A stretch of DNA of 63,837 nt, counting the filler, from Candidatus Rokuibacteriota bacterium (GTDB lineage Bacteria; JAUVQV01; DATDCY01): assembly GCA_031406795.1 (NCBI GenBank). It is 7 parts of 7 records of this genome, joined end to end, with 100 filler letters (N's around TTAATTAATTAA, not from the genome) between each part and the next. Parts side by side here need not be neighbours in the genome. Positions count along the whole stretch, not along the records: positions 1 to 16,711 come from JANOHV010000086.1; 6 more parts are not named here. The stretch is one strand, 5' to 3'. Positions 1-63,837 of this stretch are shown here, piece by piece (position 1 is the stretch's first letter; each line of letters begins with the position of its first letter). Made by a program: the position numbers and the translations under genes. Below the pieces are notes generated by a model. That model did not search any database and had not been told where the DNA came from. It saw only the letters and a program-made list of their open reading frames with translations.

Positions 1-1
1 C

Positions 2-43
2 GCCGCGATCCTGAGCAACCTCCAGGCGAAGGGCTCAGCGTGA
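2..43 (+). pseudogene. fcl: GDP-L-fucose synthase N-terminal fragment (AAILSNLQAKG)
   Basis: Translation matches the Fcl segment after HRGLVG (xAILxNLQxKG) and stops after a few codons; the same segment recurs at 4613-4657. Confidence 0.55.
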
Positions 44-270
44 TGATTCGAACGAACCGCCTCGACGCCGGACAGATCGAGGTCATGGACCCGGAGATGG
101 TGCAGGTTCTGCGCCGGAAGACACCCGCCGAGCGCCTGCAAAATTCCTTCGCGCTCTGGGAGTCAGCGTGCTCCATGCTCCAGGCCCACCTCTCGCACAC
201 TCATCGCAATTGGACGCCGGAGCACGTCCGGCGCGAAGTCGCTCACAGGATGTCGCATGGGGCCGTCTGA
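43..270 (+). CDS. Small TPAERL-motif protein, putative antitoxin partner of a nucleotidyltransferase
   Basis: 75 aa with RKTPAERL motif; overlaps the downstream NTase-like ORF. Confidence 0.6.
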   Translation: MIRTNRLDAGQIEVMDPEMVQVLRRKTPAERLQNSFALWESACSMLQAHLSHTHRNWTPEHVRREVAHRMSHGAV

Positions 271-454
271 ACTTTTCGAAATCAAAAAGATGGAATACTA
301 CCGTGAAGGCGGGTCCGAGAAGCACCTTCGGGACATCACGGGGATCCTCCTGACGACGGGCGCCGATGTCGAGCGCCCCTACATCGAGCACTGGGCGCAG
401 CAGCTCGGCCTGGGCGAGATCTGGGATGCCATCGAAAAGAAGTTGCGATCGTGA
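257..454 (+). pseudogene. Internally deleted nucleotidyltransferase (DUF6036-like)
   Basis: N-terminal MGPSEL joined directly to the typical C-terminal KMEYYREGGSEKHLRDI...YIEHWAQQLGL; catalytic GG...DxD core absent. Confidence 0.55.
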
Positions 455-460
455 CCACGA

Positions 461-521
461 TGAACCCGCCACGAGGCTCGGTTCTCGACAATCCCCTGCG
501 ATGGGGACCGGCGGTAGCGAT
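461..521 (+). repeat. Hairpin+ops linker repeat, copy 1
   Basis: TGAAC at 461, TCCCCTGCGATGGGGA hairpin, GGCGGTAG at 510-517. Confidence 0.85.
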
Positions 522-598
522 GCCCCGGAGACTTCGAGCGGCAGGGCTATGCACTTGATTCAACTGCTCCCTGAGGTCGCGCAGGATTGCCTCGGCAC

Positions 599-682
599 GT
601 CATTGCGAGGAGCGAAGCGACGCGGCAATCTGACGAAATCGGCTTTCGTTTCGTGAGATTGCTTCGCTTCGCTCGCAATGAC
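599..682. repeat. REP-like palindromic element
   Basis: GTCATTGCGAGGAGCGAAGCGACGCGGCAATCT ... AGATTGCTTCGCTTCGCTCGCAATGAC inverted arms. Confidence 0.8.
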
Positions 683-720
683 TTTGTGAGGTTGAGTCAA
701 GTGCACAGCCCTATTGAGCG

Positions 721-1032
721 ATGAAGCCCGCCCCCGTGAAGCGCCTCCCCCGTTTTGTCGCCCCCGCCTTCTGGGACCGGCGGTTCGGAGCCCTCTCCTG
801 GGAGCGCGACCGCGATTTCATCGTCCGCCGGCTGTTGGAGGCCGGGGACTGGCGCAGCGTCACCTGGCTGCGGGCCGCCCTGGGCGACGGTGGCCTGCGC
901 GCCTGGCTGACGGACCCCGCCCGGCGCCCCGGAGGATTGTCGCGCCGGCAGATCCGCTTCTGGGAAATCGTGCTCGACGTCCCACTCGGGCGCCTGCTCG
1001 AGGATGCGCGGAGGTCGCCATGGCCGCACTGA
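721..1032 (+). CDS. DUF6922-like antitoxin
   Basis: FWD...FIVRRLLEAGDW...RFW pattern; overlaps the AbiEii gene. Confidence 0.7.
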   Translation: MKPAPVKRLPRFVAPAFWDRRFGALSWERDRDFIVRRLLEAGDWRSVTWLRAALGDGGLRAWLTDPARRPGGLSRRQIRFWEIVLDVPLGRLLEDARRSPWPH

Positions 1033-1670
1033 TCGGCCCCGGGCGCTGGCACCCGGAGGTCATGACAAGAGCGCAAGCCGGGGTTCTCGCCCGGCTCGGC
1101 CCGGTTGCCGCCGCCGAGGGTTTCTACCTGGCGGGCGGTACGGCGCTTGCGCTGCACTACGGACATCGGCGCTCGGTCGACCTGGATTGGTTTTCGCCTC
1201 ACCCCATCGAGGATCCCCTGGGCCTGGCGGCCCGCATACGGGACAGCGGCATCAGGCTCGAAGTCTCGAGCGTCTCCCGGGGCACCCTGCACGCCCGGGT
1301 CAATCGCGTGCGAGTGAGCTTTCTGGAATTCAGGTATCCGCTGCTGACGAGGACGATGAGCTGGCCCGAGGCCCGGTGCCCCATTGCAGGCATTCGGGAC
1401 ATCGCCTGCATGAAACTCGCCGCGATCGCCCAGCGCGGGTCCCGGAAGGATTTCGTCGACCTCTGGGCATTGCTCGCCCACCGGCGGCGCCTGCCCGCCA
1501 TGCTGACCGACTACCGAAAGAAGTTCTCGGTGAACGACATCTCGTCCGTCATTTATGGTCTGTGCTACTTCGACGACGCCGAGGCCGAGCCGCTGCCGAT
1601 CATGCTTGCCCCGGCAGGGTGGCCGGAGATCCGCGCCGGCGTCACCGCGGCGTTGAAGAAGATTCTGTGA
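1020..1670 (+). CDS. AbiEii/AbiGii-family nucleotidyltransferase toxin (type IV TA)
   Basis: FYLAGGTALALHYGHRRSVDLDWF and MKLAAIAQRGSRKDFVDL motifs; RBS GGAGG before ATG 1020. Confidence 0.85.
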   Translation: MAALIGPGRWHPEVMTRAQAGVLARLGPVAAAEGFYLAGGTALALHYGHRRSVDLDWFSPHPIEDPLGLAARIRDSGIRLEVSSVSRGTLHARVNRVRVSFLEFRYPLLTRTMSWPEARCPIAGIRDIACMKLAAIAQRGSRKDFVDLWALLAHRRRLPAMLTDYRKKFSVNDISSVIYGLCYFDDAEAEPLPIMLAPAGWPEIRAGVTAALKKIL

Positions 1671-1822
1671 TTACCGTCCGGGGCGATGACCGGATGGAGG
1701 TAGTCGTTGTCGGAGGGTCGGTGAGGGACCTCAAAGGTGCCTTGCCGAAGCCGAGGAAGGTGTTGTCGCTCGAGGAGATGGACCTCGCGATCGCGAAGGG
1801 AGCCAGGAGAGCCGGACGGTGA
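1667..1822 (+). pseudogene. 5'-truncated AbrB/MazE-type (VapB) antitoxin
   Basis: SVRDLKGALPKPRKVLSLEEMDLAIAKG is a typical C-terminus; DNA-binding N-terminus missing; GTGA overlap with vapC. Confidence 0.6.
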
Positions 1823-2223
1823 TCGCGCTGGACACGAACGTGCTGCTGCGCTACATCGTTCGGGACGACGCCCGCCAAGCCGCCGCTGCAACGAAGCTCA
1901 TCGAATCGTCCTGCAAACCGGACTCCCCGGGAGTGATCGCACTCGTGGTGATGTGCGAGTTGGTCTGGGTTCTCGAGAGCGGTTACCGCTATCGGCGAGA
2001 ACAGGTCGCGGGGATTCTGAGGAAGGTTCTTGGTTCGCAGGACCTGCGGGTGGAGCGTTCGGACCTGGCTTGGCAGGCCCCCAATCGCTACGAGGTCGGC
2101 CCGGCGGACTATGCCGATTACGTGATCGGGCTGTGCGGAAGAGAGGAATCGGCGGACGCCACCTGGACGTTCGATCGTCGTGCAGCGGGCAGCCCCCTGT
2201 TCAAGGTGCTTTCCGGGAACTAA
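1819..2223 (+). CDS. vapC: PIN-domain VapC toxin
   Basis: IALDTNVLLRY...ELVWVL...DYADYVI...TFDR PIN motifs. Confidence 0.9.
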   Translation: MIALDTNVLLRYIVRDDARQAAAATKLIESSCKPDSPGVIALVVMCELVWVLESGYRYRREQVAGILRKVLGSQDLRVERSDLAWQAPNRYEVGPADYADYVIGLCGREESADATWTFDRRAAGSPLFKVLSGN

Positions 2224-2348
2224 CAGATGCTGACAAGGAAACAGCTTTGAAGACAATCGCCAGGATTGTGGAATGTGACGCAGACCGTCAGCTAACCCAT
2301 GAATAAAGTTTATAATTTATCAACAATGCCGTATCCTTGTTCGCAGAG

Positions 2349-2410
2349 TGAACGCATCCTTAGGACGCGCTTGCCGGCAGTCCCCTGCGATGGGGCCCGG
2401 CGGTAGCTTG
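2349..2410 (+). repeat. Hairpin+ops linker repeat, copy 2
   Basis: TGAAC 2349; CCGGCAGTCCCCTGCGATGGGGCCCGG; GGCGGTAG at 2399-2406. Confidence 0.9.
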
Positions 2411-2466
2411 TGAGCAACCGGGAATTCCTCTTTGAGACCGAGCGCCCCGAATACGTCTTCCTCATG
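2410..2466 (+). pseudogene. fcl: fcl internal fragment (FLFETERPEYVFL)
   Basis: Matches Fcl FFxxERPEYVFLAAA; repeated at 4424, 9092 and 9886. Confidence 0.7.
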
Positions 2467-2483
2467 GGGGCGGGTAAGCCACC

Positions 2484-2870
2484 GTGGACGTAGACAAACA
2501 GATTGATTACTGGCGCAGGAGCGCGCTCGAAGACCTCGATGCAGCGCAAGCCTTGGTCAAGCTGGGCAAGTACCGTCATGGGCTCTTCCTGGCCCACCTG
2601 TCCCTCGAGAAAATGCTCAAAGCCCATGTCTGTCGAATGACTGGCGATCTCCCGCCACGGATTCACCGATTGACCGCACTCGCCGAAAAGGCAGGCCTGA
2701 AACCCACCCGCCGCAGATCGATCTTCCTCGGTCACTTCGACCTCTACCAGTTGGAAGGGCGTTATCCGGATCCTTCTGCGGTGCCGGTTCCGGCCGCAGA
2801 ATGCCTGCGGGAAATGAAAAAGGCGGAGGATGTGCTGAAATGGTTGACAGAAAGATTGCTCAAACCATAA
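2484..2870 (+). CDS. HEPN-domain protein (HEPN/MNT TA)
   Basis: DLDAAQAL...FLAHLSLEKMLKA...RIHRL...RYP. Confidence 0.85.
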   Translation: MDVDKQIDYWRRSALEDLDAAQALVKLGKYRHGLFLAHLSLEKMLKAHVCRMTGDLPPRIHRLTALAEKAGLKPTRRRSIFLGHFDLYQLEGRYPDPSAVPVPAAECLREMKKAEDVLKWLTERLLKP

Positions 2871-3166
2871 GACATTTTATCCGTGAGGCCAAATCTGCGG
2901 GAATCCACGTGGAAAGCGTATTGCTCTACGGGTCGTACGCCAAAGGGACTGCCGGAGTCGATAGCGACATCGATTTGGCGGTCATCGCGCCTGAATTCGA
3001 TCGCAAGGGAAGCCGTGCGTGGGTACGAAAGCTCTGGGCCCTGCGCGCAATAACTGACAACCGCATAGAACCGCTCGCGGTTGGCCGTACCCAGTGGCTT
3101 GAGGACCAGGGATCGCCGATCATAGAGATTGTGCGGCGTGAAGGGATTTCGATCGCTTTGCGATGA
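2840..3166 (+). CDS. Minimal nucleotidyltransferase (MNT)
   Basis: LYGSYAKG...DSDIDLAVI motif; overlaps the HEPN gene. Confidence 0.85.
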   Translation: MVDRKIAQTIRHFIREAKSAGIHVESVLLYGSYAKGTAGVDSDIDLAVIAPEFDRKGSRAWVRKLWALRAITDNRIEPLAVGRTQWLEDQGSPIIEIVRREGISIALR

Positions 3167-3180
3167 AAAGGAAGAAGGCT

Positions 3181-3267
3181 ATGTGCAACATAAACGCCAA
3201 AATCTACATCGCCGGCCACCGCGGCCTCGTCGGCGGCGCCCACCACCGCCTCCTGGTCGGGGCCTGA
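3181..3267 (+). pseudogene. fcl: fcl N-terminal fragment (MCNINAKIYIAGHRGLVGGA)
   Basis: Characteristic Fcl start KIYIAGHRGLVG followed by a stop after 28 codons. Confidence 0.8.
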
Positions 3268-3348
3268 GCAGGCCAAGGGCGATCTCGAGGTTCTCATATG
3301 AGCAGGTCGATCCAGTTTTCAAGACACTCACGCCGAAGAATGCGGCTC

Positions 3349-3451
3349 TATGATATCGTGGAACAAGATATTGAAAATTGTGTTTGTTGAAGAAGCGGGT
3401 TCGGTTACGGTTGCTACAACCTACCCGGTGAAAAAGGAGCGGAGCCAATGA
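3349..3451 (+). pseudogene. DUF4258-like toxin C-terminal remnant
   Basis: KILKIVFVEEAGSVTVATTYP; ATGA overlap with the DUF2283 gene. Confidence 0.5.
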
Positions 3452-3666
3452 AAATCCGTTACGACGACCAAGTCGACACCGCATACATTCAGCTTTCCGA
3501 TCTTGTCCCTTCCGGCGTCATAGAGCTTGCCGCGGAGGCCAACCTCGATGTTACCGAGGATGGGGCTGTGGTAGGAATCGAAATACTGGATGCCTCGAAA
3601 AAATTCCCTCTTGAAACTCTTTTTCGGTGCGAGTATGAGCCTGAGATGTTTCTGAGCCATCATTGA
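3448..3666 (+). CDS. DUF2283-family protein
   Basis: MKIRYDDQVDTAYIQL...DG.VVGIEILDASK. Confidence 0.85.
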   Translation: MKIRYDDQVDTAYIQLSDLVPSGVIELAAEANLDVTEDGAVVGIEILDASKKFPLETLFRCEYEPEMFLSHH

Positions 3667-3680
3667 CTACCGACGCTCTG

Positions 3681-3742
3681 TGAACGCACCTTCTGTACCC
3701 GCTTTCCGGCAGTCCCCTGCGATGGGGACCGGCGGTAGCCTG
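3681..3742 (+). repeat. Hairpin+ops linker repeat, copy 3
   Basis: TGAAC 3681; GGCGGTAGCCTG at 3731-3742 fits GGCGGTAGnnTG exactly. Confidence 0.9.
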
Positions 3743-3778
3743 TTGAAGCGCCGCATCTCCGTCGTCGGCCTCGGCCAT
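3743..3778 (+). pseudogene. UDP-sugar dehydrogenase (Ugd/WbpO/TviB-type) N-terminal fragment
   Basis: TTG-KRRISVVGLG is the start of the Rossmann VVGLGYVG motif; first 27 nt identical at 7001. Confidence 0.65.
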
Positions 3779-3806
3779 GACCGCACCGGTGAAGTCGCGT
3801 CTGCCA

Positions 3807-4132
3807 ATGGCTGACACTTTAGAAAAGATCCAAGATCACTTCATCAGCGAAAGAGTCTTCTATTCCCGCCACGCGAAGTCAGAGATGCAACTCGAGGAGT
3901 TTGGAGAAATCTTGGACCGCGAGGTGGCTGAGGCCGTGGCTTCGGGGAGGATTATCGAGGATTACCCAGATGACTCTCCCTACCCGAGCTGCCTCATTTT
4001 CGGGACGACGGACGCAGGTCGTCCGATCCACATGGTATGGCCCATAGTGCGGAAGAGAATTTTACGATTATTGTGACGGTGTACCATCCCGATCCGCAAC
4101 GCTGGATCGGTTACGAAAGGAGGCTCCCATGA
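3807..4132 (+). pseudogene. DUF4258-family putative toxin, frameshifted near 4039
   Basis: IIEDYPDD.PYPSCLIFG...RPIH in one frame; IVTVYHPDPQRW..YERR continues in another. Confidence 0.75.
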
Positions 4133-4365
4133 AGTGCGTGGTGTGCCACAGTCCAGATATCGTCGAGAAGCGCGTCGATGAGGAGATCCGGATCGGCGAC
4201 AACATCTTCCTCGTGGACGTCGAAGCCCTCTCGTGCAAAAACTGTGGAGAGAGTTACTTCGACAGGAAAGCGATGCGGAAGATTGAAGAGGCGCGAACCA
4301 GACTCAGGGAACATTCAGTGACTTTCCAGGAGGTTGGCAAGGTTTTTCGAGCGTGTGTCGCTTGA
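4129..4365 (+). CDS. YgiT-type (MqsA-like) zinc-finger antitoxin
   Basis: MKCVVC...CKNCGESYF. Confidence 0.85.
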   Translation: MKCVVCHSPDIVEKRVDEEIRIGDNIFLVDVEALSCKNCGESYFDRKAMRKIEEARTRLREHSVTFQEVGKVFRACVA

Positions 4366-4424
4366 ACACGCCTTCTGAACGTACTTTCCGGCTGTCCCCT
4401 GCGATGGGGACCGGCGGTAGCTCG
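4363..4424 (+). repeat. Hairpin+ops linker repeat, copy 4
   Basis: TGAAC 4363 supplies the upstream stop codon; GGCGGTAG at 4413-4420. Confidence 0.9.
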
Positions 4425-4660
4425 TGAGCAATCGGAAATTCTTCTTCGAGCCCGAGCGCCCCGAATACCTCTTCCCCCCCCCGGCCAAGGTCGGCGGCAC
4501 CCACGCCAACAACACCTGGCCGGCGGAGAGATTGTTCCCGATTGACCAGCTCTACAACGTCGCCGTGAACGCCCGCACCACGCCGCTGGAACTGTTCACG
4601 CTGCTGCGCGACGGTCTCGCCGGCCCCGCGAGCTTGCGCAACTTGCAGGCGAAGAGGTAG
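4424..4660 (+). pseudogene. Mosaic of fcl internal, WbpP-like epimerase and fcl N-terminal fragments
   Basis: FFEPERPEYLF..AKVGGTHANNTWPAE (Fcl), DQLYNVAVNARTT.LELF.LLRDGL (WbpP-like), GLAGPASLRNLQAK (Fcl). Confidence 0.7.
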
Positions 4661-4692
4661 GCCGTCATATTTAATACATATTGTAAGTGCAG

Positions 4693-4728
4693 TTGACAAT
4701 GTGTACCGAAATGTATAACTTGTTGATA
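4693..4728 (+). promoter_or_regulatory. sigma70-like promoter overlapping an IHF-like site; probable leaderless start
   Basis: TTGACA at 4693; TATAAC/TAACTT at 4714-4721; TAACTTGTTGATA fits YAAnnnnTTGATW; ATG at 4728. Confidence 0.5.
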
Positions 4729-5923
4729 TGATAGCGAGAAGTTCAACGGCAACGCTGCACCGATTGGCCCGCGGCTTTCCTATCGTCGCGATCACCGGCC
4801 CGCGACAGTCCGGCAAGACGACCCTCGGCGGCAGTCCTTCCCCGACAAATCCTACCTGTCGCTGGAAGACCCGGACATTCTCGCTCTGGCCGAATCCGAC
4901 CCGCGCGGTCTCCTGGCAGCCCACCCGCTCGGCGCTATCATCGACGAGGCGCAGCGCGCCCCGCAGTTCTTCTCGTATCTGCAGACCCGCGTCGATGAGA
5001 AAGGCGCACCCGGGGCGTGGATCCTCACTGGTTCGCAGCAATTCGGGTTGCTCTCGGGGATAACCCAGTCTCTGGCGGGCCGGGTGGGTCTGCTCCAACT
5101 CCTCCCTTTCTCGCTCTCCGAGCTGCGCGATGCGGTCCGTCCTCTTGCCACGCTCGACGAGTATTTAGTGCAGGGCTTCTACCCCCCGCTGTACGACCGC
5201 CTGGTTTCCTCCAGCGACTGGTTCGCCGCCTACATCGCCACTTATGTCGAGCGCGATCTGCGCCAGCTGATCAATGTGCGCGACCTCTCTGCCTTCCAGA
5301 GATTCGTGAAGATGTGCGCCGCCCGCACCGGGCAATTGCTCAACCTTTCCGCTCTTGCGGCGGACTGCGGCATCAGCCACAACACCGCCGCCGCCTGGAT
5401 CTCGGTGCTCGAGGCAAGCTACATCATTCACCTGTTGCGCCCGCACTATCGCAACTTCAACAAGCGCATCGTGAAGACCCCCAAGCTCTACTTCTGCGAC
5501 GTGGGGCTGGCCGCCTGGCTGCTGGGGGTGCGGGAACCGGAGCAGGCTCGTTTTCACGCGCAGCGAGGGGCGCTCTTCGAGACGCTCGTGGTCAACGAGT
5601 TCCTGAAGCAGAGACTGAACGACGGTCAGCCGACAAACCTGTTCTTCTGGCGCGACAGCAAGGGGCTGGAGATCGACCTGCTGCTCGAGAACGGCGACGA
5701 CCTGACGCCGGTCGAGATCAAGTCGGGGCAGACCATCGTCCCGGATTTCTTCACGGGACTGAAGCAGTGGCTGGCGCTCTCGGGAACCCCCGTTCACCCC
5801 GCCTGGCTGATCTACGGCGGCGAACGCGAGCACCGGCGTGATTCCGTCGCGATCATCCCGTGGAACTTTCTTCCTGCCCAATTGCCCATGATACCTTCCC
5901 GCGAGCTCCGCGAACTTGCGTAA
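4728..5923 (+). pseudogene. AAA_14/DUF4143 ATPase with a frameshift near 4827
   Basis: GPRQSGKTT in one frame; IIDEAQ, TGS, KTPKLYF.D.GL and EIDL...EIKS in another. Confidence 0.85.
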
Positions 5924-5930
5924 CTTACCG

Positions 5931-5943
5931 TAATTACTTGATA
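5931..5943. promoter_or_regulatory. IHF consensus site
   Basis: TAATTACTTGATA is the reverse complement of WATCAAnnnnTTR; 46 nt before the repeat TGAAC, as at 6892. Confidence 0.55.
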
Positions 5944-5976
5944 ATTATTCTGTGAACCAATATTGTTTTTACACCG

Positions 5977-6039
5977 TGAACGCAGCCACCGCTGTCCGTT
6001 TTCCGGCAGTCCCCGGTGATGGGGACCGGCGGTAGCTTG
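5977..6039 (+). repeat. Hairpin+ops linker repeat, copy 5
   Basis: CCGGCAGTCCCCGGTGATGGGGACCGG; GGCGGTAG at 6028-6035. Confidence 0.9.
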
Positions 6040-6287
6040 TGAATATTCCGAACCCGGCGCATCCCCGGAGGCAATCAGCGACACAACCCGCCCCGGTGAC
6101 GCACCGCCCGCCGGGAAGCGACCGAGCTATCCGTGGGTCACGCGCCATCGAAAGCTCGCGCGCCGCTCGCGAGAGCGTGGAACTGCAGATGACGCCCGCG
6201 GAACGGCTGACGCTCGCGCTGGAGCTCTCCGACCTGTGCGAGGAACTGGCTGCCGCGGGACGATCCACGCTTGAGGAACAGGCGTGA
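6039..6287 (+). CDS. Small TPAERL-motif protein, putative antitoxin (start uncertain)
   Basis: MTPAERLTLALELSDL motif; GTGA overlap with the NTase gene. Confidence 0.5.
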   Translation: MNIPNPAHPRRQSATQPAPVTHRPPGSDRAIRGSRAIESSRAARESVELQMTPAERLTLALELSDLCEELAAAGRSTLEEQA

Positions 6288-6810
6288 CCCGCGCAGAAGT
6301 TCTGCGGACCGTCGCTGCCGACCTCAATGAGCTGGTCGAGGCAGGGACGCTGGGACGCTGGGACGCTGGGCGTTGTGCGGCGGGCTCGCGCTCGCTGTCT
6401 GGGGCGCGCCGCGGGCGACGCTGGACATCGACGTCCTCGCCGACCTTGCGGAAGGCCGTCCCGCCGCCTGGGTCGCCGAAGCGCTCGTTCTCAAGGGGTG
6501 GACCCTCATCGATCACGCCCGCCACCCCGGCGACCCGGTTCCGGAGCTGCTGCGGATGACGCGCGGCGGTGTCGGCGTCGATATCCTGATCGCCCATCGC
6601 ACCTGGGAAGCCGCCATGCTTGAGGAAGCCTCGATCGTGCCCTGGCAGGGGGTCGGCGTCCCGAGCGTGCGGGTCGAGGCGCTGGCTGCGATGAAGCTCC
6701 GCGCCGGAGGCCCGCAGGACCTCGTGGATGCCGGCCGTCTGGAGGCATTGCCGGATTTCGACCGCGGGCGCTTCACCGCATGGAAGAAGAGACTCCGGGT
6801 GCGGGATTAG
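6284..6810 (+). pseudogene. Nucleotidyltransferase frameshifted by an extra 8-bp repeat unit
   Basis: GGLALAVWGAPRATLDIDVL and MKLRAGGPQDLVD motifs; (GGGACGCT)x3 at 6344-6367. Confidence 0.75.
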
Positions 6811-6816
6811 CAAGCA

Positions 6817-6867
6817 ATGGACAAGAACGCCAAGATTTCCATCGCCGGCCACCGCGGCCTCTTTTGA
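6817..6867 (+). pseudogene. fcl: fcl N-terminal fragment (MDKNAKISIAGHRGL)
   Basis: Fcl start motif followed by a stop. Confidence 0.8.
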
Positions 6868-6891
6868 TCCGCTAACTCGCCTAACTTGTCG

Positions 6892-6934
6892 TAATTCCTT
6901 GATTATTCTCCTATGATACGGTATTCCAATTGCA
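6892..6934 (+). promoter_or_regulatory. IHF site plus sigma54-like -24/-12 promoter
   Basis: TAATTCCTTGATT at 6892-6904; GG(6920-6921)-N10-GC within CGGTATTCCAATTGCA. Confidence 0.5.
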
Positions 6935-6937
6935 CCG

Positions 6938-7000
6938 TGAACGCAGCCACCGCTGTCCGTTTTCCGGCTGTTCCCTGCGATGGGGACCGGCCGTAGCGTG
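6938..7000 (+). repeat. Hairpin+ops linker repeat, copy 6
   Basis: GGCCGTAGCGTG at 6989-7000 has one mismatch to GGCGGTAGCGTG. Confidence 0.9.
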
Positions 7001-7028
7001 TTGAAGCGCCGCATCTCCGTCGTCGGCT
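7001..7028 (+). pseudogene. UDP-sugar dehydrogenase N-terminal fragment (LKRRISVVG)
   Basis: First 27 nt identical to 3743-3769. Confidence 0.6.
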
Positions 7029-7091
7029 TCAACGGTCAGCCCTTTCTCAACATCTCGAACACCTGGATGCAGAAACTTATCGGAGTTCGCG

Positions 7092-7364
7092 ATGCGGATT
7101 GAGTGGGATCCGAACAAGGCGCGCACGAATCATCTGAAGCATGGAGTATCCTTCGAGGAAGCGGCTACTGCGCTGAGGGATTGCATGTCTAAGACGGGCG
7201 CCGATCCGGACCATTCCATCGGCGAGCATCGTTATATCACTTTTGGTTTATCGGAGAAGGGAAGACTCCTCGTGATCTCCCATACTGACGAGGGCGATCG
7301 AATCAGGATCATCAGTGCCCGAACGGCGGGCAGGGGGGAGCGGAAAATCTATGAAGAAGGATAG
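7092..7364 (+). CDS. brnT: BrnT-family toxin
   Basis: EWDPNKARTNHLKHGVSFEEA...IRIISAR. Confidence 0.9.
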   Translation: MRIEWDPNKARTNHLKHGVSFEEAATALRDCMSKTGADPDHSIGEHRYITFGLSEKGRLLVISHTDEGDRIRIISARTAGRGERKIYEEG

Positions 7365-7611
7365 CATTTCCAAGGTTGCGGAACAGCGCGCTCAGTATAA
7401 GTTGTCGGATTTTTCCAGTCCGATGGTGCGGGGGAAGTATGCCAAGCGTATCCAGGAGTCGTCGAACGTCGTCGTTTTAAAGCCCGAAGTTGCCGAAGCC
7501 TTCCCGAACGCGGATGCAGTCAACAAGGCGCTGCTCTCCCTTATCAAGATTGCAAGAACCTGCACTCACGCTGATGAACACCATGGCCGGCGAGCGAAAG
7601 CGCGCGGGTGA
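7351..7611 (+). CDS. BrnA-like antitoxin
   Basis: RGKYA...VVLKPEVAEAFPNADAVNKAL; stop codon lies in a partial linker repeat (GTGAACGCAGCCACC, 7608-7622). Confidence 0.75.
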   Translation: MKKDSISKVAEQRAQYKLSDFSSPMVRGKYAKRIQESSNVVVLKPEVAEAFPNADAVNKALLSLIKIARTCTHADEHHGRRAKARG

Positions 7612-7622
7612 ACGCAGCCACC

Positions 7623-7735
7623 CTAGCCGCCGATGAGGGTAATGTTGTTTCCCATGAGGAAGCAAAAAAGAGGCTGCTTGCCAATTGAAGCTCGAATGGA
7701 CCGAACCTGCGGTTCGAGACCCCTCGACATCTCGC
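7623..7735 (+). pseudogene. Remnant antitoxin C-terminus plus RelE/ParE toxin N-terminus
   Basis: ADEGNVVSHEEAKKRL* overlaps TTG-KLEWTEPAVRD. Confidence 0.55.
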
Positions 7736-7817
7736 GCCTGTACGAGATCCAGACAATATTCAGTGCATCTTGAAAAAAGTCATAGACAATTTTCGACTAC
7801 CATTGAATAATTCAGGC

Positions 7818-9038
7818 ATGATAACCCGAGACCTCCAGGGTGTCCTCACGGCCGACCTCGACCGCTACGACAAGATGTCGTTTGTCGCCGGCCCCCGCCA
7901 GACCGGCAAGACGACGCTCGCAAGGATGCTGATGGGGAAGCGCCAGGCCTCGCGCTACTGGAACTACGACATTCCGGAGGACCGCCTGCTGCTCACGCGC
8001 AAGCCATCGTTCTACAAGGAGGTCGATCGCCCCCGGGGTGTCAAGCCGCTGGTGGTTTTCGACGAACTGCACAAGTATCGATTGTGGAAATCCTACCTCA
8101 AGGGTGCCTTCGACGACGCGCACGCCGACTTCTCGTTCCTCGTCACCGGCAGCGGACGCCTCGACCTCTACCGCAAGGGAGGCGACAGCCTCGCCGGGCG
8201 CTATTTCCTTCACCGGCTCTTCCCCCTGACGATCGGCGAGCTTGCCACGACCCCGCGGCGTTCCCTCGAGGATTTCCTCGGCGGCCCCGATGAACTTCCG
8301 GCAGCCGGGGCCGCATCCCGCGATGCCTGGCGGGCCCTCGAGATCCTGAGCGGCTTCCCCGAGCCCTTCAACACCGGCGAAGAGTCTTTTTATCGCCGCT
8401 GGGCCCAGACCTACCGCAAGCAGGTGATCCTCGAAGACATCCGGGACCTGACCCACGTCCACCAGGTGAGCCGGATCGAAACCCTCGCCGTCCTGTTACG
8501 CGAGCGGGTTGGCGGACTGCTCTCCACGAACGCGCTGCGCGAGGACATGAAGACCGCCTTCGACACCGTCAAGAACTGGCTCGAGATCCTGCAGAACTTC
8601 TACCTCGTTTTTATGCTGACCCCATGGCACGGCTCCCTGGTGCGCAGCTTGCGCAAGGAGCCGAAGCTTTATTTCTATGACTGGGCAGCTGTCCCCGACC
8701 CGGCGGCGCGTTTCGAAAACCTCGTCGCGGTACACCTGCTCCGAGCCGTGACCGCCTGGACCGAGGCCGGCGCCGGCGAGTTCTCGCTGCACTTCGTTCG
8801 CGACCGCGAGAAAAGCGAGGTGGACTTCCTACTGGTCCGCGGCAAGAAACCGCTGGTCCTCGTCGAGGCCAAGCTGTCGGAGACCGAACCCGCCCCGGCG
8901 CTCATCAAGATGAAGAAGGCGCTCGGGATACCGGCGGTCCAGCTGGTGAACGTGCCGGGCATCTCCCGGAAGGCCGCCGGGAAAGGCGAGGGGATCCTGG
9001 TCGCCTCGGCGGATCGTTGGCTGGCGGGACTGCCATGA
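7818..9038 (+). CDS. AAA_14/DUF4143 ATPase
   Basis: GPRQTGKTT, FDELHK, TGS, KEPKLYFYD, EVDF...VEAK; TAGACA-N17-AATAAT just upstream. Confidence 0.9.
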   Translation: MITRDLQGVLTADLDRYDKMSFVAGPRQTGKTTLARMLMGKRQASRYWNYDIPEDRLLLTRKPSFYKEVDRPRGVKPLVVFDELHKYRLWKSYLKGAFDDAHADFSFLVTGSGRLDLYRKGGDSLAGRYFLHRLFPLTIGELATTPRRSLEDFLGGPDELPAAGAASRDAWRALEILSGFPEPFNTGEESFYRRWAQTYRKQVILEDIRDLTHVHQVSRIETLAVLLRERVGGLLSTNALREDMKTAFDTVKNWLEILQNFYLVFMLTPWHGSLVRSLRKEPKLYFYDWAAVPDPAARFENLVAVHLLRAVTAWTEAGAGEFSLHFVRDREKSEVDFLLVRGKKPLVLVEAKLSETEPAPALIKMKKALGIPAVQLVNVPGISRKAAGKGEGILVASADRWLAGLP

Positions 9039-9091
9039 ACGAGGCAATGATGGCTGGTACCTTGCAGAAGGAAACCGCCCTGGCGATCTTC

Positions 9092-9170
9092 GTGAGCAAC
9101 CGGGAATTCTTCTTCGAGACCGGGCGCCCCGAATACCTCTTCCCCGCCGCGGCCAAGCTCGGCGGCATCC
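9092..9170 (+). pseudogene. fcl: fcl internal fragment
   Basis: FFETGRPEYLFPAAAKLGGI. Confidence 0.75.
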
Positions 9171-9190
9171 GTTCCTGGAGGGGCTGAGCG

Positions 9191-9532
9191 ATGAAGATCG
9201 TTCGAGACCGGATTGATCTTGCAGAACTGAAAGACATGGCCGAACGGGGATTCGGGACTCTCGACAAGGCGGTGGTTGATATCGAAGCCGGCATCATGGC
9301 AATCGATGCCGAGCTTCACTCGGATCAGGAGGCGCTTCTGCTGGAAAACGGTTCGGCGCAGCGCGATCTGTGGGGAATCAACCTCTACCCGGACATCGCC
9401 GGCGAGGACTGGCTGGAATTCGACTCGATGATCAACCTGCGTCCAGGGTCCGGCAACAGGAGCCGGGGAGTCGATGACCCGGCCGTGCGAGAGAGGATCC
9501 GGGATATCGTGATGCGCCTGGTGCAGCGATGA
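9191..9532 (+). CDS. DUF5674-like protein
   Basis: KAVVDIE...ELHSDQE...GS.Q.DLWGINLYP...EFDSMINLRP..GNRSRGV. Confidence 0.75.
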   Translation: MKIVRDRIDLAELKDMAERGFGTLDKAVVDIEAGIMAIDAELHSDQEALLLENGSAQRDLWGINLYPDIAGEDWLEFDSMINLRPGSGNRSRGVDDPAVRERIRDIVMRLVQR

Positions 9533-9864
9533 CCGTCATGCACCGGGAGCTCGCCGCCGGCCGCTGGTTCGGCCTGCCGCTGGTCGAGCAGATGGCCAAC
9601 ATCGGCAGCGAGATCGAGCGGACGATTTCCTGGCGCGGCCGAAACGCGAAAAACAGCGCGGCGGCTTTCGAGCGGGGACTTGAGCTGCTCGACCTGACGA
9701 TCGCCGACCCCCGCCACCGCCGGCGCCTTCGGGAACTGGTGCGCGTGCGCGAAGCACTCGCCGATCACTTCGTTTTCGATAACAGCTTCGGTTCGACGGA
9801 CGAATCATGGCGCCGTTATTTCAACGCCTTCACCTATGCATCAGCCATCCGGAGGGGACGCTGA
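9529..9864 (+). CDS. Conserved hypothetical helical protein coupled to the DUF5674-like gene
   Basis: ATGA overlap; EQMANIGSEIER...FERGLELLDLT. Confidence 0.7.
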   Translation: MTVMHRELAAGRWFGLPLVEQMANIGSEIERTISWRGRNAKNSAAAFERGLELLDLTIADPRHRRRLRELVRVREALADHFVFDNSFGSTDESWRRYFNAFTYASAIRRGR

Positions 9865-9885
9865 TATTCATTGGCTCGAACCTGC

Positions 9886-9991
9886 CGGGAATTCTTCTTC
9901 GAGCCCGAGCGCCCCGATTCTTCTTCCCCGCCGCGGCCAAGCTCGGCGGCATCCACGCCAGCAACACCTGCCCGGCGGAGAGATCGTTCCC
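9886..9991 (+). pseudogene. fcl: fcl internal fragment (frameshifted)
   Basis: FFEPERP / FFPAAAKLGGIHASNTCPAE. Confidence 0.75.
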
Positions 9992-10046
9992 GTATGCCCA
10001 CTGAAGTCGACACGGTAATCTGCAAGCTCCAGACTGTCGTCCGCCC

Positions 10047-10685
10047 ATGATTGAATCAATGACAGCGGTCGGGCGCATCGGCTTCTTGTTCCTCTGCCTT
10101 CTCCTTCCGTTGAAGGATGCCGGCGCTGCGGGGGAGCCTGCGGGAACGTTCGCCGTCGTGGAGGGCGAAGTCGTTGTCGTCAAGCCCGGCTTCGACAACC
10201 GCGCGCGCGCCCGGACCGGTGACCCGGTCCTGGTCGGTGACATTCTAAGAACCGGGGGCAATGGCAAGACGAAGATCCTGCTGGCCGACGATTCCCTAGT
10301 CTTCATCCCCTCCCGGTCGGTTTTGCGGATCAACCAGTACGCATTCGATCCCGCGGAAAGCCGGCGGAGCGCGAGGATACAACTGCTGGAAGGGCGGGCA
10401 CGGTTCATCGTCGGCCGGCAGCGGTTCCGGAATTCCCTGTTCAGTGTGGAGACGGAGCACGCGGTTATCGGCGCCGGCCCCGCCGATTTTTCCCTTGCTG
10501 TGGCTGATGGGGAGTCGACCGTCGCGGTCATCGACGGCAGCGTCAGCGTGAAGAACATTTCCAACCTGATCATCGGGAGCATGAACGTTTCGACAAATCA
10601 GCAGTCAGTGATCGCCAGGAAGTCGCCACCCACCCAACCGGCGGTGATAACCTCAGGGCAAAGAAAGGAATACCGGAAGTTCTAG
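10047..10685 (+). CDS. Secreted FecR-domain protein
   Basis: Signal peptide; GD.LRTG, L.DDS, LLEG.ARF and V.V.DG.V.V pattern. Confidence 0.75.
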   Translation: MIESMTAVGRIGFLFLCLLLPLKDAGAAGEPAGTFAVVEGEVVVVKPGFDNRARARTGDPVLVGDILRTGGNGKTKILLADDSLVFIPSRSVLRINQYAFDPAESRRSARIQLLEGRARFIVGRQRFRNSLFSVETEHAVIGAGPADFSLAVADGESTVAVIDGSVSVKNISNLIIGSMNVSTNQQSVIARKSPPTQPAVITSGQRKEYRKF

Positions 10686-10790
10686 CAAACTTCATTCACC
10701 ATTTGTGACGCTTGCGCTACCGAAGCAATAGTGTTACTGTCGATATGGATTTTGTCCAGCCAATCAACAACCAAGGCAAGGAGTCGAGGC

Positions 10791-11414
10791 ATGAAGAAGA
10801 TGGTGAGTACCTTCTGTTTTCTCGGAGTTCTCGCTCTGACGCTTTTCGGCGTCCCCCAGAGCATCCAGGCAGCCGCGTTGACCGAGGCACAGCAGGCAAC
10901 GTTGACTGCGGCCCTCACTGAACGGAAACCCTACGCGGATATCATCAGCCAGGCCATGGCCGCGGGCATGGGTGCCGAAGAGGTCGTCCAATTCCTGTGT
11001 AATAACTGCAACAGCGCCCCGGCCTGCGTGTCCGATGTCGTGTACGCCGCGATCACGGGCGGGATGGATGCGGAGCAGGCGATGTCCGGAGCGCTGCTGG
11101 CCGGTGCGGACTTGCAGACAGTCGTCAACGCCGGAAAGTCGGCGGGCGCCAGCGGCGAAGCGATTTCCGCGGCCGCCCTCAAGAACGGCTTCACGGCGAT
11201 CCAGATCAGCAACGCCGTCTCGGGTATTCTGGGCACCGGGGCGACCAGGACGACCGGTGGCGGTCGTATCGGCGGGGGATCAGGCTTTGGTGGGTCGATC
11301 GGCGGACCGACCGGCGGCGGGTCGACCGGCGGCGGTACTGATGGTGGTATCGGCGGTGGGTCAGCCAGCGGCGGTGCCGGTGGCAGCGTGCCTGCGACCC
11401 CTTCTAAACCCTAA
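10791..11414 (+). CDS. Secreted protein with Gly-rich C-terminus
   Basis: RBS AAGGAG, signal peptide, CNNC..C, poly-Gly tail. Confidence 0.65.
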   Translation: MKKMVSTFCFLGVLALTLFGVPQSIQAAALTEAQQATLTAALTERKPYADIISQAMAAGMGAEEVVQFLCNNCNSAPACVSDVVYAAITGGMDAEQAMSGALLAGADLQTVVNAGKSAGASGEAISAAALKNGFTAIQISNAVSGILGTGATRTTGGGRIGGGSGFGGSIGGPTGGGSTGGGTDGGIGGGSASGGAGGSVPATPSKP

Positions 11415-12614
11415 ATGGAGACGAAATCTATGATCCGTTCCTCCCACAAGGGGCTCCTGCTGCTCCTCGCATCGGCGCTGCTGCTTCCCGGGGTCTCGCA
11501 AGCCCAGGAAGCGCCGCAGGATTCCCTTGCGCCCCTCCAGATCGGCCCGGTGATCGTCCATCCCTCCTTGTCCCTGAGAGAGACCTACAGCGACAACGTC
11601 TTTTTCACGGCGAAAGACACCAAGGGCGATCTCATTACCGCAATATCGCCCGGCGTGACGTTTCAACTGCCGTTTCGCACGCACATCCTGACTCTCGGGA
11701 CGAGCGCGGAATTCGTGATCTACGCGGACAACTCGAGCCTGAACGTCTCGCCCTTCCAGGTCTTCGGCCTCGGCGAGTTCAACATCGGGGACCGGGTCAA
11801 GCTCAAGGTGGGCGACACCTACCAGAGGAACGAGGAGTCGCCGCTGGAGTCGCCGAACGGCACTTCAGATGTGTACACCGCCAACGCCGCGGCGCTTTCG
11901 GTGAAGTATGCCTTCGTGGACATCGCCCAGGCGCAGCTGGATTACACGCGGACGTCGCTGGACTACCTCGACAGCAGCTACCGGACGCGTGAGGAGGACC
12001 TGGTGTCGGCCTACCTCTATTATCGCGTCATGCCCAACACCTCGGCCTTTCTCGAGTACGACTTCAAGAACGTGGCGTACGACACATCGGACACATTCGA
12101 CAACGTCGTGCACACCGGACAGGTCGGCGCGACCTGGGAGTTCACGGAATACTCGAAGGGCACGGCCAAAATCGGCTTCCTGGCCAAGGAGTACTCGGAC
12201 GATTCCCTGAAGGACTACACTACCGTGACGGCATCCGTCGACCTGCGGCACCAGCTCACGCCCGACGCGTCGGTGCGGCTGCTCGGGAAGCGGGACGTCA
12301 ACGAGGGCAAGTACGTCGACGCCCGGTACTACACCACGACCGGCTTGTTCGCCGATTTCACGTACCGCTTCCTGGAGCGGCTCTCCGGGGTGATCGAGGG
12401 CTCCTACGCGTTCGACGAGTACTCGAATGCCCGGGTCGGCTCGGTCATCGTCCGGGAGGACAAAACCGCCCACATCGGCCTCGGGGCGAAATACTCCTTC
12501 AACAGCTGGCTTGATTTCAGCCTCGGCTACGGTTATTCGAACCGCAACTCGAACATCGCGGATCTCGATGCCATCGTCAACACCGTCACCTTCAAGGTCA
12601 CGGCGGCTCTCTGA
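11415..12614 (+). CDS. EPS-associated outer-membrane beta-barrel protein
   Basis: Signal peptide, alternating aromatic beta-strands, YSDNVF and RNSN motifs; position before wza. Confidence 0.8.
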   Translation: METKSMIRSSHKGLLLLLASALLLPGVSQAQEAPQDSLAPLQIGPVIVHPSLSLRETYSDNVFFTAKDTKGDLITAISPGVTFQLPFRTHILTLGTSAEFVIYADNSSLNVSPFQVFGLGEFNIGDRVKLKVGDTYQRNEESPLESPNGTSDVYTANAAALSVKYAFVDIAQAQLDYTRTSLDYLDSSYRTREEDLVSAYLYYRVMPNTSAFLEYDFKNVAYDTSDTFDNVVHTGQVGATWEFTEYSKGTAKIGFLAKEYSDDSLKDYTTVTASVDLRHQLTPDASVRLLGKRDVNEGKYVDARYYTTTGLFADFTYRFLERLSGVIEGSYAFDEYSNARVGSVIVREDKTAHIGLGAKYSFNSWLDFSLGYGYSNRNSNIADLDAIVNTVTFKVTAAL

Positions 12615-12632
12615 TCCTGAGGGGTCTCCGAT

Positions 12633-12678
12633 AAGCCCCGGGGCGTGCAGCGTGCTACGCGCTCGCACCCCGGGGCTT
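12633..12678. repeat. Intergenic palindrome
   Basis: AAGCCCCGGGG ... CCCCGGGGCTT. Confidence 0.5.
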
Positions 12679-12716
12679 CATCCGTTGTCTCACGCAGGTA
12701 TGAGATCTTGACGAAG

Positions 12717-13535
12717 ATGCGCGCCTCTTTCATCAAACTCGCTCTGATTCCCATCGCGCTTTTTCTGCTCTCGAGCCTCGCCGCGAATTCCGCCTTCGGC
12801 CAGGAGTACAGCATCGGCGAGGGGGACCTGTTGCGGATCACCGTCTACGACAACCCCGACCTCACCACCGAGGCCCGGGTGAGCGGCGACGGCAAGATCA
12901 CGTTCCCGCTGATCGGCGACGTCCAGGTGAGCGGTCTGACCGCCACGGCGGCGCAGCTCAGGATCGCCGAAAGGCTCCGGGACGGCTTCGTCAGGAAACC
13001 GGAGATCTCGGTGTTCATCAAGGAGTACAAGTCGAAAAAGGTCACCGCGCTCGGCGAGTTCGTCAAACCCGGCCTGATCGAGTTGCGCGGCAACGCAACC
13101 CTGATGGAGGTGATCTCCGACGCCGGGGGAGTGACGGCCAACGCCGGCGACCTGATGATGATCAAGCGCAAAGTTCTCGCTGCCGGCGCGGCGCAGCCGG
13201 AGGATCAGACCATCACCATCCAGCTGGACACGCTGTTGGAAGGCCAGGACGCGGGCCAGAACATCATGGTCGTCGACGGCGACAGCATCTACATCCCCCG
13301 GGCGGCATTTGTCTACGTCAGCGGCGCCGTCAAGATCCCCGGGGTCTACAAGATGACCCGCGGGCTCACCGTCCTGAAGGCCATCACCCTGGCCGGCGGC
13401 TTCACGCAGAGAGCGGCGAAGAACAAGGTCAAAGTTATCCGCAAGTCCACTGACGGGGAGGAGACCCTCGCCGTCAGGATGGAGGATCTGATGTTGCCGG
13501 ACGACGTGATTACCGTGCCGGAGAGCCTCTTCTAG
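12717..13535 (+). CDS. wza: Polysaccharide export protein (Poly_export + SLBB)
   Basis: YSIGEGDLLRITVY...DGKITFPLIG; two SLBB repeats. Confidence 0.85.
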   Translation: MRASFIKLALIPIALFLLSSLAANSAFGQEYSIGEGDLLRITVYDNPDLTTEARVSGDGKITFPLIGDVQVSGLTATAAQLRIAERLRDGFVRKPEISVFIKEYKSKKVTALGEFVKPGLIELRGNATLMEVISDAGGVTANAGDLMMIKRKVLAAGAAQPEDQTITIQLDTLLEGQDAGQNIMVVDGDSIYIPRAAFVYVSGAVKIPGVYKMTRGLTVLKAITLAGGFTQRAAKNKVKVIRKSTDGEETLAVRMEDLMLPDDVITVPESLF

Positions 13536-13561
13536 GCGCCTGTGAAGAGGAGAGGCTCTGC

Positions 13562-15775
13562 ATGAACACCACCCTCGAGGACACCGAGATCCACCTGCTG
13601 GACTACTGGCGGATCATCAAGAGAAGAAAGCTGGTCGCCTTTGCATTTTTCGCCGTCGTCGTCGGCGCGTGCGCGGCGTATGCCTTCATGGCCACCCCGG
13701 TCTACCAGGGTGCGGCTCAACTGCTCGTCGACACCGAGAAGAACCAGACGCTCAACTTCGCCGAGGGCGGGGCCGTCGTCCAGCGGCGCGACCCGGCGGA
13801 ATTCTTCAACACCCAGAAGGAAATACTCGGCAGCCGGCTTTTCGCCGACCGCCTGGCGAGAAAACTGCAACTCGACCGGAACTCGTATTTCATCGAGCAG
13901 AAGGCCAAGGCGGCCGAAGCGGAGCAGGGCGGCCTTCAATCCGTGAAGAAGATGATCACCGACCAGCTTCCCGAGCGCGGGAAGGCGTTGAAGACGGACG
14001 CCGCCCGGAATATCACCGGGGAGTTGGACCCCGACCTCAACGACATCATCATCGAGAACCTCACCTCCGAAGTCCCGCCGCTCACCAACATCATGAGGAT
14101 CAAGTACACCGCAACTGATCCCGGTGTGGCCGCCGTCATGGCTAACGGTGCGGCCAATGCTCTCATCGAGTACAACCTCCAGCTGCGCGTCAAGCCCTTT
14201 CAGGATGCGGCCGAGTGGCTCTCCGCCCGCATCGTCGAATCCAAGGGCAAGGTCGAGGAATCGGAAAAGCTGCTCCAGAGGTACCGCGAAGGCAAAGGGG
14301 TGGTCTCTTTCGAGTCCAAGGAGAGCGTCATCACCCAGCAGCTCCAGGAGATCGTCACGCAACTCGTCCAGACCGAAGGGCGGAAGCAGGAGGCCGAGAT
14401 CCGGTACAACCAGCTCCTGTCGGTGATCAACTCGCCCGAACGCCTCGCCTCCGTGCCGGAGATCATGAACAACATCGTCATCCAGGGCCTGCGCAAGGAT
14501 GAGCTCGACATCAAGAGACAACTCTCCGAACTCTTCGAAAAGTTCGGGCCGAAGCATCCCCAGATCATCAGGCTGAACTCCCAGCTCGAGTCGGTGCAGC
14601 AGAACATCATCTCCGAAGCCCGCAAGATGCTGAACACGGCGAAGACGGAACTCGAGATCGCACGAAACCGCGAGGCCTCCCTGCGCCAGACCATGGCTTC
14701 TCAGACACAGGAGGTTCTCGATCTCTCGCGCAAGGCGATCGATTTCAACGTGATCGCCGGCGAATCGGCGAGCAACCGGCAATTCTACGACCTGCTGCTC
14801 AAGAAACTGCAGGAGGCCTCGCTCTCGAGCGGCATCAACGTCTCGAACCTTCAGGTCGTCGACTACGCGGTGCCGCCGAACAAGCCGCTGAAGCCGCGCC
14901 GGGGGCTCATCCTTGCGCTCGCGGTCTTTCTCGGGCTGTTCGGCGGCATCTTCGTCGCGTTCTTCGTCGAATACATGGACGACACGCTCAGGACCGAGGC
15001 CGACGTGACCAAGTTCCTGAAGCTGCCGTTTCTGGACATCGTCCCGCTGACCGCGGTGAAGGAGGGGAAGTTTTTCATAACCGCCGACCCGACCTCGGCG
15101 GCGGCCGAGTCCTTCCGGACGATCCGCACCGGCATTCAGCTCGCCTCGCTTGACACGCCCCCGCAGGTCATTCTCGTGACCAGCTCGGTCCCCGACGAGG
15201 GCAAGACCACCGTCTCCGCCAACCTGGCCGTGGCGATGGCGCAAAGCAATGAGCGCGTCCTGATCATCGACACCGACTTGCGCCGGCACAACCTGCACGA
15301 ATTGTTCGGCTTCGACTCCGATCCGGGGCTGACCAATGCGCTGCAGCAGCCGGAGTTGCTGGGCAGTGTCATCAAGAAGGTCGGCGGGCACCCCTCCCTC
15401 TACGTCCTGACAGGGGGCGTTCTGGCGCCGAACCCCTCGGAAATCCTTGGATCGAAGCGGATGAAGGACTTGATCGCTTTCGTACGGCAGCGCTTCGACC
15501 ACATCATTCTCGACGCCCCGCCGCTCCAGCTCTTTTCCGACAGCCTGGTCATGTCCCAGATCTCGGACGGCGTGATTCTGGTGGTCAGCGGCGGAAGCAC
15601 GCCGCGGCCGCTGGTTCGCAAGTCCGTCGAATCCCTGCAAACCGCCAAGGCCAATATCCTCGGCGTGGTGCTCAACAAGGTCGATATCACCAAGAACAGC
15701 GGTTATTACTATTATTCGAAGAACTACGCGCACTACTACTCCAGCAAGAAGGGCAGGAAGCGAAAAAAGAAATGA
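13562..15775 (+). CDS. wzc: Polysaccharide co-polymerase / BY-kinase (GumC/Wzc)
   Basis: Two TM helices, AESFRTIRT, DEGKTT, DTDLR, DAPP, Tyr-rich tail. Confidence 0.92.
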   Translation: MNTTLEDTEIHLLDYWRIIKRRKLVAFAFFAVVVGACAAYAFMATPVYQGAAQLLVDTEKNQTLNFAEGGAVVQRRDPAEFFNTQKEILGSRLFADRLARKLQLDRNSYFIEQKAKAAEAEQGGLQSVKKMITDQLPERGKALKTDAARNITGELDPDLNDIIIENLTSEVPPLTNIMRIKYTATDPGVAAVMANGAANALIEYNLQLRVKPFQDAAEWLSARIVESKGKVEESEKLLQRYREGKGVVSFESKESVITQQLQEIVTQLVQTEGRKQEAEIRYNQLLSVINSPERLASVPEIMNNIVIQGLRKDELDIKRQLSELFEKFGPKHPQIIRLNSQLESVQQNIISEARKMLNTAKTELEIARNREASLRQTMASQTQEVLDLSRKAIDFNVIAGESASNRQFYDLLLKKLQEASLSSGINVSNLQVVDYAVPPNKPLKPRRGLILALAVFLGLFGGIFVAFFVEYMDDTLRTEADVTKFLKLPFLDIVPLTAVKEGKFFITADPTSAAAESFRTIRTGIQLASLDTPPQVILVTSSVPDEGKTTVSANLAVAMAQSNERVLIIDTDLRRHNLHELFGFDSDPGLTNALQQPELLGSVIKKVGGHPSLYVLTGGVLAPNPSEILGSKRMKDLIAFVRQRFDHIILDAPPLQLFSDSLVMSQISDGVILVVSGGSTPRPLVRKSVESLQTAKANILGVVLNKVDITKNSGYYYYSKNYAHYYSSKKGRKRKKK

Positions 15776-15791
15776 TCGACCGGCACCGGCG

Positions 15792-16711
15792 GTGAGCGCG
15801 GGCCTGCTCTTCCTCCTCGTCTTCACGCCGCTGGCGTTCGGAACGGTCCAACCATGGTCGATCGCGATCATGGAAATCGTCGCCTTCGGGCTCTTCTTCC
15901 TGCACGTGGCGACAGCCGGCTTCTCCATTCCGGTAAGTCGCGCGGCGCGAGCCGTTCTCTTCCTCTTTCTTCTTCTGGTCGGTCTCGTCCTGCTGCAGAC
16001 GCTTCCCCTGCCGTCCGGGATCCTCGGCACGCTTTCCCCTGCCGCCCTCGAGATGTGGCAGACCTTCGGCAGCGCCGTGCCCGGTGCCTCGCTCACCGTC
16101 AGTCTCTACCCCGACGCCACGCGGCAGGAACTCCTCCGGCTGCTGGCGTACGCCGCGGTGTTCATCGTCGTTGCCCGGGGTTTCCGCACCCGTGCGCGGG
16201 TCATGTTCCTCGTCAAGATCATCCTCGCCATGGCGGGGTTCCTCACGGTCGTCGCCATTGCCCAGAAGCTGACCTGGAACGGCAGAATCCTCTGGGTCTT
16301 CCCGGTCGAGGAGTACCTGCGCCGCGACACCCGGATCTGGGGTCCCTATCTGAATCACAATCACTTCGCCTTTTACCTGGAGATGGCGTTGCCGCTGGCG
16401 CTCGGCCTGCTGATGTACGTCGCTCCGGACCTTCGGGCGACCAAGGGCCTTCCCTGGAGCAGAAGACTCGCGCGATTCATGGCGAGCGAGAGTCTTCTTC
16501 AGTCGACGGGTATCTTCCTGCTCGTGCTGCTGATCTCGGCGTGCCTCCTGGCAACACTCTCACGCGGCGCCATGGTTGCCAGTGCCGTTGCGGCACTCTT
16601 CTTTTCGTGGAACACCTGGCGCAGGAGATCGCTGCGCAAGAAGGGCATGCAGATCGCCTTGGCGGCAACGGCGATCGGCCTGCTGATCCTCCTGCCGTCC
16701 TGGGACCGCGT
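15792..16711 (+). CDS. O-antigen ligase/Wzy-like membrane protein, truncated by contig end
   Basis: PLAFG, GPYLNHNHFA.YLE, TLSRG; the true ATG may be 15772 with a 1-nt indel. Confidence 0.8.
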
Positions 16712-16811
16712 NNNNNNNNNNNNNNNNNNNNNNNNNNNNNNNNNNNNNNNNNNNNTTAATTAATTAANNNNNNNNNNNNNNNNNNNNNNNNNNNNNNNNN
16801 NNNNNNNNNNN
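16712..16811. other. Artificial contig spacer (others at 28363-28462, 33231-33330, 43984-44083, 49785-49884, 60372-60471)
   Basis: N runs flanking TTAATTAATTAA, which has stops in all frames. Confidence 0.98.
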
Positions 16812-16847
16812 CACTTCGACGAAGGTGAATCCCCGATCAGCGCCCAC
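16812..16847 (-). CDS. Prepilin-type protein N-terminus (truncated)
   Basis: GADRGFTFVEV prepilin cleavage motif. Confidence 0.6.
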
Positions 16848-17337
16848 GCCCCGCCTCCCGATCGCCGCGATAGAACCGCACCCTGCCGGTAGTGGGCGCC
16901 AGCGAGCACCGGTAGACGCCGCCGTCGGCGCCACGCAGCGTGATGCTGCCGAGGCTGCAGGTACCATCGGGGTTGAAGACCTTTTCGGCTGCGCCGGCGA
17001 CGGCCACGATGGTGCCGCGCGGGATCGGTTGCTCCTCCCCGTCGGGAACCCAATCCGCCCCCTGCTCCCGTTCCACACGAAACAGCCAGGCGCCGTCGTC
17101 GAGCTGACGCGCCGACACCCGCACCCGCCTCCCGGTGACGACCGCGCGCCAGTGCGCCAGCCGCAGTTTCTGGGTCAGCCCGACCGCGGCGGATTCGAGT
17201 TCCTGCCCGCGCCGCAGCCCGGCGAGGGCGGGGTACGCCATCGCCGACGCAACAGCCACGATCGCCACGACCGTGATTAGCTCGACCAGGGTGTAGCCGC
17301 CGTCACGCCGGATACCGCCTAAGGCCATTGTTGCCAT
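16837..17337 (-). CDS. FimT/GspH-like minor pilin
   Basis: GYTLVELITVVAIVAV; VFNPDG; TGRVR. Confidence 0.8.
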   Translation of the reverse strand: MATMALGGIRRDGGYTLVELITVVAIVAVASAMAYPALAGLRRGQELESAAVGLTQKLRLAHWRAVVTGRRVRVSARQLDDGAWLFRVEREQGADWVPDGEEQPIPRGTIVAVAGAAEKVFNPDGTCSLGSITLRGADGGVYRCSLAPTTGRVRFYRGDREAGRGR

Positions 17338-17579
17338 GAGCGGGTCAATTGCACCATCCGTGCCAGTTGCCGGATCCCGCAGAAACCGTCGAGTGCCGCA
17401 CCATTGCCGAGGATTCAGCACGGAACGCGACCATCGAAGACCACGCGGGCGCTCCCCGGGGAGCGCTGTTCGCCGTCAACCAGTGCCCAGCGGGAGCAGC
17501 GCCTGGCAGCCGCCGGCCGCCATGACGGATCGGACGAAGAAGAGGGTGCGACAGGGGAGAGTTGTGGTACAAGGATCGC

Positions 17580-18386
17580 ATGTGCGAACTCTGCACCAGG
17601 CACGGCGACGGCCAGGTCTGGTACCGCAACGCCCGCAACTACGCCCAGGACCTGCTCGCCGACCTGCGGCGGCGGCGCTTCATCGAGGAATTCTACCGGA
17701 CCACGATGACCGAGGGGCTCGTGGGACTCGGCCGCCTCGAGTCCATTCACCGGCGCAAGGGGCGACTGCCGCGGAAGCTCGTGCGCGCGATCGTCGATCA
17801 GGCCCGCGACGAGCACTTCGGCCAGGTCGTGACGCTCGACGATGTCCGCGCGATCGTCGGCGCGGCGGCGCAGGTGGTGCGCCTGCCCTGCGCCTGCCGC
17901 TGGGTCGACGAGCACGTCGAGGCGCGCAGCTGCTACAGCCTGAGTTACTCCGCCGACCCCTGGTTCAAAGGCCTCGACCCCGCCTCCTTCGGCGCGCCGC
18001 CGACCGCGGGGCTGGAAACCGTGTCCCGGGAGGAAGCCGTGGCGCAGATGGCCGCCCTCGAAGATAGCGGCGCCGTCCACACCATCTGGACGATGGTCAC
18101 GCCGTTCATCGGCGCGATCTGCAATTGCACGCCGAAGCAGTGCCTTGGGCTGCGCAATCTCGCGATCGGGCTCGACACGCTCTCGCCGGGGGAGTGCACC
18201 GCTACGGTGGACGCTCTCGCCTGCTCCGGCTGCGGCCGGTGCCTGGGGCGCTGCCACTTCGGCGCAATCTCCATCACGGAAGATGCGGGGCGCGCCGCAG
18301 CACGCGTCGATACGGCCCGCTGCTACGGCTGCGGCCTGTGCGCCAGCGCGTGCCCGGAGCAAGCGATGGCGCTGCGCCCGAGATGA
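17580..18386 (+). CDS. 4Fe-4S dicluster protein
   Basis: CSGCGRCLGRC, CYGCGLCASACP, CACR, ICNC. Confidence 0.85.
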   Translation: MCELCTRHGDGQVWYRNARNYAQDLLADLRRRRFIEEFYRTTMTEGLVGLGRLESIHRRKGRLPRKLVRAIVDQARDEHFGQVVTLDDVRAIVGAAAQVVRLPCACRWVDEHVEARSCYSLSYSADPWFKGLDPASFGAPPTAGLETVSREEAVAQMAALEDSGAVHTIWTMVTPFIGAICNCTPKQCLGLRNLAIGLDTLSPGECTATVDALACSGCGRCLGRCHFGAISITEDAGRAAARVDTARCYGCGLCASACPEQAMALRPR

Positions 18387-18389
18387 ACT

Positions 18390-18689
18390 GACTGGCCGCA
18401 TCCGGTTGTGGTGCGGAGCGTAGAACTCCGTCATCTTCTCGAGATTGACCACCAGCAGATCGAGTAACCCGGGATTCTCACGCGCGAATTCGTCCAGCAT
18501 GTATTCCGCGCCGCCGAAGTAGATATCCCCATCTTCGCCGAGCTTTTGAGCTAGCTCCGCGGGCGTGGCCTTGAAGCCCTCGACGCTGACCCCGTGCTTT
18601 TCCCGGAACAATTCGGCGCATTCCTTAAGCAGGTGATGCGGCCCGCCGGGACCGTAAGCGCGCAGGACTTTGACTTTATGCGCCTCGGC
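18390..18689 (-). pseudogene. AcfC-like substrate-binding protein fragment
   Basis: VLRAYGPGGPHHLLKECAELF...DIYFGGAEYML; in-frame stop directly upstream and no signal peptide. Confidence 0.55.
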
Positions 18690-19053
18690 TTACTATGTAC
18701 AGCAACTCGACCGTCGCCGCCAGCTTGACTATCCTACTCCTTAGCCCGAGAATGAAAAATGAATGTTTTATTCTTCGGTAGAGGAATATCTTTAATTGAT
18801 GACAGGAAGGTCCATGAGAGCAATCGCTCGAAAAATATTCAGGAATTACGGTTTGGCTACCATGACAGACCGAGGGGCAATCTTGCCAACCATCAGAAGA
18901 GATTTTGTTGGCCCGCTGACGCCAATCATTTAAGACCAGACCATAACCTGCGATTCATGGCCAACAAGAAACGACTGGCAGGCTGGTTGCAGGGGCAGCA
19001 TTCGCGTCTGGCTGCTCGTCCAACCCACACGCCCCCAGCGAAAGATCCTCCTC

Positions 19054-22000
19054 ATGCGCCTTGAGGACATTCAGCCAGGCGCATCCCTGAACGGCTTAGA
19101 GACCGTTGCCGTCGCCACCGTTGTTGCCGTGGTGCCGATCTCTGCGGATACCATTCAACTCGTATATAAAACGCCGGACGGCACTTTGAAGGACATCCTC
19201 CTCGGGCGACACGATGAGGAAAGCATCACCCCAGCCACACGGGAGCGCCCGTGGTCGTTCGACGGCGACGGCGCCGCTTTCAAACTGGCGGTCGAGGCCA
19301 AGCGAATCGACCTGGCGTTCCTGTTCGATCCCATGATGGCCGTCCACACATCCAATGTCGAACCCCTTCCGCATCAGATCACCGCGGTTTACGAGTCCAT
19401 GCTTCCTCGTCAGCCGCTGCGCTTCGTGTTGGCCGACGACCCGGGGGCCGGAAAAACAATCATGGCTGGCCTCTACATTCGCGAACTCATCATGCGAGCC
19501 GATTCCCGCCGTATTCTTGTAGTCGCTCCCGGCAGTCTGGTCGAGCAATGGCGCGACGAGTTGTTCGAGAAGTTCGGACTCCAGTTCAATGTGTTTTCCT
19601 CCGCTCTTGAGGCGGCTACACCAACCGGCAATCCCTTCGAGGATCTTGACCACCTCATCGTCCGGCTCGATCAGATGGCTCGCAACGAAGAACTTCAGGA
19701 GAAGCTGCTTGCCGCCTCATGGGATCTAGTGATTTTCGATGAGGCCCACAAACTCGCCGCTCATTTCTTTGGCTCCAAACTCGAAAAGACCGGGCGCTTC
19801 ATCCTCGCGGAGAAACTCGGTGCCCGCACCCGGCATCTCCTGCTGATGACCGCCACGCCGCACAGCGGGAAAGAGGAGGACTTCCAGCTTTTCCTCTCGC
19901 TGCTCGACTCCGATCGCTTCTACGGCAGGTTCCGCGATGGCGTCCACAAGGCCGATTCCTCGGATCTCATGCGCCGCATGGTGAAGGAGGAAATGTGCAA
20001 GTTCGACGGCACGCCCTTGTTCCCCGAGCGCCGCGCCTACACGGCCAATTACAAACTCTCCAACATCGAGTCCGCGCTTTATGAGGCAGTCACTTCCTAC
20101 GTGAAGACCGAGATGGGCAAGGCCGACGCACTCAAAGGCCCCCGCAAAGGTTCGGTCGGTTTCGCGCTGACTTCACTCCAGCGCCGACTCGCCTCCAGCC
20201 CCGAGGCCATTTATCAATCCCTCAAGCGTCGCCGCGAACGTCTGGAAAACCGTTTACGCGAGGAAAACCTGTTGGCCCGTGGTCAGCAATTCTCCGCCCA
20301 GATTTTGGAAGCGCCGCCGGAAGACGACGACGACCTGAGCGCCGAGGAGCAGGAGGAGCTGGAAGAAAAGCTCACCGACACGGCCACTGCCGCCGAGACC
20401 ATCGCCGAACTCGAAGCCGAGATCGCCATTCTCGCCAGTCTGGTCGAGCAAGCTCGCGGCGTGGTGGATTCGGGACTTGATCGCAAGTGGGACGAACTTT
20501 CGAAGATTCTCCAGAACGATCCCAACATGCGCGATGCCGGTGGTCGCCAGCGCAAGATGATTGTCTTCACCGAGCACCGCGACACCCTTAACTATCTGGA
20601 GCGGAAAATCGGCGGTGTTCTCGGCACACCCGACGCGATTGTCACGATCCACGGTGGCACGCACCGCGACGAACGCCGCAAGCGCCAGGCCCTGTTCCGT
20701 TCCGACCCCGAAGTCCGTATCCTTCTCGCCACCGATGCTGCTGGTGAAGGCGTGAACCTCCAGAACGCCAATCTCATGGTCAATTACGATCTGCCATGGA
20801 ACCCGAACCGCCTCGAACAACGCTTCGGGCGTATCCACCGCATCGGCCAACAAGAGGTCTGCCATCTCTGGAACCTCGTGGCCAAAGAAACCCGCGAAGG
20901 CGAGGTCTACCACCGCCTCCTCACGAAGCTCGAAACCATCAACGAGACCTTCAAAGGGCGCGTGTTCGATATTCTCGGTGAGGTGTTCGAGGAAAAGAGT
21001 CTCAAGGATCTTCTCCTCGATGCTATCCGCTACAACGACCAGCCCGAGGTTCGTGCCCGCCTCGCCCACAGCATCGACACCGCCTTCGACAACAGCCGCA
21101 TCAAGGAACTTCTCGAACGGAACGCGCTCGCGCAGGAAACCATGAGCGCAGAGCGGCTCTTCGCCGTGAAGGAACAGATGGAAATGGCAGAGGCCCGCCG
21201 ACTTCAGCCTTACTTCGTCCGCTCATTCTTCACGAAGGCGTTCGAGGGTCTCGGCGGAGCCATGTATCCCCGTGAGCCGGGCCGCTGGGAGATCACCCAC
21301 GTTCCCGCCCTCATTCGCGAGCGCGACCGCCGGATCACCGGGCGCAACCGTCGCGAACTTGCTCCCGTCCTGAAACGATACGAGCGCGCCTGTTTCACCA
21401 AGGAAGCCGTCCGTCCGCTTGACCGGCCGGGCATACCGTTCGCCCAGATGATCCACCCTGGCCACCCGCTCATGCTTGCTGTCAGTGACATAGTGCTGGA
21501 GCAGCACAGCAATTTAATGCGCCAGGGCGCGATCCTCGTGGACCCCGCCGACGAGGGTGAAGAAGCCTCGCTCCTTTTCCTCATCACCCACGAGATCAAA
21601 TCCGGCGACAGCACCGTCCTTTCCAAGCGGCTCCAGTTCGTCCACGTCACTCCCGCCGGCAAAGCCTCCTTTGCAGGATGGGCACCGCACCTCGATTACG
21701 AGCCTTTGGCCGACGCCGACCGCGCCTTGCTCGCCGGCCTGCTTGAGTCCGACTGGATTCGCGCCGATCAGGAGCAAAAAGCCCTTGCCCTCGCCGCCAC
21801 CACACTTGTCCCCGAGCATTACGGTGAAGTCGCCGGCCGCCGCATTGCCCATGTGGACAAGACCCTTGCCGCCGTTCACGAGCGGTTGACCAAAGAAATC
21901 GCCTTCTGGTCCGACCGCTGGATGAGACTCAAAGAGGATCAGGAAGCCGGGAAAGACGTGCGCCTGAATCTCGAAAACATCCAGCGCACTATCAACGACC

Positions 22001-22569
22001 TCGAAGGCCGTCTGCAAAACCGGAAGAAGGAACTCCAGTCCATGCGCCACGTTACCAATGGCACCCCGGTCGTTCTCGGTGGCGCGCTCGTGGTCCCCAT
22101 CGGCCTGTTGCGCAAGCTGCGGGCTGAGCCGGCACCCGATGCCGCAATGGCTGCGTTCTCCGCCGACCCCGCAGCTCGTTCGCGCATTGAGCAGTTAGCC
22201 ATGAACGCCGTCCGTCTTGCCGAAGAAGCTCGCGGCTGCCGTGTGGTGGATGTCTCCGCCCAGAAATGCGGCTGGGACATCACCTCCTATGCGCCTGCCG
22301 TGGATGGCAAATTGCCCGAGTCCCGCCACATCGAGGTCAAAGGCCGCGTCAAGGGCGCGACCACGGTCACGGTGACCAAGAACGAAATCTTCGAAAGCTG
22401 GAACCAGGGCGTCAAGTACCACCTCGCCATCGTTCTCGTCGGCGAAGACGACTCCATCGACGGTCCCTACTACGTGCCCCATCCCTTCAAGGAAGAACCC
22501 GGCTGGGGCGTGGCCTCCGTGAATTACATTCTCAATGACCTGCTTGCGCGTGCCGGAGGCGTCCTGTGA
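19054..22569 (+). CDS. SNF2-family helicase with C-terminal DUF3883-type nuclease domain
   Basis: [35 protein letters not shown]...IEVKGR. Confidence 0.9.
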
Positions 22570-24157
22570 ACAGGCACCGCTCGCTTGTGTTCATTTCCAG
22601 CGTGCAAAAGGAATTGGCAGAGGAACGCCAGGCTCTCAAGTCTTTTATCGAGGGCGACGCACTTCTGCGCCGGTTCTTCGAGGTGTTTCTCTTTGAGGAG
22701 TTGCCGGCGTCGGGCCGCCGGGCGGATGAGGTTTATCTTGCGGAAGTGGATCGTTGCGACGTGTATCTTGCCCTCCTCGGCAACGAGTACGGCCACAAAG
22801 ACCGGGAAGGCTTGTCCCCCACCGAGCGCGAGTTTGACCGTGCCACCGCCAAAGGCAAAGAGCGGCTGGTGTACATCAAAGGCGCCGACGACATCGCCCG
22901 CCATCCCAAGATGCAGTCGCTTATCGACAAGGCCAGCGCGCAACTTACCCGGCGCCGGTTCGGTAGCGTGCCCGAGCTGACCGCACTCGTTTATGCCAGT
23001 CTCGTCGAGCACCTTGAGCGCAGCGGACATCTTCGCACCAAGCCCTTCGACGCCGCCGTCTGTCCGGACGCCACGTTGGCCGATCTCTCGCGCGAGAAAC
23101 TCGCCGAGTTCCTGGCCGCCGCCAAGGCTGAGCGGGCTTATGTGGTCGGGCCGCGAACCTCGACCCCAAAAGCGCTGGCCCATCTGAATCTGCTGGACGG
23201 CGACAAACCCAGCCATGCCGCCGTGCTGTTGTTCGGGAAGAAGCCCCAGCGCTTTCTCATTACCTCCGAAGTCAAGTGCATGCACTTTCACGGCACCGAG
23301 GTGCAGAAGCCCATCCCCTCCTACCACATCTACAAGGGCACGGTCTTCGAACTGGTTGATCAGGCGGTGGATTTCGTCATGGCCAAGATCGACCGTGCCG
23401 TCATTCCCCAGGACGACGCTGTCGCCAGTCAGGTGAAATACGAGCTGCCGTACAAGGCGGTGCGCGAAGCCATCGTCAACGCCGTGACGCACCGCGATTA
23501 CACCAGCAACGCCAGTGTGCAGGTTATGCTTTTCGCCGACCGACTCGAAGTCTGGAATCCCGGCGAACTGCCGCCGACACTGACCATCGCCGGGTTGCGC
23601 CTACCGCACGCCTCTATTCCGCATAATCCCCTCATCGCCGAACCCATGTTCCTTGCAACGTATGCAGAGAAAGCCGGTAGCGGCAACTCGACATGATCAA
23701 ACTCTGCCGGGCGGCCGGTGTTCGCGCCCCGGACTTCCGGCAGGATGGCGGCCAGTTCGTGCAGACCCTTTGGCGGCCCAAGCCGAATGCGACCGCGCAA
23801 GTCACCGCGCAAGTCGGCACAGAATCCAATGTCTTCAAAGACAAGGTGTTGCAAGAGCTCGCTGAGACTCTGGGAACCCCCGCCGCGCAAGTCACCGCGC
23901 AAGTCACCGCGCAAGTCATCAAGGTGCTCGATGCGGCGGCAAGTGAGGCAAAAAACCGCGAGGATCTCCAATCAGTAGCAGACATCGCCCATCGCGAACA
24001 CTTTCGTAAATTCTACGTCGAACCGATGGTGGAGTCTGGCTGGCTCGAACGCACCATCCCCGACAAGCCCACCAGCCGATTCCAGAAATACCGGCTCACG
24101 GCGAAAGGCCACGCCTGGTTGGCGAACGCGAAAACCGCCGGGAAAAGACCTTCATGA
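22566..24157 (+). pseudogene. DUF4062 + RecG-C/HATPase-like + wHTH protein, frameshifted near 23690
   Basis: VFISSVQKEL..ER; REAIVNAVTHRDY; WNPG; TAQV repeats; [14 protein letters not shown]. Confidence 0.75.
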
Positions 24158-25528
24158 CCTATCCCGTCAAATCACCTCGCAAGCTGATCGAGGTTGCGCT
24201 GCCGTTGGATGCGATCAATGCCGCCTGCTCGCGGGAGAAGTCCATCCGACACGGGCATCCGTCCACACTCCACCTCTGGTGGGCGCGACGGCCTCTGGCG
24301 GCGGCGCGAGCTGTCATCTTTGCGCAGTTGGTAAATGACCCCGGTTATCAGCAGGGCGGGGGCTCCAAATACGGGCGGGAAGAACAAGAAAGAAGCCGCG
24401 ATTGAGCGGAAGCGGCTCTTCAAGATCATCGAAGACCTTGTGCTGTGGGAAAACACCACGAACGAAACCGTCCTCGAAGCTGCCCGCGTCGAGATCCGCC
24501 GCTCGTGGCGGGAGGTGTGCGAACTGAACAAGGACCACCCGCAGGCACTTCAGACGCACCCAGCTTTGCCTGTCACCATTTACTACGCGTTTAAGCAGGC
24601 AGAAACCGACTCGGAGTCCGGCACCGTTTCGACTGGATGGGAGACCTTCCTTGAAGCTGTTACACGCGCTGGTTTACAGTTGTCGGGCACATGGCCAATG
24701 CGCACGGAGCTTGAAAATAGGCCACGCGGAAGTGGGTCCAACGCCCTCGCTTCCAGCATCGTCCTTGTCTGTCGCAAACGCCCCGCCGATGCGCCGACGA
24801 TTTCCCGCCGTGAGTTCATCCGCGAATTGAACGGACTCCTGCCAGATGCGCTCGACGTGATGACCAAAGGCTCCGGCGATGACCGTTCGCCCGTCGCACC
24901 GGTGGACCTCTCGCAGGCCATCATCGGGCCGGGCACGGCCGTCTTTTCCAAATACGCCGCCGTGCTGGAGGCCGACGGTTCGCCCATGAGCGTCCGCACC
25001 GCCCTCCAGCTTATCAACCGCTTCCTAGCTGAAGACGACTTCGACGCCGACACCCAGTTCTGCCTCCACTGGTTCGAGCAACACGGCTGGGCCGAAGGAG
25101 TTTTTGGTGATGCTGACACGCTGTCGCGTGGCAAAGGCACGAGCGTGGACGGGATGAAGGAAGCCGGCGTCCTGCAAAGCGGCAGCGGCAAAGTCCGCCT
25201 CCTCAAGTGGGCCGAGTATCCCACCGGTTGGGACCCGAGCACCGATAAGCGCACACCAGTGTGGGAAGGCCTGCACCAGCTCATCCGGGCACTGAAACAA
25301 GGCGGAGAATCCGCCTCCGGCGCACTCCTCGCAGCCCTCGGTGGTAAAGCTGAAGCCATCCGCCAACTCGCCTACCGTCTCTACACCCTCTGCGAACGCC
25401 TCGGCAAAGCCGAAGACGCCCGCGGCTATAATGAACTCATCACGAGCTGGACGGGCATCGAAACCGCTGCTGCCAGCGTCACCGTCCCAGAACCGGCCGC
25501 CCCGTATTTGCCCGGCTTTGAAAAATAA
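24154..25528 (+). pseudogene. DUF1156 adenine methyltransferase with frameshift and internal deletion
   Basis: LIEVALPL...[20 protein letters not shown] duplication at 24372-24379; DHPQA joined to [14 protein letters not shown]; no DPFxGGG or DPPY motifs. Confidence 0.8.
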
Positions 25529-25540
25529 AGGAGCCGTAAT

Positions 25541-28348
25541 ATGAGCCTGAAACCGTGGCGAGAAATCATCGTTCCTCATCCTGACGTTCTGAATGGCACG
25601 TTCCAACAGTCTGAATTTGCCGCCGACCTCACGGCAGTACGCACGGGTAAAGCAACCCCGGAATACGGCGACGCTCAAGCATTCTACGAACGCACCTTCA
25701 TTACCGAGGGTATGGGACGCCTCCTCACGCAGGTGGCACAGCGGCTCAATGGCAAAGGTGGCGAGCCGGTCATCCAACTGCAAACCGCCTTCGGTGGTGG
25801 CAAGACGCACACTTTGCTGGCGGTGTACCATCTGGCCTCACGCAAGTGCCCGTTGGGCGACCTCGCTGGCATCCCGGCACTGCTCGATCAGGCAGGACTG
25901 TTGGATGTGCCACAGGCGCAGATCGCGGTGCTGGATGGCACGGCCCACGCCCCCGGCCAGCGGTGGAAGCATGGCAAGCAAACGATTCGGACGCTCTGGG
26001 GTGAATTGGCATGGCAACTTGGCCAGGCGGAGGGGTTCGCGCTGGTGCAGGAGTCCGATGCGAACGGAACCTCGCCGGGGAAGGATGTACTCTGCACACT
26101 TCTGACCCGCTTCGCGCCGTGCGTAATTCTGCTGGATGAATTGGTCGTTTACATCCGCCAGTTCGTGGAAAGCCAGCCGTTGAGTGGAGGCACGTACGAC
26201 AGCAACCTTTCTTTCATCCAATCGCTTACTGAGGCTGCCAAGCTGGTGCCAAACGCTGCGGTGCTGGCGTCTCTGCCGGAATCCGATAGCCAGGCCGGTG
26301 GTCCGCGTGGCGTAGCGGCATTGAAGGCGCTGGAGGCGGTCTTTAACCGGGTGCAGGCACTCTGGAAAACAGTTGCCCCCGAGGAAGCCTTTGAGATCGT
26401 CCGGCGGCGCTTGTTTGAACAAATCCGTGACGCCAAGGCGCGTGACCAGGTCTGCCGAGCTTTTGCCGACGCCTACGTGGCCGAAGGCGCTAAACTGCCG
26501 CAGGAAACACAGGAGTCCCGCTACTTTGATCGAATGATGCAGAGTTACCCCATCCACCCGGAGGTCTTCGCCCAACTCTACGAGGAGTGGACGACGATTG
26601 ATGGATTCCAACGCACTCGCGGCGTGCTGAAACTCATGGCCAAGGTTATCTATCGTCTGTGGCAGGACGACAACAAGGACCTGATGATCCTTCCCGGCAG
26701 TCTGCCGCTTTATGACAGCAGTGCGCGCAATGAGCTGATCTACTATCTCGGGCCGGGCTGGGATCCGGTGATGGACCGTGATATTGACGGCGAGAGAGCC
26801 GAGACCACGATACTGGAAACCAAGGAGACGCGATTCGGCTCCGTGCAGGCTGCACGCAGGGTGGCGCGGACGGTGTTCCTGAGCAGCGCGCCGTCATCGG
26901 TAAACGCAAAACCTGGAACCCGCGGCATCGACCGTGGGCGAGTTCTGCTGGGCTGTCTCCAACCCGGCCAAACTTCCTCACTCTACTCCGATGCACTGAA
27001 CCGATTGGCGGATCAGCTCCACTACCTAAACTCCTCCGGTGATAGGACGCAGGATGCGACCCGCTATTGGTTCGACACTCGCGCAAATCTGCGCCGGGAG
27101 ATGGAGGAGCGAAAGAAGCGGTTCGAAGACAAGAATGAAGTGCGCGGACGGATGGCGAAGATCGTCGAGAAGCTCGTCGCCGGCGCGACATTCTTTAACG
27201 GCACGCATATCTTCACACCGCACAGCGATGTGCCCGACGATGGGGCGCTGCGTTTGGTTGTGCTGGCACCGGAGCAGTTTTATTCCCGCGAGGAAACCCG
27301 TCTGGCCTTCGATGGTGTGCTGGACTATGTGCGCAACAACGGAACGAAACCGAGGTATCGCGGCAATCGCTTGCTCTTCGTCGCGCCTGATCACGGAGCC
27401 CTGACGCGACTGCGCGATTGCATCCGCGTGGCGTTGGCTTGGAACTCCATTGTCGAAGATGTCGCAGCGATGCGGTTGGTACTGGACAATCTCCAGGCTG
27501 AGCAAGCTCTGAAAGAACTGAGAACTGCGGAAGACGTTTTGCCACGTGTCGCCCGGGAATGCTACAAATGGCTCCTCTGCCCGTCACAAGACAGCCCCAC
27601 AGGCAAGCCGGCCGTGGAGACTTTTCCGATCAACACCAGCGGGGCTACTTTGGGGCCTGAGATCGAGCGGGTGTGCATCGACCAAGTGCTGGTGATCACC
27701 ACCTGGTCACCGATTCATCTGCGGGATGAGTTAAAGAAACTCTACTGGAAGGCCGACAAGATCGCCGTGACAGCCGCCGACTTCTGGGAAGACACACTTA
27801 GATACCTTTATCTCCCGCGCTTGAAAGATCGCGGCGTGCTGGCGCAGGCCATCGTCAAGGGTGCCGGAACAAGCGACTTTTTCGGCACCGCCTATAGCCA
27901 GAACGGAGAAATATTCGAGGGCTTCAAGCTTGGCGATGCCAACGTGCAACTCGACGACACGCTGCTGCTGATCGAACCCGCCGCCGCCAAAGCGTATGGA
28001 GTCGCGCATCCGCCACTCATTCCGCCCGGACCACCTTGCCCCCCTGAACCGCCACGCCCGCCTGGCCCACCCGGACCTCCAGAACCGCCACGACCTCCAG
28101 GACCGCCTCCGACTTCGAAGGCAAAAACATTCTACGGTTCAGCAGACGTCGCACCTGCAACGGCCAAAGTGCGTCTCGTCCAGATCGCAGAGGAAATTAT
28201 CGCCATACTCGCCGCCGACCCGAACGCCGAGGTCAAAGTCAGCGTCGAGATACAGGCGAACTTCCCCAATGGCGCGCAGGATCAGTCAAAGCGCGCAGTC
28301 TCCGAGAATGCAAGGACGCTCGGGTTCAATAATGCAGAGTGGGAATGA
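25541..28348 (+). CDS. DUF499-family AAA+ ATPase
   Basis: [38 protein letters not shown]. Confidence 0.88.
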
Positions 28349-28462
28349 GAGGTGAGATGTCCNNNNNNNNNNNNNNNNNNNNNNNNNNNNNNNNNNNNNN
28401 NNNNNNTTAATTAATTAANNNNNNNNNNNNNNNNNNNNNNNNNNNNNNNNNNNNNNNNNNNN

Positions 28463-30940
28463 GCGGCGTTCGGGGCCTCGCAACTCAAGCTGAAGACGGC
28501 TTTCGGGGAGCTTCTGCCCCAGGGCAAGGAAAGCGTCATCGTCGCAAACAAGGTCAACGAGCGCCTGCCGGCCGCGACGACACTCAATATCGTGATCCAC
28601 GGACGCGAAAAAGAAGCCTTGAAGCGGTTTGTCGACGAACTGTCGAAGTCAATTCAGGCCATCGGCCCGCAGAAGGTCGGGACGGTCGACTCCGGCACCC
28701 GCGAATCGGACGCCTTCCTGCGGAAGTACCGGTATCTTTACGCGTCGCTGCCGGAGATCCAGGAGCTTCGGGACACCCTGGTCGACAGCTATGAGTACGA
28801 GGTTTCCAAGGCGGCGGGATTCGATCTCGGTCTGGACGACGAGGAGGCGCCGCCGAAGATCACGCGGGAGTGGGTCGAAGAGAAACTGAAGAAATACGAG
28901 AAGACCGAGGCCGAAGGCAAGCCGACGGGCATCGACGGCTATTATCTCGAACCGGGCGGCACGTTCATCGTCATGCTGGTACGTACCCCCGTCGCGACCG
29001 GGGACCTCGACCGGAACACCGAAGTCCTGGCCCTGATCAAGGAGGCGATCGAGAGGACGAACCCGAAGCGGTTCGACCCCACGATCACCATCGAATTCGC
29101 CGGCGACTTCATCACCGGCGCGGAGCAGTACCGGCACGTCAAGAACGACTTGAGCCACGTCGGGCTGATCGGCGTGGCGATGATCCTCGGCGTCGTCTTT
29201 CTCTTTTACCTGCGGGTCCGCACCCTGATCGTGATGGCCCTGACGATCGGCATCGGCGTGACCTGGACCTTCGGTTTTGCCTACGCTTCGATCGGCAGCC
29301 TGAATTCCTCCACCGGGTTCCTGTTCAGCATCGTCATCGGCAACGGAATCAATTTCGGCATCATCTACATGGCGCGCTACCTCGAGGCCCGCCGTACGGC
29401 GGACGTCGTCGAGAGCATCCGGGTCGCGCACCACGAGACCTGGATCGCCACGCTTTCGGCGGCCGGCGCCGCGATGGTTGCGTACGGCTCGCTCGTCGTC
29501 ACGGGCTTCCGCGGGTTCAAGCACTTCGGCGTGATCGGCGGCTCGGGGATGGTGTTCTGCTGGGTCGCGACCTATCTCTTCCTGCCGGCGCTCCTCGTGC
29601 TCTCCGAGCGGCTGGTGCCCGTTCGCCGCGACAGCGAATTCGCCGCCTCGCTGCGGGCAGTCTACGGGCGGCCCTTCGCCTATCTCGTCGGCCGGTTTCC
29701 GCGCGCGGTGTCCATTGTCGGCGTCGCGGTCGGGATCGTTTGCCTGGGCTTCACGATCCAGTATCTGAGCGTGGACCCCATTGAATACGACAACCGCATC
29801 CTGCGCACCGACACGCCGGGGTCGGCGATCGACGTGGCGCAAAAACTCGACGATCTGGTTGAGCCGGTCACCGGCAAGCAGGGCCACACGGGCGTCGCGA
29901 TCATGGTCGACCGCATCGAGCAGGTCCTGCCCCTGAAGGCCGCCCTCGAGGCCAAGCGGGCCCAGGCGCCGGAGGGGAGAAAGCCGTTCGAGAAGGTGAT
30001 CACGATCTTCGACCTGCTGCCCGCCGGGCAGGAAGAGAAGATCCCGCTGCTGCTCGAAGCCCGCAAGGTCGTCGTCAAGGCGCACCAGCGGAAGCTCATC
30101 TCGAAGGAGGACTGGGCGGACATCGAAAAGGAACTGCCACCCGAGGATCTGCGGCCGATCGGGATCGCGGACCTGCCCGATCAGGCGACACGGGCGTTTA
30201 CGGAGAAGGACGGGGCGCGCGGCCGATCCGTGTACGTTCTGCCGAGCAAGGGGCGGAGCGTCTGGGACGCGCACTACCTGATCGAGTGGGCCGCGGCTTT
30301 CCGCAACACCACGCTTCCCGACGGCTCGGTCGTCAAGGGCAGCGGGAACCCCGTCATTTTCGCGGATCTGATCCTGAGCATCGTCGAGGACGCCCCGAAA
30401 GCGATCCTGGTCTCGCTCCTCGGGACGCTGGCGGTCATCGTCATCACCTTCCGCAAACGGGGCCTCGTCCTGGCGGCGATCGGTTCGCTCGCCCTCGGGC
30501 TCTTCGGCATGGTCGCGGTGATGGCGCTCTACAAGGCGCGGGTCGATTTCTCGGGCGGGCAGTGGTTGCAGCTGGAGGGGATGAAGCTGAATTTTCTGAA
30601 TTTCGTCGCGCTGCCGATCTCCATCGGCGTCGGCGCGGACTACGCGGTCAATCTGCTCGAGCGCTATCGCCTGCTCGGGCCGACCCAGATCCGGCGCGTG
30701 CTGACCGAGACCGGAGGGGCCGTCGTCCTGTGCTCACTCACCACGACCCTGGGCTATCTCGCGCTGACCTTTTCCGCCAACCGGGCCATCGTGAGTTTCG
30801 GCATCGCGGCGGTCGCCGGTGAAATCAGCTGCATCCTGGCAGCGGTGCTCGTGCTGCCGGCGCTGCTGGAGTGGCGGGCACGAAGGATGATGCGGAAGAC
30901 AGCTGCGTCGGCGGCTGCCGGAGAAGCTCAGCGAACCTGA
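28463..30940 (+). CDS. MMPL/RND-family transporter (5'-truncated)
   Basis: Two TM clusters with GNGINFGI and GVGADYAV motifs. Confidence 0.85.
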   Translation, partial: AAFGASQLKLKTAFGELLPQGKESVIVANKVNERLPAATTLNIVIHGREKEALKRFVDELSKSIQAIGPQKVGTVDSGTRESDAFLRKYRYLYASLPEIQELRDTLVDSYEYEVSKAAGFDLGLDDEEAPPKITREWVEEKLKKYEKTEAEGKPTGIDGYYLEPGGTFIVMLVRTPVATGDLDRNTEVLALIKEAIERTNPKRFDPTITIEFAGDFITGAEQYRHVKNDLSHVGLIGVAMILGVVFLFYLRVRTLIVMALTIGIGVTWTFGFAYASIGSLNSSTGFLFSIVIGNGINFGIIYMARYLEARRTADVVESIRVAHHETWIATLSAAGAAMVAYGSLVVTGFRGFKHFGVIGGSGMVFCWVATYLFLPALLVLSERLVPVRRDSEFAASLRAVYGRPFAYLVGRFPRAVSIVGVAVGIVCLGFTIQYLSVDPIEYDNRILRTDTPGSAIDVAQKLDDLVEPVTGKQGHTGVAIMVDRIEQVLPLKAALEAKRAQAPEGRKPFEKVITIFDLLPAGQEEKIPLLLEARKVVVKAHQRKLISKEDWADIEKELPPEDLRPIGIADLPDQATRAFTEKDGARGRSVYVLPSKGRSVWDAHYLIEWAAAFRNTTLPDGSVVKGSGNPVIFADLILSIVEDAPKAILVSLLGTLAVIVITFRKRGLVLAAIGSLALGLFGMVAVMALYKARVDFSGGQWLQLEGMKLNFLNFVALPISIGVGADYAVNLLERYRLLGPTQIRRVLTETGGAVVLCSLTTTLGYLALTFSANRAIVSFGIAAVAGEISCILAAVLVLPALLEWRARRMMRKTAASAAAGEAQRT

Positions 30941-31710
30941 TCGCGCTTGTCCGCCGGTGTCCCCGGCGCCGCGCAGGGGGGGCAGGGGAACAAGGATTCC
31001 GCCCGGGCGTAGGCGGGGCTGTCGTCGACGTCGATCCAGACCCGCTCGCCGATGTCGAAGACGCGGGCCTTGCCGCGGGACGCCAGCACACGCACCCCCC
31101 CGGAGAGCGATTCGTCCCCGCTGCGGGAGCTCTCGTCGAGGGCCGCGAAGAGCGCCGGCGTGCAGAAGAAGATCCCGGTGTCGAACGCGTTGTACTCGGT
31201 GAGCGTCTTCCCGATGGCGCGAATCGCGCCTCCCTCGACCCGGACTTTGGTCACGTCCTCCAGGTCCGCCGTCGGGTGGTTCCGGATCCGCGAATCCACC
31301 GCCAGAATCACCTCGTCGTCGGCGATCGGCTCGGCCAGAAGACGCGAGAGGATCTCCCCGTCGAAGAGGTGGTCCGACATCAGCAGGAGGAAGCGGTCAC
31401 CGAGGCTGGCTCGGGCGCAAGCCACCGAGAGACCGTTCGCGCGCTCCCAGTCGGCGTTGCGGATAAAACGCACGTCGAGGCCGGCGAGCAGCGGCGAGGC
31501 GGGCACGAATCGCTCGATCTCGCCGGCGAGATAGCCGGTGACGATACAGAAGTTGCGGATCCCGCCCGCCGCGACCGTGCACATGACCCGCTCGATCAGG
31601 GTCGCGCCGCCGAGGGTGACCAGGGGCTTGGGCTCGCCGTGGTCGACGAGACGGCTCCCCTTGCCGGCGGCGATGATCAGGCAGTCGGTCCCTGCGGCCG
31701 GTGCGATCAC
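30928..31710 (-). CDS. NTP transferase, probable inositol-1-phosphate cytidylyltransferase
   Basis: IIAAGKGSRL..KPL, NGLS, MSDHLF, DTGIF, WIDVD; coupled to ino1. Confidence 0.75.
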   Translation of the reverse strand: MIAPAAGTDCLIIAAGKGSRLVDHGEPKPLVTLGGATLIERVMCTVAAGGIRNFCIVTGYLAGEIERFVPASPLLAGLDVRFIRNADWERANGLSVACARASLGDRFLLLMSDHLFDGEILSRLLAEPIADDEVILAVDSRIRNHPTADLEDVTKVRVEGGAIRAIGKTLTEYNAFDTGIFFCTPALFAALDESSRSGDESLSGGVRVLASRGKARVFDIGERVWIDVDDSPAYARAESLFPCPPCAAPGTPADKRDQVR

Positions 31711-32951
31711 GCGCGGGTGCGCTTTGCGGCGGCGCGCGCCTTCTTCGCCGTTGCCGCGAGGGCGCCCTTGCCGGCATTCTTGTCGGCCATCAGTGCAGCA
31801 GCTGTTGTTTCTTTCGTCCGTAAAGGGGCTTTCACGAGGGAGTCGGCGGCGAAGCGCTCGACCATGGCGAAGGCGAGCGAGTCGGGGTGCTGTTTGGGCG
31901 GGGTCTTCATGAAGTAGGCGCTGGGGGCCTCGAGCACGCCGCCGATGCCGCGGTCGCGGGCGATCTTGGCACAGCGGATCGCGTCGATGACCACGCCGGC
32001 GGAGTTGGGGGAGTCCTCGACGGAAAGGCGGCATTCCAGGTTCATCGGCACGTCGCCGAAGTGGCGGCTCTCGATGCGCAGGAAACACAGCTTGTTGTCC
32101 TTCTGCCAGGGCACGTAGTCCGAGGGCCCGACGTAGACGTCGTCGGGCTGGATCGTCAGGCCGCGGGCGACGATCTGGGAGACCACGGCGTTGGTCTTGC
32201 TGCGGCGCTTGCTGATCAGGCGGGCCTCTTCCTTCATGTTCAGGAAGTCGGTGTTGCCGCCGGTGTTGAGCTGATAGGTGCGGTCGATCGGCATGCCGCG
32301 GTCGAGAAAGAGATTGACCAGCGTGCGGTGCAGGATGGTCGCGCCGACCTGGCTCTTGATGTCGTCGCCGATCAGCGGCAGCCCGGCGCGCTTGAAGCGG
32401 TTGCTCCAGTAGTTGGTCTGCTTCCAGGCGCCGGCCTCGTCCTGGACCCAGCCGGAGGCGATGAAGACGGGGATGCAGTTGATGAAACCGCAGCCGCCCT
32501 CGAGGGCCTGCTCGACGTACCACTTGGTGGCCATCTCGCTGCCGACGGGCAGGAAGTTGACCACGACGTCGGTCCTGGTCTCGCGCAGCAGGCGGGCGAT
32601 GTCGGCGGTGGGTCCGGGGGCCTTGTGGATGACCGGGGAGAGGTAGGTGCCGATGCCGTCGTGGGTCATGCCGCGTACGACGGTGACGCCCTTGTGCGGC
32701 ACGTGCGCGAAGGTCTTGGTGCAGTTGGGGGCCGCGAGGATCGCCTGGGAGAGGTCCTTGCCGACCTTGTCGCGGTTGATGTCGATCGCCACGGTGAACT
32801 CGATGTCGCCGATGCGGTAGCCCCCGAGCACCGGGTGCATCAGCCCGGGGATAAACTGGTCGTCCGCGGTCTTGCGATAGTACTCGATGCCCTGCACGAG
32901 CGAGGAGGCGCAGTTGCCCACGCCGACGATGCCTACGCGAATCTTGCCCAT
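31707..32951 (-). CDS. ino1: myo-inositol-1(3)-phosphate synthase
   Basis: GVGNCASSLVQG, GDDIKSQVGAT, QLN.GGNTDFLNM, DSPNSAG. Confidence 0.95.
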   Translation of the reverse strand: MGKIRVGIVGVGNCASSLVQGIEYYRKTADDQFIPGLMHPVLGGYRIGDIEFTVAIDINRDKVGKDLSQAILAAPNCTKTFAHVPHKGVTVVRGMTHDGIGTYLSPVIHKAPGPTADIARLLRETRTDVVVNFLPVGSEMATKWYVEQALEGGCGFINCIPVFIASGWVQDEAGAWKQTNYWSNRFKRAGLPLIGDDIKSQVGATILHRTLVNLFLDRGMPIDRTYQLNTGGNTDFLNMKEEARLISKRRSKTNAVVSQIVARGLTIQPDDVYVGPSDYVPWQKDNKLCFLRIESRHFGDVPMNLECRLSVEDSPNSAGVVIDAIRCAKIARDRGIGGVLEAPSAYFMKTPPKQHPDSLAFAMVERFAADSLVKAPLRTKETTAAALMADKNAGKGALAATAKKARAAAKRTRA

Positions 32952-33087
32952 GGGATTTCAACCTCCTTGAAGTCGGCCGATGGTCAGTCAGGGCGCGAAT
33001 TCTAACAGAAACCCCGTTCCGCTGACAATCGGCGGTAATCGAGCGCACTGCCGGAAAGCACGCACCGGTTTCTGCTATGATTCCACC

Positions 33088-33230
33088 ATGGCTCCCGATG
33101 ACCGGATCATCGACCATCCGTACGACCGCACGGGCCGTTACTTCATTCTCGGCGCCCTCGGCATTGCGCTGTACTTCGCCAGGAAGGTCTTTCAGCCGTT
33201 CTTCTCGGCGATCGCGATCGCCCCCATTCT
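33088..33230 (+). CDS. Membrane protein N-terminus, possibly AI-2E family (truncated)
   Basis: Hydrophobic helix followed by QPFFSAIAIA. Confidence 0.4.
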
Positions 33231-33330
33231 NNNNNNNNNNNNNNNNNNNNNNNNNNNNNNNNNNNNNNNNNNNNTTAATTAATTAANNNNNNNNNNNNNN
33301 NNNNNNNNNNNNNNNNNNNNNNNNNNNNNN

Positions 33331-33809
33331 TCGACGGCCTTGCGCGCCTCGGCGATCGCCTTCTCGAGGTCCTTCTCGGCGACATGAACGGAACTCATCA
33401 GCAGGTGCCCATCGACGTTGGCCGGCTCGGTTGCGAGCGCGTACTCCACCTTTTCGCGGGCCCGCGCGGCCTCCCTGCCGGCTAGCAGGATTCCCGCGAG
33501 CTTGAGCTGAGCGTCCACGTTCTCCTTCTTCAACTCCACGCTGCGCGAGAGGTCGGCGTAGGCCTCCTTGACCTGTCCCGCCATCAAGTAGGCCAGGCCG
33601 AGCTTGTAGTAGGCGAAGGCGTCCTTGGGGTCGATCTGGAGGATGTTCCGGAATTCGATGATTGCCTCGCGGGGTTTGGACTCCGCCAGGTAGGCCTCGC
33701 CTTTCTTCAAGTGCTTGGCCTTCCTCTGCTCGGGGCTGCACCCCGGGAAACAGGAAACTGCCACGGCGACGACAAGACAGAACGAAACTCTGCGCACAAA
33801 ACTGAGCAT
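33331..33809 (-). CDS. TPR-repeat lipoprotein (PrsT-like), truncated
   Basis: Lipobox-like FPGC; EAIIEFRNILQIDP; TPR helices. Confidence 0.75.
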
Positions 33810-34100
33810 GGCGAATTCTCCAAGGGAGTTTGGTTGCATAATTACCTAGAAGGCCTCATATTGTACAGAGAAATTCTCAAGGGTATTTCGATGGCATTCT
33901 GTGGATTACGGAAGTTTCGTTGCGAAGGATGGGTGGTGCACCGGCGCATCCCGTACCTGTAATTGTCATCCTTGCCGTCGCATTATTGTGACTGTGATCA
34001 CAGACTAGGACTGCGAGGGGTTCAGAATCATAATTGCTAAAGGGCGGATTCAGCGCGGAACAGCTGTTTACGTTGAGTCGTCGGTGCGGGGGGGACGGGA

Positions 34101-35630
34101 ATGCAAACAACCAGGAGCGCGGATGGAACGAAGGGGCATGTCTGCCAGCTCGGGGGGCTTTCCTGCTTCATTGCCACGGTCATCGCGTTGTTGTTTTGGG
34201 TTGGCATCGGGACCGCTGCGGCGGGACAGGTTACCCTCGCTTGGGATGCGAACACCGAACCTGATGTGTCTGGATACAAGCTCTATTCCGGAACCGCTAC
34301 CCGTGTCTATGGGACACCGATCACCGTCGGCAATGTGCTGACCTACACGGTCACCGGCTTGGCGGATGGTCAGACCTTCTACTTCGCCGTGACCGCCTAC
34401 GACACTTTTGGGAACGAGAGTGGGTATTCCAACGAAGTCGTCTACACAGTTCCAAGTCTGGTTGAGATCAACCTCGTCGGCAACGCCGTCTCGATCGTCG
34501 ACGGCGACGCCACCCCCTCGGCGACCGACTTCACCGACTTCGGCGGCACGGACGTCACTGCCGGAACGGTCGCTCGCACCTTCACGATCCAGAACACCGG
34601 CACCGGCGCCCTGACCCTGTCCGGTACGCCCTTGGTCGCGGTCAGCGGCACGAACGCCGCGGATTTCACCGTCACCGCGCTGCCGACAGCCTCGGTCGCC
34701 GCGGCCGGGAGCACGACCTTCACGGTCACCTTCAACCCGAGCGCCGCAGGAGTGCGTGTCGCGGCGCTTTCGATCGCGAACAGCGATGCTGACGAGAACC
34801 CCTACAACTTCTCCATCCAGGGGACCGGCACCACCGCGCCCGAGATGAACCTGGTCGGCAATGCCGTCTCAATCGTCGACGGCGACGCCACGCCCGTGAC
34901 GGCGGATTTCACGGACTTCGGCGGCGCCGATATCATCGCCGGCACCGTCGCTCGCACCTTCACGATCCAGAACACCGGCACCGGCGCGCTGACCCTTTCG
35001 GGCACACCGCTGGTTGCGGTCAGCGGCACGAACGCCGCGGACTTCACGGTCAGTGCGCTGCCGTCGGCCTCGGTGGCCGCTGCGGGGAGCACGACCTTTA
35101 CGGTCACGTTCAACCCGAGCGCCGCCGGGACGCGCGTCGCGTCGCTCTCGATCGCCAACAGTGACGCCGACGAAAACCCCTACAACTTCTCCATCCAGGG
35201 TAGCGGCACCACCGCGCCCGAGATGAACCTCGTCGGCAACGCGGTTTCGATCGTCGACGGCGACACCACGCCCGCCACGGCGGACTTCACGGACTTCGGC
35301 GGCGCGAAGCTGACCGGCGGGACGGTGGTTCGCACGTTCACGATCCAGAACACCGGCTCCGGCGCGCTGACCCTCTCGGGCGCGCCCCTGGTCGCAATCA
35401 GCGGCACCAACGCCGCGGACTTCAATCTGAGCGCGCTGCCCACGGCCTCCGTTGCAGCAGCCGGCAGCACGACTTTCTCGGTCACCTTCGACCCGAGCGC
35501 TACCGGAACGCGCGTCGCCACGCTCACGATCGCCAGCAGCGACGCCGACGAAAACCCCTATAACTTCGGTATTCAGGGCAGAGGTGTGGCGCCGCCGGCT
35601 GCCCCGGGCAACGCCCGCGTCGCACCGTGA
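34101..35630 (+). CDS. Secreted FN3 + three choice-of-anchor-D/Ig-like repeat protein
   Basis: [10 protein letters not shown]...NESGYSNEV; three 126-aa repeats ending [11 protein letters not shown]. Confidence 0.85.
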
Positions 35631-35726
35631 TCGCTTGACAGTCTCGACCGGGGAGGGTTCAAGCTCCCAGCTTCAGCTGGAAGCGGTTTAGCCTCCCGTT
35701 TACCGGGCAAAACGAAACCCCCTCTT

Positions 35727-35747
35727 TCCCCCTTTCGAAAAGGGGGA
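35727..35747. terminator. Hairpin between convergent genes
   Basis: TCCCCCTTT CGA AAAGGGGGA. Confidence 0.4.
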
Positions 35748-35815
35748 TGCAGTGGGTTTGGAGCAACCGCAAGACTGGTGGCGTACCGCGCAGATGGGCC
35801 TTTTTCAGCAGCCCG

Positions 35816-36658
35816 TCAAGGGCGCTGCGCGACCACCAGGGGTTCGGCGACTTTCAGCTTCTCGCGGAACGCCCAGTCCAGCCACTCGAGTTGTTCCGTC
35901 GAGAACTGCCGCACCGCCCCCTGGACGAAGGCGGCCAGTTGGGATTTGTCTTCGAAGCGAACCCCGTAATACCCGTTGGCGTAGGCGCCCCGGCCGCTGA
36001 AGTAGACTGACCCGTCCTGGGCCACGTCGATCATCAGGTCGTGGTTCTTGAAGATCTCCGAGCCGCCGACCCGGGAGACTGCGCCGTAGCGCTGGGCGCG
36101 GACATCCCGATAGATCAGCAGCCCGGTGACCACGAGCAGCACGAGAAGCGCGCTCACCGCCGTCCGCGCCACGGAGCGGTAGACCTGCGGATTGAAGAGA
36201 TCCTGCCGGGAGAACGCGACGTGCGCCGGGATCGCCTGCTCGATGTCGGTCAGCCGCGCCAGAACCGGCTGCACGACTTTCCCGGTGAAATTCTCCACAT
36301 CGGATATCGCCACGCCGTCGAGCGGGTCGGCCATCGCCAGCCGCAGGACGTTGTTGCTCTCCAGGGAAAGGGGGACGACGCTGTACTTCTTGCACAAGAA
36401 CCGGGGAAGCACCGCGGCCGCGTCGCTGCGAAACTCATCGTCGACCTTGGCGATGCCGAGCCTCAACTGAGCCGAGAGCGCATCGGTCAGGCTCTCGGCG
36501 CTGAGCAGCTTCATCCTGACGAGGATTGAGCCGAGGCGACGAACACCCCCGACCTGGACGCGCAGAGCCTGGTCTAGCTGCTCTTTCGTGATCAGTCCGC
36601 GCTCGAGGAGGATCTCTCCCAACAGGATCTTGCCACTCGGCTTCTGCGTCTCGTCCAT
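35816..36658 (-). CDS. MshEN/GspE N-terminal domain protein with TM helix and no ATPase domain
   Basis: LGEILLERGLITKEQLDQALRVQ...RLGSIL; LAMADPLD. Confidence 0.8.
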   Translation of the reverse strand: MDETQKPSGKILLGEILLERGLITKEQLDQALRVQVGGVRRLGSILVRMKLLSAESLTDALSAQLRLGIAKVDDEFRSDAAAVLPRFLCKKYSVVPLSLESNNVLRLAMADPLDGVAISDVENFTGKVVQPVLARLTDIEQAIPAHVAFSRQDLFNPQVYRSVARTAVSALLVLLVVTGLLIYRDVRAQRYGAVSRVGGSEIFKNHDLMIDVAQDGSVYFSGRGAYANGYYGVRFEDKSQLAAFVQGAVRQFSTEQLEWLDWAFREKLKVAEPLVVAQRP

Positions 36659-36852
36659 GATCGTCCCCCCAAACTCGCCTGATCGGGAATTCCCGATCGA
36701 CCGCTCGGACTCTCCCTGTTGTCCTCGTGAGTTCCCGAGCGCAACGCTCCCTGGCGATCCCTACGACCATCCCATCGATGAACCGTCTTTTTCAATATAG
36801 CCGCTCTTTCAACAATCCGCACCGACAAACCCAGGGTACACGGACGCGGCTC

Positions 36853-38883
36853 TCAAGGCGACATCGCGCTGGTCAGAGTCTGCCAGGCGCCGCTCTGAGG
36901 CGAGTACACGCCGAAGTCGCTCTTGCCATCCCCGTCGAAATCGCCCACCACCTGGTCGGTCCCGGCATAGCCGAACAGGGTCTGTTGGAACCCTTCGCTG
37001 CTCTTCAGGACGTACCAGTTGCCGCTGGAGGGGTGGTAGCAGCCGAAGTCGCTCCTGCCGTCCCCGTCGAAGTCGCCGACCACCGGCTTGGTGCCGACGT
37101 AGCCGAACTGGGTCTGCCAGAACCCTTCGGTGCTCTTGAACACGTACCAGTTGCCCCCCGGCGGGTAGTAGCAGCCGAAATCGGACTTGCCGTCCCGGTC
37201 GAAGTCGCCCACGATCGGCTCCGTCCCGGCGTAGCCGAACGTGGTCTGCCAGAACCCCCGCTGGCTCATGAAGAGGTACCAGTTGCCCCCCGGTGGGTAA
37301 TAGCAGCCGAAGTCGTCCCGGCCGTCGCCGTCGAAATCCCCGACCACGGGAATCGTCCCGGAAAAGCCGAACGTCGTCTGCCAGAACCCCTCGCTGCTCT
37401 TGAGGATGTACCAGTTGCCCCCCGGCGGATAGTAGACGCCGATGTCGCTTCTGCCGTCGCCGTCGAAGTCCCCGGTGACCGGAATCGTCCCCGCGTAGCC
37501 GAATTGCGGCTGCCACAAACCTTCCGTGCTCCTGTTGATATACCAGTTGCCCCCCGCCGGCGCATAGCACCCGACGTCGTCGCGCCCATCCCCGTCGAAA
37601 TCGAGATCGGCGCCCGGAGCGTTGAGCATCACGCAGCCGACCGGCATCGAGGCGATGCCCTTGGCGATCGACAGCGAGACTGCGCTTGAAAGAGAACCGA
37701 CCGTCGGGTGGGTCGCGCAGGCCGCCTCCGTCCGCACCAGGTAGGTGCCGGGGACGCTCCAGGATTGCGCGGCAAGGACGGGCTGACCCGGTTCGAGCCA
37801 ATTTGAAACCGTGCCGTCCCCCCAGTGAAACCGGTAGCGGAGGGCGTGGCCGGCGCTGGAGGCGGCGCCTCCGGCCGAGAAGGCGTACCTGACGCTGACG
37901 TCGCCACCGGTTGCGCCGCGCGGGGCGGATGCCGCGGAGATCGTCTCAGGGGTTCCGGCGGCGATGATGACCGTCAGCGCCGGCGAGGTGCTCGAAACGA
38001 TCGATTGGTGCAATCCGCAACGCGCCTCGGCGCGGACCAGCGAGTAGGTGCCCGGGGCGTTCCAGGTCTTGGTCGCGCTGGCGGCGGCCGCGGGCAGCCA
38101 CTCGGAGACGCTGCCGTCGGACCAGGAGAAACGGTACTGCACGGGGTCGCCGGTGCTGGAGATCGCGCCGCCGGTCGTGTACGTGTAGGCGGTGCCGACC
38201 AACCCGATCCTCGGTCCGCTCGGCGCCAGCGGGGCCGAGATCGTCTCCAACGGCGCGGCCGCGATCGTGACCGCAAGCGCGGGGGAAACCTGCGAGACGA
38301 CGGTCGGGTGCAGCGAACACCGCGCCTCGACGCTGACCAGCGTGTAGGATCCGGGCGCGCTCCAGGTCTTCGCCGCGCTGGTCACGCCGGCGGCGAGCCA
38401 AGCCGAAGCGGTGCCGTCGGACCACGAGAAGCGGTACTGGACGGCGTCTCCGGTGCTGGATACAGCGCCGCTTGCCGTGTACGTGTACGCCACGCCGACC
38501 ACGCCGGTCACCGGACCAGCGGGACGCAGCGGGGTCGAGATGGTCTCGACGCCGGCAGCGGGGGTGGTCATCGTGACTTCGTTGGAATAGCCGCTCTCGT
38601 TCCCGACACTGTCAGAGGCGGTAACGGCAAAGAAATACTTCGTGCTCGCCGCAAGGCCGTCGACGACTCGACTGACGACGTTGCCGACATCGAGGTGGGT
38701 GGTATAGGTCCGGCTCACAAGCCCGTAGTGAACCTTGTAGCCTGTCAGATCCGGCTCCGCGTTCGGGTCCCATTGCAGCGTGACGCTGGCGGCGTCCGCC
38801 TGGACCGCAACGCCGCACACCCACACCGCGGCAATCAGGAAATACTTCGATCCCCGGCGGCAGCCCTGCAAGAAACTTCCCAT
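36853..38883 (-). CDS. Secreted FN3 + PKD-like x3 + FG-GAP x6 protein
   Basis: FN3 WDPN.EPD; YRFSWSDG repeats; six GDFDGDG repeats of 44 aa. Confidence 0.85.
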   Translation of the reverse strand: MGSFLQGCRRGSKYFLIAAVWVCGVAVQADAASVTLQWDPNAEPDLTGYKVHYGLVSRTYTTHLDVGNVVSRVVDGLAASTKYFFAVTASDSVGNESGYSNEVTMTTPAAGVETISTPLRPAGPVTGVVGVAYTYTASGAVSSTGDAVQYRFSWSDGTASAWLAAGVTSAAKTWSAPGSYTLVSVEARCSLHPTVVSQVSPALAVTIAAAPLETISAPLAPSGPRIGLVGTAYTYTTGGAISSTGDPVQYRFSWSDGSVSEWLPAAAASATKTWNAPGTYSLVRAEARCGLHQSIVSSTSPALTVIIAAGTPETISAASAPRGATGGDVSVRYAFSAGGAASSAGHALRYRFHWGDGTVSNWLEPGQPVLAAQSWSVPGTYLVRTEAACATHPTVGSLSSAVSLSIAKGIASMPVGCVMLNAPGADLDFDGDGRDDVGCYAPAGGNWYINRSTEGLWQPQFGYAGTIPVTGDFDGDGRSDIGVYYPPGGNWYILKSSEGFWQTTFGFSGTIPVVGDFDGDGRDDFGCYYPPGGNWYLFMSQRGFWQTTFGYAGTEPIVGDFDRDGKSDFGCYYPPGGNWYVFKSTEGFWQTQFGYVGTKPVVGDFDGDGRSDFGCYHPSSGNWYVLKSSEGFQQTLFGYAGTDQVVGDFDGDGKSDFGVYSPQSGAWQTLTSAMSP

Positions 38884-39078
38884 GGCGTTGCCCCCTACCC
38901 CATGCAGAGTATCGTACATCGGTTGCGCCATGTCGACTGGTTTCTGACTTTCCGAGCCTTGGCGCACCCTCCCCCGCTTGTCAGTATCGGCGCGATCGTA
39001 TGACAAAAGAAGTGACGCAAATCACCTGGTCGCGCCGGGTGCCTTGCCTTCTTCGGGACGCCGCTCTACCCTGCGATC

Positions 39079-39558
39079 ATGACTCCGGACGCGCCGCGCC
39101 GCAGAACCCTCCACGTCGCCTGCGCGCTGATCGAACACGGCGGGCTTGTGCTGTCGGTCCGCCGCAGCGCGACGATGAGCCTGCCGCTGAAGTGGGAGTT
39201 TCCCGGCGGCAAGATCGAGCACGGCGAGAGCGCCGCCGGCTGCCTGCGCCGCGAATTGCGCGAAGAGCTCGGGGTCGAGGTGGAAATCGGGACCGCCCTG
39301 CCGACCACCGCGCACGATTACCCGGAGTTCTCGGTCGTCCTGTATCCATTCCGCTGCTGGATCACCGCGGGCGAGCCGACGCTGCACGAGCACGCCGAGG
39401 CGCGCTGGCTCTCCCCCGCCGACCTCTTCACCGTGGACTGGGCCGCCGCGGACCTGCCGGTGCTCGATGCCTGGAGAGCGGCGGCGGGGAACTTTTACGA
39501 GTTCACGGCTTCCAATCAGCGGTATCATGGGCCGACAACAACAGACGAGGAGCAGTCG
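39079..39558 (+). CDS. mutT: MutT-like NUDIX hydrolase; reads in frame into the next gene
   Basis: WEFPGGKIEHGES...RELREELG; WAAAD. Confidence 0.75.
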
Positions 39559-40893
39559 ATGACGGCGAAAACACGATCTCTGGCGGCGCTGGCGCTCGGC
39601 GCCGCTCTGCTGGGCGGGTGCGCGGCGGCGCGCGTGCCGGCGGACGACAACGGCCTGAGCCCCTACCCGCTCACGAAGAGCCTCAAGGCCGGCGACATCA
39701 TCCATCTGCCGACTGGCACTTCCATGAACTTCGATCAGGCGATGGAGATGATCGCCGCGGCGAAGATCATCTACGTCGGCGAGATGCACACCAACCTCCA
39801 GGCTCACGAAGTGCAGCGACGCATCATCGAGGAACTCGAACGGCGCTTTCCGGGCAAGGTCGCCATCGGCATGGAGATGTTCCGCGAGCCGCAACAGGCG
39901 GCGCTCGATCGCTGGACGCGCGGCGAGCTCACCGAAATGGGTTTTCTCAAGGAGTCGAAGTGGTACGACAACTGGGGCTCCGACTTCGGGCTCTACCGCG
40001 GCATCCTGACCTTCGCTCGCGACCACCGCATCGACGTGCGCGCGCTCAACCCCTCGAAGGAGATCCAGAAGCACTTCGCCCAGGCCGGCCCCGGGCCGCT
40101 GCCGCCCGAAATCGCCGGGAAGATCCCGGAAACCGACTTCACCGACCCCTTCCAGCGCGCCCTGCTCGAGGCGATCTTCAAGGGTCACGAGACGGGGAAA
40201 AAGCCCCCCGCCGCGGAGGCCGAGGACCCGATTGCGCAGCTTCTCGCGCAGGCCCCCGTGCGCGACAGCGCGGCGAGGACCAGGATGTTCGAGAGCTTCT
40301 ACCGCACCCAGATCCTCTGGGAGGAGTCGATGGCCGCGAATATCGTCGACTACCTCCAGAGCCCCGCCGGGGAAGGCAAGAAGATGGTCGTGATCGCGGG
40401 CGGCTTCCACGTGCGCTACGGGCTCGGCGTGCCGCGCAAGGCGCTGCGCCGCTGCGCGTGGCCCTTCGTGATCGTGCTGCCGACGGAGCTTTCGATCCCG
40501 GAGGAACTCAGGGACGAGTTGACCATGGACGTCGCGCCGCCCGAAATCCCGCTGCTCACCGGGGACTTCGCCTGCATGGTCCCGTACGAGGGCGTCGAGA
40601 CCAGGAAGGTACGCCTCGGCGTCATGATGCGCGTCGACGCCGGGACGGTGTTCATCGACAAGGTGCTGCCGGGCTCGCCGGCGGAGCAGGTCGGGCTCAA
40701 GGCCGGCGACGCCTTCGTCTCCCTCGACGATTTTCCCGTCACGGAACAGGGCGACGTGGTCCTCGTGATCGCCACCAAGCAGCCGGGCGATTGGGTGAAG
40801 GTCCGCGTGCGCCGCGATGGCGACGAACTGCTCTTCGCGCCGCTGCTCGCGCTTCCGCCGGAACAGCCCGCCGGGCACCACGCGAACCCCTAG
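39559..40893 (+). CDS. ChaN-family lipoprotein with C-terminal PDZ domain
   Basis: RBS GAGGAG, lipobox LGGC, YVGEMH, GMEMF, AGGFH.RYGLGVP, GSPAEQVGLKAGD. Confidence 0.8.
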   Translation: MTAKTRSLAALALGAALLGGCAAARVPADDNGLSPYPLTKSLKAGDIIHLPTGTSMNFDQAMEMIAAAKIIYVGEMHTNLQAHEVQRRIIEELERRFPGKVAIGMEMFREPQQAALDRWTRGELTEMGFLKESKWYDNWGSDFGLYRGILTFARDHRIDVRALNPSKEIQKHFAQAGPGPLPPEIAGKIPETDFTDPFQRALLEAIFKGHETGKKPPAAEAEDPIAQLLAQAPVRDSAARTRMFESFYRTQILWEESMAANIVDYLQSPAGEGKKMVVIAGGFHVRYGLGVPRKALRRCAWPFVIVLPTELSIPEELRDELTMDVAPPEIPLLTGDFACMVPYEGVETRKVRLGVMMRVDAGTVFIDKVLPGSPAEQVGLKAGDAFVSLDDFPVTEQGDVVLVIATKQPGDWVKVRVRRDGDELLFAPLLALPPEQPAGHHANP

Positions 40894-40913
40894 CCGCGAG
40901 GAGGTCGACGCCG

Positions 40914-41978
40914 ATGACCCGCCTGAAGACGCTGATCCCCGTACTCGCCGCCGGGATCTCCCTGCTCCTCCCGGCGTCGCTGGTTCACGCCGCCGACGGC
41001 GCCGCCGCCCCGCGCGAACCCGAGGAGCGGCACCTGGCCAACGTCCGCCAGCTGACCTCCGGCGGCCAGAACGCCGAGGCCTACTTCTCGGCCGACGGCA
41101 CGCGCATCATCTTTCAGTCCACCCGGCCGCCGTACGACTGCGACCAGATTTTCACGATGAACCTCGACGGCGGCGACGCGCGTCTTGTCTCCGGCGGCGC
41201 CGGCCGCACCACCTGCGCGTTCTTCCTCCCCGACGGCAAGGGCTTCGTCTACGCCTCCACGCACCTCGCGGGCGACGCCTGCCCCCCGCCGCCCGACCGC
41301 AGCCAGGGGTACATCTGGGCGCTCTACCCCGGGTACGACATCTTCCTCGGCACCGCCGCGGGCGGGGCGCCGGTGCGCCTGACCGACACCCCCGGCTACG
41401 ACGCCGAAGCCGCCGTCTCCCCCGATGGCCGCCGTGTCGTCTTCACGTCGGTCCGCGACGGGGACCTGGAGCTCTACACGATGAAGACCGACGGTGGCGA
41501 CGTGAAGCGTCTGACCAACCGGGTCGGCTTCGACGGCGGCCCGTTCTACTCCTGGGACGGCAAGTTCATCGTCTACCGCAGCAACTACCTCGACGACCCG
41601 AAAGAGATCGGCGAGTACCGGGCGCTGCTGGGCAAGGGGCTGATGCGGCCGACGCGGGCGGAAATCTTCTTCATGAACGCCGACGGCAGCGGTCAGACCC
41701 AGGTGACGAAAACGGGCGACGCCAACTGGAGTCCCTTCATGCACCCGAACAACCGGCAGATCATCTACTCCTCGAACATGCACGACCCGCAGAAACGCAC
41801 GTTCTCGCTGTACACGGTCAACACGGACGGCAGCGGCACCGAGCGGGTGACCTCCGGGGCGCGTTTCGACAGTTTCCCGATGTTCAACCGTGAGGGCACC
41901 AAGCTGCTTTTCTGCTCGACACGCAACGCCAAAGAGCCGCACGAGTTCAACATCTTCATCGCCGACTGGGTGCCGTGA
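40914..41978 (+). CDS. TolB-like PD40 beta-propeller protein
   Basis: NAEAYFS.DG, YDAE..VSPDG, FTSVRDGDLELY. Confidence 0.85.
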   Translation: MTRLKTLIPVLAAGISLLLPASLVHAADGAAAPREPEERHLANVRQLTSGGQNAEAYFSADGTRIIFQSTRPPYDCDQIFTMNLDGGDARLVSGGAGRTTCAFFLPDGKGFVYASTHLAGDACPPPPDRSQGYIWALYPGYDIFLGTAAGGAPVRLTDTPGYDAEAAVSPDGRRVVFTSVRDGDLELYTMKTDGGDVKRLTNRVGFDGGPFYSWDGKFIVYRSNYLDDPKEIGEYRALLGKGLMRPTRAEIFFMNADGSGQTQVTKTGDANWSPFMHPNNRQIIYSSNMHDPQKRTFSLYTVNTDGSGTERVTSGARFDSFPMFNREGTKLLFCSTRNAKEPHEFNIFIADWVP

Positions 41979-42165
41979 TCGGGGAGGGCGAGAAACCCGG
42001 GCGTTCCCGTTCGTCGCTTCGGGGTCCTGCCTGCCACCCCGCCGCTGGTGTGGTCGCTGCGGACCTCCATCGGCCTCGCTACGCTCCCCCGCTGGAGACC
42101 TCCCCTTCGCGCCACCCCTCACGCTCCAGGCGATGATCAGTAGAAGCGAGATGCCCCGTATGAGC

Positions 42166-43983
42166 ATGAGTGAATTGCGGCGTTCGACTGCGATCGCTGC
42201 CGCGTTGTGTTTGGTTTTGATCACAGGACCCGTTGAGGCAGCGTCGATCCTCCACCACGACCTTGAGGTGCGGCTCGAGCCGGCAACGCACACGCTCGCC
42301 GTGCGCGACCGCATCACTTTCCCGGCGGCGACGCCGCGCGAACTCGTCGTGCTGCTGCACCCCGGCCTCGCGCCGCGCGTCGAGGAGTCGACCGCGACGC
42401 TCGCCGCCCTCGAGAGCGGCGATGACGCGGCCGTCGCGACGCGCTACCGTCTCTCGCTTGCGCCGGGCGTCGACACCGTCACCCTGAGCTACCGCGGCGT
42501 GATCGACCACCCGCTCGAGCAGGTCGGCGAGGAGTACGCCCGCGGGCAGACGGAGACGCGGGGGACCATCTCCCCCGGGGGCGTGTACCTCGCGGGAGCC
42601 GCGCGCTGGTACCCGCAGTTCGAGGCGGGGGGGCTCTTCAGCGCCACCTTGAGCGTCGATCTCCCCGAGGGCTGGGACGCGGTGAGCCAGGGCGTCCGGG
42701 CCGGCCACGAGATCACCGACGGCCGCCGGCGCGTGCGCTGGGAATCCCGCGAGCCGCAGGACGATCTGTGTCTCGTCGCCGATCGCTACACGGAGTACGG
42801 CGCCCGCGCCGGCGGCGTCGAGGCCATGGTCTTCCTGCGCGCCCCGGACGACGCGCTCGCCCGGCAGTACCTGGAGGCGACCACGGGGTATCTGGCGCTC
42901 TACGCTTCGCTCATCGGCCCCTACCCGTACGGCAAGTGGGCGGCGGTGGAGAACTTCTGGGAGACCGGGTACGGCCTGCCATCCTTCACGCTGCTCGGGC
43001 CGAAGGTCATCCGCTTCCCTTTCATTCTGCACAGCTCCTACCCGCACGAGATCCTGCACTCGTGGTGGGGGAACGGAGTCTTCGCCGACACGGCGGGCGG
43101 CAACTGGTCCGAGGGGCTGACCGCGTACCTCGCCGATCACCTCGTCAAGGAGCAGCGGGGCGAAGGGGCCGAGTACCGGCAGACGACGCTGCAGAAGTAC
43201 GCCGACTACGTGCTCTCCGGCCGCGACCTGCCGCTGAGCGATTTTCGCTCGCGCCACGGCTCCGTGACGGAGGCCGTCGGCTACGGCAAGAGCCTGATGC
43301 TCTTCCACCTGCTGCGTCTCGAGCTCGGCGACGCCGCCTTCGTCGGGGGGCTGCGCGAGTTCTGGGGCCGGATGCGCTTCGCGACCGCGTCGTTCGCCGA
43401 TCTCCGCCGCGCTTTCGAGCAAGCTTCGGGAAGGGAGCTCGGCTGGTTCTTCGACCAGTGGGTGACCCGCACCGGCGCCCCGCAGCTGCGTCTGCGAGGG
43501 GCTCGTGCCGCCGGCCCGGACGGACGCGATCTGGCATTGACGCTTGAGCAGACGCAGGCCGGCGACCCCTACCGTCTGCGCGTGCCGGTGGCGGTCACCG
43601 TAGAGGGCGGCGCCGAAGCGGTCGTCGCGGTCCTCGAGATGACCGGGCGCACCCTCGAGACGACCATCCCCGGTCTCCCGGGTCGCCCGCTGCGCGTGGA
43701 CGTCGACCCCGGGTTCGATCTCTTCCGCAGGCTCGACCGCAACGAGATCCCGCCGGCGCTGAGCCAGGCCTTCGGCGCGGACAAGGCGCTGGTCCTGCTG
43801 CCGGCAGCCGCGCCGCCGGCGCTCGCCGCAGCCTATCGCGACCTTGCCGGCGCGATCGGGCGCTCGGGCCCCGGCGACGTCGAGATCCGCGAAGACCGGG
43901 AGTTCACCGATCTGCCCCCCGATCGGGCGATCTTTCTGCTCGGGTGGGAGAACCGGTTCCTGCCCGCCCTGCGCGGCGCGATC
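42166..43983 (+). CDS. M1-family metallo-aminopeptidase (truncated)
   Basis: HEILHSWWGN...WSEGL; YGKS. Confidence 0.85.
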
Positions 43984-44083
43984 NNNNNNNNNNNNNNNNN
44001 NNNNNNNNNNNNNNNNNNNNNNNNNNNTTAATTAATTAANNNNNNNNNNNNNNNNNNNNNNNNNNNNNNNNNNNNNNNNNNNN

Positions 44084-44680
44084 CGCGCGATCGACGCGCC
44101 GCGATTCGCCCGGCTGCTCGCCGACTGGCGCGGCTTCCTGCTCCGGCCGACGCCGAGGCGTCCCGCCGGCGCCCCGAACGCGCTGCGCCCGTGCGCCGGG
44201 CTGGCCGCGGAGCGCATCGGCCGGATGCACCGGCGCGCGCTGCGCGAAGGCGCCGCGATCGGCGCCGCTTCACCGCCCGCCGACCTGCACGAGCTGCGCA
44301 AGACCTGCAAGAAGCTGCGCTACCTCGTGGAGTTCTTCCAGTCGCTGCTGGACCGGGAGACGGCGGAAGGGGCCATCGCCTCGCTCAAGGGTCTCCAGGA
44401 CACGCTCGGCTTCTTTCAGGACCGTCAGGTCCAGGCCGACGCGCTGCTCGGGTACGCCCGCGAGCTGGCGCGGGAGGGCCGGGCCGCGCCGCCAACCTAC
44501 CTTGCCCTGGGCATGCTCGTCGAGCGCCTGCGCGAAGAGCAGGCCCGGGCGCGAATCGAATTCGCCGGTCAATTCGCGCTGTTTTCGCGCAAGGCCGGCC
44601 GCAAGAGCTGGAAGCGGCTGCTCGCCAGCGCGGCCATGGACGCCGCCGCGGCGCACGGCGGGGAGAGCCGCGATGGCTAA
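44084..44680 (+). CDS. CHAD-domain protein (5'-truncated)
   Basis: LHELRKTCKKLRYLVEFF; LQDTLG..QD. Confidence 0.85.
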   Translation, partial: RAIDAPRFARLLADWRGFLLRPTPRRPAGAPNALRPCAGLAAERIGRMHRRALREGAAIGAASPPADLHELRKTCKKLRYLVEFFQSLLDRETAEGAIASLKGLQDTLGFFQDRQVQADALLGYARELAREGRAAPPTYLALGMLVERLREEQARARIEFAGQFALFSRKAGRKSWKRLLASAAMDAAAAHGGESRDG

Positions 44681-45152
44681 GGAGATCGAGCGCAAATTCC
44701 TCGTCGTGGGCGACGACTGGCGGGCGGGCGCCCTGGGCATCCCGTACCGTCAGGGCTACCTCAGCGCCGGGGCAGATGCCATCTGCACGGTACGCGCGCG
44801 CGTCGCCGGCGAACGCGCCTTCCTCACCGTCAAGGGGCGGGCCGTCGACGGGGCGCGGGACGAATACGAGTACCCGATCCCGGTCGCCGATGCCGAGGAG
44901 ATGCTCGAGCGCCTCTGCGTCGGCGGACGCGTCGAGAAACTCCGCCACCGGGTGCCGTTCGCCGGGCGCGTCTGGGAAGTCGACTCCTTCAGCGGCGAGA
45001 ATGCCCCCCTGGTCATCGCGGAGGTGGAATTGGACAGTATCGACGCCGATGTCGCGCTCCCCCCGTGGGTCGGGCGCGAAGTGACGGACGATCCGCGCTA
45101 CACCAACGCCGCGCTTGCGCGGCACCCGTACGCGCGCTGGGGACGGCCGTGA
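44673..45152 (+). CDS. CYTH-domain triphosphatase
   Basis: EIERKFLV; QGYL; EVTDDPRYTN. Confidence 0.9.
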   Translation: MAKEIERKFLVVGDDWRAGALGIPYRQGYLSAGADAICTVRARVAGERAFLTVKGRAVDGARDEYEYPIPVADAEEMLERLCVGGRVEKLRHRVPFAGRVWEVDSFSGENAPLVIAEVELDSIDADVALPPWVGREVTDDPRYTNAALARHPYARWGRP

Positions 45153-45577
45153 AGGGCGAACGCAAGCCGGATTCCTGGTACCGCCAATCGGGGGTCATCG
45201 CCGTGCGCGTGCGCGACGGCGCGCCCCAGGTGCTGCTGGTGACCAGCGCGGGCGGCAAGCGCTGGGTGATCCCGAAGGGCATCGTCGAGGAGGACCACTC
45301 GGCTGCGAGTTCCGCCGCGAAGGAGGCCTGGGAGGAGGCGGGCGTCACCGGCCGGGTGTCGCGCAGGATGATCGGCCGCTATCGCTACGAAAAATGGAAC
45401 GGCGTCTGCTCGGTGCTCGTCTATCGGCTCGATGTCGATGAAGTGCACCGCGAATGGCCGGAGGCGCACGTGCGGCGCCGCAAGTGGCTGAGCCCGACGG
45501 CGGCGGCGAAACGCGTCGGCGACTCGGTGCTCGCGTGCCTGATCCTCGACGCGTTCCCCGGGAGGCCCCGATCGTGA
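45149..45577 (+). CDS. NUDIX hydrolase
   Basis: RWVIPKG...AAKEAWEEAG; WPE. Confidence 0.85.
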   Translation: MKGERKPDSWYRQSGVIAVRVRDGAPQVLLVTSAGGKRWVIPKGIVEEDHSAASSAAKEAWEEAGVTGRVSRRMIGRYRYEKWNGVCSVLVYRLDVDEVHREWPEAHVRRRKWLSPTAAAKRVGDSVLACLILDAFPGRPRS

Positions 45578-46068
45578 AGCGCCTGATCATCGTCCGGCAT
45601 GCGAAAGCCGAAAAGACCGCGGCGCGCGGGGGTGATTTCGCCCGCCCGCTCGCCTCGCGCGGCGAGGACGACGCGACCGAGATGGGGCGACGGCTCGCCC
45701 GCGGCAAGGTGCACCCCGACGCCATGCTCGCCAGTCCGGCGGCGCGTACCAGCGCGACCGCCCGGCTCATCGCGCGCGAGCTGGACTTCCCGTGGGCCGA
45801 GATCCGCATGGAGAAATCCATCTACCTCGCCGACGACGCGACGCTGCTGGATCTGGCGCGCGAACTCGATGACCGCGTGGAAACCGCGCTGCTGGTGGGG
45901 CACAACCCCGGCGTCACGGAGCTGGCGCACGCGCTGGCTCGGGGCTTCACGCAGGAGTTGCCGACCGCCGCGGTTGTCTCCATCGACCTGCCCGCCGACA
46001 CCTGGGCCGGCGTGAAGCGCGGCAGCGGCACCCTGCGCGCGTACGACTACCCGAAGAAAAGCCCATAA
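45574..46068 (+). CDS. sixA: SixA-like histidine phosphatase
   Basis: RHAKA, SPA.R..TA, VGHNP. Confidence 0.85.
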   Translation: MKRLIIVRHAKAEKTAARGGDFARPLASRGEDDATEMGRRLARGKVHPDAMLASPAARTSATARLIARELDFPWAEIRMEKSIYLADDATLLDLARELDDRVETALLVGHNPGVTELAHALARGFTQELPTAAVVSIDLPADTWAGVKRGSGTLRAYDYPKKSP

Positions 46069-46131
46069 GCCCGCCGGAGGGGCCATCTCCTGCAGCAGGA
46101 CCCCGCAGCCGGAGCGCGGCCGGCCGGTTCC

Positions 46132-47394
<1,263 letters not shown>

Positions 47395-47410
47395 GCTGTT
47401 TCAGGCCTCC

Positions 47411-47992
<582 letters not shown>

Positions 47993-48007
47993 ACCAGTTC
48001 CCCTTCC

Positions 48008-49294
48008 TTACGCTGTCTTGGCCCGCTGGACCACCCAGTCGAGGGTCTTGTCCTCGAGCAGGGCGGCCGTGAGGCCGGCCATGGTCTCGTTCTGGATCAG
48101 GCGCCGGCGCACCTCGCCCGGCTCGAGCTTGTTGGCGGTGGCGATCTTCACGATCTCGGCCGCCAGCTCTTCGTCGGCGATGGCGATCTTCTCGCGTTCG
48201 GCGATCGCCTCGAGCAGCAGGGCGATCCGGGCCTTCTTCTCCGCGGCCGGCCCGGCGTCCTCGCGGATCGACGCCCGCGTCTTCTGCACTTCGGCCCACG
48301 GCATCCCGCGCATCGCCAGGTAGCGCTCGGCGTCCGCGATCATCGTCTCCTTGCGGCGCTCGATCATCGTTGGCGGCACTTCGATCGGGTTGAGTTCGGC
48401 AAGCCGGCTCACGACGGCGTCGCGCAGCCGGTTGCGGGCGGCGATCTCCTTGGAGTGCCGGAGGTTCTCGCGCATCTTGGTCTTGAGATCCTCGAGCCCC
48501 TGGTACTCGCCGACGTCCTTCGCGAACTCGTCGTCCAGGGCCGGCAGGATGCGCTCGCGCACTTCGACGACCGTCACCGTGAACAGCGCCTCCTTGCCCG
48601 CCAGTTCCGGGTCGCCGAACTGCTCGGGGAGCCGGAGGGTGAACTCGCGGGTCTCGCCGGCCGCCGCGCCGATCAGGTTGTCCTCGAAGCCCGGCGGGAA
48701 GGTGCCGCCGCCGAGAGTCACCGGGAAGTCCTTGCCCGAGCCCCCGGGGATCGGCTTGCCGCCGGCGGTGCCCTCGAAGGTGATGACCGCCACGTCGCCG
48801 TCGCGCAGCCCGCGCGCCTCCTCGAGCTTCTTCACCGTGGCGTGGCTCTGGCGAACCTCCTCGAGCAGGCGCTCGAGTTCCTCGTCCTTGACCTCGATTG
48901 TCTCGCCGGCGACCTCGATCCCGACGTAACCGGCCGGTTCGAAGCGCGGCCGGACCTCAAACTTCGCGACGTACGTGAACGGCTGGTGCTCCTCGAGGGC
49001 CGTGATCTCGAATTCCGGCTCGGCGACCGGCTCGATCGCGACCTTGCCGAGCGCGGCGTCGAAGGTGTCGCCGATGAGCCCGCGCGCGACGTCCGCGGTG
49101 ACGTCGCCCCAGTACAGACGGCGGATTACGTCGGCCGGGACCTTGCCCTTGCGAAAGCCGGGCTGCACCGCCTTGCGGCGGTAGTCGCGCAGGACGCTCT
49201 CGAAGCGGCCATCGACCTCGGCGGCGGGGACTTCGATCGTGATCGAGCGCGTGACGGCGCTCGGCTCTTCAACGGAAACCTTCAACTCCTCCAC
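48008..49294 (-). CDS. tig: Trigger factor
   Basis: PGFRKGKVP signature; FKBP domain; tig-clpP-clpX synteny. Confidence 0.95.
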   Translation of the reverse strand: MEELKVSVEEPSAVTRSITIEVPAAEVDGRFESVLRDYRRKAVQPGFRKGKVPADVIRRLYWGDVTADVARGLIGDTFDAALGKVAIEPVAEPEFEITALEEHQPFTYVAKFEVRPRFEPAGYVGIEVAGETIEVKDEELERLLEEVRQSHATVKKLEEARGLRDGDVAVITFEGTAGGKPIPGGSGKDFPVTLGGGTFPPGFEDNLIGAAAGETREFTLRLPEQFGDPELAGKEALFTVTVVEVRERILPALDDEFAKDVGEYQGLEDLKTKMRENLRHSKEIAARNRLRDAVVSRLAELNPIEVPPTMIERRKETMIADAERYLAMRGMPWAEVQKTRASIREDAGPAAEKKARIALLLEAIAEREKIAIADEELAAEIVKIATANKLEPGEVRRRLIQNETMAGLTAALLEDKTLDWVVQRAKTA

Positions 49295-49340
49295 GGGGAT
49301 CTCCTTGCAAGGGGGGTTGGTGTCGCCTGAGTCGGGCTTC

Positions 49341-49426
49341 TGGTGCGAAAGGGGGGACTTGAACCCCCACCCCGTCTCCGGGACTGGATCCTAAGTCCAG
49401 CGCGTCTGCCATTCCGCCACTTTCGC
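49341..49426 (-). tRNA. tRNA-Leu(TAG)
   Basis: GCGAAAG...CTGGA CT TAG GA TCCAG, long variable arm, TTCAAGT, CCA end. Confidence 0.95.
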
Positions 49427-49444
49427 CCGGAGACTGAAAAAATA

Positions 49445-49520
<76 letters not shown>

Positions 49521-49545
49521 ACATTCACCATACTATCACATCTAC

Positions 49546-49621
49546 TGGGGTGAGTGAAGGGATTTGAACCCTCAACCCCCTGAGCCACAGTCAGGTGCTC
49601 CACCATTGAGCTACACCCACC
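49546..49621 (-). tRNA. tRNA-His(GTG)
   Basis: G-1 GTGGGTG...CTGA CT GTG GC TCAG...CCCA. Confidence 0.93.
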
Positions 49622-49650
49622 ACAACCCCGTCAATCACAACGGCCCGCGT

Positions 49651-49679
49651 ACCCTACGAAAAATGCAACGGAATGTCAA
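49651..49679 (-). promoter_or_regulatory. sigma70 promoter of the tRNA-tig operon
   Basis: TTGACA-N17-TAGGGT followed by a GC-rich discriminator. Confidence 0.55.
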
Positions 49680-49885
49680 GGTGACGACCGCCGAGGGGTG
49701 CACGACAAGAAAGTGTGAGTTGACATAGGGCTGCGATCTGGCATCATGTCTGTCATACAGTTCAAATGACAGGGAGGATGCCATNNNNNNNNNNNNNNNN
49801 NNNNNNNNNNNNNNNNNNNNNNNNNNNNTTAATTAATTAANNNNNNNNNNNNNNNNNNNNNNNNNNNNNNNNNNNNNNNNNNNNC

Positions 49886-50635
49886 GCCTCGATGGAGGAC
49901 TACACGCTGGCTTTCCGGCGGCTGGTGAACCTCGTGCCGGGCAACGGCTTTCTCGCGGTGAATGCCGCCGACGCGGTGGCCACCGAAGTCGCCACGGGCT
50001 GCCGCGGACGGATCATCCCCGTCGCGCCCGGGGCTGCCGCCGCCTTCGACTTCCCCCTCCCCGGCGAGCACTTCCGGCTCGACGCCCTCCTCGCCGCGGC
50101 TGCCGCGGCGGCGCTCGGCCTCACGTCCGAGGAGATCGCGCAAGGCATGGCGAGCTACCGCGGCGTCAAGCGGCGGCTCGAAGCGGTCTTCTCCGCGGCC
50201 GGGGTGACGCTCTACGACGACTTCGCGCACCACCCGACGGCAATCCGTCTCGATCTGGAGACGCTGCGGGCCAAGCACCCCGGCGCGCGCATCCGGGCCC
50301 TGTTCGAGCCGCGTTCGAACACCCTGCGCCGCGCGATCTTCCAGGAAGCGCTCACGGCGGCGTTCGCCGCGGCGGACGAGGTGATCGTCGGGGCGGGGCA
50401 CCGCGCGGCCCAGCTCGACGCCGCGGAGCGCCTCGACCCGCAGCGTCTCGTGCGCGATCTTGTGGCGTCCGGGCGGCTCGCGCGCCACGAAGAGGATGCC
50501 GGGGCGATCGCCGCGGCGATCCTCGCCGACCTGCGCCCCGGCGACGTGGTGGCGGTACTCTCCAACGGCTCGTTCGGCGGGCTGATTCCCCGGCTGCGCG
50601 GAGAGTTCGAGACGTGGGCGGCAGCGCAGCGCTGA
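49886..50635 (+). CDS. mpl: Murein peptide ligase C-terminal part (5'-truncated)
   Basis: GVKRRLE, DDFAHHPTAI, FEPRSNT, SNGSFGG. Confidence 0.85.
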   Translation, partial: ASMEDYTLAFRRLVNLVPGNGFLAVNAADAVATEVATGCRGRIIPVAPGAAAAFDFPLPGEHFRLDALLAAAAAAALGLTSEEIAQGMASYRGVKRRLEAVFSAAGVTLYDDFAHHPTAIRLDLETLRAKHPGARIRALFEPRSNTLRRAIFQEALTAAFAAADEVIVGAGHRAAQLDAAERLDPQRLVRDLVASGRLARHEEDAGAIAAAILADLRPGDVVAVLSNGSFGGLIPRLRGEFETWAAAQR

Positions 50636-51573
50636 GTCTCCCCCCCCGCCTGCAACCCGGCGATCTCGTCGCGATCGCGGCGCCGGGGAGCGCCTTCGAC
50701 CGCGCGGCCTTCACACGCGGCACCGAGTTCATCGCGGCGCAGGGCTACCGCGTTACCTGGCGCGCCGACATCACCACCCGCGCGGGGTACTTCGCCGGCG
50801 ACGACGACCGCCGCGCGGCGGAACTCAACTCCTGGCTGCGCGACCCCGACGTGCGGGCGATCCTGTTCGCGCGCGGCGGCTACGGCACCTCGCGCATCGT
50901 CGAGCGGCTCGATTTCAAAGCACTGCGCCGACGCCCGAAGGCGATCGCGGGCTTCTCCGACCTCACGGTGCTGCTGCTCGCGGCCACGCAGCTCGCCGGC
51001 ATCGCGGCCTTTCACGGGCCGATGGTCGCCGGGGCGGGCAAGGGCAGAGACGGCGAGCGCGACCTGGCGCGCCTGCTCGCACTGCTTGCGGGCAAACCCG
51101 GCCCGCGCGCGCATCGCGGGTTGCGCACGCTGCGCCCCGGCTGCGTGCGGGCGCCCGTCACGGGCGGCAACCTGAGCCTGCTGGCGCACTCGGTCGGCAC
51201 CCCGTTCGAAGTCGCGACGCGCGGGCGCATCCTCTTCGTCGAAGAGATCGGCGAGGCACCGTACCGGATCGACCGCATGGTGCGGCAGTTGCAGCTCGCC
51301 GGGCTCTTCCGTGAGGTGGCCGGGGTGGTGCTCGGACAGTTCTCGGGGATCAAACCCGGCGATCGTCGCGCCGTGGCCGGGCTCTTTCTCGAAGCGCTGG
51401 GCGGCCGCGCGGTGCCGGTCGCCGCGGGCTTCCCCGCCGGGCACGATTCACCGAACCGCGCGCTCCCGTTCGGGGTGGATGCGAAGCTCGACGCGAGCGC
51501 CGGGACGATGAGCTTCGATCCGTGCGTGGGGGACGTCCAACCCCCCGCTGCTTCGGGAAGACGACGGCCGTGA
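50614..51573 (+). CDS. ldcA: LD-carboxypeptidase (S66)
   Basis: RGGYG, GFSD, GGNLS, EE.GE.PYRIDRM, GH. Confidence 0.9.
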   Translation: MGGSAALSLPPRLQPGDLVAIAAPGSAFDRAAFTRGTEFIAAQGYRVTWRADITTRAGYFAGDDDRRAAELNSWLRDPDVRAILFARGGYGTSRIVERLDFKALRRRPKAIAGFSDLTVLLLAATQLAGIAAFHGPMVAGAGKGRDGERDLARLLALLAGKPGPRAHRGLRTLRPGCVRAPVTGGNLSLLAHSVGTPFEVATRGRILFVEEIGEAPYRIDRMVRQLQLAGLFREVAGVVLGQFSGIKPGDRRAVAGLFLEALGGRAVPVAAGFPAGHDSPNRALPFGVDAKLDASAGTMSFDPCVGDVQPPAASGRRRP

Positions 51574-52673
51574 CCATCCAGACGCGTCGTCTGGCCAAGG
51601 CCGCCGGCCAGTTGCTGGTCGCCGGGTTCGACGGCACCGAACCGTCGCGCGAGATCCTCGCGCTGATCCGCGCCGGGCTCGGCGGCGTCATCCTCTACCG
51701 CAAGAACTGCGTCGATGCGCTGCAGGTGCTCGCGTTGACCAACACCCTGCAGGAGGCGGCCCGCGCGGCCGACCACGCGCAGCCGCTGTTGATCGCCATC
51801 GATCAGGAGCAGGGGCGGGTCGTGCGCATCACCGAAGGGGTCACCGTCTTTCCCGCAATGGGGGCGATCGCGCGCATCGGCGATCCGGATCTGGTCGCGC
51901 GGGTCGCGGCCGCAACGAGCCGCGAATTGCTGGCGATCGGCGTCAACTGGAACCTCGCCCCGGTGGCGGATGTTCTCTCCGTGCCGGATTGCCCGGTGGG
52001 CGACCGCAGCTGCGGCACCGATCCGTCGCAGGTCGCAACCCTGGTCGCGGCCTTCGTGCGCGGCGCCGCCGCCTGCGGCATGCGCACCTGCGCGAAGCAC
52101 TTCCCCGGACACGGGTCGACGGAAAAGGACAGCCACCTCGCCGCCCCCCGGGTCGTCCGCAGTCGGTCAGAACTCGAAGCCTGCGACCTCGTTCCCTTCC
52201 GTGCCGCGATCCAGGCCGGGGTCCCCGCGGTGATGACCGCGCACATCACCTACCCGGCGCTCGACCCGGACGCGCCGGCCTCGCTGTCGGAGCGCATCAT
52301 CGGCGGTCTGCTGCGCGCGCAACTGGATTTCCCCGGGGTCGTCGTCTCCGACGACCTCGAAATGGCCGGAATTGCCTGGAACCGGCCGCTCGATTCCTCC
52401 GCCATCGCGGCCGTGCGCGCCGGATCGGACCTGCTGATCATCTCGCGCATGCTGCTGGCCGAGCGCTGCATCCCGGGCCTGCTCGCCGATCTGCGCCTGG
52501 CGATTCAGGAGCAGACCGTCGCGGCGGCGACCGTCATCGCCGCGCTCAAGCGTGTCCGCCGGTTCAAGCAGGGTCTCGAGTGGCACGCCGACGCCGACGC
52601 GGCCCGCGTCGTTCTGCGCGCACCCGGACACCTGGCCCTGCTCGAGGAGGTTGAGCGCCGTGCCGTCCGCTGA
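51570..52673 (+). CDS. nagZ: beta-N-acetylhexosaminidase (GH3)
   Basis: DQEQG, KHFPGHG...DSH, SDDLEM. Confidence 0.92.
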   Translation: MTIQTRRLAKAAGQLLVAGFDGTEPSREILALIRAGLGGVILYRKNCVDALQVLALTNTLQEAARAADHAQPLLIAIDQEQGRVVRITEGVTVFPAMGAIARIGDPDLVARVAAATSRELLAIGVNWNLAPVADVLSVPDCPVGDRSCGTDPSQVATLVAAFVRGAAACGMRTCAKHFPGHGSTEKDSHLAAPRVVRSRSELEACDLVPFRAAIQAGVPAVMTAHITYPALDPDAPASLSERIIGGLLRAQLDFPGVVVSDDLEMAGIAWNRPLDSSAIAAVRAGSDLLIISRMLLAERCIPGLLADLRLAIQEQTVAAATVIAALKRVRRFKQGLEWHADADAARVVLRAPGHLALLEEVERRAVR

Positions 52674-53742
52674 AGCGCTCGTCTGGGCACGCCGCGCTTT
52701 TCCCGGCCTCGACCCGGCCAGCGCCCGCCCGCTCCCCCCGGCGGGTTCCTCGCGCGTGCTCACGCGGCTTTTCCACACGGGCGGTAGCCTCGTTCTCGTC
52801 GAGAACCCCGTCGAGATCACCGCCGCCGTCAACGAGAACGACGCCTTTGGCTACCTCGCGGCGCACCTCGGGGCGCGCGGGATCCCGGTGCCCGGCGTGC
52901 TCGCCTACAAGCGGTCGCGCGGCTGGTCGCTCGTCGAGGATCTCGGCGATCAGGACCTGTACGGCGAAGTCCGACACGCGCTGCGGGGACTGGTCTGCGA
53001 CCCCGCGGCGCGCGAGCGCGTCGCCGCGCTCTATCGGGAGGCGCTCGACGTGCTCGTGCGCCTGCAGATCGACGGCGCCGCCGGCTTCGACCCACGCCGC
53101 ACGCACAACCCCGCGCGCTACGACGCCGCGCTGATGCGGGAGGGAGAGTCCGGCTATTTCGCCCGCGAACTGCTCGGCCGCCACCTCGGCCTGAACATGC
53201 CTCCCGAACTCGAGGCCGAACTCGACCGGCTCGCCGGACAGGCGTCCGCAGCCGGGGCAGACTACCTGCTGCACCGCGACTATCAGTCGCAGAACCTCAA
53301 GATCCATATCGGACGCATTTGCGTCATCGACTTTCAGGGCGCGCGCCTCGGGCCGCCGCAGTACGATCTGGCTGCCCTGCTGCTCGACCCCTACGCGGAT
53401 CTGCCGCCGGATCTGCGCCGCGAGTTGCTCGATTACTATCTCGGCCAGTTCACCGCTCGCACGCGCGAGGATCGCGGCCATTTCCTGGAGCACTTCCCCC
53501 TCGTCGCCGCGCACCGGCTCATGCAGGCGCTCGGCGCTTACGCCTTTCTCGGGCTGCAGCGCGGCAAGCCGGCGTTTCTCGCGCACATCCCCGTGGCGCT
53601 GCGCCTGCTCGAGGAGTCGCTGGCCCCGATCGCCGGCACCGTCCCGCGGCTTCTCGCCACGGTTGCCGCGGCGCGCCAGCACCTGCCGGCGGATGCAGGC
53701 GGCGACGCCCCGGAAGCCACGGGCCAGGCACCGGGCCGATGA
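52660..53742 (+). CDS. amgK: APH-family kinase, probable anomeric MurNAc/GlcNAc kinase
   Basis: EDLGD, HRDYQSQNL, IDFQGA, YDLAALL.D; operon context. Confidence 0.8.
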   Translation: MPSAEALVWARRAFPGLDPASARPLPPAGSSRVLTRLFHTGGSLVLVENPVEITAAVNENDAFGYLAAHLGARGIPVPGVLAYKRSRGWSLVEDLGDQDLYGEVRHALRGLVCDPAARERVAALYREALDVLVRLQIDGAAGFDPRRTHNPARYDAALMREGESGYFARELLGRHLGLNMPPELEAELDRLAGQASAAGADYLLHRDYQSQNLKIHIGRICVIDFQGARLGPPQYDLAALLLDPYADLPPDLRRELLDYYLGQFTARTREDRGHFLEHFPLVAAHRLMQALGAYAFLGLQRGKPAFLAHIPVALRLLEESLAPIAGTVPRLLATVAAARQHLPADAGGDAPEATGQAPGR

Positions 53743-54725
53743 ACCCGCCAGCGCCCCCGGTGCGCGCGATGGTGCTCGCGGCAGGACTCGGAACCCGGCT
53801 GCGGCCGCTGACCGACGCGCTGCCCAAGCCGCTCGTCCCGATCGCCAACAGGCCGCTCCTCGAGTACACCTTCGCCCTGCTCGCCGGCAGCGGCGTGCGC
53901 GAGGCAATCGTGAACTCCCACTATCTGCCGGACATCTTCGAAGAGGCGCTGCGCCGCCTCGACGCCTCGGGAGTGGCGCTGCACGTCTCCCGGGAGCGGC
54001 GGATCCTCGGCACCGCGGGCGGGCTCAAGCGGGCCGGCAGTTTCCTCGCCGGCGGGACGTTCCTGCTGCTCAACGGGGACTTCCTCGTTGATCTCGATCT
54101 TCGGCAAGTGCTAGACTTTCATCAAAAGCAAGGAGCTGCAGCCACCATGGTCCTCACGCCAGATCCAGCCGCGGGCGTCCTCGGCGTCGATGCCGACGGC
54201 GTCATCCGGCGCTTCATCGAGCCGCGGCCGCCCGGCGAGCCCGTCGAGCGTCTCTCCTGCGGCTTCACCGGCATCCACGTCCTCGAGCCCGAGGTCCTGG
54301 CCCTGATCCCGGCGAACCAGCCCTGGGAGATCAACCGCCAGGTCTACCCCGAACTCATCGCCCGCGGCCAACGCGTCTGCGGCTTCGTCCACCGGGGGTA
54401 CTGGCGCGAGGCCGGCAGCCCGGCGGGGTACCTGGCCGCGAACCGCGAAGTCCTCGCCGGACGGGCGGGCGCCCTCGCCCCCCGCCCCGGCGCCGGCACC
54501 CGGTCGCTCGCGGGAGCCCGCTGCAGCGGCCCGGTGCTCGCCGGGCAAGGCGTCCGGGTCGGCCGGGATGTCGAGGTCGGGCCCGAAGTCGTCATCGGGC
54601 CCGAAGTGCGCATCGGGGACGGGGCGCGTATCCGCCGCTCGGTGATCCTCGAGGGCACCGACGTGCCCGCGGGAGCCGATCTCGATGGCGCGACCCTCTT
54701 CCCGGGCGGCGGGTTCTCCGCGTGA
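53739..54725 (+). CDS. murU: Sugar-phosphate nucleotidyltransferase, probable MurU
   Basis: LAAGLGTRLRPLT..PKPL, LGTAGG, NGD; follows amgK. Confidence 0.75.
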   Translation: MNPPAPPVRAMVLAAGLGTRLRPLTDALPKPLVPIANRPLLEYTFALLAGSGVREAIVNSHYLPDIFEEALRRLDASGVALHVSRERRILGTAGGLKRAGSFLAGGTFLLLNGDFLVDLDLRQVLDFHQKQGAAATMVLTPDPAAGVLGVDADGVIRRFIEPRPPGEPVERLSCGFTGIHVLEPEVLALIPANQPWEINRQVYPELIARGQRVCGFVHRGYWREAGSPAGYLAANREVLAGRAGALAPRPGAGTRSLAGARCSGPVLAGQGVRVGRDVEVGPEVVIGPEVRIGDGARIRRSVILEGTDVPAGADLDGATLFPGGGFSA

Positions 54726-55630
54726 GCCGCCGCGCCTCGCTGTTCGCGGCCGCCGTCCTCGGCGCCTGCCTGTTCGCGCCGCCGGGCGGCGCAACCGCTG
54801 AGGGCCTCCCCGAGGGCGGGCTGCTGCACACGCCGTTCGGCGAGGCCCTCGCCGGGCGCCTCGTCGCCGACGGCTTCGACCGCGGCCGCGTCGAGGCGCT
54901 GCTCGGCGACAAGCGGCTGGCGATCAACGGCACCACGCTCTCCTACGCAATCGTCTACCGCGAAACCAAGGCCGATTATTCTCAGTTCCTCACCGAGGCG
55001 CGGCTGTCGCGGGCCCGGGCGTTCCTCGCCGCGAACCGCGAGTTATTCGCGGCCGCCACGGCGCGCTCGGGTGTTCCGGACGAAGTCATCGCATCGATCC
55101 TGATGATCGAATCGGATTTCGGCAACTACCGCAAGCTGCACACCGTCCCTGGCGTCTTCGTGACCCTGCTCTGGGCAGCCGATCCCGCAAACTTCGAGAC
55201 CGTGCGGGCGCTCATCCAGAAACGCCTGCCGGACGTGACCGCCGAGAAGATTCGCGAGAAATCGAAATCCAAGGCAAAGTGGGCGTACGAGCAAATCGCC
55301 TACCTGATGCGGATGGGTGAGCGCGAGAAAATCGACCTGTTCACCCTCTATGGCTCGTGGGCCGGGGCCTTCGGACTGTCGCAGTTCATCCCCTCGAGCT
55401 ACTGGGGCTACGCCGTGGACGGCAGCGGCGACGGCCGCGCCGACCTCGACAACGTCGCCGACGCGGTCTTCTCGGTGGGCAACTACCTCAAGAGCTTCGG
55501 CTGGAAGGACGGTCTCTCCGAAGAGAAACGGCGGGCGGTAGTGCGCCGCTACAACAACAGCGAGTTATACGCGGCAACAGTGCTGGACGCCGCGACAAGA
55601 CTTCGCGGAGCAACGGCACGGACTCCATGA
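54722..55630 (+). CDS. mltB: Lytic murein transglycosylase B family
   Basis: IESDFG, GSWAGAFGLSQFIPSS, SVGNYL, RYNNS. Confidence 0.88.
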   Translation: MSRRASLFAAAVLGACLFAPPGGATAEGLPEGGLLHTPFGEALAGRLVADGFDRGRVEALLGDKRLAINGTTLSYAIVYRETKADYSQFLTEARLSRARAFLAANRELFAAATARSGVPDEVIASILMIESDFGNYRKLHTVPGVFVTLLWAADPANFETVRALIQKRLPDVTAEKIREKSKSKAKWAYEQIAYLMRMGEREKIDLFTLYGSWAGAFGLSQFIPSSYWGYAVDGSGDGRADLDNVADAVFSVGNYLKSFGWKDGLSEEKRRAVVRRYNNSELYAATVLDAATRLRGATARTP

Positions 55631-55956
55631 GCACGGAGGGCAGGCAACGACGCCGCGACAAGCGCAAATTCAAGCGGATCTTCGTCCGTTACGGCCCCAA
55701 GGAGACCCTGCACCGGGCCGTCGCGCAGCAGATTTCGCCGAGCGGCTTCTTCCTGGCGACGAACGAGGTCGTCTACGCCAACAACAGCCCGCTTCTGGTC
55801 GAGATCAAGGGGCCGTCGGAAACCTGGCTCGTCGCGGGGATCGTGCGCCACGCCATCAAGGTGCACCCGAGCATGGCCGGCTTCACCAAGCCCGGGATGG
55901 GCGTGGAACTGACGCACATCCCCGACGCCTGCCGCGATTACCTCGCGTCCCTGTGA
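55627..55956 (+). CDS. PilZ-like protein
   Basis: RRDKR, ISPSGFF, GMGVE. Confidence 0.6.
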   Translation: MSTEGRQRRRDKRKFKRIFVRYGPKETLHRAVAQQISPSGFFLATNEVVYANNSPLLVEIKGPSETWLVAGIVRHAIKVHPSMAGFTKPGMGVELTHIPDACRDYLASL

Positions 55957-55963
55957 GCGACCG

Positions 55964-56509
55964 TTACGGGACGAAGACCGCGGCGGCGACGACGGTGGTC
56001 CAGAAGCCGCGCTTGTCGCCGATCGCCGACTGCGTGAAGTTCGCCGTCTTGTAGATCTGATTGTTGATCTTCCAGAGTTCCTTGCGCTCGTCCCATTGCA
56101 CGTTCTCGTCGAACTCGATGCCGAGCGTCGTGGCCAGCATCGACGCCGCCAGGTCCTCCGCGTAGTCGCCCGAGTTCTCCTCGGTCAGCCCGAAGCAGTG
56201 GTGTTCGGAGAGATAGCCGTACTGTGCCTTGTCCGAGGGCCGCGCCACGCCGATCGACGCGGCGCAGAGGCGGTTGGGCTCGTTCGTCGCCTGCTCGGCG
56301 AGCACGCAGTGCACGATCGCGCCGGGACGGAGCATCGTGTTGCCCTTGGTGCGCGTCACGACCTTGCAGTTGGGAGGGAAGATGCTCGAGACGCGCACCA
56401 GATTGTACTTCTCGATCTTCGCGTCGCGCAGGGCCTTTTCGAACGACTGGAGCTTCTCCTTGTGCGTCCCCACACCCTTGGTGAAGAAAACCTTTGTCGG
56501 CACGTACAT
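55964..56509 (-). CDS. pdaD: Pyruvoyl-dependent arginine decarboxylase
   Basis: [30 protein letters not shown]. Confidence 0.9.
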
Positions 56510-56523
56510 GATCTCACCTCCCC

Positions 56524-57687
56524 CTATCGCGTCGGACGTTTCGGCCGGCCGGCGGGCGGCACCTGCGCCGCCCGCTGCCTGAGCCGCTCGATGCGCGCGT
56601 GCAACTTCTTGTTGCCGCGGTACTTGGCGACCAGCTCCTGCAGCGCCGCCTCCTTCTTCTCCAGCAGCTTCCTGCGCCGGCGCGGCTTCTGCGTCGCCAG
56701 CAGCCAGGCGGTGAGCAGCGGCAGTGCGATCGACGCGTCGCAGTAGGCGGTGACGTTGTTGATCGTCGCGTCCTTGACCTTGCCCCAGGAGCGCGCCTCG
56801 GAGGCCGTCGCGCCCGAGAGCCCGCCCCAATGCGGCGCGTCCGCCGTGTACTGGACGAAGAAGTCGTGCCCGCCCTGGTTGTCCTCGAGGATCTGCCAGA
56901 GCGTCGGCTGGGTCTGCATGAAGAAGTTCTTCGGGGCGCCGCCGCCGACCATCAGCGCGCCGTTCTTCTTCGCCATGCGCACCAGGGCGGCGGTCTCGAG
57001 CACGTCGAGCGAGGGGTCGACCGGAACGCGGTTGCCCTCGAGATAGTTGATGACCAGGTTCATCCCGACCGAGGAGTCCCCCGGGGAGGCGACGTAGACC
57101 GGCACCCCGAGCTGCGCCGCCCGGCCGACGAAGGACTTGCCGGCCTGGGGCGCGCGCCGGTTGACCTCCTGCCCGAGAATGGCGTGCACGTCCGCGGTCG
57201 AGACCGGCTGGGGGAACTCGCGGTTGAGAAACGCCTCGATGATCGTGCGGTCGGTCTCGATCATCGTGTCGTCCTCCTGGATGAAGACATCGTAGATGCG
57301 CGCGATGCCGGCGTCCTTGAGCTCGTTGTCGTCGACCTGGAAATGCCCCTGACACATCGGGAAGTCGAAGGCGCGGTGCAGATCGTGATAGAGATTCGCG
57401 CCGGTGGAGATGATCCAGTCGACCCACCCGTTTTCCATCAGGGTGATCAGCGCGCCGGACATCCCGATCGGCGTCATCGCGCCGGCGAGGGTCAGGCAGA
57501 CCGTGGCGTCGGCCTTGAGCATGTTCGCATAGACGTCGCAACTCTCGGCGAGGCGCCGCGCGTTGAAACCCATCCCGGCGTAGACCTCGATGAGGTCCTT
57601 GACGGACATCCCGCGGCGCAGGCGGATCGGCTCGATGCTCCGGCCCTGCAGGTACTTCTTGTCCATCGCCTTGCACTGTCGGTTCAT
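56524..57687 (-). CDS. Deoxyhypusine-synthase-like protein (homospermidine synthesis)
   Basis: [31 protein letters not shown]. Confidence 0.88.
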
Positions 57688-57938
57688 CGGCACCCTCCTT
57701 AGGCAACCTGTGGTGGCGGGGGATTTGTAGCATTCCGCGGCCGGTTCTTCAACCCCGGCCGCGAATGTACGGCAGCAGGGGGATCCCCGCGCCTGCCGCA
57801 CGAAGGCCCCGCCAGCCGTTGACACGGCGGTTCCCGTGCGGTTACATAGGATTTGCAGCGGCGCCTTGACGCCGTCGAAGACCATGGCTCCGGCAACCGG
57901 GCGCCCCGTGCGCCCGCAGGCAAAAGAGGAGATCACCG

Positions 57939-59141
57939 ATGCATCCGTACCGCGCAACGCAGATCAGCGAACACGTCTGGTGGGTGGGAGCCGTGGACTG
58001 GAATATGCGCGACTTTCACGGCTACTCGACCGACCGCGGCACCACGTACAACGCCTACCTGGTGATGGGCGAGAAGATCACCTTGATCGACACCGTAAAG
58101 GCGCCCTTCTGCGGCGAGTTGCTCGGCCGCGTCGCCTCCGTCGTCGACCCGGCCGAGATCAGCTACATCGTCTCAAACCACGCGGAGATGGACCACTCCG
58201 GAGGCCTGGCGACCGTCATCGGCGCGGTGAAACCCGAAAAGGTCTTCGCCTCGCAGTTGGGTGCGCGAGCGCTCGCGGAGCACTTCCGGCTGCCGCTGCC
58301 GATCACGCCGGTGAAAGACGGCGAGGTCCTCGACCTCGGGAATCTGAAGATCACCTTCGCCGAAACCCGGATGGTGCATTGGCCCGACAGCATGGTGTCG
58401 TGGCTCCCCGGGGACGACGTGCTCTTCTCGCAGGACGGTTTCGGCATGCACCTGGCCAGCAGCGAACGATTCGCCGATCAGATCGACGCGTCGGTCCTCG
58501 AGTTCGAAGGCGCCCGCTACTTCGCCAACATCCTGCTGCCGTTCGCCCCGCTCGTCGCCAAAGTCATCGCCCGGCTCCCGACGCTCGGGATCGCCCCGAA
58601 GGTCATCGCCCCGGATCACGGGCCGATCTGGCGGCAGGACCTCGGGCAGATTCTCGGCTGGTACGCGACCTGGACGCTCCAGAAGAAACGCCGCAAGGCG
58701 CTCGTGGTCTACGACACGATGTGGAACAGCACCTCGCAGATGGCGCACGCGATCGCCGACGGGCTCGACGCCGGAGGCGTGAGCGTCAAGCTGATGTCGC
58801 TCAAGGCCAACCACCGCAGCGACGTCGTGCACGAGGTGCTCGATGCCGGCGCCCTGCTGGTCGGCTCGCCGACGCTCAACAACAACATTTACCCGTCGCT
58901 CGCGGACTTCCTGACCTACCTGAAAGGGCTCAAGCCCCAGAATCTGATCGGCGCCGCCTTCGGTTCCCACGGCTGGAGCGGCGAAGCGGTGGGGCAGGTG
59001 AAGGAGTACCTCGAGGCGATGAAAGTGGAACTGGTCCACGAGGGGCTGCGCCAGAAGTTCGTCCCGGATGCGAACTGCCTCGGCGAGTGCGCCGCACTCG
59101 GAAAGACCACCGCCGAAAAACTCATCGCCCGGGTCGGTTAG
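57939..59141 (+). CDS. fprA: Flavodiiron protein (A-type flavoprotein)
   Basis: GTTYNAY, NHAEMDHSG, HWPDSM, GSPTLNN, AFGSHGWSGE. Confidence 0.93.
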   Translation: MHPYRATQISEHVWWVGAVDWNMRDFHGYSTDRGTTYNAYLVMGEKITLIDTVKAPFCGELLGRVASVVDPAEISYIVSNHAEMDHSGGLATVIGAVKPEKVFASQLGARALAEHFRLPLPITPVKDGEVLDLGNLKITFAETRMVHWPDSMVSWLPGDDVLFSQDGFGMHLASSERFADQIDASVLEFEGARYFANILLPFAPLVAKVIARLPTLGIAPKVIAPDHGPIWRQDLGQILGWYATWTLQKKRRKALVVYDTMWNSTSQMAHAIADGLDAGGVSVKLMSLKANHRSDVVHEVLDAGALLVGSPTLNNNIYPSLADFLTYLKGLKPQNLIGAAFGSHGWSGEAVGQVKEYLEAMKVELVHEGLRQKFVPDANCLGECAALGKTTAEKLIARVG

Positions 59142-59305
59142 CCCGGGTCGCTGGGGAGGCCCCGGCACGCCACGGCGGCGTTGCTTCTCGCGTCGCTTGT
59201 GCGGCGGGCACGAGCCCGCCTCCGCGCACGCTCGGCGCTGCCTTGCCGTGCCGCACCGGGACGCTCCCGATCGACCCGGGCAGCACGTTCAGGAACTGGA
59301 TCGGA

Positions 59306-60160
59306 TCAGAGCTCGCGCGCTGAAAAGGTGTCGCAGCGGGCGATGTCGCCGCTCTCGAAGCCGCGGCGGAACCAGCCGGCGCGCTGCGCCGAGGAGCCGT
59401 GGGTGAAGCTGTCCGGTACGACGCGCCCGCGCGTCTGGCGCTGAAGGCGGTCGTCCCCGATCGCGGCGGCCGCTCGCAGCGCCTCCTCGAGGTCGCCGGG
59501 ATCGAGCAGCCCCCGCGCCTTGTCCGCGCGGCTGCCCCAGACCCCGGCGAAACAATCCGCCTGCAATTCGAGGCGCACCGAGAGGTTGTTCGCCTCGCGC
59601 TCGCCCGCCCTGCCCCGCGCCTCGCGCACTTTCGCCTCGAGGCCGAGAAGGTTCTGCACGTGGTGCCCGACCTCGTGGGCGAGCACGTAGGCCTGCGCGA
59701 AGTCACCGGATGCGCCGAAGCGCCGATCGAGCTCGCCGAAGAAGGAAAGGTCGACATAGAGCTTGTGGTCGCCGGGGCAGTAGAACGGGCCGGTCGCCGC
59801 ACCGGCCATGCCGCAGGCGGACTCGACCGCTTCGGTGAACAGCACGAGCTTCGGCGCCTCGTAGGCCCGGCCCTTCTCCCGGAAGATTGCTCCCCAGGTG
59901 TCCTCGGTGTCGGCGAGGACCACCGAGGCGAATTCGGCGAGCCTGTTCTCGGCCGCGGGCCGCGGCTCGTTCGTCTGCTCGACGCTCGGGCTGCCTCCCG
60001 GGGGGATCGTGTTCAGAATCGTCGCGGGATCGATCCCGAAGTACAGGCCGATGAGCACCAGCACCAGCGTCCCGAGGCCGCCGCCCGCAAGCCCCGGGGT
60101 GATGCGCAGACCCCTGCGGTCTTCCACGTTGTCGCTGCGGCGGCCGCTCTCCCAGCGCAT
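59306..60160 (-). CDS. YpfJ-like neutral zinc metallopeptidase
   Basis: GPFYCP, AHEVGHHVQ, ELQADC, SFTHGS. Confidence 0.92.
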   Translation of the reverse strand: MRWESGRRSDNVEDRRGLRITPGLAGGGLGTLVLVLIGLYFGIDPATILNTIPPGGSPSVEQTNEPRPAAENRLAEFASVVLADTEDTWGAIFREKGRAYEAPKLVLFTEAVESACGMAGAATGPFYCPGDHKLYVDLSFFGELDRRFGASGDFAQAYVLAHEVGHHVQNLLGLEAKVREARGRAGEREANNLSVRLELQADCFAGVWGSRADKARGLLDPGDLEEALRAAAAIGDDRLQRQTRGRVVPDSFTHGSSAQRAGWFRRGFESGDIARCDTFSAREL

Positions 60161-60473
60161 GATCGGGTCAGTCCCCCTCGCACAGTGTAGACGCTTTCTG
60201 CGCGGAAGAAAACCCTCCGGGCACTCCTCAGCACGGCTACGTCAAAGTCCGTCGGTCTCCCGAGGCGGCTCGGCGAGCAATGGTGGCACCCACGGGCCCA
60301 ACCGTACGGCTACGGGGCTGATCCGGGTTGCGAGAGGGGTGCAAGAACGCGGCAGCGGGTGCCTGAGGGCTNNNNNNNNNNNNNNNNNNNNNNNNNNNNN
60401 NNNNNNNNNNNNNNNTTAATTAATTAANNNNNNNNNNNNNNNNNNNNNNNNNNNNNNNNNNNNNNNNNNNNCG

Positions 60474-61270
60474 CTCTATCTCGCCCGCGCTCCGGGGCTC
60501 GTGCTGTTCGCCTCCGAGCTCAAAGGGATCATGGCCTGCCCCGCCTTCTCCCGGGAGGTCGACCGCGCCGCGCTGCAGCATTACCTGTCGTTCCAGTACG
60601 TTCCCGCCCCGCTGGCGATCTTCCGTGACGCGGAAAAGGTGTTGCCCGGGCGGATCGTCACCATCGGCGCCGACGGGTCGCGAAGCGAGCGCCGCTACTG
60701 GTCGCTCGCCGAGTGCTGGGACCCGGCCGCCGGCGCCCGGCGCACCGAGGCCGACCTCTTCGACGAACTTAAGGGACTGCTCGCCTCCTCGATCCGCTAC
60801 CGGATAATCAGCGATGTTCCGCTCGGCGCGTTCCTCTCCGGCGGCGTCGACTCCTCGCTCGTCGTGGCGCTGATGCAGCGCGAGGCCCACGGCGCCGGTC
60901 AAGACCTTCTCGATCGGCTTCTCCGAGCCGGGATACGACGAATCCGGGTACGCCCGCGCGGTCGCCGCCCACCTGGGAACGGAGCACCACGAGAAAATCT
61001 GCACGGCTGCGGAGGCCCTCGCGCTCGTCCGAAGGATTCCCGATGTGTACGACGAGCCGTTCGCCGACTCCTCGTCGATCCCGACGATGCTCGTCTCGGC
61101 CTTTACCCGGGAGCACGTCACGGTCAGCCTTTCGGGCGACGGCGGCGACGAGCTGTTCTGCGGTTATCCCCGCTACGACTGGATCCGGTATGCGGGGTTG
61201 CTGAAAAACGTGCCCGCGGCGCTGCGTGTCCCCGCCTGCCGACTGCTTGGGCGAATTCCGATCCACAACG
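60474..61270 (+). pseudogene. asnB: Asparagine synthase middle part; +1 frameshift near 60888; fused at ~61270 to a glycosyltransferase tail
   Basis: FASELKG, LSGGVDSS, KTFSIGF, DEPFADSS, SGDGGDELF. Confidence 0.8.
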
Positions 61271-61376
61271 CCTCTCCCGGGACGCCGGCGCCTACGCTCG
61301 CCGGCATTACGACATCCGGCGGCAGATCGAATCCGACCGGCTCTGGCTGTCGGGTTCGCGCGAAGGCTGACGGACG

Positions 61377-62165
61377 ATGTTTTCCCCGGAACAGCTCAGG
61401 TCGATCCGCGAAGAAGAACTTAAAGCGGTCCTCCGCCATCTCCCGCCACAGGGCGCCTCAATCCTCGAGATCGGCGGCGGTGCCGGGTTTCAGGCGAGAG
61501 GTCTCGCGGATCGCGGCTACGAGGTGGACGCCATCGACATCGCTGCGCGGGAAGCGGATTCGGCCAACGTCTTCCCCGTCATCGGGTACGACGGCCGCCG
61601 TTTCCCTTTCGCAGACCGCTCGCACGATGCGGTCTTCTCGTCAAACGTGCTGGAACACCTCACGGAGCCCGGTCTGATCCACCGGGAATGCCGGCGGGTC
61701 CTCAAGCCGGAGGGCTCTTGTGTGCATGTCGTGCCCACTGCCGTCTGGCGCTTCTGGGAATCGGCCGGCTACCACCCCGCTCTCGCACTTCGGTTCGTCC
61801 GGTCGGCCGTGGCCTGGCTGGCCCCCCGGAAAACCCGGTTCGCCGCAGGCGGCGACATCCCGGGCTTTCGCCCCCGGGGGATCCGCGAACGCCCGCCCGG
61901 GGAACTTCTCCGCCGCGGGTTGTTCCCCGCCCCGCATGGCGCCCGCGGCAATGCATTGTCGGAACTTCTGGCGTTTTCCGTTCGGTCATGGAGACGCCAC
62001 TTCCTTGAAAACGGCATGGAGATCCTGCTCGTCGAACCGATGCGACTCTTCTACACTGGCCACATGTTCCTGGGACGCCGCTGGTCGTTGGCTTCGCGCC
62101 GGAGAGCCTCCGAATTCCTCGGGAGCGCCAGCATCCTCTTCAAGGTACGGTTCCGCGACCAATGA
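61377..62165 (+). CDS. Class I SAM-dependent methyltransferase
   Basis: ILEIGGGAG, FSSNVLEH, RVLKPEG. Confidence 0.85.
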   Translation: MFSPEQLRSIREEELKAVLRHLPPQGASILEIGGGAGFQARGLADRGYEVDAIDIAAREADSANVFPVIGYDGRRFPFADRSHDAVFSSNVLEHLTEPGLIHRECRRVLKPEGSCVHVVPTAVWRFWESAGYHPALALRFVRSAVAWLAPRKTRFAAGGDIPGFRPRGIRERPPGELLRRGLFPAPHGARGNALSELLAFSVRSWRRHFLENGMEILLVEPMRLFYTGHMFLGRRWSLASRRRASEFLGSASILFKVRFRDQ

Positions 62166-63292
62166 CCACCCCCCACCGTGTAAAAGTTCTTTTCGTGATG
62201 CCGGCCCTTTCGGGGGGGGGCGCCGAGCGGGTGGTGGTCCGGATTCTCCGGCGACTCGACCGGCGCCGATTCCGTCCCGTCCTGATGCTATTCGAGAAAA
62301 CCGGGCCCCTCCTCCCTGAAGTCCCCGCCGACGTTCCCGTGTTGGATTGCGGCCGAAACGGCAGCGGGACCGCAGGGCGATGGCTCTGGACCGCGGCGCT
62401 GCGGATTCGCGCGGAACGGCCTGAGGTCGTGTTCAGCTTCCTCTGGTTCACGAATCTTGCAACGATCGCCGCGCACCGGCTTTCGGGCAGTTCGGCAAGG
62501 TTGATCCTGTCGGAGCGCCTGACGATCGACGGCGCGCGCGAGGGGATTCTGAAAACCGGCATCCGCAAGGCGGGGATCCGGCTGCTTTACCGGAAGGCGG
62601 ACGCGATCGTCGCGAATTCTGCGGCGCTGCGCGAACAACTCGCGGCGATGTGCGGCCTGCCGGCGAACCGCGTGGTCGCGATTCCGAACCCGCTGGATGT
62701 CGACGACATCCTAGCCCGGTCCCGGGAAACGGCCGACCCGCGACCCCGACCGGCCGGTGGCCCGCTCGTCGTGGCGATGGGGCGCCTCGTTCGGCAAAAG
62801 GGCTTCGACACGCTGATCAGGGCCATGGCCTTGCTGCGCACGCCCGCGCAGCTCGTGATCATAGGTGAAGGTCCGCAAGCCGGCGAACTTCGCGAGATGG
62901 CGAAACGATCGGGCATCGGCGACCGCGTCGACCTCGCCGGCTTCCAGACGAACCCCTATCCGCTGTTGCGAACCGCCGCCGTCTTCGTACTCTCCTCCCG
63001 CTACGAAGGATTCCCGAACGCCCTGCTCGAAGCGATGGCGCTCGGCGTCCCGGCCGTCGCGACCCGCTGCTCGACCGGGCCGGAGGAGATCGTGAACCAC
63101 GACGTGAACGGTCTGCTGGTTCCGGTGGACGACCCGGAAGCGATCGCCGCCGGGATCGACCGACTGCTGGCGGACCGGGCTTTCGGCAACCGGCTCGGGC
63201 AGGCGGCTCAGCAGCAGGCGCGCACGTTCGATATCAGCCGGATCATGCCGCGTATCGAATCGCTCATCGAGGGTGGCCTATGTGCGGAATAG
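62162..63292 (+). CDS. GT4 glycosyltransferase
   Basis: GGAERV, GRL..QKG, SRYEGFPNALLEAMA. Confidence 0.92.
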   Translation: MTTPHRVKVLFVMPALSGGGAERVVVRILRRLDRRRFRPVLMLFEKTGPLLPEVPADVPVLDCGRNGSGTAGRWLWTAALRIRAERPEVVFSFLWFTNLATIAAHRLSGSSARLILSERLTIDGAREGILKTGIRKAGIRLLYRKADAIVANSAALREQLAAMCGLPANRVVAIPNPLDVDDILARSRETADPRPRPAGGPLVVAMGRLVRQKGFDTLIRAMALLRTPAQLVIIGEGPQAGELREMAKRSGIGDRVDLAGFQTNPYPLLRTAAVFVLSSRYEGFPNALLEAMALGVPAVATRCSTGPEEIVNHDVNGLLVPVDDPEAIAAGIDRLLADRAFGNRLGQAAQQQARTFDISRIMPRIESLIEGGLCAE

Positions 63293-63837
63293 CCGGATTC
63301 CTGGCGACGGGAGCGGGACAGCACGGACCGGAGCTGCTCGCGGCGATGGGGAACGCTCTGGCGCACCGCGGGCCCGACGGCTCGGGCGAGTGGCTCTCGC
63401 CTGATGGCCGCGCGGGCCTCGCCCACCGGCGACTCGCGATCCTGGACCTTTCGGAAGGCGGCGCGCAGCCGATGGTCTCCGACGACCGCCGGTTCGCGGT
63501 CTCGTTCAATGGCGAGGTGTTCAACTACCGCGAAATCCGGGACGAGCTCAAGGGGCGTGGGCACGCGTTCCGGAGCGACTCCGACACCGAGGTGCTGCTG
63601 GCCGCCTGCGGCGAGTGGGGCGTCGAGGGCGCGGTGTCCCGCTTCATCGGCATGTTCGCTTTCGCGCTGTGGGACGACCGGGAGCGGCAGCTCTTTCTCG
63701 TGCGCGACCGGCTCGGCATCAAGCCGCTCTATCTCGCCCGCGCTCCGGGGCTCGTGCTGTTCGCCTCCGAGCTCAAAGGGATCATGGCCTGCCCCGCCTT
63801 CTCCCGGGAGGTCGACCGCGCCGCGCTGCAGCATTAC
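63280..63837 (+). CDS. asnB: Asparagine synthase (glutamine-hydrolysing) N-terminus
   Basis: MCGIAG, HRGPD, HRRLAILDL, FNGEVFN, RDRLGIKPL. Confidence 0.92.
   Translation, partial: MCGIAGFLATGAGQHGPELLAAMGNALAHRGPDGSGEWLSPDGRAGLAHRRLAILDLSEGGAQPMVSDDRRFAVSFNGEVFNYREIRDELKGRGHAFRSDSDTEVLLAACGEWGVEGAVSRFIGMFAFALWDDRERQLFLVRDRLGIKPLYLARAPGLVLFASELKGIMACPAFSREVDRAALQHY
63725..63837 (+). repeat. 113-bp exact direct repeat of 60472-60584
   Basis: The contig's first and last 113 nt are identical. Confidence 0.92.

Follow-up and report, generated by a model that had tools for sequence, protein, structure and literature searches.

Displaced orphan cdiA-CT/cdiI and rhs modules retain homology to the upstream gene, according to the sections of PMC4927057 drawn on here, a layout that the array described below, with its scraps of upstream genes, appears to resemble. 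For the RfaH protein of Escherichia coli, the portions of PMC5995543 consulted give the pattern of the ops 12-mer, report that the G4C change abolishes RfaH recruitment, and describe RfaH as bringing 30S subunits to leaders poor in Shine-Dalgarno (SD) sequence. In some genomes, RfaH-type genes have been reported beside toxin-antitoxin (TA) systems (PMC7593976, in the part used). Literature searches found no published description of an array such as the present one.

The window is a 63,837-nucleotide stretch of DNA from an uncultured sediment bacterium (Candidatus Rokuibacteriota), of which positions 1–16,711 are a single contig, C96, beginning at position 1 and taken from a draft genome of 278 contigs with ~3% contamination. 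All data are metagenome assemblies, and none of the five listed runs is recorded as RNA. An earlier note on this DNA had described about 12 TA and defence modules in positions 1–10,004, all on the same strand, with a small kit of repeats between them; sequence repeats and Pfam confirm this, and repeats lie at the leader, fcl and dehydrogenase positions that it gave. Its interpretation as a whole is partly supported. The extent given holds on C96, but the array is larger, continuing on C21, C26, C179 and an L018-like segment. The island is real, varies from strain to strain and is made up of type II/IV TA and candidate defence modules. Its recurring junction element is the expression head of the exopolysaccharide (EPS) sugar-nucleotide operon itself, as far as the start codon of fcl, the leading gene. 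On balance, and by a modest degree, we favour the view that this island grew in the EPS operon head by recombination anchored in leader and fcl sequence, placing its modules under ops leaders.

Pfam clearly identifies the Rv0078B-like, DUF6922+AbiEii, PIN, HEPN+MNT, DUF2283, DUF4258+MqsA-like, BrnT and DUF5674 modules, together with two AAA_14/DUF4143 ATPases, one frameshifted. Of the module names proposed earlier, those of the ParDE-like remnant, the BrnA partner, the DUF5674 partner and the second 'TPAERL' protein (6039–6287) are backed by no profile match. Many modules are truncated or decayed. The cargo is as follows.

40–270, + strand: Rv0078B-like ('TPAERL') antitoxin (PF18993, E 9.6e-8).
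257–454, + strand: C-terminal remnant of the partner nucleotidyltransferase (blastn; no Pfam match). The full protein (190 aa) is at C26 96–668; C96 281–463 matches C26 486–668 at 83% (blastn), and C26 119–485 is absent from C96.
721–1670, + strand: DUF6922 gene (721–1032) and AbiEii nucleotidyltransferase (1020–1670, weak PADLOC match) (PF21956, PF08843). L018 and the X1 and X3 runs carry a variant with two internal deletions.
1682–2223, + strand: VapB-like remnant (1682–1822), lacking its N-terminus by sequence reading and by a breakpoint common to L018, and PIN-domain VapC (1819–2223; PF01850).
2484–3166, + strand: HEPN gene (2484–2870) and MNT nucleotidyltransferase (2801–3166, PADLOC PDC-S09) (PF05168, PF01909).
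3298–3666, + strand: 30-aa DUF4258 fragment (3298–3390; PF14076, E 0.0014, under the Pfam cut-off) and DUF2283 gene (3448–3666; PF10049, E 3e-13).
3807–4365, + strand: DUF4258 toxin-like gene and MqsA/YgiT-like antitoxin (Pfam), 94.6% identical to L022 1529–2098, where the neighbours are others.
4728–5923, + strand: frameshifted AAA_14/DUF4143 ATPase (Pfam; PADLOC PDC-S01, E 1.6e-65), preceded by an AT-rich, promoter-like stretch of its own.
6039–6810, + strand: second 'TPAERL' protein, beginning at the GTG of leader copy 5, and frameshifted nucleotidyltransferase (weak AbiEii match in Pfam, E 6e-4). The frameshift is an 8-nt duplication near 6344; X1 lacks the extra 8 nt (depth 10.8 of 10.8) and X3 has them.
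7092–7611, + strand: BrnT toxin (7092–7364; PF04365, E 3e-24) and putative BrnA (7351–7611).
7606–7810, + strand: partial leader 5' box (GGTGAACGCAGCCACC, about 7606–7624) and remnants read from sequence as ParD/ParE-like, a name left unverified because Pfam gives no match.
7770–9038, + strand: intact AAA_14/DUF4143 ATPase (Pfam; PADLOC PDC-S01), with its own promoter-like site (7783–7811); identity is 86.8% with L022 and 88.9% with C179.
9191–9864, + strand: DUF5674 gene (9191–9532; PF18924, E 2e-35) and unnamed partner (9529–9864), the latter found alone behind DUF2442 on L022.

The array adjoins a wza/wzc-type locus, as had been noted, with the following genes downstream (Pfam/NCBIfam for those named, every NCBIfam equivalog score being under its cut-off).

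10,047–10,685, + strand: FecR-like.
10,731–11,414, + strand: protein of unknown family.
11,415–12,614, + strand: EpsL-like porin.
12,645–13,535, + strand: EpsE/Wza-like.
13,562–15,775, + strand: Wzc-like.

In three congeners the EPS genes are only weakly similar (the EpsL-like protein is 26–28% identical in two of the three), which leaves it doubtful that the loci are orthologous.

The main repeat between modules runs from a sigma-70-like promoter through a GTGAACGCA box and a hairpin to GGCGGTAGCnTG, with a start codon after it. Three promoter types precede one conserved hairpin-ops part, with TTGTGAAC at the 3' end. On C96, the core of hairpin plus GGCGGTAG starts at 493, 2382, 3714, 4396, 6011 and 6972, and the 26-mer hairpin-ops core (up to 3 mismatches) occurs 11 times in the genome: six on C96, three on C26 and two on C21. 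The reversed 26-mer gave no match in the same search, and the core is absent from all 40 other genomes searched. A covariance model found a twelfth, degenerate copy on C179. The leader is thus confined to four array contigs. The linkers in general keep to the array contigs too, and the genome-wide scatter that the earlier note would have counted against its reading is not seen. The copies and partial copies on C96 are listed here.

455–530, + strand: leader copy 1, hairpin and GGCGGTAGC at 493–518 (covariance model, 57.7 bits); no promoter, 5' part degenerate.
2291–2413, + strand: leader copy 2 with type C promoter, hairpin-ops 2382–2407 (covariance model, 86.3 bits); 91% identical to L018 1732–1854.
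3676–3751, + strand: leader copy 3, hairpin-ops 3714–3739 (covariance model, 88.1 bits); no promoter of its own.
4358–4433, + strand: leader copy 4, hairpin-ops 4396–4421 (covariance model, 81.8 bits).
5905–6048, + strand: leader copy 5 with type B promoter (TTGATA-17-TATTGT; promoter-like site 5938–5966 by consensus scan), hairpin-ops 6011–6036 (88 bits).
6817–7009, + strand: composite of fcl-start (6817–6866), type B promoter and leader copy 6 (6972–6997); 85% identical to C26 2954–3138.
9090–9170, + strand: leader tail (TTCGTGAGCAAC) and fcl-internal piece, no hairpin.

Fragments of fcl, of a TviB-like dehydrogenase gene and perhaps of an epimerase gene make up the remaining linkers. Fcl-start pieces lie at 1–39, 3181, about 4613 and 6817, ending at no fewer than five different places, and fcl-internal pieces at 2410, 4424, 9092 and 9886. 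The intact fcl on C41 and the 5'-truncated fcl on C26 served to check their identity.

1–39, + strand: fcl-start piece, codons ~20–30 (...AILSNLQAKG), cut at the contig start; matches L022 148–178 and 3133–3164.
2410–2461, + strand: fcl-internal stub (MSNREF...), fused in frame to the GTG of the leader.
3181–3285, + strand: fcl-start piece (MCNINAKIYIAGHRGLVGG...), matching the fcl start on C41.
3743–3811, + strand: TviB-like UDP-sugar dehydrogenase stub (MKRRISVVGLG joined to HDRTGEVA), with tblastn matches to the intact gene at C179 2438–3733 and to G001 ugd.
4424–4660, + strand: composite stub of fcl-internal, epimerase-like C-terminal (in our reading) and fcl-start-like (...ASLRNLQAKR) pieces; no Pfam match.
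7001–7102, + strand: dehydrogenase-start stub (LKRRISVVG...), matching the intact TviB-like gene on C179.
9885–10,009, + strand: fcl-internal and epimerase-like piece at the array end.

A palindromic, MITE-like inverted repeat at 590–691 (no strand assigned) stands outside this kit, with further copies on C1, C197, C27, C14 and C260 and a word depth of ~1000 in metagenomes.

On the evidence of sequence comparison, the linkers do derive from the head of a polysaccharide operon, as was first suggested from the EPS leader and nucleotide-sugar genes, and the ancestral leader-operon state survives elsewhere, in G001, X5 and L018. In G001, of the same genus, a single homologous leader immediately precedes an EPS MarR gene, with rml genes, epimerases and ugd 3' of the pair; on metagenome contig L023 the leader precedes a wecB-like start; and in run X5, a sediment metagenome from another study, it continues in frame into an intact fcl start, MNMTYRVYIAGH. 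One L018 leader is followed by MNPTSRI, the first seven residues of G001 Fcl. An X5 contig also joins 3234 to 3 and continues as fcl.

The start codon lies 1–6 nt past ops in all 15 leader copies (at offset 3 in ten), and cargo open reading frames that begin there encode MNT proteins of 127 and 130 aa, a nucleotidyltransferase of 152 aa and an Rv0078B-like protein of 82 aa. A consensus scan found eight promoter-like sites against 2.1 expected, one type B promoter among them, and terminator-like sites were not in excess (5 against 8.4). GGCGGTAGCnTG, with TG at positions 11–12, equals the ops12 pattern published for RfaH of E. coli. An RfaH-like NusG paralogue is present in the genome (best NCBIfam match RfaH, 92 bits, under the 144.5 cut-off) and is kept at 60–85% in five of six genomes of the class. 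Several observations weaken this reading of the leader, the sub-threshold score of the paralogue among them. Covariation was found at 0 of 10 hairpin pairs, and z values of −1.9 and 0.0 for two folded copies make the folding energy unremarkable. Leader copy 6 carries a GGCCGTAG variant instead of the standard ops, and this is the G4C change with which E. coli RfaH is no longer recruited.

The 3' part of the leader might alternatively be a ribosome-binding region under translational control, its resemblance to ops a coincidence. GGCGG stands six nt upstream of the start codon, and a predicted extended stem pairs CCG with its CGG, partly locking it in the hairpin; GGCGG could simply be a weak SD sequence. 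The ops 12-mer has 11 matches genome-wide, eight on array contigs; the three outside, against a genome-wide expectation of 17, show no enrichment. This account is quite improbable: 8 of the 11 genome copies agree with the ops12 pattern of PMC5995543 at all ten specified positions, in G001, L023 and X5 the element stands at the head of polysaccharide operons, and the RfaH-like paralogue is conserved. The two roles are, moreover, not mutually exclusive, given the 30S recruitment described for RfaH.

Were the repeats instead kept purely as a selected regulatory device, with no role in recombination, the modules would belong to the regulon of the RfaH-like paralogue, each requiring an ops leader and start codon of its own, and the scraps would be incidental debris. 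Promoter, ops and start codon are all there, the leader GTG is the start of cargo genes, different cargo stands behind the same leader types, and RfaH-type genes occur beside TA systems in some genomes (PMC7593976, as above). Several leader copies are promoterless or truncated, however, and the non-functional fcl and ugd stubs are conserved between copies (87–97%) as well as the leader, so that conservation by itself does not point to function. We regard this account as unlikely, since array growth and the differing orders between assemblies would go unexplained, but it overlaps the favoured recombination reading and does not exclude it.

The same linkers were predicted to flank cargo in different orders, and the independent assemblies L018 and L022, together with joints in runs X1–X5, bear this out, with linkers and cargo recurring in other orders and beside other neighbours. 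DUF4258-MqsA, the DUF4143 ATPase, the DUF5674 partner, DUF6922-AbiEii and the TPAERL-nucleotidyltransferase pair all have differing neighbours across C96, C179, L018, L022 or X5 joints. Could strains with one or a few modules have been collapsed into chimeric contigs, with no long array in any cell? The draft is fragmented and slightly contaminated, linkers stand at contig starts and ends, and alternative joints lie side by side in the same runs. Logan contigs of run X1 tile C96 between linkers and stop within them, with overlaps of 5–30 nt, so that for the segment order of C96 the original assembler is the only source. Single X1 contigs nevertheless cross two different linkers and the cargo between them, with 0–1 differences (2349–3227, 3205–3731, 3710–4421 and 4393–5272), so that, at a resolution of k=31, multi-linker stretches do exist on single molecules. 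The independent L018 (5.4 kb; two leaders, a leader remnant and at least five modules) and L022 (4.2 kb) likewise hold several modules each, and alternative joints in X1 have similar depths (about 8 against about 10). An artefact of this kind is decidedly doubtful. Joint depths in X1 are alike, at ~8–11, for C96, C26, C21, C179 and the L018-like form, which could represent one genome or several co-existing strains.

The resemblance to an integron proposed in the earlier note extends to layout only. A site-specific cassette system, its recombinase off the assembled contigs and acting on the hairpin, would fit the tight cargo boundaries (from ~10–20 nt before the start codon to ~10 nt past the stop), the hairpin conserved at most junctions and flanks hidden by contig ends. 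Leader copies are, however, cut at many different points: the copy at 493 lacks its 5' part, that at 7606 is a 5' box only, that at C26 3790 lacks the hairpin and that at L018 5059 is 20 nt only. Such ragged truncation argues against a defined crossover site. Several junctions consist of fcl or ugd pieces with no hairpin, breakpoints fall inside genes, the stem spans just 6 bp, and the repeat search found no attC-like imperfect palindrome. As the earlier note had seen no integrase, so PF00589 (tyrosine recombinase) has no match on C96, C26, C21 or C179, all six matches in the genome lying elsewhere. Truncation at many points and the lack of a tyrosine recombinase on the array contigs together argue against an integron and point to homology-anchored and illegitimate recombination with duplication. 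A cassette system is extremely improbable. Composite joints recur (leader to CGGGAATTC four times, and fcl-start to promoter B), which points to duplication of composites. Only one joint of deletion type links two fcl-internal copies (9157 to 9973); it matches the C26 arrangement, so it is perhaps not allelic to the C96 site.

Both the recombination mechanism and any dependence on RfaH are inferred here. In the favoured recombination reading, DNA carrying leader plus cargo would recombine on one side through homology in leader or fcl pieces and on the other through an illegitimate joint at the level of microhomology, older modules being displaced downstream; no site-specific recombinase would take part. 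Composite junctions would be copied by unequal crossing-over or duplication, and later deletions would erode toxins and linkers. No decay gradient was seen along the array, which counts against simple head displacement, as that model predicts one. The linker had been cast as a homology arm, but the main one is more than that, being a full promoter, RfaH-type ops leader and start codon. Each copy would supply its module with a promoter and a ready-made start codon and serve as a loading site for the RfaH-like NusG paralogue, and the modules would be expressed, while transcription, resistant to termination, could run on into the same-strand EPS export genes.

The array at window positions 1–10,004 lies on contig C96 (window 1–16,711) of a draft genome of 278 contigs and 4.1 Mb, and this contig starts inside a repeat at window position 1; positions 16,712–63,837 hold six other contigs between paired N runs, without contiguity to the array. 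The earlier note had claimed an integron-like array of toxin-antitoxin (TA) and defence modules, with copies of an exopolysaccharide (EPS) operon head at the junctions; the observation is confirmed here, the repeats being real and lying where it had placed them, and the interpretation is supported in part. The main linker, termed the leader, comprises a promoter, a box, a hairpin, an RfaH-type ops element and a start codon, and the other linkers are pieces of fcl and of ugd, a gene for a TviB-like UDP-sugar dehydrogenase.

A 26-nt core of the leader, CCCCTGCGATGGGGACCGGCGGTAGC, has 11 copies in the genome at three or fewer mismatches (six on C96, three on contig C26 and two on contig C21); the reversed core gave no match in this genome, and the core itself was absent from all 40 other genomes searched. 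A covariance model built from 15 copies found one further, degenerate copy on contig C179. Alignment of all copies gives the order promoter, GTGAACGCA box, about 20 variable bases and TTTCCGGCAGTCCCC-TGCGAT-GGGGACCGGCGGTAGCTTGTGAAC, the promoters being sigma-70-like and of three sequence types (e.g. TTGATA-17-TATTGT, also picked by a consensus scan); these parts together form a whole expression head. The hairpin is extended by RNAalifold, which pairs the CGG of GGCGG, and none of its ten pairs varies on both sides. The folding energy of two copies was unremarkable (z −1.9 and 0.0), and an Rfam search of window 1–12,000 and loci L001, L002, L018, L022 and L023 returned no meaningful family, the sole match being a 16-nt ssnA hit (E 0.75). 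A derivation of promoter B and the leader 5′ box from decayed fcl codons 20–45 was considered and rejected: the segment is colinear in length with the fcl of C26, but its global alignment to the intact fcl of contig C41 is unconvincing.

A second array-specific repeat of ~105 nt (…CCGGAAAACCCCGCTTCTCCTGAAATCCCTCTGCCTCGCC…GGCCAAGTGCCAGCTGG…) often lies just 5′ of type A promoters. Rfam has no match to it, its fold is not notable, and the rest of the genome lacks copies. Seven copies were aligned (alignment A3):

C26 (locus L001), 1465–1579: ~105-nt repeat
C21 (locus L002), minus strand: two copies
L018 (5.4-kb contig of another MAG): four copies

The start codon lies 1–6 nt 3′ of GGCGGTAG in all 15 leader copies, and exactly 3 nt away in ten of them; because the copies are related, this placement counts as one feature and not as 15 independent events. 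Cargo genes starting at the leader codon encode two MNT proteins (127 and 130 aa), an NTase (152 aa), the MNT of L022 (a 4.2-kb metagenome contig), and the Rv0078B-like antitoxin and second TPAERL protein (82 aa each). At other copies the leader codon is the first of an in-frame stub, either of fcl (MSNREFF...) or of the dehydrogenase (MKRRISVVG...). One L018 leader is followed by MNPTSRI, the first seven residues of Fcl from the congener G001 (MNPTSRIYVAGHRGL), and a contig from sequencing run X5 reads leader-GTG AAT ATG ACC...-YIAGH, an intact in-frame fcl start; from this it follows that leader-GTG AAC-fcl was the ancestral head, with cargo genes grafted onto the first codons of it.

The 3′ part of the leader, GGCGGTAGCnTG, matches E. 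coli ops12 (GGCGGTAGCGTG), including the TG at positions 11–12. In E. coli, ops12 is described as the RfaH recruitment site, with the TG at 11–12 being pause-inducing, and RfaH is reported to bring 30S subunits to leaders without Shine-Dalgarno (SD) elements (PMC5995543). With the pattern taken from that source, the full ops 12-mer, GGCGGTAGnnTG, was found on the non-template strand of the 5′ leader in 8 of the 11 hairpin-ops copies in the genome; the exceptions among all 12 copies are GGCCGTAG at 6972, GGCGGAGG on C179, TCG for nTG at 4396 and GAT at 493. Base composition predicts 17 occurrences of the pattern in the genome; 11 were found, eight of them on array contigs. The position of ops, abutting the start codon, would fit the 30S-recruitment role of RfaH.

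A candidate factor is encoded away from the EPS locus, and would thus act in trans:

C122 2291–2797 (locus L016 1486–1992): second NusG-family protein, 168 aa

RfaH (TIGR01955) is its best NCBIfam match, with a score of 92.3 bits that falls short of the 144.5 cut-off, and the protein is kept in five of six genomes of the class at 60–85% identity, in a class that is thinly sampled (six genomes, four of them in the genus studied here). The gene, which is conserved across the order, adjoins cysS and a UbiA-type prenyltransferase gene. The passages of an RfaH survey that deal with rfaH neighbours note TA systems among them, and do not describe ops-repeat arrays (PMC7593976).

The polysaccharide connection is seen in G001, where a single leader (TTGACG...TATATT promoter, GTGAACGC, CCCCA/TGGGG hairpin and GGCGGTAGCCTG) stands directly 5′ of an EPS-type MarR gene, followed by rmlB, rmlC, rmlD, cysC, epimerases, one of which starts MNPTSRIYVAGHRGL, and ugd. 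On the metagenome contig L023 the leader precedes a wecB-like start, and on C96 EPS export genes follow the array. The fcl-start and fcl-internal pieces match the intact fcl at the end of C41 and the 5′-truncated fcl on C26, and the dehydrogenase stub corresponds to residues ~8–18 joined to ~47–56 of an intact gene on C179:

C179 2438–3733: intact TviB-like UDP-sugar dehydrogenase

With the leader heading EPS or sugar genes in G001 and L023, the leader-fcl start in X5 and these matches to fcl and ugd, the proposal that the junctions copy a polysaccharide-operon head is supported. MarR_EPS (TIGR04176) was not found in the genome, so its head is not anchorable to the G001 gene order. The EpsL-like protein has only 26–28% identity to its counterparts in G001 and G002, which are encoded on other contigs there, and G003 gave no counterpart. 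The covariance model had no match in G003, G004 or G005, and its match in G002 (25.6 bits) was set aside as it looks like coding sequence.

The intact fcl paralogue occupies the last ~1.1 kb of C41 (locus L003), starts 128 nt from the contig end and has 72% nucleotide identity to the C26 copy; the contig break may be due to the repeated fcl-start pieces. Directly 3′ of the C179 dehydrogenase is a 160-nt fragment of the DUF5674-partner gene (3823–3983), indicating that TA debris is also present inside the sugar-gene cluster.

Most of the cargo gene calls made previously are supported by Pfam: Rv0078B-like antitoxin, DUF6922 with AbiEii, PIN, HEPN with MNT, DUF2283, DUF4258 with an MqsA-like protein, BrnT, DUF5674 and two AAA_14/DUF4143 ATPases. 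No profile matched the BrnA partner, the ParDE-like remnant, the second TPAERL or the DUF5674 partner, and the labels ParDE, BrnA and epimerase are readings of translations, not profile matches. Adjacent small toxin and antitoxin genes of known families, as in type II/IV TA systems, are present, with several partners truncated or lacking a profile match; related contigs add HepT with MNT, HicAB, and DUF4160 beside DUF2442. PADLOC assigned the three scanned DUF4143 ATPases to PDC-S01 and two MNTs to PDC-S09, both candidate systems, with a weak AbiEii match, and gave no match for 17 of the 23 proteins scanned.

Many modules are broken: VapB has lost its N-terminus, one DUF4258 is a 30-aa stub and one ATPase is frameshifted. 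C26 has an intact copy of the NTase that partners the Rv0078B-like antitoxin (L001 96–668). On C96 (257–454, a C-terminal remnant) and on L018 (96–563) this gene has lost different internal segments while the antitoxin is kept, so the putative toxin has eroded independently in the two. In the second NTase the frame is shifted by an 8-nt tandem duplication (GGGACGCT) at window ~6344; contigs of run X1 lack the duplication (depth 10.8 of 10.8) and those of X3 have it, which reflects either a polymorphism in the population or a difference between assemblies. Between leader copy 1 and DUF6922 lies a palindromic MITE-like element (window 590–691, arms CCTCGGCACGTCATTGCGAG / CTCGCAATGACTTTGTGAGG), with copies on contigs C1, C197, C27, C14 and C260. 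In each of the four metagenome runs its word depth is ~1000 and its flanks are many and diverse, indicating that it is widespread across organisms.

The array exceeds 10 kb, its five pieces belonging to one chromosome or to co-existing strains. The first part of C26 (4.9 kb) overlaps contig C21 (3.7 kb, reverse strand), the two being built like C96, and C179 carries a second, more decayed stretch:

C21, in order: DUF4143 ATPase, leader, MNT-HEPN, DUF2442, second leader, Rv0078B-like antitoxin
C26, in order: NTase, MNT, DUF433, leader, MNT-HepT, leader, fcl stub, fcl-start|promoter B|leader, NTase, fcl without its 5′ end
C179, 8.4–12.5 kb: two TPAERL-NTase pairs (76–77% identity), ATPase (88.9%), degenerate leader, DUF5674 pair (93%)
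C179, 12251–13126, minus strand (locus L042): IS21-like transposase (IstA-type N-terminus), interrupting the DUF5674-partner gene

The transposase runs off the contig end and is the only one seen near any array piece.

Parts of the stretch are present in five public runs (X1–X5) from two studies of freshwater or other sediment, and all of the sequence is metagenome-derived. The share of sampled words found was 0.10 in X4 and 0.09 in X5, X4 being left out of the contig comparison and X5 used for joints only, and holes in contig cover over some modules in X2 and X5 were not counted as absence. Each linker-cargo-linker segment is confirmed by Logan contigs (e.g. 2349–3227 and 3710–4421 at 0 differences); these contigs stop within linkers, so the order of segments along C96 is without independent confirmation. 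Scans with a degenerate hairpin-ops pattern gave three loci in genome contigs (L017–L019) and four in metagenome contigs (L020–L023), among which L018, L022 and L023 are true relatives; L017 and L019 were rejected since blastn shows nothing else in common, and L020 and L021 since only 25–30 nt are shared.

The prediction of the earlier note, that the same linkers would flank cargo in different orders across strains, is borne out by L018, L022 and joints in the runs; L018 and L022 share the linkers and part of the cargo. The DUF4258-MqsA module (94.6% identical) follows a leader and ugd stub on C96 and a leader and MNT stub on L022, and is itself followed by a leader on C96 and a DUF433 fragment on L022. 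Similarly, the ATPase (86.8%) comes after ParDE-like debris on C96 and after an fcl-start stub on L022, and the DUF5674 partner stands behind DUF5674 on the former and behind DUF2442 on the latter. On L018, DUF6922-AbiEii has two internal deletions, sits behind a different leader type and precedes an MNT fragment, in place of the VapB′C of C96. Contigs of the four runs compared show joints of the L018 type, namely 837>1206 (X1, X3), 1287>1514 (X3) and 4423>713 (X2, X3); C26-type and C179-type joints occur at depths similar to the C96 form, and X5 adds leader>fcl, leader>DUF4258 and ATPase end>fcl start.

The joints themselves are ragged. Shared cargo extends from ~10–20 nt before the start codon to ~10 nt past the stop, with ends that are not fixed; fcl-start pieces end at at least five different positions, leader copies are cut at various points with no fixed crossover position, and some joints interrupt genes, the sequence in common there being no more than a few bases. 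Some composites are found repeatedly: leader|CGGGAATTC has four instances, fcl-start|promoter B has three and fcl-internal|epimerase-like has two, which indicates that the composites were duplicated. Site-specific recombination does not fit this pattern; of six PF00589 tyrosine recombinase matches in the genome, none is on C96, C26, C21 or C179, the far flanks being beyond the contig ends. Terminator-like sites were not enriched (5 found, 8.4 expected). The pattern fits recombination in which leader or fcl homology anchors one side and the second joint is illegitimate, together with duplication or unequal crossing-over and with deletions at a later stage. The locus is best classed with TA/defence islands that grow by homology-driven displacement of cassettes; what sets it apart is a repeated handle consisting of an entire RfaH-type ops leader, start codon included.

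Several described systems share features with this locus. Like sedentary chromosomal integrons, it has long runs of compact, same-strand, TA-rich cassettes that vary between strains, with a repeat at the junctions; unlike them, it has no IntI on the array contigs, ragged breakpoints, many cassettes with their own promoter, and junctions made of housekeeping sugar-gene pieces. The integron attC site is an imperfect inverted repeat of ~57–141 nt at the cassette 3′ end, and a repeat search at the junctions found only the hairpin with its 6-bp stem, and no longer local palindromes. Pan-genome work in E. coli has reportedly placed defence islands at integrase-free chromosomal hotspots, which likewise hold variable defence/TA cargo at a fixed place without mobile-element hallmarks; here, however, the site is inside an operon head, and duplicated leader and gene fragments are readable as a record of events.

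Among described systems, orphan cdiA-CT/cdiI and rhs modules come nearest in logic, being displaced downstream with homology to the upstream gene kept; such arrays are thought to arise as incoming modules displace older ones, which duplication and homologous recombination can re-deploy (PMC4927057). By analogy, both have same-strand two-gene modules, each behind a fragment of conserved upstream sequence. In contrast to the body of a polymorphic toxin gene, the handle here is made of promoter/leader and sugar-gene fragments. The locus carries intracellular TA/defence cargo, its modules follow one another with no transposase or integrase genes in between, and no cdiA or rhs polymorphic toxin gene was found on the array contigs; it would work like a CDI/Rhs orphan array without being one.

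O-antigen clusters headed by JUMPStart have gene remnants that are described as marking recombination ends (PMC5399914), and O-antigen or capsule replacement resembles the present locus in both respects; the inserts here, however, are TA/defence and not sugar-pathway genes, and the head is duplicated many times. Likeness to RfaH/ops (JUMPStart) leaders lies in the ops12 match, the heading of sugar-nucleotide/EPS operons in relatives (G001, X5) and the RfaH-like NusG paralogue. In contrast to the single leader of a classical operon, 12 copies occupy one locus, each 1–6 nt from a start codon and with an extra conserved upstream hairpin and GTGAACGCA box; TA/defence genes lie behind them, the host is outside the enterobacteria, and dependence on the paralogue is putative. 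Literature searches found no paper on a TA/defence array with repeated ops leaders.

A broader reading, tentative and on the doubtful side, is that of an integrase-free cassette platform in which the promoter-hairpin-ops-start-codon head of the EPS operon would be homology handle and plug-in expression unit at once. Through the handle, TA/defence modules would be acquired, duplicated and reshuffled between strains; an RfaH-like factor loaded at the start codon would allow SD-poor foreign genes to be transcribed and translated, with read-through still reaching the EPS export genes, and phage-defence/TA content would be tied to surface-polysaccharide expression under one specialised elongation factor.

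Even as a mere decaying junkyard at a recombination-prone locus, the array would be a clear example of TA pile-up and erosion. If the broader reading is true, a cassette array can be built without a dedicated recombinase, its scraps being a legible trace of one event after another, which could help to locate other hotspots of this integrase-free type. It would also represent an unusual use of RfaH/ops, with tandem ops leaders abutting start codons before TA/defence genes outside the enterobacteria, in a compact natural construct that would make RfaH ribosome recruitment to SD-poor leaders testable, and would suggest a possible regulatory link between the surface polysaccharide, as phage receptor or barrier, and intracellular defence.

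Follow-up and report, generated by a model that had tools for sequence, protein, structure and literature searches.

A hairpin-and-ops leader element repeated through a toxin-antitoxin gene array beside an EPS locus of Candidatus Rokuibacteriota: a candidate loading site for an RfaH-like NusG paralogue

A short element that recurs between the genes of a toxin-antitoxin array in the genome of this sediment bacterium is probably a hairpin-assisted ops loading site for an RfaH-like NusG paralogue, as judged from its sequence and its surroundings. It appears to be transcribed, as a 5' leader some 65 nt long, which in some copies would have its own sigma70-type promoter. The window (the whole stretch of 63,837 nucleotides analysed here) is a chain of MAG contigs, and the array lies on one 16.7-kb contig beginning inside it. 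The six co-oriented copies of the original prediction are real (positions 460-7000, + strand; Table 1), and their 40-nt family members are 80-100% identical to the reference copy. The start-to-start distance from TGAAC to GGCGGTAG is 49-51 nt as originally given (measured 49, 50, 50, 50, 51 and 51), while the end of the repeated region had then been put at 7622 because of a truncated seventh copy. A further relic of the element is found around 9082-9100. GGCGGTAG itself occurs eight times in the window against 1.6 expected, a count reached in none of 100 shuffles; five of these matches are within copies and the others (49177, 52780 and 55534) are on different contigs, where the surrounding sequence is unrelated and the hairpin is absent. 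The genome contains 11 good copies and one degenerate copy in total, GGCGGTAG being retained in 10 and GGCGGTAGNNTG in eight of the 11, and only three matches to the 12-mer lie outside element copies in 4.1 Mb. The five further good copies come from two short contigs with a mutual overlap of 141 nt. The degenerate copy, reading GGCGGAGG, is on a fourth contig (C179) carrying a second version of part of the array, 89-93% identical, so that strain mixing in the MAG is possible. Every copy is oriented as its flanking genes and the EPS export genes are. The element is neither a known IS end nor a REP, and searches for a matching Rfam family or plasmid record found none.

Table 1. Positions of the element copies and associated features in the window (40-nt: span of the 40-nt family member)
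Feature	Position	Strand	Description
Copy 1	460..521	+	40-nt 479-518; ATGAAC start motif, degenerate 5' arm, hairpin TCCCC-TGCGAT-GGGGA; ops GGCGGTAGCGAT without TG at positions 11-12; hexamers not promoter-like (6/12); 60.9 bits
MITE-like insertion	543..712	.	between copy 1 and DUF6922 gene; 22-nt terminal inverted repeats
Copy 2	2309..2410	+	40-nt 2368-2407; promoter-like TTTATA-17-TATCCT (8/12); GTGAAC at 2348; small hairpin GCATCC/GGACGC, main hairpin, GGCGGTAGCTTG; fused directly to fcl mid-gene fragment; 84 bits
Copy 3	3680..3742	+	40-nt 3700-3739; GTGAAC, main hairpin, GGCGGTAGCCTG; promoter unconvincing (7/12); begins 15 nt past DUF2283 stop codon; 87 bits
Copy 4	4362..4424	+	40-nt 4382-4421; TTGAAC, main hairpin, GGCGGTAGCTCG, TG moved to positions 13-14; overlaps MqsA-like gene stop; fused to fcl mid-gene fragment; 77.5 bits
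Copy 5	5938..6039	+	40-nt 5997-6036; promoter-like TTGATA-17-TATTGT (9/12; also in generic scan); GTGAAC at 5976; small hairpin GCAGC/GCTGT, main hairpin, GGCGGTAGCTTG; ORF start is GTG at positions 12-14; 90.5 bits
Copy 6	6899..7000	+	40-nt 6958-6997; weakened promoter-like TTGATT-17-TATTCC (7/12); GTGAAC at 6937; main hairpin with GTTCCC; GGCCGTAGCGTG, G4-to-C change; 82.7 bits
Truncated seventh copy	7608..7622	+	first 15 nt of element only (GTGAACGCAGCCACC); hairpin and ops gone
Toxin-antitoxin/defence-type gene array	1..9864	+	co-oriented genes between element copies: Rv0078B-like antitoxin, DUF6922 and nucleotidyltransferase-like gene, PIN, HEPN/MNT, DUF2283, DUF4258 and MqsA-like, two AAA_14/DUF4143 ATPases (one frameshifted), AbiEii-like, BrnT, DUF5674
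fcl (GDP-L-fucose synthase) mid-gene fragment	2408..2470	+	
Other fcl pieces, N-terminal	3181-3266, 6817-6866		
Other fcl pieces, mid-gene	4424-4660, 9090-9170, 9886-10000		
EPS locus	10047..16711	+	after array, co-oriented with it: FecR-like, unknown gene, BBP2_2 outer-membrane barrel, Wza-type exporter, Wzz/tyrosine-kinase-type chain-length protein

The leader opens with the start motif GTGAAC, after which come a small hairpin that varies between copies and then a GC-rich one that is conserved (GUCCCC-UGCGAU-GGGGAC, extended by outer CCGG/CCGG pairs). An ops sequence of E. coli type, GGCGGTAGCYTG, adjoins this second hairpin on its 3' side, on the coding (non-template) strand. Mean pairwise identity among the six window copies is 1.00 in TGAAC, 0.47 over the next 18 columns, 0.88 in the hairpin, 0.83 in the 12-nt ops and 0.32 in the 3' flank; the claim that hairpin and ops are better kept than the 5' part is thus borne out (0.88 and 0.83-0.89 versus 0.47-0.49) and, with the 5' part split into several subfamilies, argues for selection. 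Of the single-stranded parts, the best conserved coincides exactly with the ops 8-mer. The ops consensus holds in its core, GGCGGTAG being exact in five of six copies (GGCCGTAG in the remaining one), but the full GGCGGTAGnnTG is present only in copies 2, 3 and 5, as G4C is found in copy 6 and the TG of positions 11-12 is missing from copies 1 and 4, all of these being positions of importance in E. coli. Sigma70-like -35/-10 hexamers matching at 8/12 or better, where the -10 box stops 9-10 nt upstream of GTGAAC, precede nine of the 16 scannable copies and homologues; among 5000 genome sites chosen at random, 0.66% show this arrangement. From the end of the core stem to T11 of ops is 12 nt (alignment columns 58 and 70), the same distance as in Bacteroides ops_X, where pause hairpins reach -12 to -9 (10.1101/2024.06.21.599965). 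The main hairpin shows no covariation beyond shuffles (94.8% of cells pair, and 128 of 500 shuffles do as well) because its sequence is itself conserved. In the small first hairpin columns 17:24 read GC in four copies and AU, CG and UG in two each, and the covariation score of 0.168 (0.107 in shuffles, none of 500 reaching it) belongs to a structure drawn from these same sequences and fitting seven of 11 copies. Sense-strand folding energies are not unusual (z +0.58 to -1.85). No terminator follows the hairpin, since a U tract is absent, and terminator-like structures in the array number six, below the shuffle mean of 8.9.

An indication of what the motif does comes from the sister genome G001, where the 12-mer GGCGGTAGNNTG occurs twice in 3.6 Mb (its reversed control four times) and both sites are sense-oriented in leaders of polysaccharide operons with TTGACG/TTGACA promoters. 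One precedes MarR_EPS (126.8 bits, cut-off 88), rmlB, rmlA, rmlD, gmd, cysC, fcl and ugd, and its leader also matches the covariance model of the element (33.2 bits, E 2.7e-5); the second is followed by genes for an AMP-ligase/DUF3473 deacetylase, AsnB and exosortase EpsH. These two sites bear out the idea of an ops-type leader signal in this lineage. In the genome studied here, GGCGGTAGGCTG is also found upstream of a Wzx-containing cluster, and the orthologous rml leader has kept its promoter and TGAAC and lost ops and the MarR_EPS gene. The rml leader of a third genome, G003, reads GGCGCCAGCCTG, and both genomes retain the NusG paralogue despite their altered rml leaders. The predicted link to polysaccharide operons stands for both G001 leaders but not for the close homologues of the element (locus L022 with two copies, L026, whose ops reads GGCGGTAGCGTG, and a contig of run X5), which head toxin-antitoxin cassettes and not sugar genes. 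Such cassettes are headed by the element in at least three independent assemblies. At locus L030 it lies ahead of an ATP-grasp ORF, with only a weak WecB-like start. The MITE-like insertion behind copy 1 is missing from the equivalent position in L022; sediment metagenomes contain many copies of its inner part.

The specialised NusG paralogue sought on the strength of the original prediction is present, as a 168-aa protein whose best NCBIfam match is RfaH (92.3 bits, short of the cut-off of 144.5), ahead of NusG (72.9), UpxY (61.1, cut-off 100) and LoaP (41.4, cut-off 125). It is conserved across the order, with orthologues in all four relatives searched (85, 80, 76 and 60% identity), and none was found in the bin containing L022. 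Aligned to E. coli RfaH, it keeps K10, R16, T72, R73, G74 and V75, where the housekeeping NusG has Y, K, T, P, R and I; H20 is replaced by Q and R23 is not retained. In the RfaH:ops9 structure K10, H20, R23 and R73 touch ops, according to an excerpt of PMC5995543. The AF2 model shows the C-terminal domain as beta, at low confidence, and not RfaH-like helical. The gene adjoins one for a UbiA-type prenyltransferase, with no element near, and Rho is also encoded (701 bits). We propose that RNA polymerase would pause at the T-G of ops positions 11-12, stabilised by the nascent hairpin upstream, and that the exposed non-template GGCGGTAG would be read by the paralogue, which would then remain bound to the polymerase. 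The polymerase so modified would withstand Rho and pauses, and may aid ribosome loading at start codons 0-40 nt downstream. The signal heads EPS operons once each in the sister species, while in this genome the module would have been multiplied by recombination, along with toxin-antitoxin/defence cassettes and fcl fragments, within a variable island that runs in the same direction as the EPS export genes, giving a loading site to each internal promoter. The original idea was that the copies could reload an antiterminator for transcription into the EPS locus, but two to three of the six copies have promoter-like hexamers of their own and so resemble leaders of separate cassette operons, not reload stations. 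E. coli RfaH remains bound after a single loading, and many copies are thus not required for antitermination alone; their multiplicity is better explained by recombination or duplication, given the fcl fragments and the repeat-to-repeat joints in other assemblies.

A role of the element in processing or recombination is possible. That it is chiefly a site of recombination or gene capture (a homology patch or the target of an unknown site-specific recombinase), serving the gain, loss and reshuffling of toxin-antitoxin cassettes in the manner of a non-canonical integron, with the likeness to ops incidental or secondary, seems to us rather unlikely. Co-oriented toxin-antitoxin modules do alternate with one conserved repeat here and in L022, the cassettes diverge 9-14 nt past GGCGGTAG, the junction of ops with an fcl mid-gene fragment is seen three times (copies 2, 4 and C26_b), Logan contigs from other sequencing runs have altered joints (2413 to 3807 in X5; 9157 to 9973 in X1 and X3), and a truncated relic remains at the seventh copy. 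However, the three array contigs contain no recombinase gene, the three integron integrases of the genome lie elsewhere beside ordinary attC sites unlike the element, inverse core sites are absent and the crossover point is not fixed, and an fcl-to-fcl joint shows that plain homologous recombination between any repeat suffices. The fixed promoter distance and the bare 12-mer in non-homologous EPS leaders of G001 would also be left unexplained.

We regard it as unlikely that the element acts purely as RNA, as a 5' UTR stabiliser, an RNase processing site or the site of an RNA-binding regulator, setting the expression of each cassette without a NusG paralogue. The conserved hairpin near the 5' end of the predicted transcript, some compensatory change in the small hairpin and the reliance of LoaP on a leader RNA hairpin (PMC12691694, in excerpt) are consistent with such a role; against it stand the self-derived, partly fitting structure behind that change, the lack of covariation in the main hairpin, the ordinary folding energies, the paralogue's low LoaP score and the recurrence of the ops 8-mer in other EPS leaders without the sequence of the hairpin. 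Quite unlikely, in our opinion, is that the copies are passive relics, mostly inert now, of one EPS-operon leader that unequal crossing-over and recombination between strains duplicated together with adjacent DNA, their conservation reflecting recent origin or gene conversion. The fcl fragments duplicated beside copies, the C179 copy and the two relics point that way, as do several copies with changes disabling in E. coli, where G4-to-C abolishes RfaH action (excerpt of PMC5995543). Recent duplication would not, however, produce 5' parts only 47% identical, in subfamilies with different promoters, next to a hairpin and ops at 83-89%, nor the same element at the head of toxin-antitoxin cassettes in independent assemblies.

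Among known systems, integrons likewise have arrays of small co-oriented cassettes, rich in toxin-antitoxin genes, with a conserved repeat of about 60-120 nt that forms a hairpin between one cassette and the next, and integron integrases are encoded in this genome. The element nevertheless has no RYYYAAC/GTTRRRY inverse core sites, the array contigs have no integrase, and we rejected identity with attC, as the genome's own sites (GCTAAC...GTTAGC) are unrelated to it in sequence; the fixed promoter distance and the position just before start codons assign the element to the 5' end of the cassette. LoaP of the Bacillus velezensis dfn operon similarly needs a small leader RNA hairpin (PMC12691694, in excerpt) but antagonises NusA at intrinsic terminators, whereas no terminator follows the hairpin here. 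In Bacteroides UpxY/ops_X a NusG paralogue is recruited at a leader pause, as is proposed here, by a non-template DNA signal and a nascent-RNA pause hairpin, with polysaccharide operons as targets, and the outer pairs running into ops may be a counterpart of its "escape duplex". UpxY is, however, the first gene of its target operon, each operon having its own UpxY/UpxZ pair, in contrast to the single paralogue beside the prenyltransferase gene and below the UpxY cut-off, and the DNA signal here is of E. coli type.

With the ops/JUMPStart of enterobacteria the element shares the 12-nt signal GGCGGTAGnnTG on the coding strand, the comparison covering the 12-nt ops of a JUMPStart whose consensus is 39 nt. 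Common to both are also the position in a transcribed leader that precedes long polysaccharide operons (in G001) and an RfaH-like NusG paralogue encoded away from the operon it targets. A further common trait is that start codons follow soon after the signal, in many cases with no clear ribosome-binding site (ops properties after an excerpt of PMC5995543). About 95% of RfaH proteins are proteobacterial (PMC7593976, in excerpt), while the host phylum here amounts to only six species genomes in the collection and its paralogue is under the RfaH HMM cut-off. The pause at the RfaH ops is described as hairpin-less and of backtrack type (10.1101/2024.06.21.599965), whereas the element has a conserved nascent-RNA hairpin abutting the signal and is present in many copies in one island, mostly before toxin-antitoxin/defence cassettes.

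The array lies on a 16,711-bp contig (C96) which begins inside it and belongs to a metagenome-assembled genome (G000) of 4.1 Mb, 67% G+C and 278 contigs. A 40-nt repeat family is present here in six plus-strand copies, and counts, spacing and identities agree with the original prediction of six elements at constant internal spacing, in which the hairpin and ops are kept better than the 5' part. The distance from TGAAC to the 8-mer ops core GGCGGTAG is 49–51 nt in 6/6 window copies, and across these copies pairwise identity averages 1.00 in TGAAC, 0.47 over the following 18 columns, 0.88 in the hairpin, 0.83 in the ops 12-mer and 0.32 in the 3' flank. The core is found eight times in the window versus 1.6 expected, a count reached in 0/100 shuffles; five of the eight matches are inside copies and the other three are unrelated sequence on other contigs. 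The genome contains 11 good copies (C96 has six, C26 three and C21 two, the latter two contigs overlapping end to end by 141 nt) and a degenerate twelfth on C179, which reads GGCGGAGG and scores 42.5 bits with our covariance model R1. The full ops 12-mer, GGCGGTAGnnTG on the non-template strand, is kept in three of the six window copies and 8/11 genome copies, and the 8-mer core in 5/6 and 10/11, respectively. All copies point with the genes, and all 12 are confined to two or three array regions.

Features of the array and of related loci (window positions unless a contig is named)
Feature	Position	Strand	Remarks
Array contig C96	1–16711		
Copy 1	479–518	+	no promoter; ops without TG at positions 11–12
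Copy 2	2368–2407	+	promoter score 8/12
Copy 3	3700–3739	+	no promoter
Copy 4	4382–4421	+	no promoter; ops without TG at positions 11–12
Copy 5	5997–6036	+	promoter TTGATA-17-TATTGT
Copy 6	6958–6997	+	promoter weakened, 7/12; GGCCGTAG in place of GGCGGTAG (G4C)
Truncated relic	7608–7622		reads GTGAACGCAGCCACC
Antisense fold at copy 5	5971–6046	−	−33.5 kcal/mol
fcl N-terminal pieces	3181–3266, 6817–6866		
fcl mid-gene pieces	2408–2470, 4424–4660, 9090–9170, 9886–10000		
EPS export genes	10047 onward		FecR-like gene, BBP2_2 barrel, Wza-type exporter, Wzz/kinase-type protein
MITE-like insertion	543–712		~170 bp, between copy 1 and DUF6922 gene
MITE-like insertion, inner part	~598–631		
Promoter-like TTGACA...TATAAC	~4693–4720		strong; directly upstream of split ATPase gene
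First AAA_14/DUF4143 ATPase gene	4728–5063, 5048–5923		in two frames
Blocks shared with C179	124–383, 6138–6794, 7752–9038, 9165–9709		77–93% identical
Second version of array part	C179 8.4–13.1 kb		downstream of rml-gmd-cysC-ugd genes
rml leader of G000	C126 ~4100–4230	−	promoter and TGAAC kept, ops lost
G001 region compared with the rml leader of G000	C3 9890–10330		
Locus L048 in G001	C3 ~10240		MarR_EPS frame behind ops
Integron integrase loci of G000	C235 ~43.5–46.2 kb, C255 1–700, C113 19.9–20.4 kb		outside the window

Alignment of the copies with their flanks resolves the element into five parts. The first is a promoter, seen in many copies, with −35 and −10 hexamers 16–18 nt apart (mostly 17) and the end of the −10 box 9–10 nt before GTGAAC. 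Nine of the 16 scannable copies and homologues have a promoter score of 8/12 or more (the public locus L030 was left out, as its contig ends there) versus 0.66% of 5000 random genome sites; among the window copies only 5 and 2 score this high, and the promoter of copy 5 was also picked up by a generic promoter scan. The second part is the start motif GTGAAC, which promoter geometry places at about the predicted transcript start. Next comes a variable stretch with about four subfamilies and a 5-bp hairpin in 7/11 copies. The pair at columns 17:24 of this small hairpin is GC in four copies, AU in two, CG in two and UG in two, and its covariation score of 0.168 (0.107 ± 0.013 in shuffles, 0/500 of which reach it) suggests some compensatory change, with modest support since the structure was drawn from the same sequences as those tested. 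The fourth part is the conserved hairpin, GUCCCC-UGCGAU-GGGGAC with outer pairs, which shows 94.8% pairing across 19 distinct sequences. This pairing is no better than in shuffles, 128 of 500 being as good, and the covariation test proposed with the original prediction is therefore uninformative for the main hairpin. The fifth part is ops, GGCGGTAGCYTG. The core stem ends 12 nt upstream of T11 (alignment columns 58 and 70), with further possible pairs extending into ops, and no U tract follows the hairpin in the copies. Start codons are often found 0–40 nt after ops: GTG at ops positions 12–14 in copy 5 and in one of the C26 copies (C26_a), and ATG at positions 12–19 in L030, in another C26 copy (C26_c) and in the sister genome G001. 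The folding energy of single copies is not unusual on the sense strand (unremarkable z of −1.85 for copy 5). The antisense fold, computed for copy 5 only, is more stable than in shuffles, with a z of −2.73 and 0/200 shuffles as good.

What do these elements precede? The genes between the copies are co-oriented and of toxin-antitoxin or defence type, and the copies directly precede toxin-antitoxin genes. Members of the array are an Rv0078B-like antitoxin, DUF6922 with a nucleotidyltransferase-like gene, PIN, HEPN/MNT, DUF2283, DUF4258 with an MqsA-like gene, two AAA_14/DUF4143 ATPases, an AbiEii-like gene, BrnT and DUF5674. The array is upstream of the EPS export genes and in the same orientation; a search for this export locus in relatives gave 0/4 with the FecR-like query and only 30–40% identical matches with the Wzc-like query. 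Pieces of fcl (GDP-L-fucose synthase) are also present, and the junction of ops with fcl mid-gene sequence is identical in three copies. The first ATPase gene is split between two frames, which points to a frameshift or an assembly error. The MITE-like insertion ends in 22-nt terminal inverted repeats (91% complementary), contains nested inner inverted repeats and is missing from the corresponding site in L022, a public locus with a similar array. Word depth over its inner part is 244–1383 in four sediment runs versus ~5–20 for its flanks, so that this sequence must be very abundant in that sediment community.

An RfaH-like candidate for the RfaH/UpxY/LoaP-type gene that the original prediction had suggested looking for is present in G000. 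There are two NusG-family genes in this genome, and the second, encoding 168 aa on contig C122, adjoins a UbiA-type prenyltransferase gene. Its top NusG-type model is RfaH (NCBIfam TIGR01955), although the score of 92.3 bits is below the cut-off of 144.5; NusG scores 72.9, UpxY (NF033644) 61.1 with a cut-off of 100, and LoaP 41.4. The factor is RfaH-like, yet outside the RfaH equivalog by the curated cut-off. Orthologues were found in 4/4 relatives searched (85, 80, 76 and 60% identical), and over 70 metagenomic clusters share 59% identity or more, several carrying the name RfaH in their source; more distant paralogues, 37–43% identical, occur in further genomes. In the structure of RfaH:ops9, side chains touching ops are described as K10, H20, R23 and R73 (PMC5995543). 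In our alignment with E. coli RfaH the paralogue keeps K10, R16, T72, R73, G74 and V75, H20 is replaced by Q, and R23 aligns to L beside an indel, while the housekeeping NusG of G000 departs from RfaH at all these residues except T72. No ops is found upstream of the paralogue's own gene, which has its own promoter. RfaH has an autoinhibitory, all-helical C-terminal domain that refolds; in the AF2 model of the paralogue confidence is confined to the N-terminal domain (pLDDT ~70–92), and residues 106–168 (pLDDT <50, drawn as strands) speak neither for nor against such a domain or fold switching. Rho is encoded in G000.

Public pattern scans returned 11 loci, three of which are true homologues, the other eight being chance matches (UDP-sugar dehydrogenase-like coding sequence and others). 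L022 has two copies among a DUF4143 ATPase, MqsA-like, HicA/HicB, DUF6922 and MNT/HEPN genes; L026 has one, upstream of an MNT/HepT-like pair and a Fic gene; and the single copy of L030 is immediately followed by an ATP-grasp ORF whose start is weakly WecB-like. The bin holding L022 has no orthologue of the paralogue, and its element is carried by one 5.4-kb contig that could have been binned wrongly. In G001 the covariance model matches one diverged copy (TTGACG-18-TATATT, GTGAAC, an altered hairpin CCCCA/TGGGG and GGCGGTAGCCTG), which heads MarR_EPS (126.8 bits, cut-off 88), rmlB, rmlA, rmlD, gmd, cysC, fcl and ugd. G001 has just one other GGCGGTAGNNTG, which is part of a separate leader with TTGACA-17-TATTCT, a different hairpin and the same 18 nt GGCGGTAGCCTGTCCGAT, heading an AMP-ligase/DUF3473 deacetylase, AsnB and exosortase EpsH. 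A further GGCGGTAGGCTG in G000 is upstream of a Wzx-containing cluster at a contig end. G000's own orthologous rml leader, besides the loss of ops, is without the entire MarR_EPS gene present in G001, and the rml leader of another relative, G003, reads GGCGCCAGCCTG; these two leaders speak against a simple picture. No element copies were found in the relatives G002–G005, which are 77–95% complete and three of which are in 210–380 contigs, so that copies may have been missed there; the covariance-model matches in G002 and G003 (E 0.08 and 0.75) by eye resembled coding sequence. The phylum is represented by six species genomes in the collection. At L048 the MarR_EPS frame has no ATG, GTG or TTG before the conserved domain, and the 12-nt ops is followed 5 nt later by an out-of-frame ATG (ops positions 17–19), which could reflect an assembly indel or an unusual start.

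Several known identities were rejected. Against Rfam, with E allowed up to 5, there were just two chance matches, and blastn against plasmids gave no match. The copies are co-oriented, regionally confined and without terminal inverted repeats, which rejects a REP, MITE or IS end. A UpxY system is likewise rejected: the paralogue is not the first gene of its target operon but adjoins UbiA on another contig, and the UpxY HMM stays below its cut-off. Integron attC sites are rejected as well, since the inverse core sites R''/R' (RYYYAAC ... GTTRRRY) are missing from the alignment and there is no intI on the contigs of the element. Three integron integrases (374–402 bits, cut-off 265) are encoded on other contigs of G000, beside low-GC cassettes and canonical attC sites (GCTAAC...GTTAGC), the latter bearing no sequence relation to the element. 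At one of these loci, on C235, the last attC is apparently cut between ...ACGT and GTGCG and followed by a structured RNA-like sequence and a reverse-transcriptase-like ORF, an arrangement which would presumably fit a group IIC-attC intron.

We consider the element to be, rather probably, a hairpin-assisted ops leader. The promoter would fire, and the polymerase would transcribe ~60 nt and pause at T11/G12, when the RNA 3' end would be 11–13 nt ahead of the hairpin. The paralogue would then bind the exposed non-template GGCGGTAG and ride along on the polymerase, where it would exclude NusG-Rho termination. At the E. coli ops the pause is at T11 and G4C is described as abolishing RfaH action, and the ops pause has been suggested to promote 30S loading in the absence of ribosome-binding sites (PMC5995543). 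We purely infer that the pause would favour such loading here at the nearby start codons. The ops reading of the original prediction is supported in kind, by the sequence and by the leader context in G001, but its idea that the copies reload the factor through foreign genes is a conjecture. E. coli RfaH remains bound after one loading, and so reloading is not required.

Why are there so many copies then? We think that the multiplicity is a product of recombination, because of the duplicated fcl scars, the identical junctions, the second array version and variant joints in other sequencing runs. The second version, 89–93% identical to its counterpart in the window, is on C179 (which overlaps the rml contig C126 by 113 nt) and ends in an ORF whose start, we take it, resembles an IS21-type transposase; it may be a paralogous array or a co-binned second strain. 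In Logan contigs from runs X1 and X3 two fcl mid-gene repeats are joined (9157 to 9973) and the DUF5674 cassette is removed, and in one from run X5, of a second study, the element 3' end is joined to the DUF4258 cassette (2413 to 3807). That the element is itself a recombination site is unlikely in our estimation; the X5 joint at its end would speak for this, and the X1/X3 joint between fcl pieces, the fixed promoter distance and the ops leaders of sugar operons in G001 against it. An element acting at the RNA level, for which the identity of the hairpin and the compensatory changes in the small one would speak, and against which the shuffle-level pairing of the main hairpin and the ordinary sense-strand folding would, is a shade less likely still. 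Each promoter-bearing copy would give its own transcripts the same licence, and copies without a promoter or with the ops damage seen in copies 1, 4 and 6 may be decaying; that the copies are altogether passive relics is improbable.

Beyond the hairpin-assisted ops leader itself, a tentative and on the whole doubtful extension is that the element would be a portable 'licence tag', in which promoter, pause hairpin and ops travel with horizontally acquired toxin-antitoxin or defence genes and enrol them in a lineage-specific RfaH-like regulon, letting them escape Rho/NusG silencing, while the same conserved 45 nt serve as a homology patch for cassette capture and shuffling. If true, this would amount to a cassette array free of integrase, set within an EPS super-operon of a barely sampled phylum. 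We found no description of ops sites before toxin-antitoxin cassettes or in cassette arrays, a weak negative as the literature search terms did not include toxin-antitoxin. An ops on such cassettes as well as on sugar operons would widen the view that NusG paralogues shield foreign genes against silencing, and with a short, well-defined element and a small factor it is directly testable in vitro.

RfaH/ops serves as the paradigm of sequence-specific elongation factors and, to our knowledge, is known almost only from Proteobacteria; JUMPStart is a 39-nt consensus upstream of and including ops. An ops site is placed behind a promoter, within the transcribed leader of a long polysaccharide or other accessory operon; there the polymerase pauses at U11, and the RfaH-type factor delays its escape and suppresses termination further downstream. 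The element would work like ops/JUMPStart, with which it shares the 12-mer and, in G001, promoter-bearing leaders of rml-gmd-fcl and exosortase operons, and it differs in the hairpin, the copy number, the toxin-antitoxin/defence cargo and the host. About 95% of RfaH proteins are given as proteobacterial (PMC7593976), and here a non-template signal of the E. coli type occurs in a phylum known from six species genomes. The E. coli RfaH ops is a backtrack-type pause, termed hairpin-less (10.1101/2024.06.21.599965), whereas the element has a conserved hairpin ending 12 nt before T11. The hairpins of Bacteroides ops_X sites are described as reaching −12 to −9 and, with NusA, prolonging the pause for UpxY loading (10.1101/2024.06.21.599965; also published as PMC11685472). 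An ops signal with a pause-type RNA hairpin, so far described for these unrelated UpxY sites, hints at a wider occurrence of hairpin-assisted loading. The element joins the DNA signal of E. coli RfaH to a pause hairpin as in Bacteroides ops_X.
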